From NCBI GenBank assembly GCA_040004085.1, contig JBDUBN010000001.1:555-64554 (forward strand): a stretch of 64,000 nt of DNA. The letters run 5' to 3'. Shown in pieces: positions 1 to 64,000 of this stretch (the first letter of the stretch is position 1; each line of letters opens with the position of its first letter). Below the pieces are notes generated by a model. The model had not been told where the DNA came from. It saw nothing but the letters and a program-made list of their open reading frames with translations, and searched no databases. A program made the translations under genes and the position numbers. Source of the stretch: Novosphingobium sp. (lineage in GTDB: Bacteria > Pseudomonadota > Alphaproteobacteria > Sphingomonadales > Sphingomonadaceae).

Positions 1-517
1 GCCCGTCGCTGCGATGCACTGCTTCACCCAGTACCTCGCCGGATTCGAGGAAATGCTCGGTCTCGCAGTTTTGGCAATTGCTGACGGTCAGCACGCGCTC
101 GTGGATTTTCAGCGCGTTGACGACATTGATCGTTGCGTAATGCCGCGGCAGCAGCGGATGGCTCGTGGCGAGACCCATGACTTCGCGTTCCTTGGCCACC
201 GCTTCGCAAGTATGAGCCAGGTCGGGCGCCCCCCGATAGTCATAAGGCTGATCGAACAGGTACCACGGCATCTCGTCCGAAACGTAATTGCCCGAATAGT
301 GCGCACCGGCGTCGTAGAGATGATAGCCGGTGGTGAACCAGTGACTGTCGAAGATCACGATCGTGTCGGGTTTGACCTCGTCGATCTTCGCCCGCAACCG
401 GGCAAAGCCGGCGACGAGATCGGAATCCCGACCGTCACCCATAGTAATGCGGAAGTCGTCCGATTGCATCAAGCCAGGATGATGCGAGACGAGCGCGGCG
501 CCGACGATAGTACCCAT
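1..517 (-). CDS. hpaD: LigB-family extradiol dioxygenase, homoprotocatechuate 2,3-dioxygenase-like (3' end runs off the window)
   Basis: Not in the ORF track. Manual translation from ATG 517: MGTIVGAALVSHHPGLMQ...PDTIVIFDSHWFTTGYH...YSGNYVSDEMPWYLFDQPYDYRGAPDLA, matching the HpaD/HpcB pattern (DTIIVFDTHW, YTSNELP, YNYEGNPEL). Lies downstream of an HpaE-like gene. Confidence 0.8.
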   Translation of the reverse strand, partial: MGTIVGAALVSHHPGLMQSDDFRITMGDGRDSDLVAGFARLRAKIDEVKPDTIVIFDSHWFTTGYHLYDAGAHYSGNYVSDEMPWYLFDQPYDYRGAPDLAHTCEAVAKEREVMGLATSHPLLPRHYATINVVNALKIHERVLTVSNCQNCETEHFLESGEVLGEAVHRSDG

Positions 518-544
518 GGTCGATTGTTATCCCGTGGAGGAAGT

Positions 545-2017
545 TCAGCGTTGGCTGAAGCTGGGTTTGAACGGTTGTTTGGGGATGACGACATCCTTGA
601 TGTCGCAGAAGAACTCGAAGCTCCATCCACCGCCCTCGCGGCCGATCCCGGATTGCCCGCGCCCGCCGAATGGCGCGGCGAGATCGCGGATGCCGAACGA
701 ATTGACCCAGATGAAGCCCGTTCGGACGCGCTCGGCAATCGCCGTAGCGTGGGCCTGTTCGCCGTAGCAGACCCCGCCCAGGCCATAGACGGTGTCGTTG
801 GCGAGGCGCACCGCCTCATCATCGCCGGTGAATGTCTGAAGCACAAGGACCGGACCGAAAACCTCCTCGCGCACAATCTCGTCGGCTTCGATGACCCCGG
901 CGAACATCGTCGGCTGGAAGTAGAGGTCGCCGAACGGATGCGCGCCGCCGCCCCACAGCACTTGCGCGCCTGCGGCCTTGGCACGATCGACATAACCGCG
1001 TACCCGGTCGAACTGGCGCGGGTGGATGATCGGGCCGACCTCGGTGCTCTCATCGCGCGGGTCGCCGACCCGCAGGCGCGACACATATTCGCTCATGCGG
1101 CTGACGAACTCGTCGCGCACGCGTGCATCGACCAGAAAGCGGGTGCCAGCGAGACACACTTGCGTCGCGTTTCGGTACATAAGCGCGCCCGTTGCTGCAG
1201 CGGCATCGAGATCCGCGTCAGCGAGCACGATGAAGGGCGACTTGCCGCCCAGTTCCAGGCTTGCAGGTACGAGATGATCGCCGGCCACTTTTGCGATGGT
1301 GCGCGCGGTCGGCACCGAGCCGGTGAACGAAATGCGCGACAGGCGCGTGTCCCCAACCAGTGCAGCGCCGGTGACGGCGCCGTTGCCCTGGATGACGTTG
1401 AAGACGCCCGGCGGAAGCCCGGCGGCGTCGGCGGCGTCGGCCAGCAGCGAACAACTGAGCGGCGCCCATTCGGGCGGCTTGACCACGACCGTGTTGCCCG
1501 CCGCGAGCGCCGGACCCACCTTCCAGGTGGTCAGCATCAAAGGCGCGTTCCACGGCGTGATGATCGCACAGACGCCCGCCGGATCGTGGCGGACGTGGTG
1601 GGTCGCCTGGGCGGTTTCGATCACGCGGTCCTGCAAGGTCAGCGCATGCTCGGCGAAGTATCCGATGTTCAGCATCGCGCGCGGAACTATACCGTGCCGC
1701 ATCCGCGACAGGAGAACCCCGGCGTCATTCGATTCAGCGAGGCACAGGGCTTCTGCCCGTTTGCCGATCTCTTCGGCAAAACGATCGAGAAAAGGCTTGC
1801 GGCCAACTGCTCCGAGATCCGCCCAAGCGGGAAATGCTGCACAGGCCGCGCCGACGGCATCGCTCACCTGTTCCGGCGACGCCTCCGCCACCCTTCCCAA
1901 AACGCGACGATCGATCGGCGAGAACACTTCGAACGACGCAGGCGAGTCAATTCGCCGACCGCCGATGTAGTGGCGCGCAGAGATCGAATGCCCATCGATT
2001 TCAATAAATTCAGACAT
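545..2017 (-). CDS. Aldehyde dehydrogenase, HpaE-like (hydroxymuconic semialdehyde dehydrogenase group)
   Basis: ITPWNAP, FTGS, LELGGKSP, catalytic QVCLAG, EEVFGP, SGIGREGG motifs; context next to dioxygenase and aldolase; start taken at MSEF (ATG 2017). Confidence 0.85.
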   Translation of the reverse strand: MSEFIEIDGHSISARHYIGGRRIDSPASFEVFSPIDRRVLGRVAEASPEQVSDAVGAACAAFPAWADLGAVGRKPFLDRFAEEIGKRAEALCLAESNDAGVLLSRMRHGIVPRAMLNIGYFAEHALTLQDRVIETAQATHHVRHDPAGVCAIITPWNAPLMLTTWKVGPALAAGNTVVVKPPEWAPLSCSLLADAADAAGLPPGVFNVIQGNGAVTGAALVGDTRLSRISFTGSVPTARTIAKVAGDHLVPASLELGGKSPFIVLADADLDAAAATGALMYRNATQVCLAGTRFLVDARVRDEFVSRMSEYVSRLRVGDPRDESTEVGPIIHPRQFDRVRGYVDRAKAAGAQVLWGGGAHPFGDLYFQPTMFAGVIEADEIVREEVFGPVLVLQTFTGDDEAVRLANDTVYGLGGVCYGEQAHATAIAERVRTGFIWVNSFGIRDLAAPFGGRGQSGIGREGGGWSFEFFCDIKDVVIPKQPFKPSFSQR

Positions 2018-2156
2018 GAGGGTCGACAGTCCCACGCTTGAGGATTAGCGGCAAAGGCCGGGCGTTCTATTTTATATGAAAGCGAATCGTTGCGTTGTCA
2101 ACGGTCGTATGCTACGGCGAGTGTCTTGGCAGTATGAGCCGGGTGCAAGGGAGCAA

Positions 2157-2942
2157 ATGACGAGGAACCGCTTCAAGGACGCGCTGACGGCAGGCGAAAC
2201 GCAGATCGGGCTGTGGCAGACGCTCGGCTCTCCGATCACCGTCGAACTGTGTGCGGCTGCGGGCTTCGACTGGCTTCTGCTGGATGCCGAACACGGCCCC
2301 TATTCGATTCCAGTGCTGCTGGCGCAACTCCAGGCCATGAACGGCTCCGCCTCGCATCCAGTGGTACGCGTACCCGCAACCGATTCCACAAGTATCCGGC
2401 AAGTGCTCGACGTCGGCGCAATGACCATCCTCGCGCCATTTGTCGAAAGCGCGGCGCAGGCCGGCGCAATCGTTGCCGCGACACGCTACGCGCCGGAAGG
2501 CGTCCGCGGGCTCGCGGCCGGGCAGATCCGGGCGTCGCGCTGGGGCCGCGACGCAGCTTATATCGACGAGGCGAACAGCCAGATCGGTGTGCTGGTGCAG
2601 ATCGAGAGCCGCGCCGGGGTCGACGCCATTGCCGAGATCGCTGCGGTGAACGGCGTCGATGGGGTGTTCATCGGACCCGCCGATCTGGCGGCTTCGCTGG
2701 GCTATCGCGGCCAGCCCGAACACCCCGAAGTTCGCGCGGTGATCGACCGGTTGATCGATGTGGCGCGGGGTGTGGGTAAGGCTGTCGGTGTGCTGACGCT
2801 CAACGAGCAACTCGCCGCCCACTACATCGAGCGCAGATGCACGTTTGTAGCGGTGGGGACCGACGTCACCGTGCTGGCGAAAGGCGTAGATGCGCTGGCT
2901 GCCAGGTTTTGCGGACGCGCCGCCACGGTGGCGGGTTATTGA
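2157..2942 (+). CDS. hpaI: HpcH/HpaI-family class II aldolase
   Basis: GFDWLLLDAEHGP, VQIES and DGVFIGPADL motifs; RBS-like AGGGAG before ATG 2157. Confidence 0.85.
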   Translation: MTRNRFKDALTAGETQIGLWQTLGSPITVELCAAAGFDWLLLDAEHGPYSIPVLLAQLQAMNGSASHPVVRVPATDSTSIRQVLDVGAMTILAPFVESAAQAGAIVAATRYAPEGVRGLAAGQIRASRWGRDAAYIDEANSQIGVLVQIESRAGVDAIAEIAAVNGVDGVFIGPADLAASLGYRGQPEHPEVRAVIDRLIDVARGVGKAVGVLTLNEQLAAHYIERRCTFVAVGTDVTVLAKGVDALAARFCGRAATVAGY

Positions 2943-3034
2943 CCGTGGACAGGCCAGAACTCCGCAACACCTGGGATATCGACCGCGCTGGCTCCGCGTG
3001 CGAAACGGTCCATTCCCATGATAAAACCGCAGGC

Positions 3035-3547
3035 ATGTCGCAAATGGTGATCAAGAAGAGGCGCTTCCCCCCCGGAGTGGAGCCCCAAGACGTAATCGCG
3101 CTCAGGGAGTTTCTGCCCTACAGGATCCATTTGTTGTCGGCGAAGATCGCGCGTCCGGCGGACGTCAAGCTGGCCGACGGCAAGATCGTGCGCGCGCGCG
3201 ACTGGCGGGTGATCCTGCAGCTTGCGAGCCGCGGCCCGATGACCAATCGCGAGCTTTCTTCGATGGTCGGTCTCGATGCTGCCAACATCACCCGGGTCGT
3301 CCAGTATCTCGGCGACATCGGCCTAGTGACCACACGCTCGTCGGCGGTCGATCGCCGCAAGCAGATCATCAGCCTGACCGCCGAGGGTGCCGCAGTTCAC
3401 GATGTCATCGCCCCGGAGCGCAAGCGGGTGGGCGAGGAACTGCTCGGCTGTTTCACCGAGACCGAGCGCGTGCAATTTTTTCGAATGCTCGACCGGCTTG
3501 AAGAACACTTGGAGGACAATCCCAGCGACGAAGACTGGATAGAATAA
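3035..3547 (+). CDS. MarR-family transcriptional regulator
   Basis: Winged HTH LDAANITRVVQYL and DRRKQIISLTAEG motif. Confidence 0.85.
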   Translation: MSQMVIKKRRFPPGVEPQDVIALREFLPYRIHLLSAKIARPADVKLADGKIVRARDWRVILQLASRGPMTNRELSSMVGLDAANITRVVQYLGDIGLVTTRSSAVDRRKQIISLTAEGAAVHDVIAPERKRVGEELLGCFTETERVQFFRMLDRLEEHLEDNPSDEDWIE

Positions 3548-3582
3548 AAGTTTTTTGGTTTAAAATAAAAAACTTAAACTTC

Positions 3583-3602
3583 GCGCATTAATGCGCATTA
3601 AT
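3583..3602. promoter_or_regulatory. Overlapping palindromes / tandem GCGCATTAAT in an AT-rich intergenic region, candidate operator
   Basis: GCGCATTAATGCGC (3583-3596) and ATTAATGCGCATTAAT (3587-3602) are both perfect palindromes, upstream of the TBDR gene. Confidence 0.4.
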
Positions 3603-3763
3603 TACGTTCGTCTATTGCGGTTGTATTGTAGTAATTTTCTCACAAGTCCTCAAATTACTTTCACTTGTGTTAAATCTCTAAGCAGACAATCGTTTCGCTG
3701 GACAATCGGCGCTCACCGCAACGTGTGAGTAGATCGTGTGACGCTTTAAGGGGATCGATCAAC

Positions 3764-6607
3764 ATGACTCAGACCGCAAATCAAACCACGCCCGGCTCGC
3801 TTCGTACTGGCGTTGGAATCACCAGTCTCGCCTTGGCGATGGCGGCCTTCTGCGCTCCGCAGGGCGCTTTCGCGCAGGAGCAGGCGGCACCGGACAAGGT
3901 TATCGATAGCTCTGCGGCCGAAACACCCGGAGTCGGCGAGGAGCCGGCTGAGGGCGGCGAAATACTCGTTACCGGATCGCGCATCCCGACTGGCGCGAAG
4001 AGCTCCACACCGGTCACAATGATGAGCAATGAAGTTCTCCAGCGGGGTAATCCCTCTACTCCGGTGGCCGCGCTTCGCGATCTTCCTGCGCTCTCTGCGA
4101 CAGCGACGAGCACGCGCAATCCTCCCTCCGGAGGAGCCTCGAACGGCGGCGCCAGTTTCCTCGACCTGCGTGGCCTGGGTGCCGCTCGTACTCTCACACT
4201 TGTTGATGGGCGCCGGTTCGTTCCGGCGACTTCGACCGGCCTGGTGGACGCGAACCTGATCCCTTCGGCGCTGCTCGATCGGATCGATGTGGTAACCGGC
4301 GGCGGTTCGGCCGCCTATGGCTCGGATGCGGTCGCGGGCGTCGTGAACTTCATCCTCAACACCAAGCTGGACGGGGTGCGCGCAAAGGCGCAGGTCGGCA
4401 TCAGTCAATATGGCGACAATGCCGAAAAGCTGATCACCTTAGCGGTCGGCAAGGCACTGATGGACGACAAGCTGCACTTGAGTTTTGGTGCCGAGTACTT
4501 CAAGAACGAAGGCGTAGGACCCGCATCGCGCGACTGGGCGCGCACGGGCGTGAACATCATCAATAACCCTGCGGCTCCCCCTGCGCAGATTCTGGCCCCC
4601 AATTCGCGTATCCGCACGACCACGGGCGGTTTCGTAGTGACCGGGAATGGCGGCACGGCTGCCGCGAATGCCGCGTTCACCGGAATTATCTTTGGCCCGG
4701 GCGGAACTGTCGGAAACTATGACTTCGGCACGCTGACCACAAGCGGGACGCAGTCCGGCGGTAGCGGGTTCGATACCACCACGACCCAACCACTCAATCG
4801 TCCCAACGAGCGCAAGACGATCTATGGCCACATCGACTTCGAAGTCGCCAACGGCTGGTCCGTATTCGGCGAAGGCTCTTACGGCGAGGTCAAAGCCGAA
4901 TATGTGAACGGTCCCAATCTCCATTTAGGAGCGACGAGCCTGACGATCCTGAGCGATAACGCCTACCTTCCGACGTCCGTCCGCAACCAGATGCTTGCTA
5001 CCGGGGTCACCAGTCTGACCGTATCCCGGGCCGACAAGGAAGATGGCTACCTGTTTTCGAAGAACCTAGAGCAGGTCGCCAGGGGCATCGGCGGCATCAA
5101 GGGGACGGTCGGGACCTGGAATGTCGACGCCTTCTTCTCCTACGGCGATGCCAAGGCGCAAAATTCCGTGTTGGCCAACTACATCCTCGCCAACTATGCC
5201 CAAGCGGTTGACGCGGTCGCCGGACCTGGCGGACAGATCGTCTGTCGCTCGACCTTGACCGCACCCACCAACGGGTGCGTACCTTTCAATATCTTCGGCG
5301 AGGGGTCGCCCTCGGCAGCTGCGGTATCGTACGTCACCGGCACCGCGGTGGCGAAGACCCACAACACCCTGAAGAACGTCGGCATCAACGCTTCCGGCAC
5401 CCTGTTCGAGGGTTGGGCAGGGCCGATCAAGGCCGCTGCAGGATTCGAGGCGCGGTGGGAAACTACGGCGGTAACCTCTGACGCTCTATCGCGGGCGCGC
5501 TCCTTCAATATCCAGAACGTCTTGCCCTGGTCCGCCAAGCAGCAAGTTCAGGAAGGGTACCTCGAAGCCTCGATCCCGTTGCTTCGGGACGCGCCATTTG
5601 CCCGTGAGCTCACGGTCGATCTGGCCGGACGGCGCACGCATTACAGCACCAGTGGATCGGTCAACACCTGGAAGGTCAGCGGAAGCTGGACGCCGGTCGA
5701 CGACATCCGGTTCCGCGCAACGCGGTCGCGCGATATTCGTGCCCCCTCACTCAGCGAGCTATTTGTCGCCGGCACGCAAGACGTATTCAACGGTACCGAT
5801 CCGTTCAAAAACAACACTCAGGTGTTTCGCATCCTTCAGCTCACTTCGGGAAATCCCACTTTGACGCCCGAAGTCAGCAATACCCAAACTTACGGCGTCG
5901 TGTTGCAGCCTAATTTCATCCCGCGTCTGACGCTGTCGGTCGACTACTACGATATCAAGATCAGGGATGCGGTTGCGACCTTGACCCCCCAGAACCTGCT
6001 GAACCAGTGCTTTGCCGGTGTCACAACCGCTTGCGCGAACTTCGTGCGCGATTCCGGGGGCAATCTGACAACCGTCCTGCTCCGGCCGATCAACTACGCG
6101 GCGTTCCAGACGCGGGGGATCGACATCGATCTCAACTATACGATCCCCCTGGCGGCGGGCGATACTATCAACATCCGCTCGGTAACCAATCGCCTGATCT
6201 CGCAAAAACTGACCAACCCTGGTTCCGCGCCTCAGAAACAGGCCGGCGATGTCGGACTGTTCGCCAATCCGAAATGGCGAAACACCACGCAAGTTACCTA
6301 TAGCAATGGCGGGTTCACCGGCTTCCTCCAAAGTCGCTACATCGGTGGTGGCATTATCGACAGCGTCAGGGCTGCAGCCGGGACGCTTCTCAACCAGAAC
6401 GTTAAGGGTCGTCTCTACCTCGACACCCAGCTTTCCTATCGCCTGGAATCGGGACCGATGGAATTCTACCTCAATATTCGCAACCTGTTGAACAAGGCCC
6501 CGCCGATCTACCCGAGCGGCAGCACGTCCAATCCGGCGCAAACCAACGGATCGCTGTTCGACATGGTCGGCCGTATGTTCAGCGTCGGTGTGAATGTGAA
6601 GATGTGA
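3764..6607 (+). CDS. TonB-dependent receptor
   Basis: Signal peptide, TonB box EILVTGSRI, plug motifs LRGLGAARTLTLVDGRR and RIDVVTGGGSAAYGSDAVAGVVNFIL, C-terminal NLLNKAPP...GRMFSVGVNVKM. Confidence 0.95.
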   Translation: MTQTANQTTPGSLRTGVGITSLALAMAAFCAPQGAFAQEQAAPDKVIDSSAAETPGVGEEPAEGGEILVTGSRIPTGAKSSTPVTMMSNEVLQRGNPSTPVAALRDLPALSATATSTRNPPSGGASNGGASFLDLRGLGAARTLTLVDGRRFVPATSTGLVDANLIPSALLDRIDVVTGGGSAAYGSDAVAGVVNFILNTKLDGVRAKAQVGISQYGDNAEKLITLAVGKALMDDKLHLSFGAEYFKNEGVGPASRDWARTGVNIINNPAAPPAQILAPNSRIRTTTGGFVVTGNGGTAAANAAFTGIIFGPGGTVGNYDFGTLTTSGTQSGGSGFDTTTTQPLNRPNERKTIYGHIDFEVANGWSVFGEGSYGEVKAEYVNGPNLHLGATSLTILSDNAYLPTSVRNQMLATGVTSLTVSRADKEDGYLFSKNLEQVARGIGGIKGTVGTWNVDAFFSYGDAKAQNSVLANYILANYAQAVDAVAGPGGQIVCRSTLTAPTNGCVPFNIFGEGSPSAAAVSYVTGTAVAKTHNTLKNVGINASGTLFEGWAGPIKAAAGFEARWETTAVTSDALSRARSFNIQNVLPWSAKQQVQEGYLEASIPLLRDAPFARELTVDLAGRRTHYSTSGSVNTWKVSGSWTPVDDIRFRATRSRDIRAPSLSELFVAGTQDVFNGTDPFKNNTQVFRILQLTSGNPTLTPEVSNTQTYGVVLQPNFIPRLTLSVDYYDIKIRDAVATLTPQNLLNQCFAGVTTACANFVRDSGGNLTTVLLRPINYAAFQTRGIDIDLNYTIPLAAGDTINIRSVTNRLISQKLTNPGSAPQKQAGDVGLFANPKWRNTTQVTYSNGGFTGFLQSRYIGGGIIDSVRAAAGTLLNQNVKGRLYLDTQLSYRLESGPMEFYLNIRNLLNKAPPIYPSGSTSNPAQTNGSLFDMVGRMFSVGVNVKM

Positions 6608-6617
6608 ACGCACTGTG

Positions 6618-6650
6618 CGCCCGCGTGTTGGCTTTGGCCGAGCGCGGGCG
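6618..6650. terminator. GC-rich hairpin between convergent TBDR and LysR genes
   Basis: CGCCCGCG...TTGGC-TTTG-GCCGA...CGCGGGCG stem-loop; no clear U-tract. Confidence 0.35.
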
Positions 6651-6707
6651 ACGTGCGGGCCGCCGTCGAACCGTCGGTATGATGATCCGCCACGGCAGCG
6701 TCGGTTG

Positions 6708-7613
6708 TCAGGGCGCTTTGCCTTTCAACCGCTCGCGGATGAAATTTCTCAGGGCGGTGACCTTGTCCGGAAGCTCGCGGTCAGCCGATGCATAAAGGGT
6801 GACGTAGCGGGTGATGTGGGGTTCGATCACTGGTCGCATTACCAGGCCCATCGGCAACGCCAGCGCCTTGACGTATTCCGGCGAGAAAGTGATCCCCAGG
6901 CCGGCTGCTGCCATGCCGAGCGCGGTCGAGATATTGTCGAACACCTGCTGCGGCGCAATCGCCAGATGGTTCGGTCCGTGGCCTCCGAAGGGTCCGACGC
7001 TCTGCTCGTGGTCGCGCCCGGCCGTGAAAAAATCAATGCCTTGGAGATCGGCCCAGCGCACATCGCTCCTCCCGGCCAGCGCGTGTGCCGGTGAGAACCA
7101 GACCACCCACGCGGTTTCGTAGAGATGCTCGGCCGACACATCGCTGCTGACGGTGCGATCCGGCCCCAGCGCAAGGTCGGCTTCGCCGCTGAGCAGGCGG
7201 TCGGCCATCCATTCGACTCCTGTATCGACCACGCGCACTTCGGTGCGCGGCTCGATGACGCGGTATGCGGCGATCAGCGGGGGCAGCAGGGTGGCGGCGA
7301 CGGCCTGGGGTGCGGCTACGCGAACCACGTCTACCGAACGGTTGGCGATATCCGACGCGGCGACTGCGGTCATTGTGATGCGCCGTTGGACCGACAACAC
7401 GACGGGCAGAAATTGCCGTCCTTGCGGCGTCAGGGCAACCTTCCGGGTGGTGCGTTCGAACAGACTGAAACCAACCGCGTGTTCGAGCTCGGAAATCAGG
7501 CTGCTCACAGCCGAAGGGGTAAGGTTCAGCCGTCCCGCCGCCACCGTGAAACTTCCGGCTTCGGCTGCCGCGACGAAGGCACTGAGCTGCCGGGTGGTGA
7601 ATCTTGGAAGCAT
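6708..7613 (-). CDS. LysR-family transcriptional regulator
   Basis: N-terminal HTH RQLSAFVAAAEAGSFTVAAGRLNLTPSAVS and LFERTTRKVALTPQG; divergent from the aminotransferase operon. Confidence 0.92.
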   Translation of the reverse strand: MLPRFTTRQLSAFVAAAEAGSFTVAAGRLNLTPSAVSSLISELEHAVGFSLFERTTRKVALTPQGRQFLPVVLSVQRRITMTAVAASDIANRSVDVVRVAAPQAVAATLLPPLIAAYRVIEPRTEVRVVDTGVEWMADRLLSGEADLALGPDRTVSSDVSAEHLYETAWVVWFSPAHALAGRSDVRWADLQGIDFFTAGRDHEQSVGPFGGHGPNHLAIAPQQVFDNISTALGMAAAGLGITFSPEYVKALALPMGLVMRPVIEPHITRYVTLYASADRELPDKVTALRNFIRERLKGKAP

Positions 7614-7790
7614 GACACGACATCTCTTAACGCTAATCATCGCAAGAACGTTACCATATATTCGTTGACTTGGCAATGAAGGTAATGCATATGCAACGGT
7701 CTCTGGGCCGGCGCAGTGAGCGGCGCCAAGGCGACACATTTGCGTAAAGCGGCTTTCGTGCTCGCCCGATCGCAATTCAGGAAGGTACCG

Positions 7791-8969
7791 ATGTTCGACC
7801 TTTTGAAACCCATGCCGGCAGACCCTTTGTTGCAGATCATTGCCGCACATCGCGCCGATACGCGGGCGGACAAGATCGACTTGGGCGTGGGCGTGTTTCG
7901 CGACGAAACCGGCGCGACGCCGGTCTTCCGCGCCGTCAAGGCCGCCGAAAAGTTGCTGTACGAGCAGCAGTCAAGCAAAGGCTATCTCGGAATAGAGGGT
8001 GATCCAGTTTTCACCGATCTGCTGCGCCCGGTCGCGTTTGGCGCGGACAAGGTGGACCCGACTCTCATCGCGGCCTTGCAGACGCCTGGCGGCGGCGGCG
8101 CGCTCCGTCTGGGAGCGGAGCTTATCGCCACGGCGCGGCCCGAAGCCAAGCTCTGGCTGGGCACCCCGAGCTGGCCCAACCATCGTCCGATCTTTGCCGC
8201 GTGCGGCCTCGAAGTCCGCGAATATCGCTTCGCCGATCTCGAGGCCCAGGCGCTGCTGTTCGACGCGATGATGACGGAACTGGCCGACGCCGAGGCGGGC
8301 GACGTGGTTCTGCTGCAAGGCAGTTGCCACAACCCGACCGGGCTCGACCTCGATGAAGATCAGTGGTGCGCGGTGGCCGATCTGTGTGCGACCAACGGCC
8401 TCGTTCCTTTCGTCGACCTTGCCTATCAAGGACTCGGCCAGGGGATGGACGCCGACGCAGCAGGCCTGCGGATCGTCTGTGAACGGGTGCCCGAACTCCT
8501 GCTTGCCTATTCTTGCGACAAGAATTTCGGGCTGTATCGCGAGCGCACGGGTGCGCTCTACGTCAAGGCGGCCAACTCCCAACAGGCGGGCAACGCGGCG
8601 ACGAATCTGGCGGTGCACGCCCGGGTGAGCTGGTCCATGCCACCCGATCACGGCGCGGCCGTCGTCCGTGCGATCCTGGAGGATCCGGCACTGACCGCGG
8701 ACTGGCAGGAAGAACTTTCCGCAATGGCTGCGCGTATCCACGCGGTGCGCGGAGCGATCGCTGTAGCCAGTCCGCGCCTGTCTGCGATTGCTCGGCAGAA
8801 TGGCCTGTTTTCCAACCTGGCCCTGACCCCCGGGCAAGTCGATTCGCTACGCGCCGATCACGCTATTTACGTCGCGCCATCCGGGCGTTTGAACGTAGCG
8901 GGACTGCGTGTCGAAGATGCCCCGCGGCTCGTCGCCGCGCTCGAAGCTGTCGGGGGCTTGCCCGTCTAG
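7791..8969 (+). CDS. tyrB: Aromatic amino acid / aspartate aminotransferase (class I, TyrB/AspC family)
   Basis: KIDLGVGVFRDE, CHNPTG, DLAYQG, PLP-lysine motif SCDKNFGLYRER, SGRLNVAGL. Confidence 0.85.
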   Translation: MFDLLKPMPADPLLQIIAAHRADTRADKIDLGVGVFRDETGATPVFRAVKAAEKLLYEQQSSKGYLGIEGDPVFTDLLRPVAFGADKVDPTLIAALQTPGGGGALRLGAELIATARPEAKLWLGTPSWPNHRPIFAACGLEVREYRFADLEAQALLFDAMMTELADAEAGDVVLLQGSCHNPTGLDLDEDQWCAVADLCATNGLVPFVDLAYQGLGQGMDADAAGLRIVCERVPELLLAYSCDKNFGLYRERTGALYVKAANSQQAGNAATNLAVHARVSWSMPPDHGAAVVRAILEDPALTADWQEELSAMAARIHAVRGAIAVASPRLSAIARQNGLFSNLALTPGQVDSLRADHAIYVAPSGRLNVAGLRVEDAPRLVAALEAVGGLPV

Positions 8970-9005
8970 ATTTCTCGGCACCGCCGAAACGTAAGGAGAT
9001 CGCCG

Positions 9006-9767
9006 ATGCGCTTTGCCGATAAAGTCATCCTCGCGACGGGCGTGGCTACGGGTCTGGGGCGGGTGGTCGCCGAACTTTTTGCCCGCGAAGGTGCAAAGCT
9101 TGTTCTGTTCGACTACAACGAAGAACATTTGCGTAAACTCTCCATCGACCTGCAGGAGACCGGTGCTTCCGTACTCTGGCGAGTCGAGGATGTATCGCTT
9201 GCCGAAACGGCCGATGCCGCAATCGCCCTTGTGGAAGCCGCGCACGGGCGGCTCGATGTCCTGGTGTGCAATGCCGGCATCAACCCGGTCGGCAATATCG
9301 TCGATACCCCGGTCGATGTATGGGACCGCACGATCGCGGTCAATCTGCGCTCGGCTTATCTGTTTGCGGCGCGCGCCATCCCCTTGATGGAGCGCGGGGG
9401 CGGCGGGACGATCGTGAACACAGCTTCGATCGCCTCGTTCAAGGCCTCGACGGCCGAAGCCGCGTATAGCGTGTCGAAAGCCGGGCTGATGCAGCTCACT
9501 CGGGTCATCGCCAAGGATTTCGGCGCAAGGGGCATCCGGGCCAACGCAGTGTGTCCCGGGTTCCTCCCTACTTACATGGCCGACCGCCTTCAGGGCGCTA
9601 CTCCCGAACAGCAGGCCACGCGGTCGCGGCGCGCGGCCGAACTGGTGCCAATGGGCCGCGAAGGGACTTACGAGGAAATCGCCAATATCATCGCTTTTCT
9701 GGCCAGCGACGATTCGTCCTACATAAACGGGGCGGGGATCACCGCCGACGGCGGGCAGACGGTTTGA
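9006..9767 (+). CDS. Short-chain dehydrogenase/reductase
   Basis: TGVATGLG, CNAG, YSVSK (YxxxK), IRANAVCPG, DGG motifs. Confidence 0.92.
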   Translation: MRFADKVILATGVATGLGRVVAELFAREGAKLVLFDYNEEHLRKLSIDLQETGASVLWRVEDVSLAETADAAIALVEAAHGRLDVLVCNAGINPVGNIVDTPVDVWDRTIAVNLRSAYLFAARAIPLMERGGGGTIVNTASIASFKASTAEAAYSVSKAGLMQLTRVIAKDFGARGIRANAVCPGFLPTYMADRLQGATPEQQATRSRRAAELVPMGREGTYEEIANIIAFLASDDSSYINGAGITADGGQTV

Positions 9768-10678
9768 TGGACAAGGCTCAGCTCGGACTGATCGCGGGCC
9801 TTTCGGTCGCCGCATTCTCGGCCGCGACCAGCCTGCTCGTCCGAGGCATTGGCGCGCGAATCCCATCGATCACGCTCAACGCGTGGCGCTGCACGGTTGC
9901 CGCACTGATCTTCCTGCCGATCTGGTGGGTTTCGACCGGCGGGCATGTGCCCGATGCCAGATCGCTGATGTGGATTGGCCTTTCGGTCATGTTTTCGATC
10001 GTGCTGGGCGACACGAGCTTCTTCATCGCCATCAAGAAGATCGGCGTGTCGAAGGCCATGCCAATTGCCAAGACATTTCCGGCGATCACGGTGCTGATGT
10101 CGTGGCTGCTGCTCGACGAATCGCTAAGCCCGCTCAAGCTGCTTGGCGTGGCTTTTGCCGTAGCCGGAACTGCGCTGATGTCACAGCCGCCAGCCGAACC
10201 CGCGCTGGCAGCGGGGCCGGAAGGAAAACAGGCGGCCAGCTCGCGGCGCGACCACTGGATCGGAGTCGCCGTTGCGGTTGGCACCGCGTTCGCTTGGGCG
10301 ATCGGCGCGGTCGTCCTCAAGGTTTCGCTTACCTCTGCAAGCGTCACCGAAGTCAGCCTGTTCAAGACGATAATGGCTGGCTCGATGTTGTGGATCATTT
10401 CCTCGCAAGTCGATCGCGTGCCGGTAGGCGCGGTGTTGTCCAATCGCGTCAGCCTGCTGCTCGCGGTGGCGACGGGATTCACCTTGGCCGGAGCGGCATT
10501 TCTGCTCGTTTATTCTATTTCGCTCGTCGGAGCCGGAGCGGCTTCGGTTTACGCCGGCCTGGCCCCACTATTCGCAGTGCCGCTCGGGGTACTCATCTTC
10601 AAGGAACGGATGAGCCCGAGCGCGATCGTCGGTTGCTTTCTGGCGGTCGCTGGGATCATCTGCGTCTCGATGGGCTAA
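9767..10678 (+). CDS. DMT/EamA-family transporter
   Basis: About 10 hydrophobic segments in two EamA repeats (LLLDES, LIFKERMS); ATG overlaps the SDR stop (TGATG). Confidence 0.85.
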   Translation: MDKAQLGLIAGLSVAAFSAATSLLVRGIGARIPSITLNAWRCTVAALIFLPIWWVSTGGHVPDARSLMWIGLSVMFSIVLGDTSFFIAIKKIGVSKAMPIAKTFPAITVLMSWLLLDESLSPLKLLGVAFAVAGTALMSQPPAEPALAAGPEGKQAASSRRDHWIGVAVAVGTAFAWAIGAVVLKVSLTSASVTEVSLFKTIMAGSMLWIISSQVDRVPVGAVLSNRVSLLLAVATGFTLAGAAFLLVYSISLVGAGAASVYAGLAPLFAVPLGVLIFKERMSPSAIVGCFLAVAGIICVSMG

Positions 10679-10730
10679 GCGCGGCGGGGTGGCACGCGGC
10701 GCATCCAGGAGCTTTGCAGGAGTAACCTCG

Positions 10731-12287
10731 ATGGCCCAGCAGTACGACGCAGTGGTCCTTGGCTCGGGTGCAGCCGGACTGACCGCGGCGCTGACGCTGC
10801 ACAGCCGCGGTGCCGCTGTCGCCCTCATCGAAGCTGACGAGGTCCTGGGTGGAACCTCGGCGATAGGCGGGGGCAACTTGTGGATTCCGGGCAACGCCGC
10901 GATGGCGCGTGCAGGCCATGTCGACGAGCCTGCGAGCGCACTTGCTTATCTGCGCCGGGTAAGCGGGCCGGGGCCTCGTTCCGCCAACGCCCGAGCCTTT
11001 GTCGACATCGGCGCAAGGCTCGTCGATTTCGTCGAAAGCCACAGCGCGTTGCGGTTCGGCTCGATCCCCAGGCACGACTATCACCCAACATGGGCAGGAG
11101 CCGGTTTCGGGCGGAGCCTCGAACCCGATCCGTTTGCCGCTGGCCAGCTGCTGTCAGACCGCGCCGCATGGTTCCGCACAAACCCGACCCGCGCTCCGCT
11201 GACTTATGTGGAGTATCGCCAATCTATTGATACCGAACTGGTTGCCTGGCGTCGCAGTCAGGATGTCAGGACGCAGGGCGCGGCGCTCGTCGCGGGTCTT
11301 GGCCACGCATGCCTGACTAGTGGGGTCGACGTGATAAAGGGTAGTCCGGTGATCGCGGCGACGCGCCGTGCCGACGGAGATTACTCCGTTGAACTCGCCG
11401 ATGAGCGGACCTTGCGAACACCGGCGCTGGTGATCGCAACCGGCGGCTTTGCCGGTTCAAGGCGATTGCGCCGTGCATTTTTGCCTTCGGTCGAATTCGA
11501 GGTCCTCTCTGCGGGACGGGGCCAGGGCGACGGGCTGCGGTTCGGTCTCGATTGCGGTGCGGCACTGTTCGGGATCGGCGATGGCTGGCTGGGTGCGACG
11601 CATTCGCCGGGCGATGGCCGACCTACATCGCTGGTCGTGCGCGAACTCGCACTTCCCGGCTCCATGCTGGTAAACGCCGACGGGCGGCGTTTCGTCAACG
11701 AGGCGTTGGGCTATAATGACGTCGGCAAGGGTATGTTGGCCTTCGATCCCGCGCGGGGCAGCTATCACTGCGCCAACGCCTGGCTGGTGTTCGACGCGGC
11801 GTTCCGGGCGAAGCATGCCGTATTGGGGGTTTCGCCAGATGGCTCGCCTCCCACATCCTGGAAGCAGGCTGGCGATTTGACCGGGTTATCGCGGGATATG
11901 GCATTGCCGCCGGGTGAGTTGGAGCGAGCGGTCGAGCGCATGAACGAGGCAGCGCAATCCGGCATCGATCGGGAGTTCAATCGCGGCGGCGACCAGCATC
12001 AGCGCTTCAATGGAGATTCAGGGCACCTCCCCAATCCATGCCTGGGAAGCCTAAGCACGCCGCCGTTTTTCGCAGCACCAATCAGACCCGGCCTGTGCAA
12101 TACCAAAGGAGGCCTCGACGTCGATTCGCGGGCGAGGGTGCTGAATCGGCAAGGTAATCCGATCCCCGGACTCTACGCTGTCGGTGACGTCGCTGCCACC
12201 ATAATGGGATACGGTTACGCTGGGGCCGGGGCATCCCTCGGACCGGCAATGACCTTTGGAATGTTAGCCGCGGAGTCGATTACTTAA
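10731..12287 (+). CDS. FAD-dependent oxidoreductase, 3-ketosteroid-delta1-dehydrogenase-like (FAD_binding_2)
   Basis: GSGAAG dinucleotide fold, GGTSAIGGGNLWIP, GRRFVNEA, TKGGL, IPGLYAVG, YAGAGASLGPAMTFG. Confidence 0.8.
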   Translation: MAQQYDAVVLGSGAAGLTAALTLHSRGAAVALIEADEVLGGTSAIGGGNLWIPGNAAMARAGHVDEPASALAYLRRVSGPGPRSANARAFVDIGARLVDFVESHSALRFGSIPRHDYHPTWAGAGFGRSLEPDPFAAGQLLSDRAAWFRTNPTRAPLTYVEYRQSIDTELVAWRRSQDVRTQGAALVAGLGHACLTSGVDVIKGSPVIAATRRADGDYSVELADERTLRTPALVIATGGFAGSRRLRRAFLPSVEFEVLSAGRGQGDGLRFGLDCGAALFGIGDGWLGATHSPGDGRPTSLVVRELALPGSMLVNADGRRFVNEALGYNDVGKGMLAFDPARGSYHCANAWLVFDAAFRAKHAVLGVSPDGSPPTSWKQAGDLTGLSRDMALPPGELERAVERMNEAAQSGIDREFNRGGDQHQRFNGDSGHLPNPCLGSLSTPPFFAAPIRPGLCNTKGGLDVDSRARVLNRQGNPIPGLYAVGDVAATIMGYGYAGAGASLGPAMTFGMLAAESIT

Positions 12288-12436
12288 AGTGACCCTATCG
12301 ACTGCGTTAACGAACGGCGGGTTTCGACGCTTCGATCTCAGGACCCTAAGGTCGGCTTTCTTGGCGACAGCCGCCGCGTTGGCCTTCGCTGTCTTTATAA
12401 TATAGCCTCTCAAAAATCGAGGAGGAGGAGGAACTT

Positions 12437-13009
12437 ATGCGTGGACTAATTGCCGTCGGTTTGACCGGCGTCGCGCTCATTTCTTTGTCGGCGTGCAACA
12501 AGCCGACCACATCATCAAGCAGTGCGGGGGAAGTTGCACCCAGCACGCCTCCGGCAGGACCCATGTCGCTGACGGATCTGCCTCACCACAAGGCAGGGCT
12601 CTGGCGCAATACAATGACCATCGAGGGAATGCAGCAGCCAATGCCCGTCACCGAGATGTGCATGGACGCCGCGAGCGAGGCAAAGATGTCGGTGTTGACC
12701 AAGACCTTGCGCGACCGTCGATGCGCCTCGGAGTCGCTGAGCCGCAATCTGGACGGCTCCATGAGTTTCAAGTCCACCTGCGACATGGGCGCGGGCGGCC
12801 ATAAGGAGTCCACCGGGACAATTGTCGGCGACATGACCACGAATTACAAAATGTCGCTGGACTCCAAGACCACCGGCGCGGCCTCCCTCGGCATGAACGG
12901 CGAGACCAAGATGACGATCGCCTCCGTGTGGTTAGGGCCGTGCGCAGCCGGACAAAAGGGCGGCGATGTGATCATGCCGGGCGGGAAGGTCGTCAACATG
13001 GGGCAATAG
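12437..13009 (+). CDS. Lipoprotein, DUF3617-like
   Basis: Lipobox LSAC, strong SD GAGGAGG, KAGLWR...MC...C...C and C-terminal WLGPC pattern. Confidence 0.7.
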   Translation: MRGLIAVGLTGVALISLSACNKPTTSSSSAGEVAPSTPPAGPMSLTDLPHHKAGLWRNTMTIEGMQQPMPVTEMCMDAASEAKMSVLTKTLRDRRCASESLSRNLDGSMSFKSTCDMGAGGHKESTGTIVGDMTTNYKMSLDSKTTGAASLGMNGETKMTIASVWLGPCAAGQKGGDVIMPGGKVVNMGQ

Positions 13010-13254
13010 AGGCCCGGGCAGCGACCGATGCTGCAAGAATATGCCCCAAAGGACCTGCGCCACAGAACGAGCGGCAGGAATCAAGAAGCGGTTCCGGGTG
13101 TGTGAATGGCGAGAATCAGGGTGGAAGCGGCCCGCCAGTTGAGGTGGATATAGACGGCTGAAATGACCACACGCCCTAATTCGAAGGCCAGTCCTTGCCT
13201 AAAATCTGAGGCCACTATGGCCTTTTCCGCATCATCATTGATATGCAAGGGTCC

Positions 13255-16218
13255 ATGCGAATCCTCACCTATCAGGACCTCGGCTCCCACCGCTTGCAAA
13301 AGGCCATCGGCAGGGTCCGGTCGGCGATCGCTGCCGGAGATTTTCGGGCCGCCGCGCTCAAGAAGTTGGCACCCACGCCTTATTGGCGGGCAAAGCTCGA
13401 CGACAAGAGCCGGTTGCTCATGCAGTTTGTCCGGCACGGTGGCGAGACCGTCTGTCTGTTTCTCGAAATCATCGACAATCATGCCTACGACAAGTCGCGG
13501 TTCCTGCGCGGTGCACGGATCGATCCCGACAAGATCGAGCAGGCGCCCGATGTCACCGCCGCTGACGTGTTGGCGCCCGATGTGGTCATGCCCGGCGCCC
13601 ATCCCTCCCGACTGACATGGCTTCATCCGACCCGCGATCAGTTTGTCCTACTGGACAAGCCGATCATGTTCGATGACGTCCAGGAAGCAGTGCGGCTGCG
13701 GCCGGCGCCACTGGTGCTGCTGGGGCCGGCGGGGTCTGGCAAGACCGCAGTCACGCTGACCAAGCTGCGCGAGGCCAGCGGGCGGGTGCTCTATGTCACC
13801 CAATCGGCCTATCTCGCCCAGTCGGCGCGCGGGCTCTATGGCGCGCATGGCTATGAGAACGATGGCCAGGAGGTGGAATTCCTGAGCTATCGCGAGTTTC
13901 TCGAGACCATCAGGGTGCCGATCGGAACCGAAGTCCGCTTCGCCGATTTCGAGCCCTGGTTCCATCGCCACCACACCGCTTTGCGCGGCGACGTGCAGGG
14001 GACCGACGCTTTTGCCTTGTTCGAGGAGTTCCGCGGCGTGCTCGGCGCCAGACCGGATGCGCCACTCAGCCTCGACGACTACCAAGCCCTCGGCGTCCGC
14101 CAGTCTTTATTCCCAACCGGGGGGGCGCGGGCCGTCATCCATGGGCTGTTTGGCCGTTATGTGGCCTGGTTGAACGAGAGCGGGCGCTATGATCTCAATC
14201 TCGTCGCGCATGCGTGGCGGCCGCTTGCCGAGCCAGCTTACGATTTCGTGGTGATCGACGAGGTCCAGGACTTCACCAACGCCCAGCTCGCCTTGATTCT
14301 TGCCACGCTGAAAAACCGAAAGCACTTTCTACTGTGCGGCGATGCCCATCAGATCGTGCATCCCAATTTCTTTTCGTGGGCGGCGGTGCGCGCGTTGTTC
14401 TGGCAAGGCGCCACCGGCGAGGATGTCGGATCAGGTCAGATCTCGGTGCTGCGGGCCAATTTCCGGAACACCCGATCGGTAACCGACATCGCCAATCGCC
14501 TGTTGCGCATCAAACAGGCACGCTTCGGTTCGATCGACCGCGAAAGCAGTTTCCTGGTCGACTGCGCCTCAAGCGAGGCCGGATCGGTGCAATTGCTGGC
14601 AGCAAAGGACTCGACCCTGCGCGATCTCGATGCGCGGTCGCGGGCGTCGGTACAGTATGCGGTCATCGTCCTGCGCGACGAAGACAAGGCGGCGGCGCGC
14701 GAGCGTTTCCGCACGCCGCTGATATTTTCGGTCCACGAGGTCAAGGGCCTCGAATATCCGCACGTCATCCTGTTCAATCTGATCTCAGGCGCCAGAGCGG
14801 ATTATGCCGAAATTTGCCGCGACGTCAGCCCCGCCGATCTCACCAGGGACAATCTGGAATATCGCCGGGCGCGCGACAAGACCGACAAGTCGCTGGAAAT
14901 CTACAAATTCTACGTCAACGCCCTCTATGTCGCGATGACCCGCGCGGTCGAGACCTTGGTTCTGGCGGAAACGGACATCCGCCATCCGTTGCTGTCGCTG
15001 CTCAACCTCAAGGAGGACGCGAGCGGCCTCGCCGGCGCAACCCAGACATCGACCAAACAGGAATGGGCGCTGGAAGCGCGCAAGCTGGAATTGCAGGGCA
15101 AGCAGGAACAGGCTCGCTCGATCCGCGAAACCTTTTTCAAGTTCAAGCCGACGCCATGGCAGCCTTGGTCGGAGGCCGCTATCCGCGCATCCGAGGCCCG
15201 CGCGCTCAATCCGAAAGACCCCTCGACGAAGCTCAAGCAGGCCTTGATGGATTATGGGCTGTGGCACAGCCAGCCGAAGTTCATCGAGGATCTGGCCGAC
15301 CAGGCGCGTTTTTACGCTGCCACCGCGATTTCGAGCCGTGGTGTGGTCGAAAATCACTCCGGTCACCTTTCCTTTTTGGGTCGCCTCGATCACCTGAACC
15401 GCCGCCACGACCGCGAAAATCCCGTTGCCAAGGCGATGAAGGCGCAAGCGGGCCGGCTTTTACGGCCTTATTCGGAACGCGCGTTCAAGCCGGTGCTGGC
15501 CGAGTGCGATCTTTACGGCGTCGATCACCGCGTTCCTTGTGGTGCGACTCCGCTGATGATGGCCGCGCGCGCCGGCAATCTGGCGCTGGCCGAGGCGCTT
15601 ATCGAGCGCGGTTCGGATCTTACTGCAACCGACGAATATGGCCACACCGCCTGGATGGTCGCCTTATGCCGAGCGGTGGCGGAGCCGGACTTCGCCGAAC
15701 AAAGCCTTGGCCTGCTCTTCGACGTTCTGGCTCCAGCCACGCTCGATGTTCAAACTGGGGGCCGGTTGGTCAAGCTCGAGCGCCATCAGGGCGAATATTG
15801 GCTGTTGAGCCTGATGCTGGCCAGTCTCAAGATCCAGGGCAGCGCGATGATCGACCGCAACTATCGAAGCTATCAGTATTCCCGGGGATTCTTTGCTGAC
15901 AGCTTCATGGATACACTGGTTGTACTGCCCGAACATCTCTGGCGCGCATCCCGCCGCAAACGCACCTATGTCAACGCGGTTTTGGCGCGCGCCGAAGTGG
16001 CCAGCAGCTATCGACCTGCCCGCAAACTCTGGGAGCGCTGGGGCAATGGCTATTATATGCCGGCCCGCGACATGCATCTTCGCCGCCGGAATGCGGAAGG
16101 GGACGATGTTTGGGTGCCGATCACCGAGGCGCTGAACCTGCTCTGGGTGATCCGCGGTACGCGTCCCTTGCCCGGTTCGCTCCTGACAGCGACGACTGAC
16201 GGGTCGGTGTATTTCTGA
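13255..16218 (+). CDS. SF1 (UvrD-like) helicase with N-terminal RelE/ParE-like domain and C-terminal ankyrin repeat(s)
   Basis: Walker A GPAGSGKT, DEVQD, GDAHQ, NFRNT, HEVKGLE, YVAMTRA; ankyrin TPLMMAARAGNLALAEALIERGSDLTATDEYGHTA; N-terminal YWRAKLDDKSRLL...IIDNHAY. Confidence 0.8.
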   Translation: MRILTYQDLGSHRLQKAIGRVRSAIAAGDFRAAALKKLAPTPYWRAKLDDKSRLLMQFVRHGGETVCLFLEIIDNHAYDKSRFLRGARIDPDKIEQAPDVTAADVLAPDVVMPGAHPSRLTWLHPTRDQFVLLDKPIMFDDVQEAVRLRPAPLVLLGPAGSGKTAVTLTKLREASGRVLYVTQSAYLAQSARGLYGAHGYENDGQEVEFLSYREFLETIRVPIGTEVRFADFEPWFHRHHTALRGDVQGTDAFALFEEFRGVLGARPDAPLSLDDYQALGVRQSLFPTGGARAVIHGLFGRYVAWLNESGRYDLNLVAHAWRPLAEPAYDFVVIDEVQDFTNAQLALILATLKNRKHFLLCGDAHQIVHPNFFSWAAVRALFWQGATGEDVGSGQISVLRANFRNTRSVTDIANRLLRIKQARFGSIDRESSFLVDCASSEAGSVQLLAAKDSTLRDLDARSRASVQYAVIVLRDEDKAAARERFRTPLIFSVHEVKGLEYPHVILFNLISGARADYAEICRDVSPADLTRDNLEYRRARDKTDKSLEIYKFYVNALYVAMTRAVETLVLAETDIRHPLLSLLNLKEDASGLAGATQTSTKQEWALEARKLELQGKQEQARSIRETFFKFKPTPWQPWSEAAIRASEARALNPKDPSTKLKQALMDYGLWHSQPKFIEDLADQARFYAATAISSRGVVENHSGHLSFLGRLDHLNRRHDRENPVAKAMKAQAGRLLRPYSERAFKPVLAECDLYGVDHRVPCGATPLMMAARAGNLALAEALIERGSDLTATDEYGHTAWMVALCRAVAEPDFAEQSLGLLFDVLAPATLDVQTGGRLVKLERHQGEYWLLSLMLASLKIQGSAMIDRNYRSYQYSRGFFADSFMDTLVVLPEHLWRASRRKRTYVNAVLARAEVASSYRPARKLWERWGNGYYMPARDMHLRRRNAEGDDVWVPITEALNLLWVIRGTRPLPGSLLTATTDGSVYF

Positions 16219-16476
16219 TATGAACGACTGGCTGGTATCAAGTCGATGATTCCGGGGCCTGTATGGCAACTCTGTTGGCGTGAGCAGCCATTGCCCCCCC
16301 TGTATGAAAATGCATGTTTTCGAATACCGTGGCTGGAGCATTTCATAATTGGCAAACCCGCTCGAATTGAAGAAAGCAGCGGAAACTCGGAGTGCGCGGT
16401 TTCGCGCGGACGCTTAGCGTATATCTGCGCCATCTCTATATGTACCTCCGGATAAAGTTACACTCACCCACGCCTG

Positions 16477-17160
16477 TCAGGTGTTCAGCAGCTTCTTTTC
16501 GTAAACGGTGCTGATCGCGCCGCCATCCCAGACATAGCAGAGATGGCGCTCCTGACGGCAGTTGGATAAAAGACGCGGGCGAAATACCGCCGCGCATTCG
16601 CCTCCATCATGGCGCACACTCTGATAAGCGATCCCATCGGAGCCTGCCTCGCGCAGCTCGCGCGCGGTTTCTTGCGACATGCCATAGCTGGAGAGATGAT
16701 AGAGCGCCGGATGGCTTGCCCGCATTTCACGAATGTCATGCAACGCAGCGTCGAGATCGACCGCATAGACCCGCATATCGACTTCCTGCGGCGGCTCATC
16801 GGTCGCGCTCAAGAAAAGCATCCGGTGGTGTCGCGTCTCGGCGACCGCCGTGTCCAGCGTCAGGCTGGCGTAAAATACGCCATAGCTGCCGTCGGTGAAG
16901 CGATCACCTTGCGGATTGAGATGAGTGAACGCCGCCATGATCGCGGATGTGCCCGGCCCTGATATGCGATCTTCGGGGGCAACAAGGGAGAGCTCTCCGG
17001 CTTCTTCGCGCAGCCGGTCATTGGTCATCGCCTCGATCTGGAACACTGCCTCCAGATCGGCAGGATCAGCGACCGTCTCGAACAATGAGATCGGCGGGAA
17101 ACGACTGGGAATGATCCGATAACAGGGCGTCCAGTGAACTGCGGCAACAGGAATATCCAC
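16477..17160 (-). CDS. RES-domain toxin (NAD+ phosphorylase/ADP-ribosyltransferase-like)
   Basis: YRIIPSR (R), RFTDGSYGVFYAS...TAVAET (E), GIAYQSVRH (S). Confidence 0.9.
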   Translation of the reverse strand: MDIPVAAVHWTPCYRIIPSRFPPISLFETVADPADLEAVFQIEAMTNDRLREEAGELSLVAPEDRISGPGTSAIMAAFTHLNPQGDRFTDGSYGVFYASLTLDTAVAETRHHRMLFLSATDEPPQEVDMRVYAVDLDAALHDIREMRASHPALYHLSSYGMSQETARELREAGSDGIAYQSVRHDGGECAAVFRPRLLSNCRQERHLCYVWDGGAISTVYEKKLLNT

Positions 17161-17162
17161 GA

Positions 17163-17549
17163 TCAGCCGCGCTGACCATCAACGTATTGGCGCACGACAT
17201 AAAGGTCAGCGACATTACCGGACATCATCCGGTCCAGTGCGGAATTTCCGGCGAAAGGCCGCGCCTTGTTCGGCTTACGCACCCATTCATCCGCCGTTTT
17301 CGGAACGAGGATGTGCAGGCCTTTGTATATGCCCATTACATAGGAAATACGCTCCAGCGCATCCTTGGGGAGCGCTGCGATCGCACCGCGTTTCCATGAC
17401 TGAAAGGTTGACCGGCTTTCAAGGCCCAACAGGCGCATCTGCTCCTGCTCCTTCAATCCCCACGCATCTGCAATCCGGAAAAATGTCCGTAATGCCGGAC
17501 CCGTCAGATCCTTACGATCCAGCGCCGGCGCGGCGGTTGCTGTTGCCAT
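17163..17549 (-). CDS. Xre/MbcA/ParS-family antitoxin
   Basis: N-terminal HTH (FFRIADAWGL...TFQSWK); C-terminal EWVRKPN...F.G.SALDRM...VRQYVDGQRG; directly upstream of the RES toxin. Confidence 0.9.
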   Translation of the reverse strand: MATATAAPALDRKDLTGPALRTFFRIADAWGLKEQEQMRLLGLESRSTFQSWKRGAIAALPKDALERISYVMGIYKGLHILVPKTADEWVRKPNKARPFAGNSALDRMMSGNVADLYVVRQYVDGQRG

Positions 17550-17572
17550 AGCATCACGTCCTTTCATGCTCC

Positions 17573-17601
17573 GATATGTGCATATTCTGCCAATATGTCA
17601 A
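17573..17601 (-). promoter_or_regulatory. sigma70-type promoter of the xre-res operon with an overlapping palindrome
   Basis: TTGACA on the minus strand at 17601-17596; ATATG-TG-CATAT palindrome at 17574-17585 over the -10 region. Confidence 0.5.
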
Positions 17602-17761
17602 GCTATCGTATAAATCTGAACATGATTGGTCGCAGATTCAATATTTAATGCTTCTGCTTGTGTCATGTTCATCTTTGTTCTATTGGCTATATTTGAACAA
17701 GGGACAGACTGCTTGGTGGGCGTCGTGATGCGCCAGGGTGGAGAGACCCAATGGAGAGCGC

Positions 17762-18415
17762 ATGAGCCTAACTCTCGGAGCCGTAATGGCCCTGTCGCAG
17801 CAATGCGCGCCGGGGATCGCCCTTGAGGCGATAGTGCCGCAGGTTCATGTCGAATCGCATTTCAACGAGCTGGCAATAGGCGTGAACAATGGGCCGAAAG
17901 TCCATGCACGTTCGCTGGCTGAGGCGGTTATGCTCGCGACCCACTATATTCAAGCGGGTTACAGCGTCGATCTCGGGCTTGCCCAGATCAATTCCAAAAA
18001 TCTTCGGCGGCTCGGTCTTACGGTCGAGCAGACGTTCGATGCCTGCGCGTCGCTGCGCGCGGCTTCCGTCGTGCTGGCCGAGAATTACAGCCAGGTCAGC
18101 ACGAGCCGGGCGGGCGTCGATGCGATTAACGCGACTTGGAGCCTCTACAACAGCGGCTCGACCACGCGCGGCATACGCAACGGCTATGTGGGCAAAGTAT
18201 GGACCACAGCAGCCGATCTGATCCCGCAGATGCGAGCAATCCTCGGCACCGGCCAACTTCCTCAACTCAGCTCCGAGCCTGGCGATGCTTCGCCGCAAGT
18301 TGCTCCACCTGATCCGCAAGGGGCGGCTTCGGCCCCTCTGCCATCGCCGCAACCACAACCGCGCTGGATCTACGGCACACCAAACACCGACGCCATCATG
18401 TTCAAAGGCCAATGA
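17762..18415 (+). CDS. virB1: VirB1 lytic transglycosylase
   Basis: QCAP, HVES catalytic motif, SVDLGLAQINS, SLYNSG. Confidence 0.9.
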   Translation: MSLTLGAVMALSQQCAPGIALEAIVPQVHVESHFNELAIGVNNGPKVHARSLAEAVMLATHYIQAGYSVDLGLAQINSKNLRRLGLTVEQTFDACASLRAASVVLAENYSQVSTSRAGVDAINATWSLYNSGSTTRGIRNGYVGKVWTTAADLIPQMRAILGTGQLPQLSSEPGDASPQVAPPDPQGAASAPLPSPQPQPRWIYGTPNTDAIMFKGQ

Positions 18416-18427
18416 AGAGAGGGAAAT

Positions 18428-18727
18428 ATGCAACATCAAAGTAGGAATCCTGAAGGGCGAAATGTCCTGATCGCGTGTGTGGCAATCACCGCCCTCGCCA
18501 TACCTTCGGTCGCGATGGCCGATCCGACCAACATCACGAGCGGTCTTACGAGCATCGAAACCTGGCTGATCTCGGCTGCGAAGATCATCGCGGTCATCGC
18601 CTTCATCGGGTGCGGCCTCGTCAAGATGGTGGGCCGGATGAACTGGGGTCACTTTTTCTCGGTGATGACGGGATGCGCCATCGTGTTCGGCGCCGCCCAG
18701 CTTGCCGACTGGATGCAGACCGGATGA
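18428..18727 (+). CDS. virB2: VirB2 pilin
   Basis: Signal peptide ending AMA, two TM segments, IVFGAAQL. Confidence 0.85.
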   Translation: MQHQSRNPEGRNVLIACVAITALAIPSVAMADPTNITSGLTSIETWLISAAKIIAVIAFIGCGLVKMVGRMNWGHFFSVMTGCAIVFGAAQLADWMQTG

Positions 18728-19077
18728 GCGCCGACGGCAAGGACAGCTTGATGCTGGCAATGACACGGCCCCCCGTGTTCGCCGGCATACCAATGGGAGC
18801 GTTCGCAAGTGTCCTGTCGGCCGGGATGCTGGTGTTCGCGGCAACGAACAATTTCCTCTGGGGCATTGCCGTTGCCGGACCGCTTTACCTCATCAGCCGC
18901 GTGGTCGTGCTCTACGACATCAACGCATTCAACCTCGTCGGACTGTGGCTTCGGACCCGGTTCAAACAGAGCATTTTTGTGACCAACCGGCGGTATTGGG
19001 GCGGCAATAGCTACTCGCCCACCGCCATCCATCTTGCCAAACGCGAAGGCTTCGGACGTGTGGAAGCGGCAGAGTAA
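18724..19077 (+). CDS. virB3: VirB3
   Basis: AMTRPPVFAGIP and WGGNSYSP motifs. Confidence 0.9.
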   Translation: MSADGKDSLMLAMTRPPVFAGIPMGAFASVLSAGMLVFAATNNFLWGIAVAGPLYLISRVVVLYDINAFNLVGLWLRTRFKQSIFVTNRRYWGGNSYSPTAIHLAKREGFGRVEAAE

Positions 19078-21433
19078 GACCGTACAGAATTTGGCCGCGT
19101 TGCGGCGGGAGAACGACTATGTGCCGTATCTCCCCTATCTTCGGCATGCCTCGGACGAAGTCATCGTCATGCCCAATGGGTGCGGGATGCGGATGTTCGA
19201 GCTGCAGGGCCGTTCGTTCGAGACGAACGACTGGAACGAGCTGGTTGCCTGGCACAACAAGCTCAATATCGCGATCCGGCAGATTGGTGACGACCGCTTT
19301 TCGATGTGGACGCATATCGTCCGCCGGCCGATCAAGCCTTACCGGGCCGATGGCTTCCGCAGCGAGTTTGCTCGCGCGCTGGACCAGAAATATTACGACA
19401 AGCTCGTCGGCACGACATTTTACGAGAACCGCTTCTATGTGACGATCATCGTCAAGCCGGTCGATATGATGTCGACAGTGCTTGGCAAATGGTTCTCAGG
19501 CGACACCGAAACTGACGAGCTTAATGCGCGCGATCTCGCGCTGCTCGACAGCAAGTGCCTCGATTTCGCAACGGCGATGCAGGACTGCGCGCCGATCATT
19601 CTCAAGGCCTATGAGCACAATGGCGTGATGTTCTCAGCGCCACTCGAAGTGCTGCATTACGTCATAACGGGTGACGATCTCAGAATCCCGATCGTCGATG
19701 GCCCGATCGGCCAGGCCATGTACTCAAGCCGGATCATCTTCGGCAAGGAAACGGTCGAAGTCCGCCTGCCCCATAAGACGCATTATGCCGCCATGTTTGG
19801 CATCCGCGACTATGTGGTCGAGACGCGTACCGGGCAGTTCAACTCGCTGCTCGGCCTCGATATGCCCTTCGTGCTGACCCAGAGCTTCACCTCCCAGGTG
19901 AAGGGGCAGGCGATGGACAAGCTGGCGAAAAAGCAGCGCCAGTTTGAATCCTCGGAGGACGCAGGCATCAGCCAGGCCGAGGCTCTGACCGCGGCAATGG
20001 ACCAGCTCATGGGCAATGAGTTCGTGATGGGCGACCATCATTGGTCGCTGATGGTGATGGACAGCGATCCGCAGCGCCTTCTTCACCGGATCAGCGTAGC
20101 GCGCAGCGCCGCGGCAGACACCGGCATGGTCATCGCGCGCGAGTCACTCGCTCTGGAAGCGTCATTCTGGGCGCAACTGCCGGGCAATTGGCAGATGCGC
20201 GCACGGCCCGCGATGATAAAATCGACAAACTTCGCTGCCCTCTCGCCCTTCTATACCTATCCCTCGGGCAAGGCTGACGGCAATTGGTGGGGTGAGGCGG
20301 TCGCCCTGCTCAAGACCAATGCCGCCGGCTCTTTCTGGTTCAACTTCCACGTCGGCGATCTCGGGCACACCCTTATCATCGGGCCGTCGGGTGGCGGTAA
20401 GACCGTGCTCCAGAACTTCCTGCAAGCGCAGCTCGAAAAGCTCGATACGACGCAGGTCTTTATCGACAAGGATCGAGGTGCGGAGATTTTCGTGCGCGCA
20501 TCTGGCGGCACCTATCTCCCCTTGCAGAACGGCAAGCCAACAGGCTTCGCGCCGTTCAAGGCTGCGTCCAATGCGCCGCACGATGTCGCATTCCTGAGCG
20601 CGTTCGTGCGGGTGCTGGTCCGCGATGAACGGTATCCGCTGACTGTCGATGACGAGCGGCGTATCGACGAAGGCGTCGATGCCATGTTGCGGCTTCCATC
20701 GGGGCAGCGCTCGCTCTCCGAATTTCGCGCGCTACTCGGCTTTCGTGATGCCGAAGGCATCGGCAGTCGGCTCGAGAAATGGTGCGCAAGTGGCGCACTG
20801 GGCTGGGTTTTCGACAATGAGGATGACCGGCTGAAACTCGATACCCGCTTCATGGGTTTCGACATGACGGACTTTCTGGACAATCCTGAAATCCGCACGC
20901 CGCTGATGATGTATCTCTTCCACCGCATCGAGGCGTTGCTCGATGGGCGGCGTCTCGTTCTCGACATTGACGAGTTCTGGAAGGCGCTGGGCGATGACAC
21001 GTTCAAGGCGTTCGCCAATGACGGCCTGAAGACCTTCCGCAAGCTGAACGCGATGCTGGTGTTCGGTACGCAATCGCCAGCGGACGCGCTCAGGAGCGAT
21101 ATCAGCCATTCGATCATCGAACAGACTGCGACCAAGATCCTCCTGCCCAATCCGTTCGCGCGAGAGGAGGAATACCGCAAGGGACTCGGCCTCACCGAAG
21201 TCGAATTCAAGCTCATCAAGCGCGACCTGTCGCCCGAGAGCCGCGCCTTCCTCATTAAGCAGGGCAACACTTCGGTCGTCGCCCGCCTCGACATGAGCGG
21301 CATGGACGACGAGCTGGCAGTGCTGTCGGGCCGCGCCGAGACGGTCATTGCCATGGAACGCGCGATAGCGCGGACCAGTGACGATCCTGCGCATTGGCTG
21401 CCAGCATTTCACGAAGAGAGGAAGCGCCGGTGA
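19034..21433 (+). CDS. virB4: VirB4 ATPase (alternative start GTG 19058)
   Basis: FWAQLPGN, GHTLIIGPSGGGKT, DKDRG, IDEFW, RKLN, TQSP. Confidence 0.95.
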   Translation: MPNAKASDVWKRQSKTVQNLAALRRENDYVPYLPYLRHASDEVIVMPNGCGMRMFELQGRSFETNDWNELVAWHNKLNIAIRQIGDDRFSMWTHIVRRPIKPYRADGFRSEFARALDQKYYDKLVGTTFYENRFYVTIIVKPVDMMSTVLGKWFSGDTETDELNARDLALLDSKCLDFATAMQDCAPIILKAYEHNGVMFSAPLEVLHYVITGDDLRIPIVDGPIGQAMYSSRIIFGKETVEVRLPHKTHYAAMFGIRDYVVETRTGQFNSLLGLDMPFVLTQSFTSQVKGQAMDKLAKKQRQFESSEDAGISQAEALTAAMDQLMGNEFVMGDHHWSLMVMDSDPQRLLHRISVARSAAADTGMVIARESLALEASFWAQLPGNWQMRARPAMIKSTNFAALSPFYTYPSGKADGNWWGEAVALLKTNAAGSFWFNFHVGDLGHTLIIGPSGGGKTVLQNFLQAQLEKLDTTQVFIDKDRGAEIFVRASGGTYLPLQNGKPTGFAPFKAASNAPHDVAFLSAFVRVLVRDERYPLTVDDERRIDEGVDAMLRLPSGQRSLSEFRALLGFRDAEGIGSRLEKWCASGALGWVFDNEDDRLKLDTRFMGFDMTDFLDNPEIRTPLMMYLFHRIEALLDGRRLVLDIDEFWKALGDDTFKAFANDGLKTFRKLNAMLVFGTQSPADALRSDISHSIIEQTATKILLPNPFAREEEYRKGLGLTEVEFKLIKRDLSPESRAFLIKQGNTSVVARLDMSGMDDELAVLSGRAETVIAMERAIARTSDDPAHWLPAFHEERKRR

Positions 21434-21873
21434 TGGCGCACGAAGCCCCCTGGTCAGTTCGCGCGGCTGCCTGCGTGATCGGCGCCGTCGATCATGTTGT
21501 CCTCGCCGTGATGAGCGCGTTGCAGGCCATGGGCGAGCGCCAGTCGATAGATCAGAGCAAGCCGCCTCTCGCGGCGTTCAGGAAAGCAACGGCCGTGGGT
21601 GCCAAGGGCGCCAAATGGACGGTCGCGGGTGTGATCGGCCTCGGTGTCCTTTTCATGGTCGGTGCGGCCATCTTCATGCCGCGCGTCAAGCCGGAACCGA
21701 ATGCTCGCCGGGCTACACCCGCATCAGCAACAACAGTGGTCGCAGACAGCGACCGTGGCGTGATCGGACGGCAGTGCCGCGCCGGTGCGTATCGGGGATT
21801 CCCCGAAATTGAAAAGGCCGAATGCGCTGGTCGGCCACCAGTTTCCCCGGCGCCCAAAGGAGACGCAAAATGA
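21433..21873 (+). CDS. Hypothetical single-pass membrane protein within the virB operon
   Basis: Translationally coupled to virB4 (TGATG) and virB5 (ATGA); TM segment WTVAGVIGLGVLFMVGAAIF. Confidence 0.6.
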   Translation: MAHEAPWSVRAAACVIGAVDHVVLAVMSALQAMGERQSIDQSKPPLAAFRKATAVGAKGAKWTVAGVIGLGVLFMVGAAIFMPRVKPEPNARRATPASATTVVADSDRGVIGRQCRAGAYRGFPEIEKAECAGRPPVSPAPKGDAK

Positions 21874-22622
21874 AGAAGGCCCTGTTTCTTGCAGCGGTGA
21901 TGACGATCTGCGTGCCGGCAACGGCCGGGGCGCAGGGCATCGCTGTTTATGACAATAGCAGCACGCTCCAGCTCATCAGCCAGGTGAAGAACACCCTGCA
22001 ACAGATCCAGCAGGGCGAGCAGATGATCAATCAGGCGACGCAGACGTATCAATCGTTCGCCAAGCTCACCAACACGGCCAATTTCGCGAACATCCTCAAC
22101 AATGCGAACGTCAATCAGCTCTTGCCAAGCGGCGTGACGGACGTGGTGACGCTCGCTCGTTCCGACTATAGTGCGCTGGGTAATTTCGGCTCGGCCGCCC
22201 AGGGGCTGAGCAACGGCTATTCGATCCAGACAAACCTTGGCCAGGGCGGCACACTCGATGGCACGGTGTCGTCAGCATACGGCCGCTTTCTCCAGTCGAT
22301 CAATCAGGGGCCGTCAGTCGCGGCCACACTGGGCTATAATGTCAGCAACCAGGCCAAGCAGGTCGATGCAGGCCTTGATGAGCTGCGTCAGGACATCAGT
22401 ACCGCGCAAGACCCCAAGGACTCGATGGACCTCGCCGCGCGCGCCACCATCGAGAACGCGAAAATCAACAACCGCCTGCTGCAATTGATGGGGATGCAGC
22501 AATATTACAACGCGAACGAACGCATGCGCTACAACGCGTATCGGCTGAGCAACACGGCCGCGCGGATGAGCGCGATCGACACCAAGTTGCAGACCAGTTC
22601 TACTCAGTGGACGGGTTACTGA
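21870..22622 (+). CDS. virB5: VirB5 minor pilin
   Basis: Signal peptide, QGIAVYD, Gln-rich helices, AQDPKDSMDLAAR. Confidence 0.9.
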   Translation: MKKALFLAAVMTICVPATAGAQGIAVYDNSSTLQLISQVKNTLQQIQQGEQMINQATQTYQSFAKLTNTANFANILNNANVNQLLPSGVTDVVTLARSDYSALGNFGSAAQGLSNGYSIQTNLGQGGTLDGTVSSAYGRFLQSINQGPSVAATLGYNVSNQAKQVDAGLDELRQDISTAQDPKDSMDLAARATIENAKINNRLLQLMGMQQYYNANERMRYNAYRLSNTAARMSAIDTKLQTSSTQWTGY

Positions 22623-22624
22623 CC

Positions 22625-22894
22625 GTGAAAAGGGCCGCCGTCCTGGGTGCGGCGTTGGGACTGGCTGCGTGCAACACGCAGCCAGCAACCCCGCCTGGGC
22701 CTCGTATCCCCAACATCACCATCGCGATGCTGGACAAGGACCCATCGCTCTATCCGAAATATCAGCCGCTCTGCATTTCGCTCAACGCGAGCAGCACGCT
22801 GACCAAGCTCGAGGATCTGCGCTGCGTCTCGCTGACCGCGCAGGCCCGCCTCTACCTGACCATGCACGATCTCAAGCGCTGGCCGGGCAAGTGA
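22625..22894 (+). CDS. Small lipoprotein, probable entry-exclusion protein
   Basis: Lipobox LAAC; position between virB5 and virB6, as for eex in IncN/IncW systems; two further Cys. Confidence 0.55.
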   Translation: MKRAAVLGAALGLAACNTQPATPPGPRIPNITIAMLDKDPSLYPKYQPLCISLNASSTLTKLEDLRCVSLTAQARLYLTMHDLKRWPGK

Positions 22895-22923
22895 CCATCG
22901 TTCCTCTCAGAAAGCATTGAACC

Positions 22924-23973
22924 ATGGCCGCCGGGGTCTTCGAGTCGCTCTACAATGCCTATGCCGGCACACTCGCATCGGTGACGAGCACCTATGTCGG
23001 CCAGTGGACGCCGATCGCCACGACCGCATTTGCCGCAAGCGGCGCACTTTATTTTATTCTGCTCGGATTTCTCGTCTTTCGCGGTGCCGTCGCCCGTCCA
23101 CTCGCCGAGGTGGCAGTGAGCGCAACCAAGTTCGCGTTGATGATCGCATGTCTTGGGTCGCTGGGTTTTGTCGGCCAGGCCGTCACCACGCTGAACCAGC
23201 TCGGTCCTAGCCTTGCCGGCGCATCGACGGGTTCGAATGTCGGACAGGCGATGGACGAATATTTCGCCGGAGTCTGGAAGATCCAGAAGGCGATGGAATT
23301 GCGCGAATCCCAGCGTGCGGCCAATGCCAGCGCCAGCGGACAGGATCAGGGCGTCGTCGCCAGCGTAGTCACCTCCCTCACCGGCGTCGACATCGATCAG
23401 GCCATCGAGAAGATCGAGGACTTCCTCGCGTTGATCATGGCAGTGGTATGCGCCGGAATCTCGGCTGCGGTCGGCTTCTGCGTGTTGTTCTTCGCCCAGA
23501 TCGCGCTCGACATCGTCTTATGTTTTACGCCGATTGCGATTGCCTGCGTGTTCTGGCCGCAGACCCGGTGGTTCTTTCAGGGCTGGCTTAGCCAGGCGAT
23601 CAACTACGTCATTCTCTATATCGTGCTGATCATCATGACGAAGATGATCGTCGATGCGAACATCGCCACGGTGAATATGTTCCTCGGCACGAGCGCCGAT
23701 CTGGTCGCCGCTTCAGCTTCATCGCCCGGCCTCATCGCAACCGAGTTTCTGACCGAAGCAATCGAAATCATGCTGGTCTATCTGGTCGGGACATTCCTGT
23801 TCTTCCAGGCACCGGCGATTGCATCGGGCCTCGCTGGCGGCGCGGCCTCAGGTGGTCACACCTTCATGGCGTTGGCCGCCAATCAAGTCATGAACCGCGC
23901 GGGCGGCAGAATGGGCGGCGCCGGCCGCGCAGCGGCGGCCGCATCGCGCGGTGGTTCCATTTCGAGGGGATAG
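22924..23973 (+). CDS. virB6: VirB6
   Basis: Polytopic membrane protein; TRWFFQGWLSQ and QAPAIASGLAGG motifs. Confidence 0.9.
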   Translation: MAAGVFESLYNAYAGTLASVTSTYVGQWTPIATTAFAASGALYFILLGFLVFRGAVARPLAEVAVSATKFALMIACLGSLGFVGQAVTTLNQLGPSLAGASTGSNVGQAMDEYFAGVWKIQKAMELRESQRAANASASGQDQGVVASVVTSLTGVDIDQAIEKIEDFLALIMAVVCAGISAAVGFCVLFFAQIALDIVLCFTPIAIACVFWPQTRWFFQGWLSQAINYVILYIVLIIMTKMIVDANIATVNMFLGTSADLVAASASSPGLIATEFLTEAIEIMLVYLVGTFLFFQAPAIASGLAGGAASGGHTFMALAANQVMNRAGGRMGGAGRAAAAASRGGSISRG

Positions 23974-23974
23974 G

Positions 23975-24304
23975 ATGTTGCGCATACCAACTGGGACAGT
24001 TTTGGCGCTGGTCGCGGCCGGCATGGGTTTGAGCGGGTGTGCGCCACAGCTCAAAAAGCTGAGCACCTGCACTTCGGGCCATTATCGCTATGCAAACCCG
24101 AACGGCACGACGCTGCCCTCACTCGCGGTCCCCTCCCCCGACGATCTGAACGGGCCGCCACCTGTGCCTGCAGTGACCCCCACACCGGCACCTGCGCACG
24201 GAGGAGGCAAGGCCCGACACGGCACACGCGCGCCGGTGGCCTCGCCGCCGAGGCGCGGAGCGATGCTGCTCCCCTCACCCGCATCTTCGTTTCGGAGCTG
24301 CTGA
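23975..24304 (+). CDS. virB7: VirB7-like lipoprotein with Pro-rich extension
   Basis: Lipobox LSGC, C...RYANP; position between virB6 and virB8. Confidence 0.6.
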   Translation: MLRIPTGTVLALVAAGMGLSGCAPQLKKLSTCTSGHYRYANPNGTTLPSLAVPSPDDLNGPPPVPAVTPTPAPAHGGGKARHGTRAPVASPPRRGAMLLPSPASSFRSC

Positions 24305-24307
24305 GCG

Positions 24308-24985
24308 ATGCGCGAATATTCCAGGAAGGAAATGGAGCAGTTGTCGGCCGCAGGCCGCGACTGGCAGCGCAATGACATCTTGCGCGCGAAATGGAGTTCG
24401 CGCTTCGCCTGGGCGCTCGCCATCGTCATGACCATCGTGGCGATCGTCGCGGTCGGTGCGGTCGCCATGCTGGCACCGCTCAAGAAGGTCGTGCCCTATG
24501 TGATCCAGGTCGATCGAGCGACCGGCAATACCGCCGTTATCACCGCGATGAGCGGCACCAATCCGGCAACTTATGGTGCCAGCCTCAAGCGCCACATGAT
24601 CGCGCAATATGTGAGCAATCGCGAAGGCTGGGTGCCGCTCGCGGAGAATGAGATGGTCCACGCGGTCAATCTTCTATCCAGCACCGAGGAAGCGCAGCGG
24701 TTCAATCAGTGGTTCGTCGCGACCAACCCATCGAGCCCGCAAAAGTCGTTCGCCGATATTCCCTTCGTTAAAATCGAAATCCGCTCGATCAGCTTCATCA
24801 ACGATAGCGTCGCGCAGGTACGTTACACGCAGACCGTTTATGAGCACACCGGGCCGGCGCAGGTCGGCCGCTATATCGCCACTTTGACCTATCGGATTAC
24901 CAGCAAGCCGCCGCTCGATGCGGATTTGCAGGTCAATCCGGTCGGCTTTGAAGTGACCAATTACCAGACATCGCCGGAGAACTGA
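24308..24985 (+). CDS. virB8: VirB8
   Basis: TM segment then LAPLKKVVPYVIQVDRATG, YVSNREG, NPVGFEVTNY. Confidence 0.92.
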   Translation: MREYSRKEMEQLSAAGRDWQRNDILRAKWSSRFAWALAIVMTIVAIVAVGAVAMLAPLKKVVPYVIQVDRATGNTAVITAMSGTNPATYGASLKRHMIAQYVSNREGWVPLAENEMVHAVNLLSSTEEAQRFNQWFVATNPSSPQKSFADIPFVKIEIRSISFINDSVAQVRYTQTVYEHTGPAQVGRYIATLTYRITSKPPLDADLQVNPVGFEVTNYQTSPEN

Positions 24986-24986
24986 T

Positions 24987-25913
24987 ATGCGTACCGCACT
25001 CCTCGCGCTCGCGCTGGTCCTGCCGTCGACAGGGGCCTGGGCCGACGCGGTTCCTGTCGGCGGCAAGGCTGACTCGCGCGTCCGTTTCGTCGAATATAAC
25101 CCCAATCAGGTTTACACGATCTATGGCCGCTTCCGGCACGCGCTGGAAATCGAGTTCAGTCCCGGCGAGACGATTACCCAGGCCGCCCTGGGCGATACGA
25201 TCTCATGGGAAATCGCGCCCATCGGCAACATCATCTTCCTGAAGCCGCGCGAATCCGGCCGATCAACAAATCTGATCGTGCTGACCAACTACAGGGGCCA
25301 GACGCGCAGCTACCGTTTCCAGCTCGTCATGAATGGCGGGCCGCCGATGTATTCGATCAAGTTTCGCTACAGCGGCGAAGAGGCCAGTCGCAGCCGCGAT
25401 GCAGCGCTCTATGCCCAGATACAGGCAGGCCGCGATGCCGAGGCCGGTGTGGTGAAAGCCGCGCTCGACCAGGCCGTCGTCGAGGGCAAACGCAACCTCG
25501 ATTACTGGTTTCGGGGCGACAGCCAGCTCGAGCCGAGCGAGGTTTCGGACAATGGCGAATTCACCGTCATGCGCTTTCCCGGCCATCAGGAAATCCCGGC
25601 CATCTTCGGCGTCAATCAGGACGGAGCCGAGGCGATCATCGATTACGATGTCCGTGAGGATTATGTCGTGATTCACGGCATCTACAAGGAGATGCGGCTG
25701 CGCAAGGGTAAGTCCGTCCTCTGCGTCACCAACGGAGCGCCGCCCGCCAAGGGCCGTCTTGATCGCACCGGAACCGTCTCACCGATTATCGAGCGCACAG
25801 TCAAACCTGGCCTGCGCGCTCCTGACGGCAGCGCCATCACGCCGCAGACCGGCCAAGGGCAGCGCCTGCCCGCTTCGCCGCCGCAACCGCAATCCGCGCC
25901 GGAGGAGCAGTGA
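24987..25913 (+). CDS. virB9: VirB9
   Basis: DSRVRFVEYNPNQV, FLKP, TNLIVLT, PSEVSDNGEFT. Confidence 0.92.
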   Translation: MRTALLALALVLPSTGAWADAVPVGGKADSRVRFVEYNPNQVYTIYGRFRHALEIEFSPGETITQAALGDTISWEIAPIGNIIFLKPRESGRSTNLIVLTNYRGQTRSYRFQLVMNGGPPMYSIKFRYSGEEASRSRDAALYAQIQAGRDAEAGVVKAALDQAVVEGKRNLDYWFRGDSQLEPSEVSDNGEFTVMRFPGHQEIPAIFGVNQDGAEAIIDYDVREDYVVIHGIYKEMRLRKGKSVLCVTNGAPPAKGRLDRTGTVSPIIERTVKPGLRAPDGSAITPQTGQGQRLPASPPQPQSAPEEQ

Positions 25914-27163
25914 CAATGAGCGAGGAAGTGATGTCGGTCCCAGGCGACCGGGATGCCGTCGGCGCTGACGCCGCGCTCGCGCGCTCGCGCGGGACCGTAA
26001 ACCGCAAGATCATGCCAGTGCTGTTCGGCGCGGGTATCGTAGGAGGCGGCATCATTACGACGCTGTTGATCCTGTCGGCCCATGCGATGATCTGGCCCGC
26101 GCAGAAAGAGCCTGAGCAGAAGGCGGGCACCGCCAGAACCGTCTCTGAACAACAGGCAATGCAGCAGGATGCCGCGTTCAAGGCGCTGAATGGCGGGATC
26201 GGACATGCCTCAGGGCAACCACTGACGCCGGGACAGACCGCACTGGCGGGCGGTCAGCCGGTCAACACCTTTGGCAATCCGCAAGCGCCGGTGCCGACTG
26301 GCGGCGCCGGGACGCCCAAGCTCAGCCGTGCGCAACAGCTCGCTATCGCCTCCCAGCGGGCGCCGATTATGGGATATGCTGGCGGCCTGGGCGGCGGCTT
26401 TACGCCGCAGGGACAGAATGGCGGCGCACCGCAGATGGGCGCGCCCATGCCCGGGCCGCTTGTCGGTGGTCAGGGCGGGCCGCAGGGTGCGGGCGGCTTC
26501 GTCACGGCCCCGGTCAGCGCTTCGGGCGATCTGGGAGGCCAACTCACCCGCAGCAAGATCGAGGTCGCGCGCGCCACCATCATCGGCGACCGCAATTTCC
26601 TCGTTGCTGCCGGCCGAACCATCCCCTGCACGCTGCAAACCGCGATCAATTCGACCCAAGCCGGAATTGTGTCCTGCATCATTGGTCAGGACATCTATTC
26701 CGAAAACGGCCGCGTGGTGATGCTCGACAAAGGCACCAAAGTTCTCGGCCAGTATACAGGCGGCGTGCGGCAGGGTCAGGCGCGTCTGTTCGTGGTCTGG
26801 ACGCGGGCACTGACACCGCGCGGAGTTGCAATCGATCTCGGATCACCGGCGAGCGATGAGCTTGGCCGTGCCGGTATTGGTGGCGGCGTCGATACCCAGT
26901 TCTGGCAGCGCTTTGGCGCGGCACTAATGTTCTCGGTGCTTGAGGATGCGGCCTCGGTCGCGTCGACCCATTTTGCGGGTATCGGGACCAATTCAACCCA
27001 GGTGCCGGCGAACACCGCCTCGGCCGCCCTCAATGGCTCACAGAATGTGCAGCCGATCCTCAAGGCCAATCAGGGCCAAACCGTCGCGATCCAGGTCGCG
27101 CGGGATTACGACTTTGGCACCGTCTATGATGTGCGGATCAAGCAGCCGCAGGCGGGCCGTTGA
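25910..27163 (+). CDS. virB10: VirB10
   Basis: TM segment, Pro/Gly linker, GRTIPCTLQTAINS, DELGRAG, VDTQFWQRFGAA, VARDYDF. Confidence 0.93.
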   Translation: MTMSEEVMSVPGDRDAVGADAALARSRGTVNRKIMPVLFGAGIVGGGIITTLLILSAHAMIWPAQKEPEQKAGTARTVSEQQAMQQDAAFKALNGGIGHASGQPLTPGQTALAGGQPVNTFGNPQAPVPTGGAGTPKLSRAQQLAIASQRAPIMGYAGGLGGGFTPQGQNGGAPQMGAPMPGPLVGGQGGPQGAGGFVTAPVSASGDLGGQLTRSKIEVARATIIGDRNFLVAAGRTIPCTLQTAINSTQAGIVSCIIGQDIYSENGRVVMLDKGTKVLGQYTGGVRQGQARLFVVWTRALTPRGVAIDLGSPASDELGRAGIGGGVDTQFWQRFGAALMFSVLEDAASVASTHFAGIGTNSTQVPANTASAALNGSQNVQPILKANQGQTVAIQVARDYDFGTVYDVRIKQPQAGR

Positions 27164-28198
27164 ATGGCGGCGGTCGGCGAGAGGACGTTCGACGCCTTCT
27201 TTGCGCCGATCGCACCCCATTATGAACGCAAGGATGTCACCGAGGTCGTCGTCAACGCAATCGGCGAGATCGGCATCGAAACACCCAATGGCTGGGAGTG
27301 GATAGAGACGCCCGAGCTTGATTATCGCGCGCTGCGTACTCTCTGCGATCTGATCGCAGGTTTTACGAAGCAGGACGTCAGCGAGGAAATGCCGGTCGTA
27401 TCGTCGGTTCTGCCCGACGGTGCCCGCGTCCAGTGCGTCATCCCGCCAGCGGTGCCCACGGGCACGGTGTCGATCACCATCCGCAAGGCATCCTCGATCG
27501 CCATGTCGATGGAAGATCTCGAACAGGGCGGATTGTTCGAGAGGACGGCGCCGCGTGAGGCGAGCCCGACCGACGACGAACTGCTGGCGCTGTATCGGGA
27601 CAAGGATTGGCCGCGGTTTCTCAAGCGAGCGGTCGAGGAGAGGAAAAACATCCTGATTTCGGGCGCGACGGGCAGCGGCAAGACCAGCCTGTCGAAGGCA
27701 CTTATCAAACTCATTCCCGATTATGAGCGCATCCTCACGATCGAAGACACGCGCGAGCTGGTCGTGCCGCAGCGCAACTGCGTTCACATGACCTATTCCA
27801 AGGACGGAAATTCACGGCTGAAGATCGGCGCGAAGGAGTTGCTCGAATCCTCGCTGCGGATGCGGCCTGATCGTATCCTGCTGCAGGAGCTGCGCGACGG
27901 CACTGCCTTTTTCTATCTGCGCAACGTCAATTCGGGGCATCCGGGATCGATCACCACGGTCCATGCAAACTCGGCCGAAGGGGCGCTCGAACAGCTCACG
28001 TTGCTGGTCAAGGAGAGCGAAGGCGGCAACGATCTCGCGCGTGATGACATCCGCGCCTTGCTCCGGTCGCTGGTCGATATTGTCATCCAGATGAAGCGCT
28101 TTCCGCCGCTCGACGGCGAGAGCGCAAAATATCGGATGACGGAGGTGTGGTTCAGGCCAGCGGAGAGCGAAGATGGGCGGAGTGTGGGGGCGCTATAG
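27164..28198 (+). CDS. virB11: VirB11 ATPase
   Basis: SGATGSGKT, TIEDTRE, LRMRPDRI, SGHPGSITTVHA. Confidence 0.95.
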   Translation: MAAVGERTFDAFFAPIAPHYERKDVTEVVVNAIGEIGIETPNGWEWIETPELDYRALRTLCDLIAGFTKQDVSEEMPVVSSVLPDGARVQCVIPPAVPTGTVSITIRKASSIAMSMEDLEQGGLFERTAPREASPTDDELLALYRDKDWPRFLKRAVEERKNILISGATGSGKTSLSKALIKLIPDYERILTIEDTRELVVPQRNCVHMTYSKDGNSRLKIGAKELLESSLRMRPDRILLQELRDGTAFFYLRNVNSGHPGSITTVHANSAEGALEQLTLLVKESEGGNDLARDDIRALLRSLVDIVIQMKRFPPLDGESAKYRMTEVWFRPAESEDGRSVGAL

Positions 28199-30284
28199 CG
28201 CCTGGATTCATATCCTTGCGATCGGCGCCGGTCTTCTAATCGGTGCTGTGCTGGGATCAGTACTCGGCAGCGTCATCGCGCTCGGCAAAAACCATCTGCT
28301 GACACTGCACACCGATCCCAGGGCAGTGCCGTTCGTCATGTGGGCGATGCGCCATGACATACGCTTGGCCGGTCCCTTCCTCATCATTCTGGGCATCGTC
28401 ACCCTCTTGTCGATCTGCGGCATGTACGCGCTGCTGTTCGGCAATGAATCCCTGTTCGGAGAGGCCCGGTTCGCGAGCGGCAACGATATTCGCAAAGCCG
28501 GGGCATTTCGCGAACAGGGGGCGATAATCGGCCGATGGGGCTCGCGCTGGATGCGAGCTGATGCCGAAGACAATGTGATGTGCCAGGCCCCTCCCCGCTC
28601 GGGCAAAGGCGTCAGCTTCGTGATTCCCAACCTGCTGATGATCGACCACTCGGCCGTATGTGTCGATCTGAGGGGTGAGAATTACAACAATTCAGCGCGA
28701 TACCGGGCGGACGAGCTGGGCCAGTCAATTTACGTCCTCGATCCGCTCAATGCAGATGGCACGACGCATTGCTTCAATCCTCTCTCCTACATGGACCGGC
28801 AAATCCCGCACGTGCTGATCGAGCAGATGCAACGGCTTGCCATCCAGCTCTTCCCCTACCCCCTCCAGGGAAACCCCTTCTTCACCGACAGCGCGCGTGA
28901 CGGCTTCAGCGCCGTCGGTTGCCTTCTGGCGTCCGAACCCGACCAGGATCTGACGCTGGCAAACATCTTCACGGTGCTCGCAGGCGATCCGCGCAAGACC
29001 CTCATGGGCAAGGTGAAAGTGCTGGAGGAAGAATTACAAGCCGGCAAGCGGCCGATTGCGCCAGGTGCGATCGACCTGATGAAGAGTTTCTGCGCCCATA
29101 ACGACGAAACCTACATGAACATCCGCTCGACCATTCAGAGCAAACTTGGCCTGTTCGCCCTGCCCCGCGTCGTGCTCGCGACCCGGCGCAGCGACTTCGA
29201 TCTGCGCGAACTGCGCAGCACACGCATGACGATCTATCTGCGCTGCGCGCCCGATGATTTCGACATCCTCGCGCCGCTCTTCAATTTGATCTTCCAGCAG
29301 ATCGTCAGCCTGAACAGCCATGACGAGTTTGTCCGCACGGAATATTCCTTCTACGAAAAATGCGAGGAGGTTGCGAACCGCTATGAGCGCGGCGGGCTGA
29401 CCCGCAAGACGCTGATCCCAGAATTGCGCCGGGCATGGCGGGGCAAGTATCGGCCGATCGCGCCGCGCTCGCAGCGCTGCCTTCTCATCCTTGATGAGTT
29501 CAAGCGGCTCGGTAAGATGGACGTCCTCGCCGATGCCATGTCCTACATGGGCGGGTTTGGGATCTCGATGGCGCCGGTAATCCAGGCCCATTCGCAGCTT
29601 CAGGAGGTCTATGGCCCCTATGCGGCAAACACGATCCAGACCTGTTGCCAGACCAATATCGTCATGCGGCCAAACACGTTTCAGGACGCCGAGGCGATCT
29701 CCAAGCAGCTTGGCTCGAACGGGATTGTGGTCAGGAACCGCAGCACGACCCGCTACAATGTGCTGGCCTCGGTCGGAAACAGCAGCCTTGGCAGCAACAG
29801 CGAGAGCCTCGGTCAACGCCCCCTTCTCTTCCCCAAGGAGGTCACGGAGATGCCGCGGCGAAAGTCGCTCATCTTCAAGGCTGGGCAACCGGCGATCCTT
29901 TCCGACCGTGTGCTGTATTTCAAAGACCGGACATTGCGGAAGCGCGCGGCGATGGGCGGCGTCGAACTGCCTCGTCAGAACATCGAGGACTATTACGCCT
30001 ACATGGCGGGCCAGCGCGGCTTTGCCGCGGCGTTCGGAGACACCGATCCTGACGCGGAATCCGGCGGAGTCGATTTCGATTTCAAGGCCGATGTCGAGCA
30101 GGTGTTTGACGATCTCGCTGCAAACGAGGGCGGCTTTGCTCCTGCCAATATCACGAACACGCTCGCCGCCATGAAAGGGCTGATCGCCGATGCCGATGTG
30201 TCAGCGTACCGCCATCAACTTGAGGCCGAGCTGTCCCTCGCAGTCGCCGACAATGCCGCGCCTGTGGCAGCCCGATTGAAATAA
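28173..30284 (+). CDS. virD4: VirD4/TraG coupling protein
   Basis: Two N-terminal TM segments, FGEARFA, APPRSGKGVSFVIPNLL, LDEF, IQAHSQL...YG. Confidence 0.93.
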   Translation: MGGVWGRYSAWIHILAIGAGLLIGAVLGSVLGSVIALGKNHLLTLHTDPRAVPFVMWAMRHDIRLAGPFLIILGIVTLLSICGMYALLFGNESLFGEARFASGNDIRKAGAFREQGAIIGRWGSRWMRADAEDNVMCQAPPRSGKGVSFVIPNLLMIDHSAVCVDLRGENYNNSARYRADELGQSIYVLDPLNADGTTHCFNPLSYMDRQIPHVLIEQMQRLAIQLFPYPLQGNPFFTDSARDGFSAVGCLLASEPDQDLTLANIFTVLAGDPRKTLMGKVKVLEEELQAGKRPIAPGAIDLMKSFCAHNDETYMNIRSTIQSKLGLFALPRVVLATRRSDFDLRELRSTRMTIYLRCAPDDFDILAPLFNLIFQQIVSLNSHDEFVRTEYSFYEKCEEVANRYERGGLTRKTLIPELRRAWRGKYRPIAPRSQRCLLILDEFKRLGKMDVLADAMSYMGGFGISMAPVIQAHSQLQEVYGPYAANTIQTCCQTNIVMRPNTFQDAEAISKQLGSNGIVVRNRSTTRYNVLASVGNSSLGSNSESLGQRPLLFPKEVTEMPRRKSLIFKAGQPAILSDRVLYFKDRTLRKRAAMGGVELPRQNIEDYYAYMAGQRGFAAAFGDTDPDAESGGVDFDFKADVEQVFDDLAANEGGFAPANITNTLAAMKGLIADADVSAYRHQLEAELSLAVADNAAPVAARLK

Positions 30285-30300
30285 CAACCAGCGCAGGAGA

Positions 30301-31242
30301 ATGACGATGGGCAGTATCGAACTGAACGTGAAAAGCCCCGATGGCTGGCAGAACGGCCGCAACGAGGCCTATGTCGGCGATCTGGATAACAGGCTGGCCG
30401 ATCTCGATGTTCGCGCGATCGCGGACCGGGCCATCAAGGACGCAAAACCTGGTATCGGTGAGCGGCTTCGCGAGGGTGCGACCAAGGTCGCAGAGGCGTT
30501 GCGCCGTGATGACGAGAAACGCCGCGAGGCTTGGGAGGTCTTCGGCGAGAAGATCTCCAAGCATTACCTGGTCGTGCGCGAAGATGACAAACGGGTTGGC
30601 CTCTACGAGCCAGCGGGCAAGACGCCGGCGATCGTGATCGACAAGCACAAGATCAGCACCGCGCACGAGAGCGGGGCGGCAATCGCGGACTCGGTGAAAC
30701 TCGCCGTCGACCGTGGGTGGTCGTCGATCAAGCTGGAAGGCACCCAAGTCTATAAGGACGCCGTATGGCTCGAAGCTAAGAAATATGACCTGAAGGTGGG
30801 GCACAACCCCTCCCCCCTGGTCCGAGCCGAACTTGAGCGTTGGCGCGCGACGAACGAATTTCGGCCTTTGCCGGACAAGGGCGCGAACCCCGTCGTGCCT
30901 ATCCTGCCACCGGCGAAGCAGGTGCAGACCAAGATGGCCGCCATTGATCCCGATCAGAAGCGCGATCTCGGCCGGGAGTTTCTGAACAAGACCGCGGATC
31001 AGCGCCTGGCCGACCCGCTATTGCGCAACGCGGAGTTGAGCGCGCGCGCTGCGCGTGATCTCGCATTGAACCGCTTCGGCAAGGACGATGGCAGGTTGAA
31101 GATTGCCTTCGCCAGCGTGGACAAGCTGGTCAGCGATCAACTCCGTCGCGGACACCAGTTTAGTACACCCGCAATGGTGCCGCATATTAGCACTACGCCA
31201 AAATCGCTCGACCCACATCGGTTCGAGCGACCGCGCCTCTGA
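30301..31242 (+). CDS. LPD7-domain-like protein
   Basis: AIADSVKLAVDRGWSSIKLEGTQVYKDAVWLEA resembles the LPD7 core (A..RGW..I...G...F...W..A); strong SD AGGAG; basic C-terminus HRFERPRL. Confidence 0.65.
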   Translation: MTMGSIELNVKSPDGWQNGRNEAYVGDLDNRLADLDVRAIADRAIKDAKPGIGERLREGATKVAEALRRDDEKRREAWEVFGEKISKHYLVVREDDKRVGLYEPAGKTPAIVIDKHKISTAHESGAAIADSVKLAVDRGWSSIKLEGTQVYKDAVWLEAKKYDLKVGHNPSPLVRAELERWRATNEFRPLPDKGANPVVPILPPAKQVQTKMAAIDPDQKRDLGREFLNKTADQRLADPLLRNAELSARAARDLALNRFGKDDGRLKIAFASVDKLVSDQLRRGHQFSTPAMVPHISTTPKSLDPHRFERPRL

Positions 31243-31309
31243 GATCCCTATTCAAAAATTAATCTATGATTTGATAGGTTTGTGGATCTACGAGTGATCA
31301 AACCTGATA

Positions 31310-31720
31310 TCATGCCGACAGTGCCTGTCTGGTCCACGAAACGATAGCGCTGCTTGGCATGGCACCCGATTGTCTGGCTACTTCCTTGCCGCCGGCGAAT
31401 AGTATCATCGTCGGAATGGAACGAATGGCGAAGCGGGCGGCAATGGCCTGCTCCGCCTCGGTGTCGAGTTTTCCAAGCCGGATATAGGGCTCAAGCTGGC
31501 TGGCTGCGGCTTCGAATGCGGGGGCCATTTGCCGACAAGGTCCGCACCAGGACGCCCAGAAATCAACGAGCAGCGGGATACCGCTTTTGCTCAGATGGGC
31601 ATTGAACAGTGGACCGCTGCATCGGCCGCACTTGCCGCCTGCCGCCAGCTTATCTCGCGGGACCCGGTTGGCCGTTGAGCAGGACGGACAGATGATCAGG
31701 ACGGGGTCGGAAGCAGTCAT
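31310..31720 (-). CDS. trxC: Thioredoxin 2 (TrxC) with N-terminal zinc finger; appears to carry an internal in-frame deletion
   Basis: CPSC...CGRC zinc finger, WCGPC active site, IRSIPT. Confidence 0.85.
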   Translation of the reverse strand: MTASDPVLIICPSCSTANRVPRDKLAAGGKCGRCSGPLFNAHLSKSGIPLLVDFWASWCGPCRQMAPAFEAAASQLEPYIRLGKLDTEAEQAIAARFAIRSIPTMILFAGGKEVARQSGAMPSSAIVSWTRQALSA

Positions 31721-31745
31721 CTGATGGTCCCATGGTTGCCCAGCG

Positions 31746-32057
31746 TCATTTGCCGGCTTCGCTGCACAGTTCACACAGGGTATGGATGACCCCGCGCACG
31801 ATAGGATCCTTGAGGCTATAGAACCGGGTTTGCGCTTCCCCGCGAATATTGACGACGCCCTCCTCTCGCAGCATCGCCAAATGCTGCGAGACCGACGACT
31901 GGGAAAGCCCGGCCAGTTCGACAAGCTCGGTCACCGAGACTTCACCTTCATCCATCCGGCACAGCATCAGCAGCCGTTCGGGGTGGCTCATCAGCTTGAG
32001 ACGCCCCGCCATAACTGCGGCGTTGGCCTTGAGTTCGGAGCGATTTGGCGGCTTCAT
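31746..32057 (-). CDS. ArsR/SmtB regulator, BigR/SqrR-like persulfide sensor
   Basis: HPERLLMLC (C33), SQSSVSQHLAMLR, C-terminal LCELC (C95/C98); Cys spacing similar to BigR/SqrR. Confidence 0.8.
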   Translation of the reverse strand: MKPPNRSELKANAAVMAGRLKLMSHPERLLMLCRMDEGEVSVTELVELAGLSQSSVSQHLAMLREEGVVNIRGEAQTRFYSLKDPIVRGVIHTLCELCSEAGK

Positions 32058-35000
32058 GGCTGTGGTTCCAGAAAGAGGCGACCATCGTCGCGCAAGACTA
32101 TGTAGATTGCGGGGATAACGAGAACTGTTAGCAAGGTCGAGGAGGCGAGGCCGAAAAGCAGCGAAATCGCCAGACCCTGAAAGATGGGGTCAGTCAGGAT
32201 CACCGACGCTCCGATCATTGCCGCCGCCGCCGTTAGCACGATCGGCTTGAACCGGATCATGCCAGCTTCCAGCAGTGTCTCCCGCAAGCTCTTGTCAGGG
32301 TTGCGGGTGTGCCGGATGAAATCGACCAGCAGGATCGAGTTTCTGACAATGATGCCTGCCAGCGCGATAAATCCGATCATCGATGTTGCCGTGAACGGGG
32401 CGCGGAACAGGATATGGCCGAGCACGATGCCGACCAGCGTCAGTGGGATCGGGGTGAGGATCACCAGCGGAATGGTGAAGCTGCGGAACTGGCCGACCAC
32501 CAGTACATAAATGGCCAGCAGCGCGACCATGAACGCCCCGCCCATGTCGCGGAACGTGACCCAGGTTATCTCCCATTCACCGTCCCACAGCAGCGATGCC
32601 CTGCTTTCGTCTTCGGGTTGACCGTGGAGGATGACGTCAGGCTTCTCCAGCCCATGCGCCTTCCAGTCAAAATTGTTGATCGCTTCGTCGACTGCCAGCA
32701 TGCCGTAGATCGGTGCCTCATAGCGACCGGCAAGCTCCGCCGTGACCATCGCCGCACCGCGCCCGTCGCGGCGGAATATCGCCTGCCCGCCCGGTTCCAT
32801 CCGCGCCGTGACCAGTTCACCCAAGGACACCAATTGCCCGGTCGGCGTTGCGGCGACTGGGGTCGCTGCCAGCGAAGCTGACCAACTGCGCTGCGACTGA
32901 TCGAGGCCGAGTTCGATAGGCAGCGGATCACGTTCATTTCCTCGCGGTGCATAACCCACCACCTGACCGCCCATCAGTGCGCCGATGCTGTCGAACAATT
33001 GACGCTCGGACAGACCATAGTGATCGAGCTTCGCCCGGTCTGGGATCAGTTTGAGCGTTGGGCGGGGCTGGCCGAAGCTGTTGTCGACATCGACGATGTA
33101 AGGAATGGACTTGAAGATCGCCTCCACCTGGGTCGCAGTCTTCTGACGGGTGGCTTCGTCCGGCCCGTAGATTTCGGCTAGCAGCGTTGCCAACACCGGC
33201 GGGCCGGGCGGGGTCTCAACCACTTTGAGTGAGCCGCCAGCGGGCAGGGGGATCGCCTTCAGTTTCTCGCGCAGGTCAACCGCGACGTCATGGCTTGAAC
33301 GCGAACGGTCACCCTTGGGCAGCAATGTCACCATCAGGTCGCCCATTTCCGGCGCATTCCGCAGGAAATAGTGCCGCACAAGGCCATTGAAATTGAGCGG
33401 AGCCGATGTCCCCGCATAGGCTTCCATCGAGGTAACCTCAGGCACCGTGCGCGCCACGGACGCGGCCTGTTCGAGAACCCGCGAGGTTGTCTCAAGGCTG
33501 GTGCCCTCGGGCAAGTCGGCGACGAGTTGCACTTCGCTCTTGTTGTCGAACGGCAGCAGCTTCACGGTCACTGCCTTGAAGTAGAACATCGAACAGGCCA
33601 CCAGAGTGGCGACGCCGACGATGATCAGAAAGCGTTTGGCGCTTTGGGGTGTGGCGATAACTTTGCTGGCATAGCGTTTGTAAAGACTGCCGAGCTTGCC
33701 GCCGTGCGCATCGTGGCCGCCATGGCCATCGGACGCGAGGGCTTTCCTAGCGAAACGCACCATCAGCCAAGGCGCAATGATCACCGCGACGAAGAATGAG
33801 AAGATCATCGCCGCGGAGGCATTGATCGGGATCGGCGCCATATACGGCCCCATCATTCCCGAGACGAACAGCATCGGCAGCAGGGCGGCGACAACGGTCA
33901 AAGTCGCAATGATCGTCGGGTTGCCGACTTCGGCCACGGCATCAACCGCGCCATCGATGCGCGAACGCTCGTCGTTCATGGCCCAATGCCGGGCGATGTT
34001 CTCGATCATCACGATGGCATCATCGACAAGGATGCCGATGGAGAAAATCAGCGCGAACAGGCTGACGCGGTTGATCGTAAAGCCCATGATGTTCGAGGCG
34101 AACATGGTCAGCATGATCGTTGTCGGAATGACAATGGCGGTAACGCCCGCTTCGCGCCAGCCAATGGCAAAGCCGATCAGCACGACGATGGAAAAGGTCG
34201 CCAGCGCGAGGTGGAAGATAAGCTCGTTGGCCTTTTCATTGGCGCTTTCGCCATAATTGCGCGTGACGGAAATCTCGACGCCCGCAGGGATCAGCTTGCC
34301 CTTCAGCATGTTCACGCGGGCCACGACGCCTTCCGAAACGGTGACCGCATTGGCCCCGGCGCGCTTGGCGATGGCAAGGCTTACTGCCGGGCCCATGTTC
34401 CAGTTGGCGTTGCTGTCTTTGGCCCAGCGCCACGCACGCGCCTGATTTTGCGTGGGTGCCTGCTCGATCCTGGCAACATCGGAAAGCAGAACCGGCGCGC
34501 CACTGGCCGAGCGGACGGTGAGGCTGGATAGCTCTTGTGCGTCGCGCAGCGTTTGCCCGGCAACGACCAGCGCAGCCTGTCCACCTTCACGTACGGTTCC
34601 GGCGGGAAAGGCGCGGTTGGCTTGGGCGACGGCCTCGATCAAGTTGCCCAGCGGCACCCGGTAGAGCGCCAGTTTTGCCGGATCAGGCACTATGCGCAGG
34701 GCCATGTGCTGGCCGCCGGTGATAAAAGTCAGCCCGACATCATCGACCTTGGCGATCTCAGTTCGCAGCTTACCCGCCAGTTCGGCCAGCGCCTGATCAT
34801 TCCAGACGCCTGCCGCGCCCGGTTTGGGGGTCAGGGTCAGGACGACGATGGGCACGTCGTTGATCCCGCGCACGGTCACTTGCGGGGCCGGGATGCCGAC
34901 CGGAATGCGGTCTTTGTTGGCCTCGATCTTCTCGTTGATGCGGATTGCCGCGTCTTCGGGGTTCGATCCGACGAGGAAGCGCGCCGTTACCAGCGCGCCA

Positions 35001-35293
35001 TTGTCCTGCGCCTGAGTATAGACATGTTCGACGCCGTCGACGCTTTTGACGATGGTTTCCAGCGGCTTGCCGACAAGTTCGACAGCCTCACGCGCTGAAA
35101 GGCCCGGTGCTTGGACCATCATGTCCACCATCGGCACCTTGATCTGCGGCTCCTCCTCGCGCGGGATCGTGATCGTCGCCAGTAGGCCAACAAGGATCGC
35201 TGCCAGCAGGAACAGCGGGGTCAGCGGCGACATGATTGTCGCCCGGGTAAGTTTGCCCGATATGCCCAGCTTCGCAGAAATGCCGGGCTTCAC
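32054..35293 (-). CDS. RND efflux permease (AcrB-like superfamily)
   Basis: PREEEPQI, GILVDDAIVMIENI, GIIVRNSILLVDF, RFKPIVLT; 1079 aa. Confidence 0.95.
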   Translation of the reverse strand: MKPGISAKLGISGKLTRATIMSPLTPLFLLAAILVGLLATITIPREEEPQIKVPMVDMMVQAPGLSAREAVELVGKPLETIVKSVDGVEHVYTQAQDNGALVTARFLVGSNPEDAAIRINEKIEANKDRIPVGIPAPQVTVRGINDVPIVVLTLTPKPGAAGVWNDQALAELAGKLRTEIAKVDDVGLTFITGGQHMALRIVPDPAKLALYRVPLGNLIEAVAQANRAFPAGTVREGGQAALVVAGQTLRDAQELSSLTVRSASGAPVLLSDVARIEQAPTQNQARAWRWAKDSNANWNMGPAVSLAIAKRAGANAVTVSEGVVARVNMLKGKLIPAGVEISVTRNYGESANEKANELIFHLALATFSIVVLIGFAIGWREAGVTAIVIPTTIMLTMFASNIMGFTINRVSLFALIFSIGILVDDAIVMIENIARHWAMNDERSRIDGAVDAVAEVGNPTIIATLTVVAALLPMLFVSGMMGPYMAPIPINASAAMIFSFFVAVIIAPWLMVRFARKALASDGHGGHDAHGGKLGSLYKRYASKVIATPQSAKRFLIIVGVATLVACSMFYFKAVTVKLLPFDNKSEVQLVADLPEGTSLETTSRVLEQAASVARTVPEVTSMEAYAGTSAPLNFNGLVRHYFLRNAPEMGDLMVTLLPKGDRSRSSHDVAVDLREKLKAIPLPAGGSLKVVETPPGPPVLATLLAEIYGPDEATRQKTATQVEAIFKSIPYIVDVDNSFGQPRPTLKLIPDRAKLDHYGLSERQLFDSIGALMGGQVVGYAPRGNERDPLPIELGLDQSQRSWSASLAATPVAATPTGQLVSLGELVTARMEPGGQAIFRRDGRGAAMVTAELAGRYEAPIYGMLAVDEAINNFDWKAHGLEKPDVILHGQPEDESRASLLWDGEWEITWVTFRDMGGAFMVALLAIYVLVVGQFRSFTIPLVILTPIPLTLVGIVLGHILFRAPFTATSMIGFIALAGIIVRNSILLVDFIRHTRNPDKSLRETLLEAGMIRFKPIVLTAAAAMIGASVILTDPIFQGLAISLLFGLASSTLLTVLVIPAIYIVLRDDGRLFLEPQP

Positions 35294-36315
35294 TTGGCCG
35301 TCCCGATCAAAGTGTCACCGGCAGCCGCGCCAGACAGGACTTCCAGCTTGCCCGGCTCTGCCGAGGCTGCAGTCTGAACGGGCACTTGGGCTGCCGAACC
35401 ATCCTTGGCCAGTATCGTCACGTAATCGATCCCATAGCGATTGACGACATAGGTGGTCGGCACCAGCAGCGCCTTGCGTGCTCCGATTTCAACTTTGGCG
35501 GCAACGCGTCGGCCAATCAGCTTGTTGTCTATACCCGGCATGTCGACGTCGGCGGTTACTTGTCCGGCAGTGACGGACGGGTAGATTTTGATCACCGTGC
35601 CAGCGCCAGAGCCGCCGCCGACGCTGTTGGCTGTAACCCGCGATCCGGCATGGACCTTATCGGCCAGCGATTCGGGCATCTCGAGGCGGACAATCGTCGG
35701 GCCAGCGGTAATCACCGCAATCGCCATACCCGGAGCAACCGGGGAACCGGCCGGAACGTCAGCGCGCAGGACGCGGCCAGTGGCAGGTGCAGTCACCACG
35801 CCTTGTCCAGCCACCGCTCCCACTGCCGATTGCTGCGCCTGTGCCGCGCGGATCTGGGCATTGGCGGCGGCTGCACCAGCCTCAGCCTGTTCGAGCCTCG
35901 CCTTGGCATAGACCCCGTTCTGATAAAGGAAGCGCACCCGCGACAGTTCGCCTTGCGCCTGCGCGGCCTGCGCCTGCGCGGCGGCTGCCTGTGCGCCATA
36001 GGCACCCGCCTGATAGCCAAGCTGGCTGTCAACGATGCGCCCGATCGTCTGGCCCTTGTTCACCATGTCGCCTTCGCGCACCGTCAGGGTGGTCAATATG
36101 CCGGGGATGCGGGCGAGCACCTGAGCCTGATCGACCGTGGCAATCTCCGCGCTGACATCCTGCCAAGCGACCGTGTCGATCGGGCCAAGCACCAGTCGGG
36201 GACCTGCTGGCGCCTTGGCCGCCTGCGCCGCTTCCTTGCTGCTGCCGCAACCCGTCAGAGACAGGCTTAGCGCCGCAATGCCAAGGGCAGTTTGGGCCAT
36301 CAGAAATCCACGCAT
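35290..36315 (-). CDS. RND periplasmic adaptor (MFP), lipoprotein
   Basis: Lipobox LTGC, lipoyl half-motifs VREGDMVNKGQ and VTAPATG, Ala/Gln coiled coil. Confidence 0.92.
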   Translation of the reverse strand: MRGFLMAQTALGIAALSLSLTGCGSSKEAAQAAKAPAGPRLVLGPIDTVAWQDVSAEIATVDQAQVLARIPGILTTLTVREGDMVNKGQTIGRIVDSQLGYQAGAYGAQAAAAQAQAAQAQGELSRVRFLYQNGVYAKARLEQAEAGAAAANAQIRAAQAQQSAVGAVAGQGVVTAPATGRVLRADVPAGSPVAPGMAIAVITAGPTIVRLEMPESLADKVHAGSRVTANSVGGGSGAGTVIKIYPSVTAGQVTADVDMPGIDNKLIGRRVAAKVEIGARKALLVPTTYVVNRYGIDYVTILAKDGSAAQVPVQTAASAEPGKLEVLSGAAAGDTLIGTAK

Positions 36316-36338
36316 AACCGCTTCCCCCAATTCAGGTT

Positions 36339-36686
36339 TTATTGTTCGACCGGCAGTCGGGCCGCAGTCCACGCACCGAAACCGCCCGTAAGATGCGTAT
36401 CGGCGGCAGCCTCAGCCACACGGCACTTGTCGAGCGCCATGCCTGAGCGTTTGCCGCCCAGACAGGTGAGCACCAGCTTCTTTCCCGCAGGATCCGGCAG
36501 TCTGGACGGCTGAAACGTGGATAGCGGCAAGTTGATCGCGCCGGGAATGTGGCCGCTCCGGAACTCATCCACTTCGCGTACATCGACGACAACTGCGCTC
36601 CCGTCGCGAAGCATCGTTTCGAGTTCCTGCGGGCTCACTTCGGAATGCGCCGCGTCAGCTTTGTTCTTACCGAAGCCGAAAACCAT
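36339..36686 (-). CDS. Single-domain rhodanese (sulfurtransferase)
   Basis: VDVRE...GHIPGA, active loop CLGGKRS, LTGGFGAW. Confidence 0.92.
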   Translation of the reverse strand: MVFGFGKNKADAAHSEVSPQELETMLRDGSAVVVDVREVDEFRSGHIPGAINLPLSTFQPSRLPDPAGKKLVLTCLGGKRSGMALDKCRVAEAAADTHLTGGFGAWTAARLPVEQ

Positions 36687-36744
36687 GTGGATGTCCTTCT
36701 CGTCGCGTAACCGGGATCGAATGACCCGATGCTAACTTTATCTC

Positions 36745-36773
36745 TTGCGTATATCGTAAATGCATTATATAAG
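36745..36773 (+). promoter_or_regulatory. sqr promoter with ATAT-N12-ATAT operator
   Basis: TTGCGT-N17-TATAAG; ATATCGTAAATGCATTATAT at 36751-36770. Confidence 0.55.
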
Positions 36774-36858
36774 TCAATGCCAATACTGAGTGTAAGCCTA
36801 CCTTTCGGCAGAATGTGTGCGAAACTTAGGCGCGGAACCGGATTGCGGGAGAGCGAAT

Positions 36859-38139
36859 ATGTCATTGCCCCAGATCATAATCCTTGGTGCAGGCCTTGGC
36901 GGCACGATTGCTGCTTATGAAATTCGCGCCGCTGCAAAGGGCAAAGCGGATGTCACGGTGGTCAACGATCAGGAAGATTACTGGTTTGTACCAAGCAATC
37001 CCTGGGTTGCGGTGCGCTGGCGCGAACCCGACGCGATCAAGGTTCACTTGCCCCCGATCATGAAGAAAAAGGGCATCGGCTTTACCGCCGTCGGTGCAAA
37101 GCGGGTGCATCCGCAGGAGAATCGGGTCGAGCTTAAAGACGGCACCTCGCTCCCCTATGATTACCTTGTGATTGCCACTGGTCCAGAACTGGCATTTGAC
37201 GAAGTGGAGGGGCTTGGTCCCGATGGGTTCACCCAGTCGGTCTGCCGAACGGACCATGCCTCTCACGCAGCCGATGCCTTTGATCGCTTCTGCGAAAATC
37301 CGGGGCCCATCGTCGTCGGCGCGGCGCAGGGCGCATCCTGTTTTGGCCCGGCCTATGAGTTTGCCTTGATCCTCGACACCGAACTGCGCCGCCGCAAAAT
37401 CCGCGACCGTGTGCCGATGACTTACATCAGCCCAGAACCGTACATCGGCCATCTTGGCCTAGACGGCGTCGGCGATACCAAGGGGTTGCTCGAAAGCGAA
37501 CTGCGCAATCGCCACATCAAGTGGGTCACCAACGCCCGGATCACCAAGGTGGAAGCGGGTACGATGCATGTCGAGGAAGTGGCGGACGATGGATCGGTCA
37601 AGTCGGCCCATGACCTGCTTTTCGGCTACTCGATGATCCTGCCTGCTTTCCGGGGTATCTCTGCTGTGCATGGCATTGCAGGGCTGACAAATCCTCGCGG
37701 CTTCATTCTGGCCGACAAGCACCAGCGCAATCCGACGTTCAAGAACATCTATTCGCTGGGCGTTTGCGTTGCGATTCCACCAATCGGACCGACGCCAGTT
37801 CCTGTTGGCGTGCCGAAGACCGGGTTCATGATCGAATCGATGGTCACCGCCATCGCTGCCAATCTCAAGCTGGAACTCGAAGGCAAGGAGCCTGTCGAGG
37901 AGGCGACATGGAACGCCGTCTGCCTCGCTGATTTCGGAGATGGCGGCGTGGCCTTCGTCGCCCAGCCCCAGATCCCGCCGCGCAACCTCAACTGGTCAGC
38001 CAGCGGCAAGTGGGTCCACCTCGCGAAGATCGGCTTCGAGAAGTATTTCCTGCACAAAGTGCGGCGCGGGACCAGCGAACCCTTTTACGAAAAACTTGCG
38101 ATGCACGCCCTCGGCATTCGCAAGCTGCGTTTCAAATAA
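36859..38139 (+). CDS. sqr: Sulfide:quinone oxidoreductase (type I, SqrA-like)
   Basis: GAGLGG, FVPSNPW, QSVC, SCFGPAYE, PKTGFMIE, NAVCLADFGD, KIGFEKYFL. Confidence 0.92.
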   Translation: MSLPQIIILGAGLGGTIAAYEIRAAAKGKADVTVVNDQEDYWFVPSNPWVAVRWREPDAIKVHLPPIMKKKGIGFTAVGAKRVHPQENRVELKDGTSLPYDYLVIATGPELAFDEVEGLGPDGFTQSVCRTDHASHAADAFDRFCENPGPIVVGAAQGASCFGPAYEFALILDTELRRRKIRDRVPMTYISPEPYIGHLGLDGVGDTKGLLESELRNRHIKWVTNARITKVEAGTMHVEEVADDGSVKSAHDLLFGYSMILPAFRGISAVHGIAGLTNPRGFILADKHQRNPTFKNIYSLGVCVAIPPIGPTPVPVGVPKTGFMIESMVTAIAANLKLELEGKEPVEEATWNAVCLADFGDGGVAFVAQPQIPPRNLNWSASGKWVHLAKIGFEKYFLHKVRRGTSEPFYEKLAMHALGIRKLRFK

Positions 38140-38150
38140 GGAGAATAGCT

Positions 38151-38354
38151 ATGACCCTTGATACTGCAGTTTTCCGTTTTGCCGGAGTGGTGGTGCTGGC
38201 CAGTCTGGCGTTGGCGCACTGGGTTCATCCTGGATTTCTCTGGCTGACCGCGTTTGCGGGGGCGAACCTGTTTCAGTCGAGCTTTACCGGCTTTTGCCCG
38301 GCGGCAATGATTTTCAAGAAGTTGGGCGTCCGGCCCGGTATTGCTTTCAAGTGA
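38151..38354 (+). CDS. DUF2892 / YgaP-like membrane protein
   Basis: Two TM segments, GANLFQSSFTGFCPAA; SD AAGGAG. Confidence 0.88.
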   Translation: MTLDTAVFRFAGVVVLASLALAHWVHPGFLWLTAFAGANLFQSSFTGFCPAAMIFKKLGVRPGIAFK

Positions 38355-38372
38355 ACTGGGCCTTCAACTGAC

Positions 38373-39653
38373 ATGCGCCGTCTGATCCTGCCACTGGTCA
38401 CGTTATCCTGCCTTGCTGCGGCTTCCCCGGCTGCGGCGCAGGATCTCGCCGCCGCGATCACTGATGCTTTGGCGAACGCCCCCACGCTCGCCGAAGCAAA
38501 TGCGGGTGAGGCGGCGGCGAAGGCCCGGCTTGATCGCGCCCGGGCCGAAAGCAATCCACTGCTGCGGGTTGAAGGCTCATATGGGGCAGGGCGGATCGAT
38601 AACGGCGGGTTTTTTGGCATAGCGCCTGCCAACGTCAATCCGCTGGCAGTGCAGGCAGTGGCGGAAATGCCGATCTACGCGGGCGACCGGATTTCATCAG
38701 CAATCGATCAGGCTCGTGGCGGAGCAGAAATGGCGCGCTTTGGGGCTGAGCAGGCGCGCCTGCAAACCATCGTCCTTGCCGTCAGCACTTACACTGATGT
38801 CCTGACCTCGAGAAAGCTTGAGGCGCGCTATAGTCAACTCGTGAGCGACCTCGTCGAAACCGAGCGGCAAGCGGGGCTGCGGTTTCACGCTGGTGAGATC
38901 GCGAGTTCCGAACTGGCGCAAGCGCGGGCGCGCAAGGCAGAGGCCGACGCCGGTTTTGCACAAGCACAAGGGCGACGCGCTTCGGCCGAGGCCGCCTACC
39001 AGCGCTTGACCGGAAAGCCTGCGGGCGATCTGGCTCCGCTGCCTGATCTGCCGCCCATTCCACCCTCTCTCGACCAGGCGCTCGACATGGCGCGCACCTC
39101 CAACCCGGCCTTGCGTCAGGCAAAAGCAGGCGTTGATGTTGCGCGCGCCGGTGTCCGTTCGGCCAAGGCAGAAGGGATGCCCACCGTCGGTGCCTTTGCC
39201 GAAGCAGCCCATGTGCGCGACCAGTTCTTCCCCGGTTACAAGGCGGACTCGGTGGCCGTGGGCGTGCGCGGTCGCTGGACGCTGTTTGCGGGCGGGCGTG
39301 TCTCGTCGCAGATCCGTGCTGCCGACGCCGATCTCGATGGCAGTGAAGCCCGGTTGCGGCAGGCCGATCAGGCGCTTGAGGGCATGGTGATCGACGCGTG
39401 GCAGGGACTGGTAACCGCCCGCCGCATGACCGAAGCCTCACACTTACGTCGTGACGCTACGGTCGAAGCGCTGCGAGGCACGCGGCTTGAAGCCCAAGTT
39501 GGGGCCAAGCCGACGCTGGCAGTGCTGGATGCAGAGCGGGAAGCCATCGAGGGCGAAGCCGCGCTGCTACAAGCTGAAGGTATGCAAACCGTGGCCGCTT
39601 GGCGGCTGAATGCCCTTACCGGGAATATAGCGCCCGGGAATATTGCGCCATGA
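38373..39653 (+). CDS. TolC-family outer membrane efflux protein
   Basis: Signal peptide, two OEP repeats (ALANAPTL, SNPALRQA), GAKPTLAVLDAE. Confidence 0.9.
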   Translation: MRRLILPLVTLSCLAAASPAAAQDLAAAITDALANAPTLAEANAGEAAAKARLDRARAESNPLLRVEGSYGAGRIDNGGFFGIAPANVNPLAVQAVAEMPIYAGDRISSAIDQARGGAEMARFGAEQARLQTIVLAVSTYTDVLTSRKLEARYSQLVSDLVETERQAGLRFHAGEIASSELAQARARKAEADAGFAQAQGRRASAEAAYQRLTGKPAGDLAPLPDLPPIPPSLDQALDMARTSNPALRQAKAGVDVARAGVRSAKAEGMPTVGAFAEAAHVRDQFFPGYKADSVAVGVRGRWTLFAGGRVSSQIRAADADLDGSEARLRQADQALEGMVIDAWQGLVTARRMTEASHLRRDATVEALRGTRLEAQVGAKPTLAVLDAEREAIEGEAALLQAEGMQTVAAWRLNALTGNIAPGNIAP

Positions 39654-40573
39654 CCGATGCCCCTCTTTGGGTCGCACAACAACAGGTGACGGACGCGCGA
39701 GCATCGACGCGCGTCCCCACCATCCGTGCCTTTTTCGACGAGGCGACGTTCACCGCGACCCATGTGGTTCACGATCCTGCCACCAAGCGAGCGGCGATCA
39801 TCGACCCGGTGCTGGATTTTGATCAGGCCGCCGGGCGCACCAGTCATGCCTCGGCTGACGCCGTGATCGCCTATGTCCGCGAGCAGGGCCTGACAGTCGA
39901 CTGGCTGCTTGAGACTCACGCCCATGCCGATCACTTGTCGGATGCGCCCTATCTCCAGCAAGCGCTGGGCGGCACTCTGGTCATCGGGCGAGAGATCGTC
40001 ACCGTGCAGCGGGTCTTTGCAGGCGTGTTCAACGAACCTGCCAGCTTTGCCCGCGACGGCTCGCAGTTTGACCGCTTGATGAGCGACGGTGAGCAGTTCG
40101 CGCTGGGCGAGATCCCGGCCACGGCCTTGCACGTGCCCGGCCATACCCCGGCCTGCCTCGCCTATGTGATCGGTGACGCCGTGTTCGTTGGCGACACTCT
40201 GTTCATGCCCGATTACGGCACCGCCCGCGCTGACTTTCCCGGCGGCGACGCCCGGGAACTCTATCGCTCGATCCGCAGGCTGATGCAGTTGCCGGGTGAA
40301 ACCCGCGTGTTCCTGTGTCACGACTACAAAGCGCCGGACCGCGATGCCTTTGTCTGGGAAACCACAATCGGGGCCGAGCGAACCGGCAATGTCCATGTCC
40401 ATGATGGCGTCAGCGAAGACGCGTTCGCAATAATGCGCGAAGCCCGCGACAAGACGCTCGGCATGCCGCGCCTCATCCTGCCGTCGATCCAGATCAATAT
40501 CCGCGCGGGCCATCTGCCCGAACCGGAAGCCAATGGGGTCAGTTACCTCAAGCTTCCGATCAATCTGCTTTAG
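39650..40573 (+). CDS. Persulfide dioxygenase (ETHE1/Blh-like MBL fold)
   Basis: IIDPVLD, ETHAHADH, PGHTPAC, GDTLFMPDYGTARADFPGG, CHDY, YLKLPIN. Confidence 0.9.
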   Translation: MTDAPLWVAQQQVTDARASTRVPTIRAFFDEATFTATHVVHDPATKRAAIIDPVLDFDQAAGRTSHASADAVIAYVREQGLTVDWLLETHAHADHLSDAPYLQQALGGTLVIGREIVTVQRVFAGVFNEPASFARDGSQFDRLMSDGEQFALGEIPATALHVPGHTPACLAYVIGDAVFVGDTLFMPDYGTARADFPGGDARELYRSIRRLMQLPGETRVFLCHDYKAPDRDAFVWETTIGAERTGNVHVHDGVSEDAFAIMREARDKTLGMPRLILPSIQINIRAGHLPEPEANGVSYLKLPINLL

Positions 40574-40584
40574 GCTGCCCGGAA

Positions 40585-41373
40585 ATGGTGCTCAGCGAAC
40601 TCCAATACATCCTGGGTGCGCTAAGCGGCGTTCTGATCGGCTTCACCCTGGGTCTGGTCGGCGGCGGCGGATCGATTCTGGCGGTGCCGCTGATGGTCTA
40701 TGTCGTCGGGGTCAAAAGTCCGCATCTGGCAATCGGCACGAGCGCGCTGGCAGTCGCGGCCAATGCGCTGGCGGGCCTGTGGAACCATGCGCGGGAGCAG
40801 AACGTCAACTGGCGCTGCGGCGGCTCGTTTGCTCTGGCGGGCGTGATGGGCGCGCTGGGCGGTTCGACGCTGGGCAAGGCGTTTGACGGGCAAAAGCTGC
40901 TGTTCCTGTTCGCGCTGCTCATGTTGGTCGTTGCTTTTGCGATGTACCGTGGGCGCGGGCAAGAAGGCATCGAAGGGGTGCAGTGCGACCGCGACAACAT
41001 GCCCAAGGTCATCGTTTTTGGTGCCGGAACGGGGATGCTTTCTGGCTTCTTCGGGATTGGCGGCGGCTTTCTGATCGTCCCGGCGCTGGTCGCGTCGACC
41101 TCCATGCCGATCTACCGGGCCATCGGCACCTCGCTGATCGCGGTAGCCGCCTTCGGGCTGACCACTGCGGCAAATTACGCACTGTCCGGCCTGCTCGACT
41201 GGCCGCTGGCGGCAACCTTCATTGTCGGCGGCCTGCTTGGTTCGGTGCTGGGGGCGGCGGCGGCCCGCAAGCTTTCGGCGGGGAAGGGGCGGCTCAATAC
41301 CGTGTTCTCCGCGTTGATCGTCGTCGTCGCCGGATACATGCTCTATCGCAACTGGATGGCTTTCCAATCTTGA
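40585..41373 (+). CDS. TauE/SafE sulfite exporter family protein
   Basis: GLVGGGGSILAVP and SGFFGIGGGFLIVP repeats, AIGTS. Confidence 0.9.
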   Translation: MVLSELQYILGALSGVLIGFTLGLVGGGGSILAVPLMVYVVGVKSPHLAIGTSALAVAANALAGLWNHAREQNVNWRCGGSFALAGVMGALGGSTLGKAFDGQKLLFLFALLMLVVAFAMYRGRGQEGIEGVQCDRDNMPKVIVFGAGTGMLSGFFGIGGGFLIVPALVASTSMPIYRAIGTSLIAVAAFGLTTAANYALSGLLDWPLAATFIVGGLLGSVLGAAAARKLSAGKGRLNTVFSALIVVVAGYMLYRNWMAFQS

Positions 41374-41406
41374 GCGCTGGTGCCCGATAACCACAGGAGA
41401 AACGCA

Positions 41407-41757
41407 GTGCATAAAGATTGGCAGGCTATGGCCGGGGAACTCTCTGGTGCGATCAAGGAAGTTCGTCTGGGCAGCCCGGAAGTGACCAAGGCCTTTTCGG
41501 CGATGGCCAAGGCTGCGACCGAAGGGGGGGTGCTCGATACCAAGACCAAGGAACTGATTGCGCTGGCCATATCGGTCGCCATCCGCTGCGATGGCTGCGT
41601 CGCCTTCCACTCGCAGGCCGCCGTCAAGCAGGGCGCCACCCGCGAGGAGGTCATGGAGGTGATGGGCATGGCGCTCTACATGGGGGCCGGTCCCAGCCTG
41701 ATGTACGCGGCCCAAGCAGTTGAGGCATACGATCAGTTCGCTGCCGCTTCTGCATGA
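41407..41757 (+). CDS. Carboxymuconolactone decarboxylase / AhpD-like protein
   Basis: LDTKTKELIALAI...RCDGCVAFH, GATREE. Confidence 0.88.
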   Translation: MHKDWQAMAGELSGAIKEVRLGSPEVTKAFSAMAKAATEGGVLDTKTKELIALAISVAIRCDGCVAFHSQAAVKQGATREEVMEVMGMALYMGAGPSLMYAAQAVEAYDQFAAASA

Positions 41758-41778
41758 GTTGGTGCTGCCAATCCCAAT

Positions 41779-43713
41779 GTGGCGGCGCACTTAAGGCGTG
41801 CGGGCATGCCTAGGCGCGGACTGGGGTCTGCGCGGGAGCTTGGCGCACTGGGCGTGGTATTTGGTGATATCGGCACTTCGCCGCTCTACGCCGTGGGCTT
41901 GCTGTTCGCCCACCAACTGGCAGCACCGACGCAGGAAGAGGTTTTGGGCGGCATATCGCTGATCCTCTGGACGCTCACCCTGATTGTCGCGCTCAAGTAC
42001 GCCTTGCTGGTGCTGCGCGCCGACAATGACGGCGAAGGCGGCGTTTTCGCTCTTTATGGATTGCTGGACCGGTTCAACCGGAAGGGCCGCGCGCCACTTG
42101 CCTGGGCCTTACTGCTTGGGGCGGGGCTGTTGTTTGGCGATGGAATCATCACGCCCGCGATCAGCGTCCTGTCGGCGGTCGAAGGGCTTTCGGTCGCTGC
42201 TCCGCGCCTGTCCGGTTTCGTCATTCCGGTAACGCTGGCGCTGCTGACCGGCCTGTTCTGGATTCAGCATCGGGGCACCAGAGCGGTGGGGCATGTCTTT
42301 GGCCCGGTGATGCTGATCTGGTTCAGCGCTCTGGCTGTAATGGGAACAGTGCAGATTGCTCAGCATCCGGAAATTCTGTCTGCACTCTCACCCGTTCACG
42401 CCGTGCATCTGCTCACGCACGGCGATCTCAGTTCCAACCTTCTTGTGCTTGGCGCGGTAATCCTTGTCGTCACCGGCGGCGAGGCGATGTATGCCGATAT
42501 GGGCCATTTTGGCGCGGTGCCGATCCGTCACGCATGGTTTGCAGTGACATTCCCCGCGTTGATCCTCAGCTATCTTGGCCAGGGAGCATACCTGCTGGCC
42601 ATGCCTGCCCACGCTGGGCCAGGACTGCTGTTCCACCTCGTCCCGAGTGGCCTGTTGTTGCCGTTCATCGTCTTGGCAACGATGGCGACGATCATCGCCT
42701 CGCAGGCACTCATTTCGGGGACGTTTTCGCTCATCTCCCAGGCCATCGCTTTGGGCTTCTTCCCCCAGCTCCTCATCCGGCATACCCACCATGGGCAGGC
42801 TGGTGAGGTCTATATCCCCTTCATCAACTGGTTGCTGTTTATCGGCTGTGCGGGGCTGATCGTCGGCTTTGGTTCGAGTTCGGCGTTGGGTTCCGCTTAT
42901 GGCTTTGCCGTTTCGGGCAACATGCTGACGACCTCGGTCGCCATGTATTTCGTGGCCCGAAAGCTCTGGACCTGGAATGCCCTGCGCGCGGCAATTGTCT
43001 TTGTGCCTCTGGTATTGATCGACGGCAGCTTCGTCGCTGCCAATTCCGCGAAATTTCTTGAAGGAGGCTATGTCCCGCTTGCGGTCGCACTGGTGATGTT
43101 CGGCATGATGCTCGTCTGGCACTGGGGGCGAGCCAAAACCCTATGGGCTTATCTGTCCCGCCGCTCCATGCTGATGTCCGAGGTGCTCCAGCTCCATCGG
43201 ACGTCCGACAGGTTCATCGAGCAAACGGCCGTACTGATGATTCCGGCCCACAATTGCGCCAAACGAACCCGGCGGGCACCTGCGTTATTGCAACTTCTCT
43301 GGGAGAGAAACCGGGCTCTCCCCCGCAACATAATCTTCGTCCACGTCGCGCAGCCCAAAATGCCGTTCATCCACGATGACCGTTTTGATACCACGATCCT
43401 CGAGGAAAATTCCAACGGGCGCATCGTCCGGGTCGAGATGCAATTTGGATTTATGGAAATCCCCGATGTCGAGGATGGCCTGAAACACCTCGCCGAGAAG
43501 GCGGAAATCAGCCTGGAAGCCGATCATCGCAAATGGAATGTCCATGTCGTGCGTGAGCACCTGGCACCCGCACGCAGCATGAGCGCCCTTCGCGTCGTCC
43601 GGTTCCGTGCTTACGAGTTGCTGCGACTGATCTCACAACCGACCTATTACCACTACGGCCTGGGCTACGATGTGCCGTTGTCGGTCGAGATATTGCCGGT
43701 TCACTTTTCCTAA
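41779..43713 (+). CDS. kup: KUP/HAK/KT potassium transporter
   Basis: LGVVFGDIGTSPLY, ADNDGEGG, GDGIITPAISVLSAVEG, GEAMYADMGHF, AYGFAV; start codon uncertain. Confidence 0.93.
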   Translation: MAAHLRRAGMPRRGLGSARELGALGVVFGDIGTSPLYAVGLLFAHQLAAPTQEEVLGGISLILWTLTLIVALKYALLVLRADNDGEGGVFALYGLLDRFNRKGRAPLAWALLLGAGLLFGDGIITPAISVLSAVEGLSVAAPRLSGFVIPVTLALLTGLFWIQHRGTRAVGHVFGPVMLIWFSALAVMGTVQIAQHPEILSALSPVHAVHLLTHGDLSSNLLVLGAVILVVTGGEAMYADMGHFGAVPIRHAWFAVTFPALILSYLGQGAYLLAMPAHAGPGLLFHLVPSGLLLPFIVLATMATIIASQALISGTFSLISQAIALGFFPQLLIRHTHHGQAGEVYIPFINWLLFIGCAGLIVGFGSSSALGSAYGFAVSGNMLTTSVAMYFVARKLWTWNALRAAIVFVPLVLIDGSFVAANSAKFLEGGYVPLAVALVMFGMMLVWHWGRAKTLWAYLSRRSMLMSEVLQLHRTSDRFIEQTAVLMIPAHNCAKRTRRAPALLQLLWERNRALPRNIIFVHVAQPKMPFIHDDRFDTTILEENSNGRIVRVEMQFGFMEIPDVEDGLKHLAEKAEISLEADHRKWNVHVVREHLAPARSMSALRVVRFRAYELLRLISQPTYYHYGLGYDVPLSVEILPVHFS

Positions 43714-43803
43714 ATCGCGGCAGTCGAGAGTCTGCCAAGGCGCATCGTGATCTTCATCAACACGGTCCATTCGGCCTTCACGCTCATGGTCCACGAACAA
43801 GTC

Positions 43804-43839
43804 TTGCAGATCTCACTTCATTTGCATAAAATCATAAAT
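43804..43839 (+). promoter_or_regulatory. prx-arsR promoter with ATTT-N12-AAAT operator
   Basis: TTGCAG-N17-TAAAAT; ATTTGCATAAAATCATAAAT at 43820-43839. Confidence 0.5.
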
Positions 43840-43875
43840 TGACTTTTCAAATAGGAGGTCAAGACGGAGCGGGAT

Positions 43876-44514
43876 ATGAACGAGGCACAGCTGGCGGTCG
43901 TCCGCATTGGGGAGCAAGCGCCGGATTTCACCGCGCGCTCGACCGAAGGCATGGTGCAATTGAGTCAGTTTCGTGGCCGCTGGCTCGTGTTCTTCTCGCA
44001 CCCGGCCGATTTCACCCCGGTCTGTACCAGCGAATTCGTGGCGATTGCGCGAGCTGCGGAGCAGTTCGCCGCGCTCGATTGTGCTTTGCTTGGCCATTCG
44101 GTGGACAGCCTGTTTTCCCATCTCGCGTGGGTTCGCATGCTCCACGATGATTTCGACGTGACTGTTCCGTTTCCGATTGTCGAGGACCCCACGCTTGAGG
44201 TGGCGCGTGCCTTTGGGATGGTGTCGGCCGATGCCGATACGGCAGCTTCGGTTCGCGCGCTTTATGTCATCGACCCCGAAGGAATTGTTCGCGCGATCAC
44301 CTGGTATCCGATCAATGTCGGCCGATCGGTTGCAGAAATCCTTCGTCTGGTAGCGGCGCTCAAGCGCACCGCTGATGGGACGGTGATTACGCCCGAGGGC
44401 TGGCAACCGGGTGATCCGGTGCTGGCCCAGCCCGATTTTCTGGCCGCCGATGCAATCGCCTCCAAGACCCCGACGGGCTGGTTCTACAAGGAAATACCGG
44501 AGACAGGATCATGA
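43876..44514 (+). CDS. Peroxiredoxin (Prx6/1-Cys-like)
   Basis: FSHPADFTPVCTSE, YPINVGRS, TPEGWQPGD. Confidence 0.92.
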   Translation: MNEAQLAVVRIGEQAPDFTARSTEGMVQLSQFRGRWLVFFSHPADFTPVCTSEFVAIARAAEQFAALDCALLGHSVDSLFSHLAWVRMLHDDFDVTVPFPIVEDPTLEVARAFGMVSADADTAASVRALYVIDPEGIVRAITWYPINVGRSVAEILRLVAALKRTADGTVITPEGWQPGDPVLAQPDFLAADAIASKTPTGWFYKEIPETGS

Positions 44515-44885
44515 CGCCTCCAGCAAACGAAACTGATGACATTACAGAACTGTTCCGGACGCTGGGCCAACCGCTGCGCATGGGTATCCTGCTGGCGCTC
44601 GTCGCTGGCGAACGCGGGGTGGGCGAGCTCGCCCAGCAGTCTGGCATCGCCCAGCCAGCGCTGAGCCAGCAGCTCGCTCTCTTGCGCAAGGCCGAATTGG
44701 TCGTGACTCGCCGCGAAGCCAAGCAGGTGTTCTATTCGCTCAATCCGGTAACCTTGCAGATTGTTCGCGGCGTTCTGGATGAGCTGTGCAGCGCGGCTGC
44801 CGAGAAGCACACGGCCGTGCCGACATCAGCTTCGCACGGTCCAGTTGGTGCCGCCATGTTCGCCCGGGTGCAAGCCAGAAGCTGA
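44511..44885 (+). CDS. Second ArsR/SmtB-family regulator
   Basis: QPALSQQLALLR, RREAKQVFYSL; single Cys (C93); tail GAAMFARV. Confidence 0.88.
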   Translation: MTPPANETDDITELFRTLGQPLRMGILLALVAGERGVGELAQQSGIAQPALSQQLALLRKAELVVTRREAKQVFYSLNPVTLQIVRGVLDELCSAAAEKHTAVPTSASHGPVGAAMFARVQARS

Positions 44886-44889
44886 TTGT

Positions 44890-46476
44890 TTACAGAGCAA
44901 CCACCGCATCCGCCAGCCAATCGAGGCCGGGGCGGTGGTTCACCAGAACCAGCCCGGTCTGGCTGTCACGCAGCCACGCATCAAGCTTGATCGCGAGTTG
45001 CTGCTCGGTCTCGAGATCAAGACCCTCGCTCGGTTCGTCAAGGACCAGCCAGGGCTTCGCGGAAAGCAGCGCCCGCGCCAGCGACAGCCGCTTGCGCTGC
45101 CCGCCCGAAAGCCGCGCCCCATCGGTGCCGAGCCAGGTTTCCAGTCCATCGGGCATGGCGTGCACGGTATCGGCAAGGCAGGCGACTTCCAGCGCCGCCC
45201 ACATCGCCGCTTCGGTCAGGCCGGGTTTGCCAAGCCTCAGGTTGTCGCCCAACGTTCCGGCAATCAGCGGCGCGTCCTGGCCCGAATAGGCGAACAGTTC
45301 GCGCAAGGTTTCCAGTCCAAGCGTTTTGGCCTCGGTTCCAGCAATCAGGATGCTCTGCGGCGCATCGCGGCGCAGTCCGACGAGGCTCATCACAAGCCGG
45401 GTCTTGCCGCTGCCCGATGGGCCAGTGACCCGGACCCGTCCTCCAGCGGCGATTGTCATGGCTTGCCCAGCGCCTTGCAGCGTTAGCGCGGGCGTAGTGT
45501 CGCCGGGGGCGCATTGCGTCACTGCCCGGGGCGGCAGGGTTGCAATCTCTGACAGGCGCGCCAGTGCGGCCTTGACTCGCGAACGCTGCCACAGCGAGTG
45601 CGTCAGCCCGCTCAGGGCCTCGAACGCCCCGGCTGCGGCCAGTGCTGCCAATGCCTGCTCCGGGAGCGATGCCCGCGTGACGGCGAGCATTCCCGCGATG
45701 GTCAGCGAGGCCAGCGCAAGCTGCACACCCTGGAGCAGGCCTTCGCCCCGGACCACGGCCAGGCGGGCGCGATCAAGGCGCAAGCCTTCGGTTTCGAGAA
45801 TTGCACTGACCCGGCCGACCTCGCCGTAAAGCGCCAGTTCGACGCTGCAGCTGGCATATTCGATATAAAGCGCCTTCAGCGATTGCAGGGCCTCGCCGTG
45901 ATCCTGATAGGGCCGGGAAAGCAGGCGCGGGGCGAGCCAGCGGACCACCAGCAGCGTCGCGGCAAGGCCCAGAGCGAGCAGCACGGCAGCGCCAGTGCCC
46001 GCAAGCAGCGCCGCGCCTAGCCCGGCGAGCGCTCCCGCCATGGCCGCCAACGTCGCAATCTGGCGAATGGCGAGGTCCTCGAGGGCCTCGACGTCCGAAC
46101 CCAGATGCGCGGCAACTTCGCCGCTGGCGCGTCCGGTAATCGCGCCGATCTCCGCGCCCGCCAGACGCGCAAACAGTCGGGGGCGCAGATCCGCCAGCGA
46201 CAACAAGGCGGCCTGGTGACCCCACAATCGCTCGGCATAGCGCGACAGCGTTCGCCCGATCGCCAGCCCGCGAATGCTGGCGCTGGGCAGAAGATAGTTG
46301 AAGGCCTGCGCAGCGACGATGCCGCCAGCCCCGGCCAGCGCAGCCCCGGTCAGGAACCATCCCGAGATCGCGACGAGCGCCAACCCGGCAATAGCTGCCA
46401 CGACCGCGGCAAAGCTGGCGGCCAGACGGGTGCGGCGCTGGGCTCGGCCTGCAATGGCGAGAAGGTCTTGTGTCAC
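44890..46476 (-). CDS. cydC: CydC-like ABC transporter subunit
   Basis: SGWFL, RTLSRYAERLWGH, GPSGSGKT, LSGGQRKR, LDEPSEGLD. Confidence 0.88.
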   Translation of the reverse strand: MTQDLLAIAGRAQRRTRLAASFAAVVAAIAGLALVAISGWFLTGAALAGAGGIVAAQAFNYLLPSASIRGLAIGRTLSRYAERLWGHQAALLSLADLRPRLFARLAGAEIGAITGRASGEVAAHLGSDVEALEDLAIRQIATLAAMAGALAGLGAALLAGTGAAVLLALGLAATLLVVRWLAPRLLSRPYQDHGEALQSLKALYIEYASCSVELALYGEVGRVSAILETEGLRLDRARLAVVRGEGLLQGVQLALASLTIAGMLAVTRASLPEQALAALAAAGAFEALSGLTHSLWQRSRVKAALARLSEIATLPPRAVTQCAPGDTTPALTLQGAGQAMTIAAGGRVRVTGPSGSGKTRLVMSLVGLRRDAPQSILIAGTEAKTLGLETLRELFAYSGQDAPLIAGTLGDNLRLGKPGLTEAAMWAALEVACLADTVHAMPDGLETWLGTDGARLSGGQRKRLSLARALLSAKPWLVLDEPSEGLDLETEQQLAIKLDAWLRDSQTGLVLVNHRPGLDWLADAVVAL

Positions 46477-48089
46477 GAGAAGGTCAATTCGCTGGCAGCC
46501 ATGTCGATAACGAGCGGGTCATGGGTGGCGACGAGGACAAGCCGGGTTCGGGCGACCTCGGCCAGCGCTGCCGCGACACGGTGAGCCGTGGGTCCGTCCA
46601 GATCTGCCGTCGGTTCGTCGAGCAGGAGAATGGGCCGGCGTGACAGGATCGCACGCGCAAGGCCGATGCGCCGCCGCTCGCCTCCCGAAAGTCCCGATCC
46701 GGCCGGGTCGATCACCAGATCCTCGCCGCGTGACGCCAGCATTGCGTCAAGGCCAAGGCAAGCCGCAAGCTCCCGCCAGTCCGCACCCGGAACCTCATTT
46801 CCGGCGAGCAGAATATTGTCCTGTAATGACCCTGGCAGCAGGAAAGGCCGCTGGCCGCTCCAGCCAATCTGTGCATTGAGGCTGCCTGGCGTAGCGATCT
46901 CGCCCCCTGCCACTATCCGGCCCTCCGCGACAGGTGCCATACCCACCAGCGCATGGAGCAGCGACGATTTACCGGCCCCGGTTGGCCCGGTGATGACGTG
47001 CAGTCCGGTTGCAGGCCAGACCGCGCTCACCGGGCCGATCCGGCTGCCGTCCTCGTAGCGGATAACCAGCCCTTCGATGGCAAGCGGGCCTGCCTTGGCG
47101 CTCGTCTCGCCCATCGCATCCAGCAGAGCTTCGGCGGTCTCTAGCTCGGGGGCGATGGCACGCGCCGCAGCCTCGCCCTGCTGCTTTTCGTGATAGGCAG
47201 CCGCCATCCGGCGCATCCCAAGATAGAATTCCGGGGCCATCGCCAGCACGAAGAATGCGCGGGTGAGATCGAGCCGCTCGGGAGCCGGAAAGGGCAGCAG
47301 ACCCAGCAACGAGAACCCGCAATAGACCGCAATCAACGCGACCGACAGCGCCGCAAAGAACTCCAGTACCGCGCTGGAAACGAACGCTATGCGCAGCACG
47401 GCCAGCGTCCGATCGGCCACTTCGCGCGCCGCGCTGCCGATCTGGCGGGTGACGCGCTCTTCAGCGGCAAAGCTCAGGATCGTGGGAAGCGCGCGGGCGC
47501 GGTCGACGAACAGGCCGATCATGCGTGACAGAGCGAGAAACTGGCGGTCGGCTTCGATGCGCGCCGCATTTCCGGCAAGTATCATGCCGAGCGTAAACGG
47601 CACCAGCGTCATCAGCATGATCAACGCCGCTACCCAACTCGCCAGCGCGGACAGCGCGGCGCAGATCAGCGGAGCAATGACGACCGCCGATTTGATCGGG
47701 GCGAACCGTCCGACGTAACCTTCCGCAACCTCGACATCGTCGATTGCCGTTCGCATATCTTCGCCGGGCAAGCGGCCTCGGCGAAAGCCGGTCGGCAGGA
47801 GCGCGGCAAACAGCCGTTTGCGCAGGCCCTGTTTTACTTCGTTGGCAGCGCGTTGCCCTTGGCGCGATGCATTGGCCTGTGTCACTGCGCGCACTAATCC
47901 GCTGATGGCCAGCACAACCAGCAACCAGGGGGATGAAGGCAGCGCCTTGGTGGCAACCCCGGCACCCAGCCAAGCAGCCAGACTCGAGGCGAAGAGGGCG
48001 GCACCCAGTGTATCGGCGCTCCACCACAGCGCGGCCTTGCGCACTTCAGGCGACTTCGTAGTGAAAAAAGTGGAAGCTACGACAGGCAT
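46473..48089 (-). CDS. cydD: CydD-like ABC transporter subunit
   Basis: VLRIAFVSSAVLEFF, APEFY, GPTGAGKS, LSGGERRR, LDEPTADLD. Confidence 0.88.
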   Translation of the reverse strand: MPVVASTFFTTKSPEVRKAALWWSADTLGAALFASSLAAWLGAGVATKALPSSPWLLVVLAISGLVRAVTQANASRQGQRAANEVKQGLRKRLFAALLPTGFRRGRLPGEDMRTAIDDVEVAEGYVGRFAPIKSAVVIAPLICAALSALASWVAALIMLMTLVPFTLGMILAGNAARIEADRQFLALSRMIGLFVDRARALPTILSFAAEERVTRQIGSAAREVADRTLAVLRIAFVSSAVLEFFAALSVALIAVYCGFSLLGLLPFPAPERLDLTRAFFVLAMAPEFYLGMRRMAAAYHEKQQGEAAARAIAPELETAEALLDAMGETSAKAGPLAIEGLVIRYEDGSRIGPVSAVWPATGLHVITGPTGAGKSSLLHALVGMAPVAEGRIVAGGEIATPGSLNAQIGWSGQRPFLLPGSLQDNILLAGNEVPGADWRELAACLGLDAMLASRGEDLVIDPAGSGLSGGERRRIGLARAILSRRPILLLDEPTADLDGPTAHRVAAALAEVARTRLVLVATHDPLVIDMAASELTFS

Positions 48090-48107
48090 GAATTCCGACT
48101 CGATGGC

Positions 48108-48141
48108 TTGACTGCCCCTCCATATTACCATAATCTTATAT
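48108..48141 (+). promoter_or_regulatory. cydA promoter with ATAT-N12-ATAT operator
   Basis: TTGACT-N17-TAATCT; ATATTACCATAATCTTATAT at 48122-48141. Confidence 0.55.
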
Positions 48142-48209
48142 TCACAATTTCAATAAACGAAGGGACATCACGAGTCGATGTCCGTCCGGCGCCAGCGGCG
48201 CAAAGGAAC

Positions 48210-49793
48210 ATGACGATGGACATGGCTGTAGTCGAACTCTCGCGATTCCAGTTCGCATTGACCGCGATGTATCACTTTCTGTTCGTGCCCCTGACGCTCG
48301 GCCTGTCGTTCCTCCTCGTCATCATGGAAAGCATCTATGTGATGACCGGTCGGCCGATCTGGCGCCGCGTCACCCGGTTCTGGGGCAAGCTGTTCGGGAT
48401 CAATTTCGTACTCGGTGTGGCGACCGGACTGACCATGGAATTCGAGTTCGGCACCAACTGGTCCTACTACTCGCACTATGTCGGCGACATTTTCGGGGCC
48501 CCGCTGGCGATCGAAGGGCTCATGGCCTTCTTCCTCGAAGCCACATTTGTCGGGCTGATGTTCTTCGGCTGGGACAAGCTTTCGCGCGTGGGCCACCTGA
48601 TGGTCACCTTCATGGTCGCGCTCGGCACCAATCTCTCGGCGCTGTGGATTCTCATCGCCAATGGCTGGATGCAGAACCCGGTTGGCGCGCATTTTAACCC
48701 TGGCACGATGCGTATGGAAGTGACTGACTTCTACTCGGTGCTGTTCAACCCGGTGGCGCAGGCCAAGTTCGTCCATACCGTCAGCGCAGGCTATGTCTGC
48801 GGCTCGGTGTTTGTCATGGGCGTTTCGGCCTGGTTTCTGCTCAAGGGGCGGTTCGTCGGCGTCGCCAAGCGTTCGATGACGGTGGCCGCTGCGTTCGGGC
48901 TGGCCGCGTCGCTGTCGGTAGTCGTGCTTGGTGACGAGTCCGGCTATGCCCTGACCGATAACCAGAAGATGAAGCTCGCCGCGATCGAGGCGATGTGGGA
49001 AACCGAGCCTGCACCTGCCGGGCTGTCGATCTTTGGTATCCCCGACATGGCGACCAAGACCACCCGGTTCGAAGTCAAGATTCCCTACGTCCTCGGGCTG
49101 ATCTCGACCCGCAGTCTGTCGGGCCAGGTCACCGGCATCAACGAACTGGTGCTGAAGGCTGACGAGCGGATCCACAGCGGGATCATTGCCTACGACGCGG
49201 TTGAGCGCCTCAAGCTCAATCGCGGTGATGTCCCGGCGCGGGCGGCGTTCGAACAGCATAAGGCGGACCTTGGCTATGCGATGCTGCTAAAACGGCACAT
49301 CGCCGATCCGCGCCAAGCGACTGACGCAGACGTGCTGACGGCGGCGCGCGACACCATTCCCAACGTCCCGGTGATATTCTGGCTGTTCCGCCTGATGGCT
49401 GGGCTGGGCTTCTTCTTCATCGGCTTTTTCGCGCTGGCCTTCTACAGCGCTTCATCCAGCCAGTTTGAGAATCGCTGGTTCCTGCGGGTCGCGGTGGCGA
49501 TCATCCCGCTGCCATGGCTCGCGATCGAACTGGGCTGGGTTCTGGCCGAAATCGGCCGCCAACCGTGGGCGGTCGAAGGTGTGCTGCCGACCTTCCTGGC
49601 AGCCTCGTCGCTGACGGCCGGGCAGGTCTGGGCAACGATCATCGGCTTCACGCTGCTCTATTCGACGCTGGCCTTCATCGAGGTCCGGCTGATGCTGACC
49701 GCGATCCGCAAGGGACCGGTCGAAGCCCGCGAACATGCCGCTCCACCAAGCGCAGAACCTCGCCAGGGTTTAGCCCCGCTGCCCGCTGAATAA
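48210..49793 (+). CDS. cydA: Cytochrome bd oxidase subunit I (long Q-loop)
   Basis: LSRFQFALTAMYHFLFVP, KLAAIEAMW, EIGRQPW. Confidence 0.96.
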   Translation: MTMDMAVVELSRFQFALTAMYHFLFVPLTLGLSFLLVIMESIYVMTGRPIWRRVTRFWGKLFGINFVLGVATGLTMEFEFGTNWSYYSHYVGDIFGAPLAIEGLMAFFLEATFVGLMFFGWDKLSRVGHLMVTFMVALGTNLSALWILIANGWMQNPVGAHFNPGTMRMEVTDFYSVLFNPVAQAKFVHTVSAGYVCGSVFVMGVSAWFLLKGRFVGVAKRSMTVAAAFGLAASLSVVVLGDESGYALTDNQKMKLAAIEAMWETEPAPAGLSIFGIPDMATKTTRFEVKIPYVLGLISTRSLSGQVTGINELVLKADERIHSGIIAYDAVERLKLNRGDVPARAAFEQHKADLGYAMLLKRHIADPRQATDADVLTAARDTIPNVPVIFWLFRLMAGLGFFFIGFFALAFYSASSSQFENRWFLRVAVAIIPLPWLAIELGWVLAEIGRQPWAVEGVLPTFLAASSLTAGQVWATIIGFTLLYSTLAFIEVRLMLTAIRKGPVEAREHAAPPSAEPRQGLAPLPAE

Positions 49794-49804
49794 GGGACCA
49801 ATCG

Positions 49805-50953
49805 ATGCAAATCCCCCTCGATTATGAGACCCTGCGGGTCATCTGGTGGGCGCTGATGGGCGTCCTGCTGATCGGTTTCGCGCTGACTGATGGCTATGAT
49901 CTTGGCGTGGCGGCATTGCTGCCTTTCGTCGGGCGCACCGATGACGAGCGGCGCTTGGTGATCAATTCGGTCGCAGCGCACTGGGAGGGTCATCAAGTTT
50001 GGCTGATCCTTGGTGCCGGAGCCATCTTTGCCGCCTGGCCGTTCGTCTATGCCGTCAGCTTTTCCGGCTTCTACTTGGCGATGTTCCTCGTGCTGGCAGC
50101 CCTGATCGTGCGACCCGTCGCTTTCAAGTATCGTTCGAAGCACGAAGATCCCGCGTGGCGGGCACGGTGGGACTGGGCGCTGTTTGTCGGTGGGCTGGTC
50201 CCCGCGTTGGTCTTCGGGGTTGCTGTCGGCAATGTCCTTCAGGGCGCGCCGTTCCGGCTCGATAGCGACTTGCGCAGTCATTACGAAGGCAGCTTGCTAA
50301 GCCTGTTCTCACCTTTCGCGCTGCTGACCGGCCTGCTCTCGGTTTCCATGCTCGTGCTGCACGGGGCAGGCTGGCTGGCGGTCAAGATCGAGGATGGCCC
50401 GGCGCTAACCCGCGCGCGCCGCTTCGGCTCCATCGCGGCCCTGGCCAGCGTGGCCCTGTTCGTGATCGGCGGCTTGCTGGTTGCCACCGGCAAGATGGGT
50501 TTCCGGCTTGAAGGGATGATCGATGCTGCCGGGCCGTCCAATCCGCATTATTCCGGCACGGTCGCCGCGGCGGGAGCATGGCTGGACAATTACGCCCGGC
50601 ACCCTTGGATGATTGCAGCCCCCGCGCTCGGCCTTATCGGCCCGGTTATCGCCTGGCTTGGCATCCGGAGCCGCAATTCCGCGCTCAACTTTGCCGGTTC
50701 GTCGCTTGCCACGCTCGGGATCATTGCCACCGTCGGCCTGTCGATGTTTCCGTTCATCCTTCCCAGCTCGATCGATCCCGCGTCAAGCTTGACCGTCTGG
50801 AATGCGTCATCCAGTCATCTCACCTTGTGGATCATGCTGCTGGTCACGGTCATCCTGCTGCCCATCGTCCTCGGCTACACCGCCTGGGCCATGAGGGTGC
50901 TGTTCGGGCGCATCACTTTGCGAGATGTCCAGACCAACCCCGACTTTTACTGA
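49805..50953 (+). CDS. cydB: Cytochrome bd oxidase subunit II
   Basis: DGYDLG, HWEGHQVW, SLTVWNASSS. Confidence 0.95.
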   Translation: MQIPLDYETLRVIWWALMGVLLIGFALTDGYDLGVAALLPFVGRTDDERRLVINSVAAHWEGHQVWLILGAGAIFAAWPFVYAVSFSGFYLAMFLVLAALIVRPVAFKYRSKHEDPAWRARWDWALFVGGLVPALVFGVAVGNVLQGAPFRLDSDLRSHYEGSLLSLFSPFALLTGLLSVSMLVLHGAGWLAVKIEDGPALTRARRFGSIAALASVALFVIGGLLVATGKMGFRLEGMIDAAGPSNPHYSGTVAAAGAWLDNYARHPWMIAAPALGLIGPVIAWLGIRSRNSALNFAGSSLATLGIIATVGLSMFPFILPSSIDPASSLTVWNASSSHLTLWIMLLVTVILLPIVLGYTAWAMRVLFGRITLRDVQTNPDFY

Positions 50954-50964
50954 GGTATCCAACC

Positions 50965-51075
50965 ATGTGGTATTTTGCCTGGATTTTGGGATTGGGCCTC
51001 GCCGTGGCCTTCGGCATCATCAACGGCGTATGGCACGAGTTTCGCCTCCCCGGGGAAGACGAGCCGAGCGAATAA
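50965..51075 (+). CDS. cydX: Cytochrome bd small subunit CydX
   Basis: MWYFAWILGLGLAVAFGIING; immediately after cydB. Confidence 0.92.
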   Translation: MWYFAWILGLGLAVAFGIINGVWHEFRLPGEDEPSE

Positions 51076-51202
51076 TAAATTTACGATCTCTGGCTCGCCC
51101 AAGCCCCCCCTTGATGCGAGCCAGGGAAACTCGGTCATCCCAAGTGTGAATGTCGAGATGCACAGGGTTGTCAGGCAGATCGCCTTGAGAAGGGAATTGT
51201 TT

Positions 51203-51910
51203 GTGGATTGCAAGGACCGGACAAACCTGGGCGAACAGACCGACGCCGAAGCGGTCACCCGGATCGTGACAGTTACAGGTCTCGATCTTGCAGACATCGG
51301 TTGCGGCCCGGCGCTCGCTTCGCGCGATCTGGTCCAACTGGGAGCCCGAGTCATCGGGATCGAGCCCGATCGGGTTCAGGCTGAGAAGAATCGGCATGCA
51401 GAACCGATGGCAGGGCTGACCTTTCGCGAGGGCGGGGCGGAAAAACTGGCACTCACCGACCATTCCATCGATGGCGTGCTGTTTTTTCGTTCGCTTCACC
51501 ACGTGCCGATCGCGCAGATGGACGCTGCCCTTGAAGAAGCGGCAAGAGTTCTGAAACCTGACTGCGGCTTTCTTTGCGTGGTTGAGCCGGGAATGACCGG
51601 CAGCCATTTTGCAGTCATGCGCCCGTTCCACGATGAGACGTTGGTCCGTAACGAAGCTAGGGCGGCACTTGCCCGCATCTCCGGCAGATTGTTCCGTCAC
51701 GAAGCCAATTACCGATATGTCCAGTACCCCCGGCACGCGAGCTTCGAGGCGATGGTCGCGCGGGTTACGGGGCAGACTTTCAACAACATCGCGCGTGACA
51801 CGGTTGAAACGGACGAAGTGCGCGCGTTGTTTGAGGCCGGGCGATCAGACCAGGACGATTACGTGTTCGAGCAGCCCATGTTGCTTGATTTCTATCGCAG
51901 CCATGCGTGA
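51203..51910 (+). CDS. Class I SAM-dependent methyltransferase
   Basis: LADIGCGPA motif I, AEKL, SLHHVP, ARVLKP; start uncertain (GTG 51203 or TTG 51197). Confidence 0.85.
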   Translation: MDCKDRTNLGEQTDAEAVTRIVTVTGLDLADIGCGPALASRDLVQLGARVIGIEPDRVQAEKNRHAEPMAGLTFREGGAEKLALTDHSIDGVLFFRSLHHVPIAQMDAALEEAARVLKPDCGFLCVVEPGMTGSHFAVMRPFHDETLVRNEARAALARISGRLFRHEANYRYVQYPRHASFEAMVARVTGQTFNNIARDTVETDEVRALFEAGRSDQDDYVFEQPMLLDFYRSHA

Positions 51911-51969
51911 CCGGCTGTAACTTGGCAGTGTGACGGATCTCAATGAATTCCAGACAAGGAGCGTCCTCA

Positions 51970-52104
51970 ATGAAGGGTTTTGTAGGTAACATCGAAAAGT
52001 TGACCGAAGAGAACGGCGAATTTCGAACAGAGTCTCGAAACGCTGGATGTCCCCGTAGTATATTTATATATCTACCTTTAATTTTAAGGCAACCCAAGGA
52101 ATGA
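51970..52104 (+). pseudogene. Truncated cupin-domain gene (only about 19 N-terminal codons look homologous)
   Basis: SD AAGGAG then MKGFVGNIEKLTEENGEFR, the recognisable start of a small cupin family, running into unrelated AT-rich DNA after 52026. Confidence 0.6.
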
Positions 52105-52119
52105 CTGTATTCCGCCATT

Positions 52120-52160
52120 CTTTATACCGTTACTTTCGGCGAAAGTGGTACGGAAACCCC
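52120..52160 (-). mobile_element. Tn3-family (IS1071-like) terminal inverted repeat, outer end at 52160
   Basis: Minus strand reads GGGGTTTCC-N16-AAGTAACGGTA, the same layout as the IS1071 end GGGGTCTCC-N16-AAGTGACGGTA (recalled, not searched). Confidence 0.6.
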
Positions 52161-52862
52161 AGCTGACGCTGATGCGCCATCCAGGGTTTGGATTTACGCT
52201 CGAAGTCGGCGCGCCAGGACACCTCGTCGCGTTCATGGCCGAGCAGATCGACGTGTCCGCATCAGCGTTCGACACCTACGCCGCCCGACCCGCAACAGCG
52301 TCGGTCCATGCCCGGCAGGCGGGAGGCGCTCTCGGGCTTCGCGGGCCCACCAATGCCGACCTGCCATTGCTGATCGAGGCAGGGACAAAAGCCGCTTGGT
52401 CAACCGGTCGCGGCTTGCCAATCGTGGTCGGCATCATGGAAGCGCTGCGGGCATCAAGCATCACGCTGCCATCCCCATCGGTGATCGAGCGCGCCGGAAT
52501 GCGGGACGCGCCCGCGCTCGGCAACGCACTTACGACGCGCTGCTCGCGCGCGTACCCGTCGAGAGCCTGGCCAAGCTCGACGCCACGTTGGCCGTCGATC
52601 CGAAAACCAGTCTGACACCGCTCGCCTGGTTGCGCGAGATTGCCACTGCGCCAACGCCGGACAATGTGCGTGGGCTGCTCGATCGATTGGCCCGCGTGCG
52701 CGATATCGGGCTGCCCGTCACCATCTGGGACGCTATCCATGCCGATCGGCTGCGGCAGTTCGTCCGAGAGGGGCGTGCCTCGTCCGCGCAGCTCATCGGA
52801 CGTTATACGCCGTCTCGTCGGCGCGCGACGCTGGCGGCGATGATCCTGGATTTGGAATCGTG
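52161..52862 (+). pseudogene. tnpA: Tn3-family transposase fragment (DUF4158 region), 5'- and 3'-truncated and frameshifted near 52500
   Basis: LTLMRHPG...FMAEQI...YAARPAT...H, LPSPSVIERAG, then in another frame RARARQR...TPLAWLR...DRLRQFVREG...RRRATLAA. Confidence 0.85.
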
Positions 52863-54179
52863 TCACTCGGCATGTTCGTGCGGCTTGCCTGGCAGGAAGG
52901 CGCGGGATAGTCCGTGATAGAGTTTTTCCTTGCAGACCAGCGAACTTACCACATCCGCAATCAGCGCAGTAGCGAACAGCGGCAGTATCATTCCACGACT
53001 GGCGGTGGTCTCCATGATTATGATGACCGCCGTCAGCGGCGCCCGCACCACGCCAACAAAATAGCCCATCATGCCAAGTAGAACGATGGCACCGACAGGG
53101 TCGTTCGGGAAGGCAAATGACAAAAGGTGACCAAGCCCAGCGCCTACCGACAGCGATGGCGCGAAAATGCCCCCGGGCGCGCCGCTGACGGCAGTAGCCA
53201 AGGTTGAGAGAAACTTCGCGGGTCCGAACCATGCCGATGCACCATGGCCTTCGATCAGGCCACGCGTGGCCTGGTAGCCCGTGCCCCAGCTTGAGCCGCT
53301 TGTCAGTGTTCCGGTCACAGCCACGATCGCTCCGCACAGTGCTGCCAGCATGACGGGATGCGCCTTGATGCGGCTAAGCCAACTGGCTTGTGGGCTGGCA
53401 AAGGCGATCAGCACACGGGAAAACAAACCGCCTGCAATCCCGCCAGTGATTCCGGCCAGCGGCGTGACGATCAAAACGGAGCCGACGCGCAGCGTTTCAT
53501 GCATCTCGCCGAAATAGATATAGTCACCGGCAATCCCGAGACTAACCAGCCCCGAAATCATAACCGCCGCCATAACCAGCGCGGCGATGCGCTGCTCATA
53601 GGCGGAAGCCAATTCTTCAATCGCAAAGGCAACTCCGGCGAGCGGCGTGTTGAACGCGGCGGCAACCCCGGCCGCGCCGCCCGCAATCAGCACGCCCGCT
53701 GTCATCGGAACGCGGAGCAGGCGGTGGAACGCCACCATGACCGCCGCGCTGACCTGTACCGTCGGGCCTTCGCGACCTACCGATCCGCCAGCTAGAAGCA
53801 TGACCAGTGTCATGACCAGCTTTGCTGCAGCTGTCTTTAACGATAGCAACGGCCCAGCAGCCATGACCGGCGGATTATGCGTTGCCGCTATGACTTGCGG
53901 AATGCCAGATCCACGCGCTTCAACGCACCAGCGGTTGGTGAGGTAGACAACCCCTGCGAAGACAGCAGGTGTTGCCGCAAGAGCGGCATAGGGCCAGCGC
54001 TTGTCGAAGAAGAGGAACAGGTGCTGGGCAAGATCGCCCAATTTCGCGAAGGCAAATGCAATGACGCCGATCATGACGGCTGCCAGTCCAGTCGCCAGGC
54101 GTCGCCGGGTGTCCGTGAGTGAAGCGCCAGCCCTGCGCGCCGTAAGCACGCGCATTCTTAAAAATCTGCCTAGGTTCAC
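52863..54179 (-). CDS. ClC-family Cl-/H+ antiporter
   Basis: GSGIP, GREGP, AAAFNTPLAG, GGIFAPSL, RAPLTA, LY motifs. Confidence 0.92.
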   Translation of the reverse strand: MNLGRFLRMRVLTARRAGASLTDTRRRLATGLAAVMIGVIAFAFAKLGDLAQHLFLFFDKRWPYAALAATPAVFAGVVYLTNRWCVEARGSGIPQVIAATHNPPVMAAGPLLSLKTAAAKLVMTLVMLLAGGSVGREGPTVQVSAAVMVAFHRLLRVPMTAGVLIAGGAAGVAAAFNTPLAGVAFAIEELASAYEQRIAALVMAAVMISGLVSLGIAGDYIYFGEMHETLRVGSVLIVTPLAGITGGIAGGLFSRVLIAFASPQASWLSRIKAHPVMLAALCGAIVAVTGTLTSGSSWGTGYQATRGLIEGHGASAWFGPAKFLSTLATAVSGAPGGIFAPSLSVGAGLGHLLSFAFPNDPVGAIVLLGMMGYFVGVVRAPLTAVIIIMETTASRGMILPLFATALIADVVSSLVCKEKLYHGLSRAFLPGKPHEHAE

Positions 54180-54683
54180 CTAACACCCGATCCTGAATCA
54201 ATGAAGGCTGCCTAGTCGCCAGCCGCTTTCGCGACAACTGGCAGTCTTTCGCGAGTACAGACGTTGTTGCCAGACACCATCGTTTTCATGGCGGGGCCGC
54301 CCCACATTTGTAATCGATATCGATTATGCCAGACCTTCTCGTCTCCATTGTGTGTGTCCGGCCCCATTCACGTTGGAGAATCACCGAACGCACACGGGCG
54401 ATCAGACCTGTAGTAGGATCGATTGAAGATGCCGATACGCCCGCGTTCGGGGACTTCTCGCGAGGTGCGCCAGGCACAATCACGTCGCAGTTCGGCGGCA
54501 CCGGGATGTTTAAAGCTGCATACTGCACAGCCCGACAATCGGACATCCTGTCGCAGAATGGGCGCGTCGGAATCCGTTTCGCCATGTAATGGCGACGATT
54601 GACCACCACCGTACTGAAATCATGGGCTCCACGAACCATATCGGTCTATCTAGGGATTTCGCAACTGAAGGAGTGAGGCTGTC

Positions 54684-55421
54684 ATGATCGAAGTCGACTT
54701 TTGCGGTGACAACATCGTCATGTTAACTCCCAAAGGGAACCTGACCGCTGAGGATTTTTCCGAGCTTTCGGTGGCCATCGATGGATACATCAACGGGACA
54801 GACAAGATCCCAAATCTTGTCATCCACGCCGGGCAGCTGCCAAACTGGGATGATTTTCGCGCGATCAAGGAGCATATGCGCTTTGTTCGCAATCACCATC
54901 GGTTGGTCAAGAAGGTGGCCATTATTGGCGACACACTGGCTCTCAAGGCCCTGCCCCTGTTGATGGACCATTTTGTGGCCGCGAAGATCAGGCGTTTTTC
55001 CGAAGCAAAAATCGCAGAGGCCCTCATATGGGCGAAATCGTCTGAGGATCATCCAGGGAATTTCGAACTGCTCGATGGATTTCCTGCAGATGTCGTCGCC
55101 GTAAAGGCACGAGGCATTATAACCTCTCAAGATTATCGCGAAGTTCTGCTCCCTTTCGTCGAAAAGAAGCTCAAGGGTCACGCTCGACTTAAATTGCTTT
55201 TCGTCCTGGATGAGGACTTCGATTCATACTCCGAAGCCGCAGCATGGGATGATTTGCGCTTCGGCTTCAGTCATATCGGAGACTTCAGCAAGATAGCACT
55301 TGTGACTGACATTGGCTGGATCCGTCACGGAGCCAAGCTCTTCTCACCTCTTGTAAAGGCCGACATCCATATCTTCGACGTCGCCGAATTGGACGATGCC
55401 AGGTCTTGGATCAAAGGCTGA
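54684..55421 (+). CDS. Tandem SpoIIAA-like (STAS/SEC14) domain protein
   Basis: Two repeats: GNLTAEDF...VKKVAIIGD...EALIWA and GIITSQDY...FSKIALVTD...DARSWI. Confidence 0.8.
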   Translation: MIEVDFCGDNIVMLTPKGNLTAEDFSELSVAIDGYINGTDKIPNLVIHAGQLPNWDDFRAIKEHMRFVRNHHRLVKKVAIIGDTLALKALPLLMDHFVAAKIRRFSEAKIAEALIWAKSSEDHPGNFELLDGFPADVVAVKARGIITSQDYREVLLPFVEKKLKGHARLKLLFVLDEDFDSYSEAAAWDDLRFGFSHIGDFSKIALVTDIGWIRHGAKLFSPLVKADIHIFDVAELDDARSWIKG

Positions 55422-55672
55422 ACGACGGCGATGAGTTGGGCTATCGCTATGTTGTTTTTCCGCCCGGTCTGACCATCCCGACCTTGGAGTTTCGTTCGTG
55501 CCTCCGAACCGGTTAGCAGCGCCCATCAGCACTGGTCAGTTGGGATTACCGATACCCGCGACCGGTACTGACGCTCGTCAATCCCGGTCGAGAACATTCA
55601 GCTGTCCCCGACTCATTGAGATTTGATCGCAAACGCCCTGTCTCACGACCTATTCTCAATCTTATCAGGTAC

Positions 55673-56611
55673 TCAGTTGCGCGCGGTCTCGGCATACAAG
55701 CGCTGGATGTCAGCCGGGCGGCTAAGCCCGGTACCGGGTGTCAGCACGGCTGCCGCGCCGGCGGCGAGCCCGAAGCGGAATGCCTCCATCGTCTCCCAGC
55801 CGCTGGCGAGGGCGAAGACCATAGCGGCGAGGAAGCTGTCGCCTGCCCCGACCGCGCTTTTCACCTCGATGGCAACCGCAGGTAGGCGAAGTGTGCCGCC
55901 CTTGTGTGCGAGCAACGCGCCGTTATGCCCCAAAGTGACGGCAACATATTCAGCCCGGCCCTGCCGGACGATTCCGGAGGCTGCCTCCGCGATTGCTTCG
56001 ACGCTGTCCAGCGTCTGGCCCACTAGCTCCTGCAACTCGCCAAGGCTTGGCTTGACGAGGAGGATGCCGCCCCCGGCCAGCCCCTTGCGGAGGGCCGGAC
56101 CGGAGGTATCGAGCACCATCTTGATGCCGCGAGAGCGGACAATAGCAGACACTCGGCTGTAGAAATCATCCGGCACGCCCTTAGGCAAGGAGCCGCTGGC
56201 GACCAGGTAATCGCACTCGATTATCTCGATCTGTTCAAGGCATGCTCGCCATTCTTCCGCGGTAACGGTCGGGCCAGGCGGGACGAAGCGATATTCCTTG
56301 CCGCTTTCCGCTTCGAGCACGGAGGTGCTGACACGCGTTTGGCCCTTGATGGGTATACGCACACGGACCAGCTGGTGCAGGTCGAGCAGGCCGTCGAGCG
56401 CAACACCGGTTGCGCCGCCAGACAGGTAGCAACAGCGAGCATTGCCGCCCAGCCGCGCGAATACCCGGGAAACATTGATGCCGCCGCCGCCCGGATCGTA
56501 GTGCTCCTTCTGCGTGCGCATCTTTTGCGTATGGATCACGTGGCCAACCTCATAGGCCACGTCGATCGTGGGATTCATCGTGAGCGTCGCGATAGTCTTC
56601 ATCCGACTCAT
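55673..56611 (-). CDS. pfkB: 1-phosphofructokinase-family hexose kinase (PfkB)
   Basis: TLTMNPTID, PGGGGINVSR, SGSLP, VGAGDSF. Confidence 0.88.
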   Translation of the reverse strand: MSRMKTIATLTMNPTIDVAYEVGHVIHTQKMRTQKEHYDPGGGGINVSRVFARLGGNARCCYLSGGATGVALDGLLDLHQLVRVRIPIKGQTRVSTSVLEAESGKEYRFVPPGPTVTAEEWRACLEQIEIIECDYLVASGSLPKGVPDDFYSRVSAIVRSRGIKMVLDTSGPALRKGLAGGGILLVKPSLGELQELVGQTLDSVEAIAEAASGIVRQGRAEYVAVTLGHNGALLAHKGGTLRLPAVAIEVKSAVGAGDSFLAAMVFALASGWETMEAFRFGLAAGAAAVLTPGTGLSRPADIQRLYAETARN

Positions 56612-58980
56612 TTTTCAGCGGCGGCGATCGTGCCAATCGTCCGCACGAAACTGTCGGGATTTAGCGAAATGGAATCGATGCCCTTTCCAACCAGGAACTC
56701 GGCGAAATCGGGATAGTTGCTGGGCGCCTGTCCGCAAATGCCGATTTTGATGCCGGAAGCGTGAGCCTTGCCGATAGCTTCGGCGATCATGATCTTTACC
56801 GCTTCATCCCGTTCGTCGAACAAGGCTGCCAGGAGATCTGAGTCCCGGTCCACGCCCAGCACAAGCTGCGTGAGGTCGTTTGACCCGATGGAGAACCCGT
56901 CGAACCGCTCGGCGAACTCCTTGGCCAATATGACGTTGGACGGGATTTCACACATCATGTAAATTTGCAGGCCATTTTCGCCGCGCTTCAAACTGTTCTC
57001 GGCCATCGCCGCGATCACTCGGTCCGCTTCCGCCGGAGTCCGGCAGAACGGCACCATGACGATGACATTGGTAAAGCCCAGCTCGTCGCGAACCCGCTTC
57101 AGGGCCTGGCATTCCAGGGCAAAGCCCTCCCGGTAGCGTTCGTCGTAATAACGTGAGGCACCCCGAAAACCGAGCATCGGGTTTTCCTCTTCCGGCTCGA
57201 AGGCCTGTCCCCCGATCAGGTGCGAATATTCATTAGTCTTGAAATCGCTAAGGCGGACGATGGCCGGATAAGGATGATAGGGCGTCGCCAGCTTGGCGAT
57301 CCCTCGCGAAAGTAGCTCGACGAAATAATCCGCCGGGCTGGCGCGTCCCTGCGTCAATTCGCGGATCCGGCGGTTGTCCTCAGCACTGACGCGCTCGGGG
57401 TGGAGCAGCGCCATCGGGTGGACCTTGATCAGGTTGTTGATGATGAATTCCATCCGGGCAAGTCCCACGCCTTTCGCCGGAAGGCGCCACCACTGGAACG
57501 CGGCCGAAGGCTCGGCGATATTCACCATGACTTGCGTCTTGGTTTCGGGAAGTGAGCCCAGGTCGATCTCTTCGCTCTCGAAATCGAGCAACCCCTCGTA
57601 AACGATGCCCTTGTCACCACTGGCGCACGACAGGGTGATTTCCTGGTCCTGGCGCAAGGCGGTCGTTCCGCTGCCGGTTCCGACGATGGCGGGAACCCCA
57701 AGTTCGCGGCTGACGATCGCGGCATGACTGGTGTTGCCGCCATGATCGGTAATGATCCCCGCCGCCCGCTTCATCACCGGGACCCAGTCGGGATCAGTAT
57801 TTCCCGTCACTAGGATCGCACCGTCGGGGAAGCGGGCGATATCGGCAACATCGCGAATCACGCAGGCCTTGCCCACTGCGATGGCTGTGCCGATGGCCGC
57901 TCCGGTGAGAATGGGGGTGCCCTTGCCATTCAGGCTGAAGCGCTTGAAGGAGGAACTGCTGAGGCTCGACTGAACGGTTTCGGGCCTTGCCTGAACCAGA
58001 TAGAGCAGGCGGGTCTCCCCGTCCTTTGCCCATTCCAAATCCATCGGCCGGCCGTAATGGTTCTCGACGATGACGGCCCATCGAGCGAGCTCGATGATCT
58101 CGTCATCCTCGAGCACGAATTTACGCCGCTCGGCGAGACTGGTCTCGACGATCCGGGTGTGTTTGCTGCCCCCCTCGGCATAGTTCATCCGGATGGCCTT
58201 GCCGCCACAGGTCTTCTCGATGATTGGGTGCGCCTCGGGCTTTTCCAGCAGCGGCTTGAACACGACATATTTGTCCGGATCGACCAGGCCCTGCACTACC
58301 GTCTCACCAAGCCCCCAAGCGGCGCTGATCACGGCGACGCGGGGGAATCCCGTCTCGGTGTCGATCGTGAAGATCACGCCCGACCCAGCCAGGTCCGAGC
58401 GCACCATCTGCTGGATGCCGATCGAAAGGGCGACCGCGAAATGATCGAAGCCCTTGGCTTCGCGATAGCTAATCGCACGATCGGTGAAGAGCGAGGCAAA
58501 GCAGCGCCTGCAGGCAGCCCGCAAGGCTCGGTGCCCGCGAATGTTGAGGAAAGTCTCCTGCTGGCCAGCAAAGCTGGCGTCGGGAAGGTCCTCGGCCGTT
58601 GCACTGCTGCGCACAGCCACGGCCGGGTTTTTTACCTTCGTCCGCTTGGCCAGTTCGTCATAAGCGGTGCTGATCGCATCAGCCAGTTGATCAGGGATTT
58701 CGCTATCAAGGATTAGCGCCCTGATGGCCTCTCCCGCTTCCTGTAAAGTCGCCTCTTTGGCGTGATAGAGCCGGATCTGGTCGCGCATGGCCGGTTTGAT
58801 TCCGCCTGACACAATGAAATCGCGATAGGCTTCCGCGGTGGTGGCAAAGCCGGCCGGGACGCGTACACCCTTGGCCGCAAGCTCGCGAACCATCTCGCCC
58901 AAAGACGCATTCTTGCCGCCCACCGTGGGTACATCGGCAATGGTAATGTCTTCGAACCAGAGGACTGGAGATTGTGCCAT
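56608..58980 (-). CDS. ppsA: Phosphoenolpyruvate synthase
   Basis: GGKNASLGEM, SFAGQQET, TSHAAIVSRELG, EENPMLGFRG, SIGSNDLTQ. Confidence 0.96.
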   Translation of the reverse strand: MAQSPVLWFEDITIADVPTVGGKNASLGEMVRELAAKGVRVPAGFATTAEAYRDFIVSGGIKPAMRDQIRLYHAKEATLQEAGEAIRALILDSEIPDQLADAISTAYDELAKRTKVKNPAVAVRSSATAEDLPDASFAGQQETFLNIRGHRALRAACRRCFASLFTDRAISYREAKGFDHFAVALSIGIQQMVRSDLAGSGVIFTIDTETGFPRVAVISAAWGLGETVVQGLVDPDKYVVFKPLLEKPEAHPIIEKTCGGKAIRMNYAEGGSKHTRIVETSLAERRKFVLEDDEIIELARWAVIVENHYGRPMDLEWAKDGETRLLYLVQARPETVQSSLSSSSFKRFSLNGKGTPILTGAAIGTAIAVGKACVIRDVADIARFPDGAILVTGNTDPDWVPVMKRAAGIITDHGGNTSHAAIVSRELGVPAIVGTGSGTTALRQDQEITLSCASGDKGIVYEGLLDFESEEIDLGSLPETKTQVMVNIAEPSAAFQWWRLPAKGVGLARMEFIINNLIKVHPMALLHPERVSAEDNRRIRELTQGRASPADYFVELLSRGIAKLATPYHPYPAIVRLSDFKTNEYSHLIGGQAFEPEEENPMLGFRGASRYYDERYREGFALECQALKRVRDELGFTNVIVMVPFCRTPAEADRVIAAMAENSLKRGENGLQIYMMCEIPSNVILAKEFAERFDGFSIGSNDLTQLVLGVDRDSDLLAALFDERDEAVKIMIAEAIGKAHASGIKIGICGQAPSNYPDFAEFLVGKGIDSISLNPDSFVRTIGTIAAAEK

Positions 58981-59002
58981 TATCGCGCTTCCTGAATACG
59001 AG

Positions 59003-60022
59003 TTAATTAGTCGACGGTAAAAACTTTTTCGACGTCAATCGGTTGGCAAGCGGTCTGTTCGCCTCTGAGTCAGCAATGTTGGCAAGTGTAGTTTCCGCGA
59101 TTGCGGCCAAGGCTTCCTCGGTGAGGAATGCCTGGTGTCCCGTCACCAGGACGTTCGGGAACGTCAACAATCGCTGGAAAACGTCGTCCTGGACAATCTC
59201 GTTCGACAGGTCGGTGAAAAAGAGGTCAGCTTCCTGTTCATAGACATCGAGTGCTACCCCGCCGATATGTCCGCACTTCAGCCCTTCGACCAGCGCCTCC
59301 GTGTCGATCAGCGCCCCACGACTGGTATTGACGATCGTCAGTCCCGGTCGTGCGCGGTCAATCGTCGCCGCATTTATCAGATGGCGCGTGCCTGGCGTCA
59401 GCGGACAGTGGAGCGAGACGATGTCACTATGTTCCAATAGAGCTTTGGCGGTGACGTAGCGCACACCAATTGTTTCCAGCTCGGCGTTTGCGACGGGATC
59501 GCTGGCGAACACCTCACAGCCAAATCCGAGACGAAGCGTGCGGGCCACGAGCGCGCCGATTCTGCCGGTGCCGACGACACCGGCAACACGGCCACGCAGA
59601 TTGCGCCCGATCAATCCGTCTAGCGCGAAATTGTCGTCGCGTACGCGTGCCCAAGCGCGGGGAATCTTACGCTCAAGGGCCAGTAGCAAGCCGATGGTGA
59701 ATTCCGCCACCGCGTATGGGGAATAGGCTGGCACGCGGACGACCGTGATCCCGAGAGTATCGGCCGCCCGCAGATCGATATTATTGAAGCCGGCACAACG
59801 CAGCGCAACCAGTGTCACGCCATAGCCCTTCAGTTGTTCAAGCACAGCCTGGTCAAGGCAGTCATTAACGAACACGCACACACCCGCAAAGCCTTCGGCG
59901 AGCTTTGCGGTGGCTAACTCCAGGCACGGTTCCAGAAAAACGAGGTCATGGTTGAAGCGCACATTCGCCGCCGACAAAAAGCTGCGATCATAAATTTTGG
60001 CGCCGAACACCGCGACACGCAT
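59003..60022 (-). CDS. ldhA: D-2-hydroxyacid dehydrogenase, D-lactate dehydrogenase-like
   Basis: LRCAGFNN, VPAYSPYAVAE, GTGRIG, NTSRG, DVYEQE, TGHQAF. Confidence 0.88.
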   Translation of the reverse strand: MRVAVFGAKIYDRSFLSAANVRFNHDLVFLEPCLELATAKLAEGFAGVCVFVNDCLDQAVLEQLKGYGVTLVALRCAGFNNIDLRAADTLGITVVRVPAYSPYAVAEFTIGLLLALERKIPRAWARVRDDNFALDGLIGRNLRGRVAGVVGTGRIGALVARTLRLGFGCEVFASDPVANAELETIGVRYVTAKALLEHSDIVSLHCPLTPGTRHLINAATIDRARPGLTIVNTSRGALIDTEALVEGLKCGHIGGVALDVYEQEADLFFTDLSNEIVQDDVFQRLLTFPNVLVTGHQAFLTEEALAAIAETTLANIADSEANRPLANRLTSKKFLPSTN

Positions 60023-60147
60023 CCTGTTGTCCTTGCTCGCTTGCGGTGATCCTCAAGGCTAAAGGGCCTAAAGAGCCGTTTTGTTCCATAGGCAGTCGCC
60101 AGAATGCCAAATCCGCAGCCGTGCCCATCAGCACAATCTGATTCTGG

Positions 60148-61431
60148 CTATCGCATGGCCCTCAGCAAAAGATCGAGCGGAACTGTGGCAAAGGCCGAGA
60201 AGGAGTCCGCGACGCCGTAGGGCAATAGCAAGGTGCGCTCGTGCACCAATGCGCCGCAACTATAGACCACATTCGGCACATAACCATCGCGATCCTCTGG
60301 GGTTGGACTCACCAGGGGATACGACAGGCGCGCCAACACTTTCGAAGGATCGCGTTTATCGAGCAGGCAGGCGCCGAGGCAGTAGTTGCGGACGGCACCG
60401 ACGCCATGGGTGATGAGCAGCCAGCCTTCATCAATCTCGATTGGCGGGCCGCAGTTGCCGATCTGGACGAACTCCCAAGGCCAGCGTGGCTTGATAACAA
60501 TTGCGCCATCGTCCCAGTTGTAGAGATCGTTGGACTTGATCAGCCAGATGTTCTCATGATCTTGTCGGCCAAGCATGGCAAAGCGGCCGTCTATCCGCCG
60601 GGGAAACAGCGCCATGCCCTTGGTTATACTCGCTGGCCCCCGTAGCGCATTGAGGTCGAATGACTTGAAGTCGTTTGTCCGAAGCAGTTCCTGGCGAATT
60701 GCGTCGCCACTGAACGCCGTATACGTGCCAAGGTAGCTGGTAAGGCCGTCATCTTCAATAAACTGGACGAGACGAAGGTCCTCGAGGCCATGCCGCTGCC
60801 TGAGTGTTACCGGGAAAACTACCACCTCCGACAAATCGCCGTGCCCGTCGTAGAAGAGCCTAACGCCCGGGTCATCAGGCGCGCCGCCGGGTATCATTTC
60901 GATGTGTGGCGAGGTCGCCCAGGCACTTGGCGGATCGATCAAGAGTTCGCCATCGGGATTCCACAATCCGGTTCGGAAGATGATCGACGAGATGTGCCCC
61001 TCGCCGACTCCCCGGAGCGAGAGCACGATGCGCAGGGAGCCTGTCGGCACGTTTGATTGGTCCGGGTGCACGACTATGCTGGGATTGAACAGAGCCGCCG
61101 CCTCGAACGAATATTCCTCTGTGAAATACGCGCCGATCAGCAGAGCCTGCTCGGGGCTTACCGAACTCAGGTCAGTCGCCGGGTCGGTCATCTCGTGAAA
61201 TCGTCGCTGCAGGACGCGTTCGACATCCCGGTGGCGATCGGTCAAACGCGTCATCACGCGTTGGAGCCGCATCGTCAGTTCGATTGAATCGAGACTCAGG
61301 ATCCGTTCGGCGATCCGTGCCGCACGCGAGCCAATCGCAGCGCCGGAAGGAGAGCGATCATCGGCGGGTATGAAGGGGCGAAGAATGACGCGCGCTGGCT
61401 CCGGTCGCAACAGCAGAGGCAAGTGCGTCAT
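60148..61431 (-). CDS. GH130-family glycoside hydrolase/phosphorylase
   Basis: AALFNPS, GLEDLRL, TYTAF, KGMALFPR, GYVPNVVYSCG, YGVAD. Confidence 0.88.
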   Translation of the reverse strand: MTHLPLLLRPEPARVILRPFIPADDRSPSGAAIGSRAARIAERILSLDSIELTMRLQRVMTRLTDRHRDVERVLQRRFHEMTDPATDLSSVSPEQALLIGAYFTEEYSFEAAALFNPSIVVHPDQSNVPTGSLRIVLSLRGVGEGHISSIIFRTGLWNPDGELLIDPPSAWATSPHIEMIPGGAPDDPGVRLFYDGHGDLSEVVVFPVTLRQRHGLEDLRLVQFIEDDGLTSYLGTYTAFSGDAIRQELLRTNDFKSFDLNALRGPASITKGMALFPRRIDGRFAMLGRQDHENIWLIKSNDLYNWDDGAIVIKPRWPWEFVQIGNCGPPIEIDEGWLLITHGVGAVRNYCLGACLLDKRDPSKVLARLSYPLVSPTPEDRDGYVPNVVYSCGALVHERTLLLPYGVADSFSAFATVPLDLLLRAMR

Positions 61432-61704
61432 GAAGTCCTCTTCAGGTGCCTCACCTTTTGTCGGATCATTGACCGGCACGACTGCTCCTTCTGATTGCCC
61501 CTTGCGATAAAGTGGCGGGGAAATGCAGGCATAGCAGGAATGATCATACAGTTCCTCGGCGGTGATCCCGTCCAATTGCCGACGCCTGTAGCGGTTGCAT
61601 CGGTTAAGCTCAGGGTCCAAAGTCGGCCGTCACCTGCTATACGCTGTTACGACGAAATTACCGGACATCCAGTGGATATTACCTGAAAGAAATCGGAGAG
61701 AAAC

Positions 61705-61962
61705 ATGGACGATACGGAAGATTTGCGAGCCAGACTCAATTCAATCGAGTTGAGGATTGAAAAGACACGTGACCAATTGAAGCTGAAAGGGTTATTCCAC
61801 AAGGACCGTGAGGCAACCGCCGATGAGCTTCGGCAAAGATACGATCTTCTTGCTAAGCAATTAGATAATGAAGTTGGCGAACTTGAGGCACATGGCGTGC
61901 ACATCAATAGCTTAGAAAAATCCGTACTTGGTTGGGTAAACAGCTTGAATTTGGATAACTGA
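61705..61962 (+). CDS. Hypothetical small coiled-coil protein
   Basis: SD GGAG, 85 aa helical sequence, lower GC than flanks. Confidence 0.6.
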   Translation: MDDTEDLRARLNSIELRIEKTRDQLKLKGLFHKDREATADELRQRYDLLAKQLDNEVGELEAHGVHINSLEKSVLGWVNSLNLDN

Positions 61963-62676
61963 ACCCACGCTTGGAAAATTATCGTCGTCGCTCCGGTGAT
62001 TGAGGCGCACCCTCCGCGATATATTTTCAGGTTATTGGCATACTTCTGTTGAACATTTTTGCTTGAGATAGGTTATCAAGGGACGAGGAAATCGCTCTTC
62101 GGGGACTCGCTCCTATGGCGTTTTGGATTTCAAATCAGCGAAGACTTGGGCTTTGGCCCTTGCTTTGCGTCGCGACTGGAGGTCGAATGGTCCTCCCAAC
62201 CCGCTCACCCGATCATTTGGACGCGGTCCGCAGCCGGGTAACTGCGGGGTGCGAGAAAGTGCCCGGTGTGGCTTTTCCGGGTCGCAGCCCTCAACCATCA
62301 GAAGACGCGCTTCACGTCGTGGATGCCGACGGTCGGGTGCGAGCCGATCTGGGTATGCACCGCGTGCGCGTGATCGCACCGGAGCCGCCAGCGAGATGGC
62401 GGCGCGGGAAAGTAGCGCAACGAACCGTCGGAGCGATCCGGGAGACTGGCCATGAGAATGCGCTCAGTCGCCTACACAACGTCATTGACGCGCTCGGCGG
62501 TGTCTACCCAGCGCTACTTGCAAACACTCCAAGCTGGTCGATTCATTCTGCTCTGAACGTCAGCTAGGCATTTTGGACCTCAAGCTGCCCGGCTCAATGC
62601 GCCTGGCGAGATAAAATTGGATGGAACCGGGCGGCGCGAACAGGCGTATGATGGAATTGACGTTGTCTCGTCGTGA

Positions 62677-64000
<1,324 letters not shown>

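Follow-up and report, generated by a model that had tools for sequence, protein, structure and literature searches.

The gene at positions 13255..16218 (+) of the window, the whole 64,000-nucleotide stretch of Novosphingobium sp. DNA that was analyzed, encodes a protein that joins a toxin-like fold to a helicase. The question raised by this locus is whether such a protein is a one-gene defense or conflict system, as a preliminary description of the sequence proposed. The gene is intact, and its product (987 aa from M5) has full-length homologs with up to 93% identity. The open frame itself spans 13243-16218 (+; 991 aa), with an in-frame ATG upstream at 13243 that is not used by homologs. Because the homologs begin at MRILTY, the true start is placed at 13255, in agreement with the preliminary description. 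From the N-terminus to the C-terminus the protein has five parts: a RelE/YoeB-fold head, an SF1 UvrD-like helicase, a helical segment, approximately three ankyrin repeats, and a tentatively winged-helix-like domain. The architecture first read from the sequence, with a RelE-type head, a missing 2B domain, ankyrin repeats and stand-alone status, is recovered here.

The RelE/YoeB-fold domain is located at 13255..13527 (+; residues 5-95), as defined by the AlphaFold2 model, Foldseek and VIA matches, and conservation. The RelE/ParE fold consists of an N-terminal strand and helix followed by a four-stranded antiparallel sheet. The AlphaFold2 model of the head (pLDDT 83) and its structural matches show this compact alpha/beta fold. 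The top ~50 Foldseek matches are exclusively RelE, YoeB, YafQ, HigB and ParE toxins (probability 1.00), and the best VIA match is a RelE/ParE-superfamily toxin (Z 7.4, rmsd 2.2 Å over 74 residues). With matches confined to this superfamily, the RelE-type fold suspected earlier is confirmed at the level of the model. Sequence comparisons give a fainter signal. The head of none of 30 members matches any Pfam family at E values up to 10, the RelE/ParE toxin families included, and a search of PDB sequences returns no relevant match. An hhalign comparison of the head alignment with a YoeB alignment gives a weak match (E 1.3e-3, probability 19%), and when the head profile is compared with the E. coli YoeB sequence by itself the result is not significant.

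Across 57 diverse members and the Shigella copy, the head has four invariant residues (K41, R49, R57 and H80) and two that are nearly so (E75 and Y82). In the RNase branch of the superfamily, the catalytic residues are E46/R65/H83/Y84 in YoeB and K52/K54/R61/R81/Y87 in RelE. The hhalign alignment pairs W48 of the head with YoeB W56 and R57 with YoeB R65, and a lysine (K40) falls at the position of YoeB E46. By our own mapping of strand order, H80 and Y82 are tentatively matched to YoeB H83 and Y84. The conserved K/R/R/E/H/Y residues are therefore putative occupants of RNase active-site positions, an assignment based on secondary-structure order and the weak hhalign match (probability 19%) and not on model coordinates. 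The high conservation of the head would also fit a non-catalytic, ribosome-binding role. Past the His/Tyr pair, the chain runs on into an invariant SRFLRG segment. A linker follows at 13528..13617 (+; residues 96-125), where the alignment columns are variable and model confidence is low (pLDDT 54-59).

No convincing stand-alone version of the head is found; the short profile matches that were inspected come from low-coverage contigs of 1-1.8 kb and seem truncated. Large ORFs with a Pfam YoeB_toxin match in one genome (G514) were considered as a bridge and rejected, as the YoeB domain is C-terminal in a polymorphic-toxin-like protein (one ORF was checked, and the other five were assumed to be of the same kind).

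The SF1 UvrD-like helicase core spans 13618..15012 (+; residues 126-590). Pfam UvrD_C_2, AAA_19 and UvrD-helicase exceed their cut-offs in this region, and Viral_helicase1, an SF1 RNA helicase family, scores on par with the UvrD families. Motifs I, II, III, IV, V and VI are complete and nearly invariant across 117 homologs, so the full SF1 set listed previously is confirmed. They comprise the Walker A motif GPAGSGKT (13723-13746 (+); residue 161), DEVQD (14257-14271 (+); residue 339), GDAHQ (residue 366), NFRNT (14458-14472 (+); residue 406), HEVKGLE (14734-14754 (+); residue 498) and YVAMTRA (residue 562). In the SF1 helicases UvrD and Rep, the 2B accessory domain is an insertion in 2A between motifs IV and V. 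The spacing between these motifs is 95 aa here versus 281 aa in E. coli UvrD, and the 2B domain is therefore absent, as the compact spacing had suggested.

The tail begins with a helical region at 15028..15417 (+; residues 596-725), which contains the highly conserved EW..EARKLELQGK.EQA and for which no fold match was found. Ankyrin repeats are located at 15460..15738 (+; residues 740-832). One repeat scores above the Pfam cut-offs (Ank_5, 33.1 bits against 27; Ank_2, 28.6 against 27.3; Ank, 25.6 against 21.1), and approximately three are present in the structure model; PDB DARPin matches and VIA (Z ~6, rmsd 2.1-2.6 Å over 81-84 residues) indicate the same fold. Profiles and model thus both bear out the ankyrin repeats of the preliminary description. 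At the C-terminus, a domain at 15760..16128 (+; residues 840-962) is modeled with pLDDT >90 and is tentatively winged-helix-like, with VIA matches below Z 8 (Z 5.2-6.3) to the histone H1 globular domain, YceH, MecI, Fur/PerR, MarR, Z-alpha and the ORC2/cullin winged helices. Foldseek of the C-terminal model returns ankyrin matches only. ESM Atlas searches return chiefly clusters of this family along with generic ankyrin-repeat ones, and the C-terminal module recurs solely in the family clusters. For the aromatic/Arg-rich C-terminal domain noted before, a reading as a dedicated sensor is less likely than a winged-helix-like, nucleic-acid-binding module (tentative, Z 5-6).

The protein belongs to a large uncharacterized family of the same architecture with hundreds of sequence clusters, whose members are labeled UvrD-like or DNA helicase II in databases. 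Literature searches found no study of the family, its architecture or the Shigella gene, and no stated link of the family to TRANK1. Within the family, the head and the motor evolve equally slowly (41-57% identity among members) and the tail evolves fast (20-35%), a pattern that is usual where a conserved effector is coupled to a variable recognition part. The distribution is patchy. The gene is present in 0/36 genomes of the genus, 0/24 of the order and 7/393 of the Pseudomonadota (about 2%), and the richest family found has it in 8/81. Among complete E. coli genomes, 115/5,426 (about 2%) contain it. A family member is present on 132 plasmid records. Of these, 101 are from Shigella, including the virulence/invasion plasmid pWR100, and because the pINV plasmids of Shigella have a common descent these records are not independent.

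Close relatives of the gene occupy unrelated neighborhoods, and DNA similarity ends ~40 bp beyond the gene (blastn). The limits of similarity in blastn and flank alignments place the mobile unit at 13216..16255, the gene with ~40 bp on each side. As judged from these comparisons, the gene moves horizontally as a lone, bare 3-kb cassette. In this window the cassette adjoins a gene for a DUF3617 protein with the lipobox LSAC; the other neighbors are a RES/Xre toxin-antitoxin pair and a VirB/VirD4 transfer operon (T4SS). These are the lipoprotein, toxin-antitoxin pair and transfer operon recognized in the preliminary description. The RES/Xre pair is a separate module. A 69-aa ORF at 16246-16455 was rejected as a partner, as it has no Pfam match and lies outside the conserved cassette. 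The 64-kb window contains no tRNA. DNA-level conservation with the genus is not seen in the upstream 2.5 kb, and island borders are not definable by synteny. Promoter and terminator scans returned nothing useful exceeding shuffles.

Across 13 homolog contexts, no conserved partner gene is present, which agrees with the stand-alone status first assigned to the gene, and no conserved small gene that could be a cognate antitoxin lies beside family members. The contexts of the family include plasmids, Tn3, CP4-like islands and toxin-antitoxin pairs. The Polymorphobacter copy adjoins a Tn3 transposase, and the E. coli copies are part of CP4-like islands that also carry antirestriction, DUF932 and Gp2-family genes. 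Many copies lie on chromosomes and lack mobile-element genes within 10 kb; the Verminephrobacter copy, for example, lies among the housekeeping genes pdxH and groESL. One context, a Piscirickettsia plasmid, is clearly rich in defense genes, and Druantia DruA with SIR2-ATPase genes accompanies a family member once. A defense-rich setting, as a defense role would predict, is seen in 1/13 contexts, and most of the neighborhoods consist of housekeeping or mobile-element genes.

We favor the interpretation that the family is a one-protein conflict or defense module and put its probability at roughly 0.45. Counted in its favor are the RelE-type fold, the conserved residues, the intact helicase, the variable tail, the patchy spread, the cassette mobility, the contexts and the precedent of ArmD (discussed below). 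Counted against it are the missing PADLOC and NCBIfam models, the mostly housekeeping neighborhoods, the head without a Pfam match and the weak catalytic assignment. The earlier scheme of sensor, ATPase and RNase would be compatible with this anatomy. In such a scheme, the tail would detect a protein or nucleic acid that is foreign or abnormal, and the ATP-driven helicase would engage the detected nucleic acid. Helicase action would free or position the RelE-type head, the head would cut mRNA, probably on the ribosome, and translation, whether the invader's or the cell's own, would halt. No antitoxin would be needed because the head is proposed to be restrained within the same polypeptide. More specifically, and more tentatively, the family may be a new and widespread one-protein immune or exclusion system in which an SF1 helicase directly controls a RelE-type, ribosome-dependent RNase on its own chain, with neither antitoxin nor partners, and in which the ankyrin/winged-helix tail is the diversifying recognition part.

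Other functions would also account for parts of these data. In one, which we regard as unlikely, the protein is a ribosome- or mRNA-surveillance helicase with a host stress function and not an immune one, and the head is mainly an A-site adaptor that delivers the SF1 motor to translation complexes that are stalled or aberrant. Upf1 and HrpA, from rescue pathways, are loose parallels. A head as conserved as the motor suits a target that does not vary, for instance the ribosome. Several copies among housekeeping genes, the lack of a conserved immunity or antitoxin gene and the equal score of Viral_helicase1 point the same way. However, very patchy spread and frequent horizontal transfer are odd for a quality-control factor, the tail diverges fast, and an adaptor alone would have no need for the invariance of the putative catalytic H/Y/R/K residues. 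Recruitment to DNA repair or replication as an accessory helicase, with the head as a degenerate, non-catalytic binding domain and the ankyrin/winged-helix tail recruiting partners, is very improbable. The database labels, the matches to PcrA and Rep and the frequent binding of DNA by winged-helix-like domains are consistent with it, but similarity to PcrA, Rep and UvrD is weak and motif-only, 2B is missing, a search of close relatives gave no copy of the gene, and the active-site-like residues of the head are invariant.

There is also a small chance that the gene is cargo of mobile elements, an addiction, exclusion or anti-defense factor that favors the persistence of plasmids and islands (pINV, CP4-like islands, megaplasmids) or their competition against other elements. 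It is kept on 101 Shigella plasmid records (including pWR100), although these share descent and are not independent, and on other plasmids. The genes that accompany the E. coli island copies, the Tn3 transposase beside the Polymorphobacter copy, and the T4SS operon and RES/Xre pair beside the gene described here are congruent with such a role. The many chromosomal copies distant from mobile-element genes are not, and the antitoxin-like partner that addiction would require is lacking.

RelE-type toxins are normally held by a separate antitoxin. Here, the RelE-type fold is built permanently into one chain with an ATP-driven helicase and a tail of proposed recognition function. Should the head prove to be an active RNase under helicase control, a classic toxin would be regulated by a new logic. 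The one-protein module that we favor would then be a compact, single-gene means of defense or exclusion, and would clarify what the RelE-helicase component ArmD contributes to ARMADA. Under the immune or exclusion reading, the copies on Shigella virulence plasmids and E. coli islands would be unrecognized shapers of phage and plasmid traffic.

Among known systems, no PADLOC or NCBIfam model covers the protein. The only PADLOC matches are partial, generic GajB-type matches to ~90 aa of helicase motifs (E 1e-10). GajB of Gabija and UvrD/PcrA/Rep have the SF1 motif set in common with this protein. The nuclease partner of GajB, GajA (OLD/TOPRIM), is absent beside this gene, and a full-length GajB profile match is lacking. 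PcrA, Rep and UvrD match it weakly and in the motifs alone, and unlike these helicases the protein is without 2B and has additional head and tail domains.

The preliminary description did not recognize a named system, and this still holds, but a published analogue exists in ArmD of ARMADA II (PMC12458937). ArmD is the closest described protein. ARMADA II was described from E. coli NCTC 12900 and ATCC 8739 (bioRxiv 10.1101/2025.09.15.676423 = PMC12458937). Its ArmD has a RelE-like, predicted RNase head on a UvrD-/GajB-like helicase, is required for anti-phage defense, and functions solely together with ArmA, ArmB and ArmC, which are encoded with it in a fixed operon of four genes (PMC12458937). 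A RelE-like head, a long linker and a UvrD-like SF1 helicase are common to both proteins. The insertion between motifs IV and V is reduced in both (123 aa in ArmD and 95 aa here, versus 281 aa in UvrD), and both heads close with 'D.H..AY..R' and match the YoeB profile at E ~1e-3. ArmD (704 aa) has neither the ankyrin nor the winged-helix tail, and the operon of ArmA (BrxHII-like), ArmB (PglX-like methyltransferase) and ArmC (YprA-like) is missing around this gene. An MZB/DUF1998 (YprA-type) domain was not found in this genome (87% complete). In BLASTP, identity to ArmD is 24% and is limited to the helicase motifs, with the heads unaligned. Comparison of the two heads by hhalign gives E 0.12 with family alignments on both sides and is not significant for the head profile against the single ArmD head. 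When the ATCC 8739 chromosome was searched with P0001, ArmD was not recovered. We do not place the protein in the ArmD family, given that ArmA/B/C are missing and only generic helicase motifs are similar in sequence.

The fold of residues 5-95 is like that of the YoeB, RelE, YafQ and HigB mRNA interferases (Z 6-7.4, rmsd 2.2-2.8 Å, 71-76 residues). As in ribosome-dependent RelE-type RNases, the head keeps basic, His and Tyr residues at putative active-site strand and C-terminal positions. RelE-type toxins stand alone at ~85-95 aa, whereas this head is joined to ~900 further residues and has no cognate antitoxin. Among its structural matches is the ribosome-bound Cami1 (PDB 8phj; Z 5.4), a CARF-RelE fusion of type III CRISPR. 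Cami1 has no sequence relation to this protein, and its control lies with a CARF domain that binds cyclic oligoadenylate and not with a helicase. In both proteins, a RelE fold is fused to a regulatory domain that replaces the antitoxin.

The gene at 13255–16218 (+) encodes a protein of 987 aa in which a RelE-type fold with active-site-like residues is joined to an intact SF1 helicase motor and a C-terminal tail, and it has no partner gene. It lies in a single long open frame of 991 codons (13243–16218, +). The Met of MRILTY is the first residue in all 30 of the homologs aligned, so the true start is placed at 13255, as in the preliminary description; residues are numbered here from the in-frame ATG at 13243. 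The product aligns over its full length with hundreds of proteins of 970–1,020 aa, and the helicase-fusion gene is intact. The nearest metagenomic relatives have 93–74% identity to the product, and members from the Betaproteobacteria and other Alphaproteobacteria have about 60%.

Residues 1–135 have no Pfam match, and a profile of these residues retrieves no sequence relatives from the PDB or Pfam. The AlphaFold2 model of this N-terminal head, built from 57 diverse family members, has a mean pLDDT of 83, with residues 1–80 above 89. Foldseek matches of the model in the PDB are almost exclusively RelE, YoeB, YafQ, HigB and ParE toxins (best E 6e-4, probability 1.00, TM by target 0.55–0.66). In VIA comparisons, the head aligns with 6n90 at Z 7.4 (rmsd 2.2 Å, 74 of 86 residues), with YoeB, RelE, YafQ and HigB at Z 6–7, and with the RelE domain of ribosome-bound Cami1 at Z 5.4. 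Although a Z of 7 is middling, the assignment of the modelled head to the RelE-type fold is convincing because one superfamily makes up the list and the whole domain is covered. This is congruent with the RelE/ParE-like N-terminus first read from the sequence. When the head profile is compared locally with 17 YoeB sequences by hhalign (E 1.3e-3, probability 19%), the alignment is structurally sensible and pairs W48 with W56, R57 with R65, and K40 with E46. Judged by strand order, H80 and Y82 would fall at H83 and Y84 of YoeB. K41, R49, R57 and H80 are invariant in the 57 head sequences, and E75, Y82 and a following SRFLRG are near-invariant. The conserved residues, retained in the Shigella copy too, form a putative active site that looks live.

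Pfam matches in the product include UvrD_C_2, AAA_19, Viral_helicase1 and UvrD-helicase. The full set of SF1 motifs reported earlier is present and near-invariant across 117 homologs. Motif IV (NFRN, residue 406) and motif V (KGLE, residue 501) lie 95 aa apart; E. coli UvrD has 281 aa here, and ArmD, a RelE-like head on a UvrD-like helicase, has 123 aa. Because this spacing is so much shorter than in UvrD, the 2B domain is absent, as had been proposed. The distance from Walker A to motif II (175 aa vs 188 aa in UvrD) may leave room for a 1B-type insertion. NCBIfam and PADLOC give weak, partial RecB, PcrA, Rep and GajB matches over the helicase motifs only. The PADLOC comparison, named as a check in the preliminary description, yields nothing stronger than the GajB-type match, and identification of the product as GajB is rejected.

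In the tail, Pfam recognizes one ankyrin repeat (residues 766–803) and nothing after residue 830. The model of the C-terminal 396 residues has a pLDDT of 90.7 and a pTM of 0.90, and its Foldseek matches are ankyrin proteins only. Exhaustive VIA searches place ankyrin repeats at residues 740–832 (Z about 6, rmsd 2.1–2.6 Å, 81–84 residues), which bears out the ankyrin reading of the preliminary description. Residues 840–962 match many winged-helix domains (Z 5.2–6.3), including those of histone H1 (globular domain), YceH, MecI, PerR/Fur, MarR, Z-alpha, ORC2 and cullin, and are tentatively assigned as a winged-helix-like domain. Residues 596–725 are helical and have no fold match in the VIA and Foldseek searches of the C-terminal model. 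The segment EW..EARKLELQGK.EQA within them is among the most conserved of the tail. The ESM Atlas clusters that contain the whole tail all belong to the gene's own family.

The head profile retrieves 527 representative clusters (50% identity level). Among the top 150 clusters, long proteins (about 900–1,580 aa) begin with the head. Pfam scans of seven long members find a helicase in all seven and ankyrin matches in four; two (P0202 and P0219, 1,370–1,394 aa) are extended at the C-terminal end by DUF1186 and a SEC-C motif. Short matches are not accepted as stand-alone heads, since those checked come from very short contigs of low coverage and appear to be truncated. The head and motor diverge equally slowly (41–57% identity to the gene product), and the tail retains only 20–35%.

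The distribution is patchy, and the gene is accessory and mobile. Searches of 36 further species in the genus and of 24 genomes in the order did not find it. It is present in 7 of 393 good genomes sampled from the phylum and, within the richest family seen, in 8 of 81 genomes and 4 of 23 genera. Complete E. coli genomes carry it in 115 of 5,426 cases, chiefly on the chromosome, where the copies are cargo of CP4-like islands. Plasmid records with the gene number 132, 101 of them from Shigella; the copy on pWR100 (S. flexneri M90T) has 41% identity and is annotated as a UvrD-helicase domain-containing protein. Polymorphobacter megasporae has the nearest named relative (85% identity), which is encoded on its 907-kb plasmid and adjoins a Tn3 resolvase and transposase.

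The neighbours named in the preliminary description (a lipoprotein, a toxin-antitoxin pair and a transfer operon) are all seen at the locus. Upstream are ordinary metabolic genes, and a DUF3617 lipoprotein gene (lipobox LSAC) lies on one side. Directly downstream are genes for a RES-domain toxin (16477–17160, −) and, beside it, an Xre/MbcA-ParS-type antitoxin (17163–17567, −), a complete pair unrelated to the helicase gene. The VirB-type T4SS operon (17738–31242, +) runs from SLT/VirB1, VirB3, VirB4, a T4SS protein and TrbL/VirB6 to the VirD4 coupling protein (28173–30284) and ends with an LPD7-domain protein (30301–31242). No relaxase or integrase is identified in the parts that were scanned, and there is no tRNA in the window. 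These neighbours are not conserved with the gene. Relatives at 83–91% protein identity occupy quite different gene surroundings, and their DNA similarity is limited to 13216–16255, the gene with about 40 bp on each side. These flanks (13216–13254 and 16219–16255) are common to close relatives in unrelated neighbourhoods. Such borders suggest a gene that travels as a bare cassette. A 69-aa ORF at 16246–16455 (+) has no Pfam match, lies outside the conserved cassette and is unlikely to be a gene.

Plasmid, transposase, recombinase, island or T4SS markers occur in about nine of 13 neighbourhoods surveyed, and a toxin-antitoxin pair lies within a few kb in five or six. Several are purely housekeeping, such as that with pdxH and groESL in Verminephrobacter. 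Defence-island co-localization, raised in the preliminary description, is clear in one only, on Piscirickettsia salmonis pPSA1-3 (L080, 2028–15988). There, DruA, MazEF, a RelE/ParE-HTH pair and a recombinase are on one side of the homolog and a SIR2 gene and an ATPase gene on the other, forming a plasmid-borne defence cluster. No partner gene recurs across the 13 neighbourhoods, which upholds the description of a stand-alone gene.

The leading reading, with a probability of roughly 45%, is that the product is a one-protein conflict module. Target recognition would fall to the variable tail and ATP-driven engagement of nucleic acid to the helicase; the tethered RelE-type head would then cut mRNA, probably on the ribosome. 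The probability is kept at this level because homologs partly occupy housekeeping contexts, which the preliminary description had counted against a defence role. The architecture first noted is confirmed, and its sensor, ATPase and RNase interpretation is partly supported.

The protein is unlikely to be a ribosome-associated surveillance helicase with the head as an A-site adaptor. It is equally unlikely to be a factor serving the mobile elements that carry it. The least likely of these readings is a DNA helicase whose head is degenerate. A canonical toxin-antitoxin toxin is rejected.

Six ORFs of 800–950 aa in a genome of the same class (G514) have Pfam YoeB_toxin matches above the cut-off (L040 4772–7498, −, plus five others: L030, L033, L035–L037, L039). 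The match covers the last ~60 residues in the one ORF checked, and these ORFs resemble polymorphic toxins whose tips are of the YoeB type. A YprA-type MZB domain is not found in this Novosphingobium genome, which is 87% complete. Literature searches return nothing on the gene's family itself, and among published proteins they turned up this design only in ArmD of ARMADA type II (PMC12458937). In E. coli ATCC 8739, ArmD (704 aa; L060 7558–9672, −) follows the ArmA, ArmB and ArmC genes. ArmD belongs to a huge family (E is below 1e-20 for about 8,000 of the 8,000 candidates scored; homologs P0274–P0393), whose members JGI often labels SF1 helicase/RelE endonuclease. ArmD and the gene product share 24% identity by BLASTP, in the helicase motifs only. 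Their heads give no significant profile-profile alignment (E 0.12), but both end in a D.H..AY..R motif. ArmD also lacks the ankyrin and winged-helix-like tail of the gene product. By these comparisons, the gene product is ArmD-like in design and is placed outside the ArmD family and the ARMADA system. It is set apart by a stand-alone fusion of toxin fold and helicase with an ankyrin and winged-helix-like tail.
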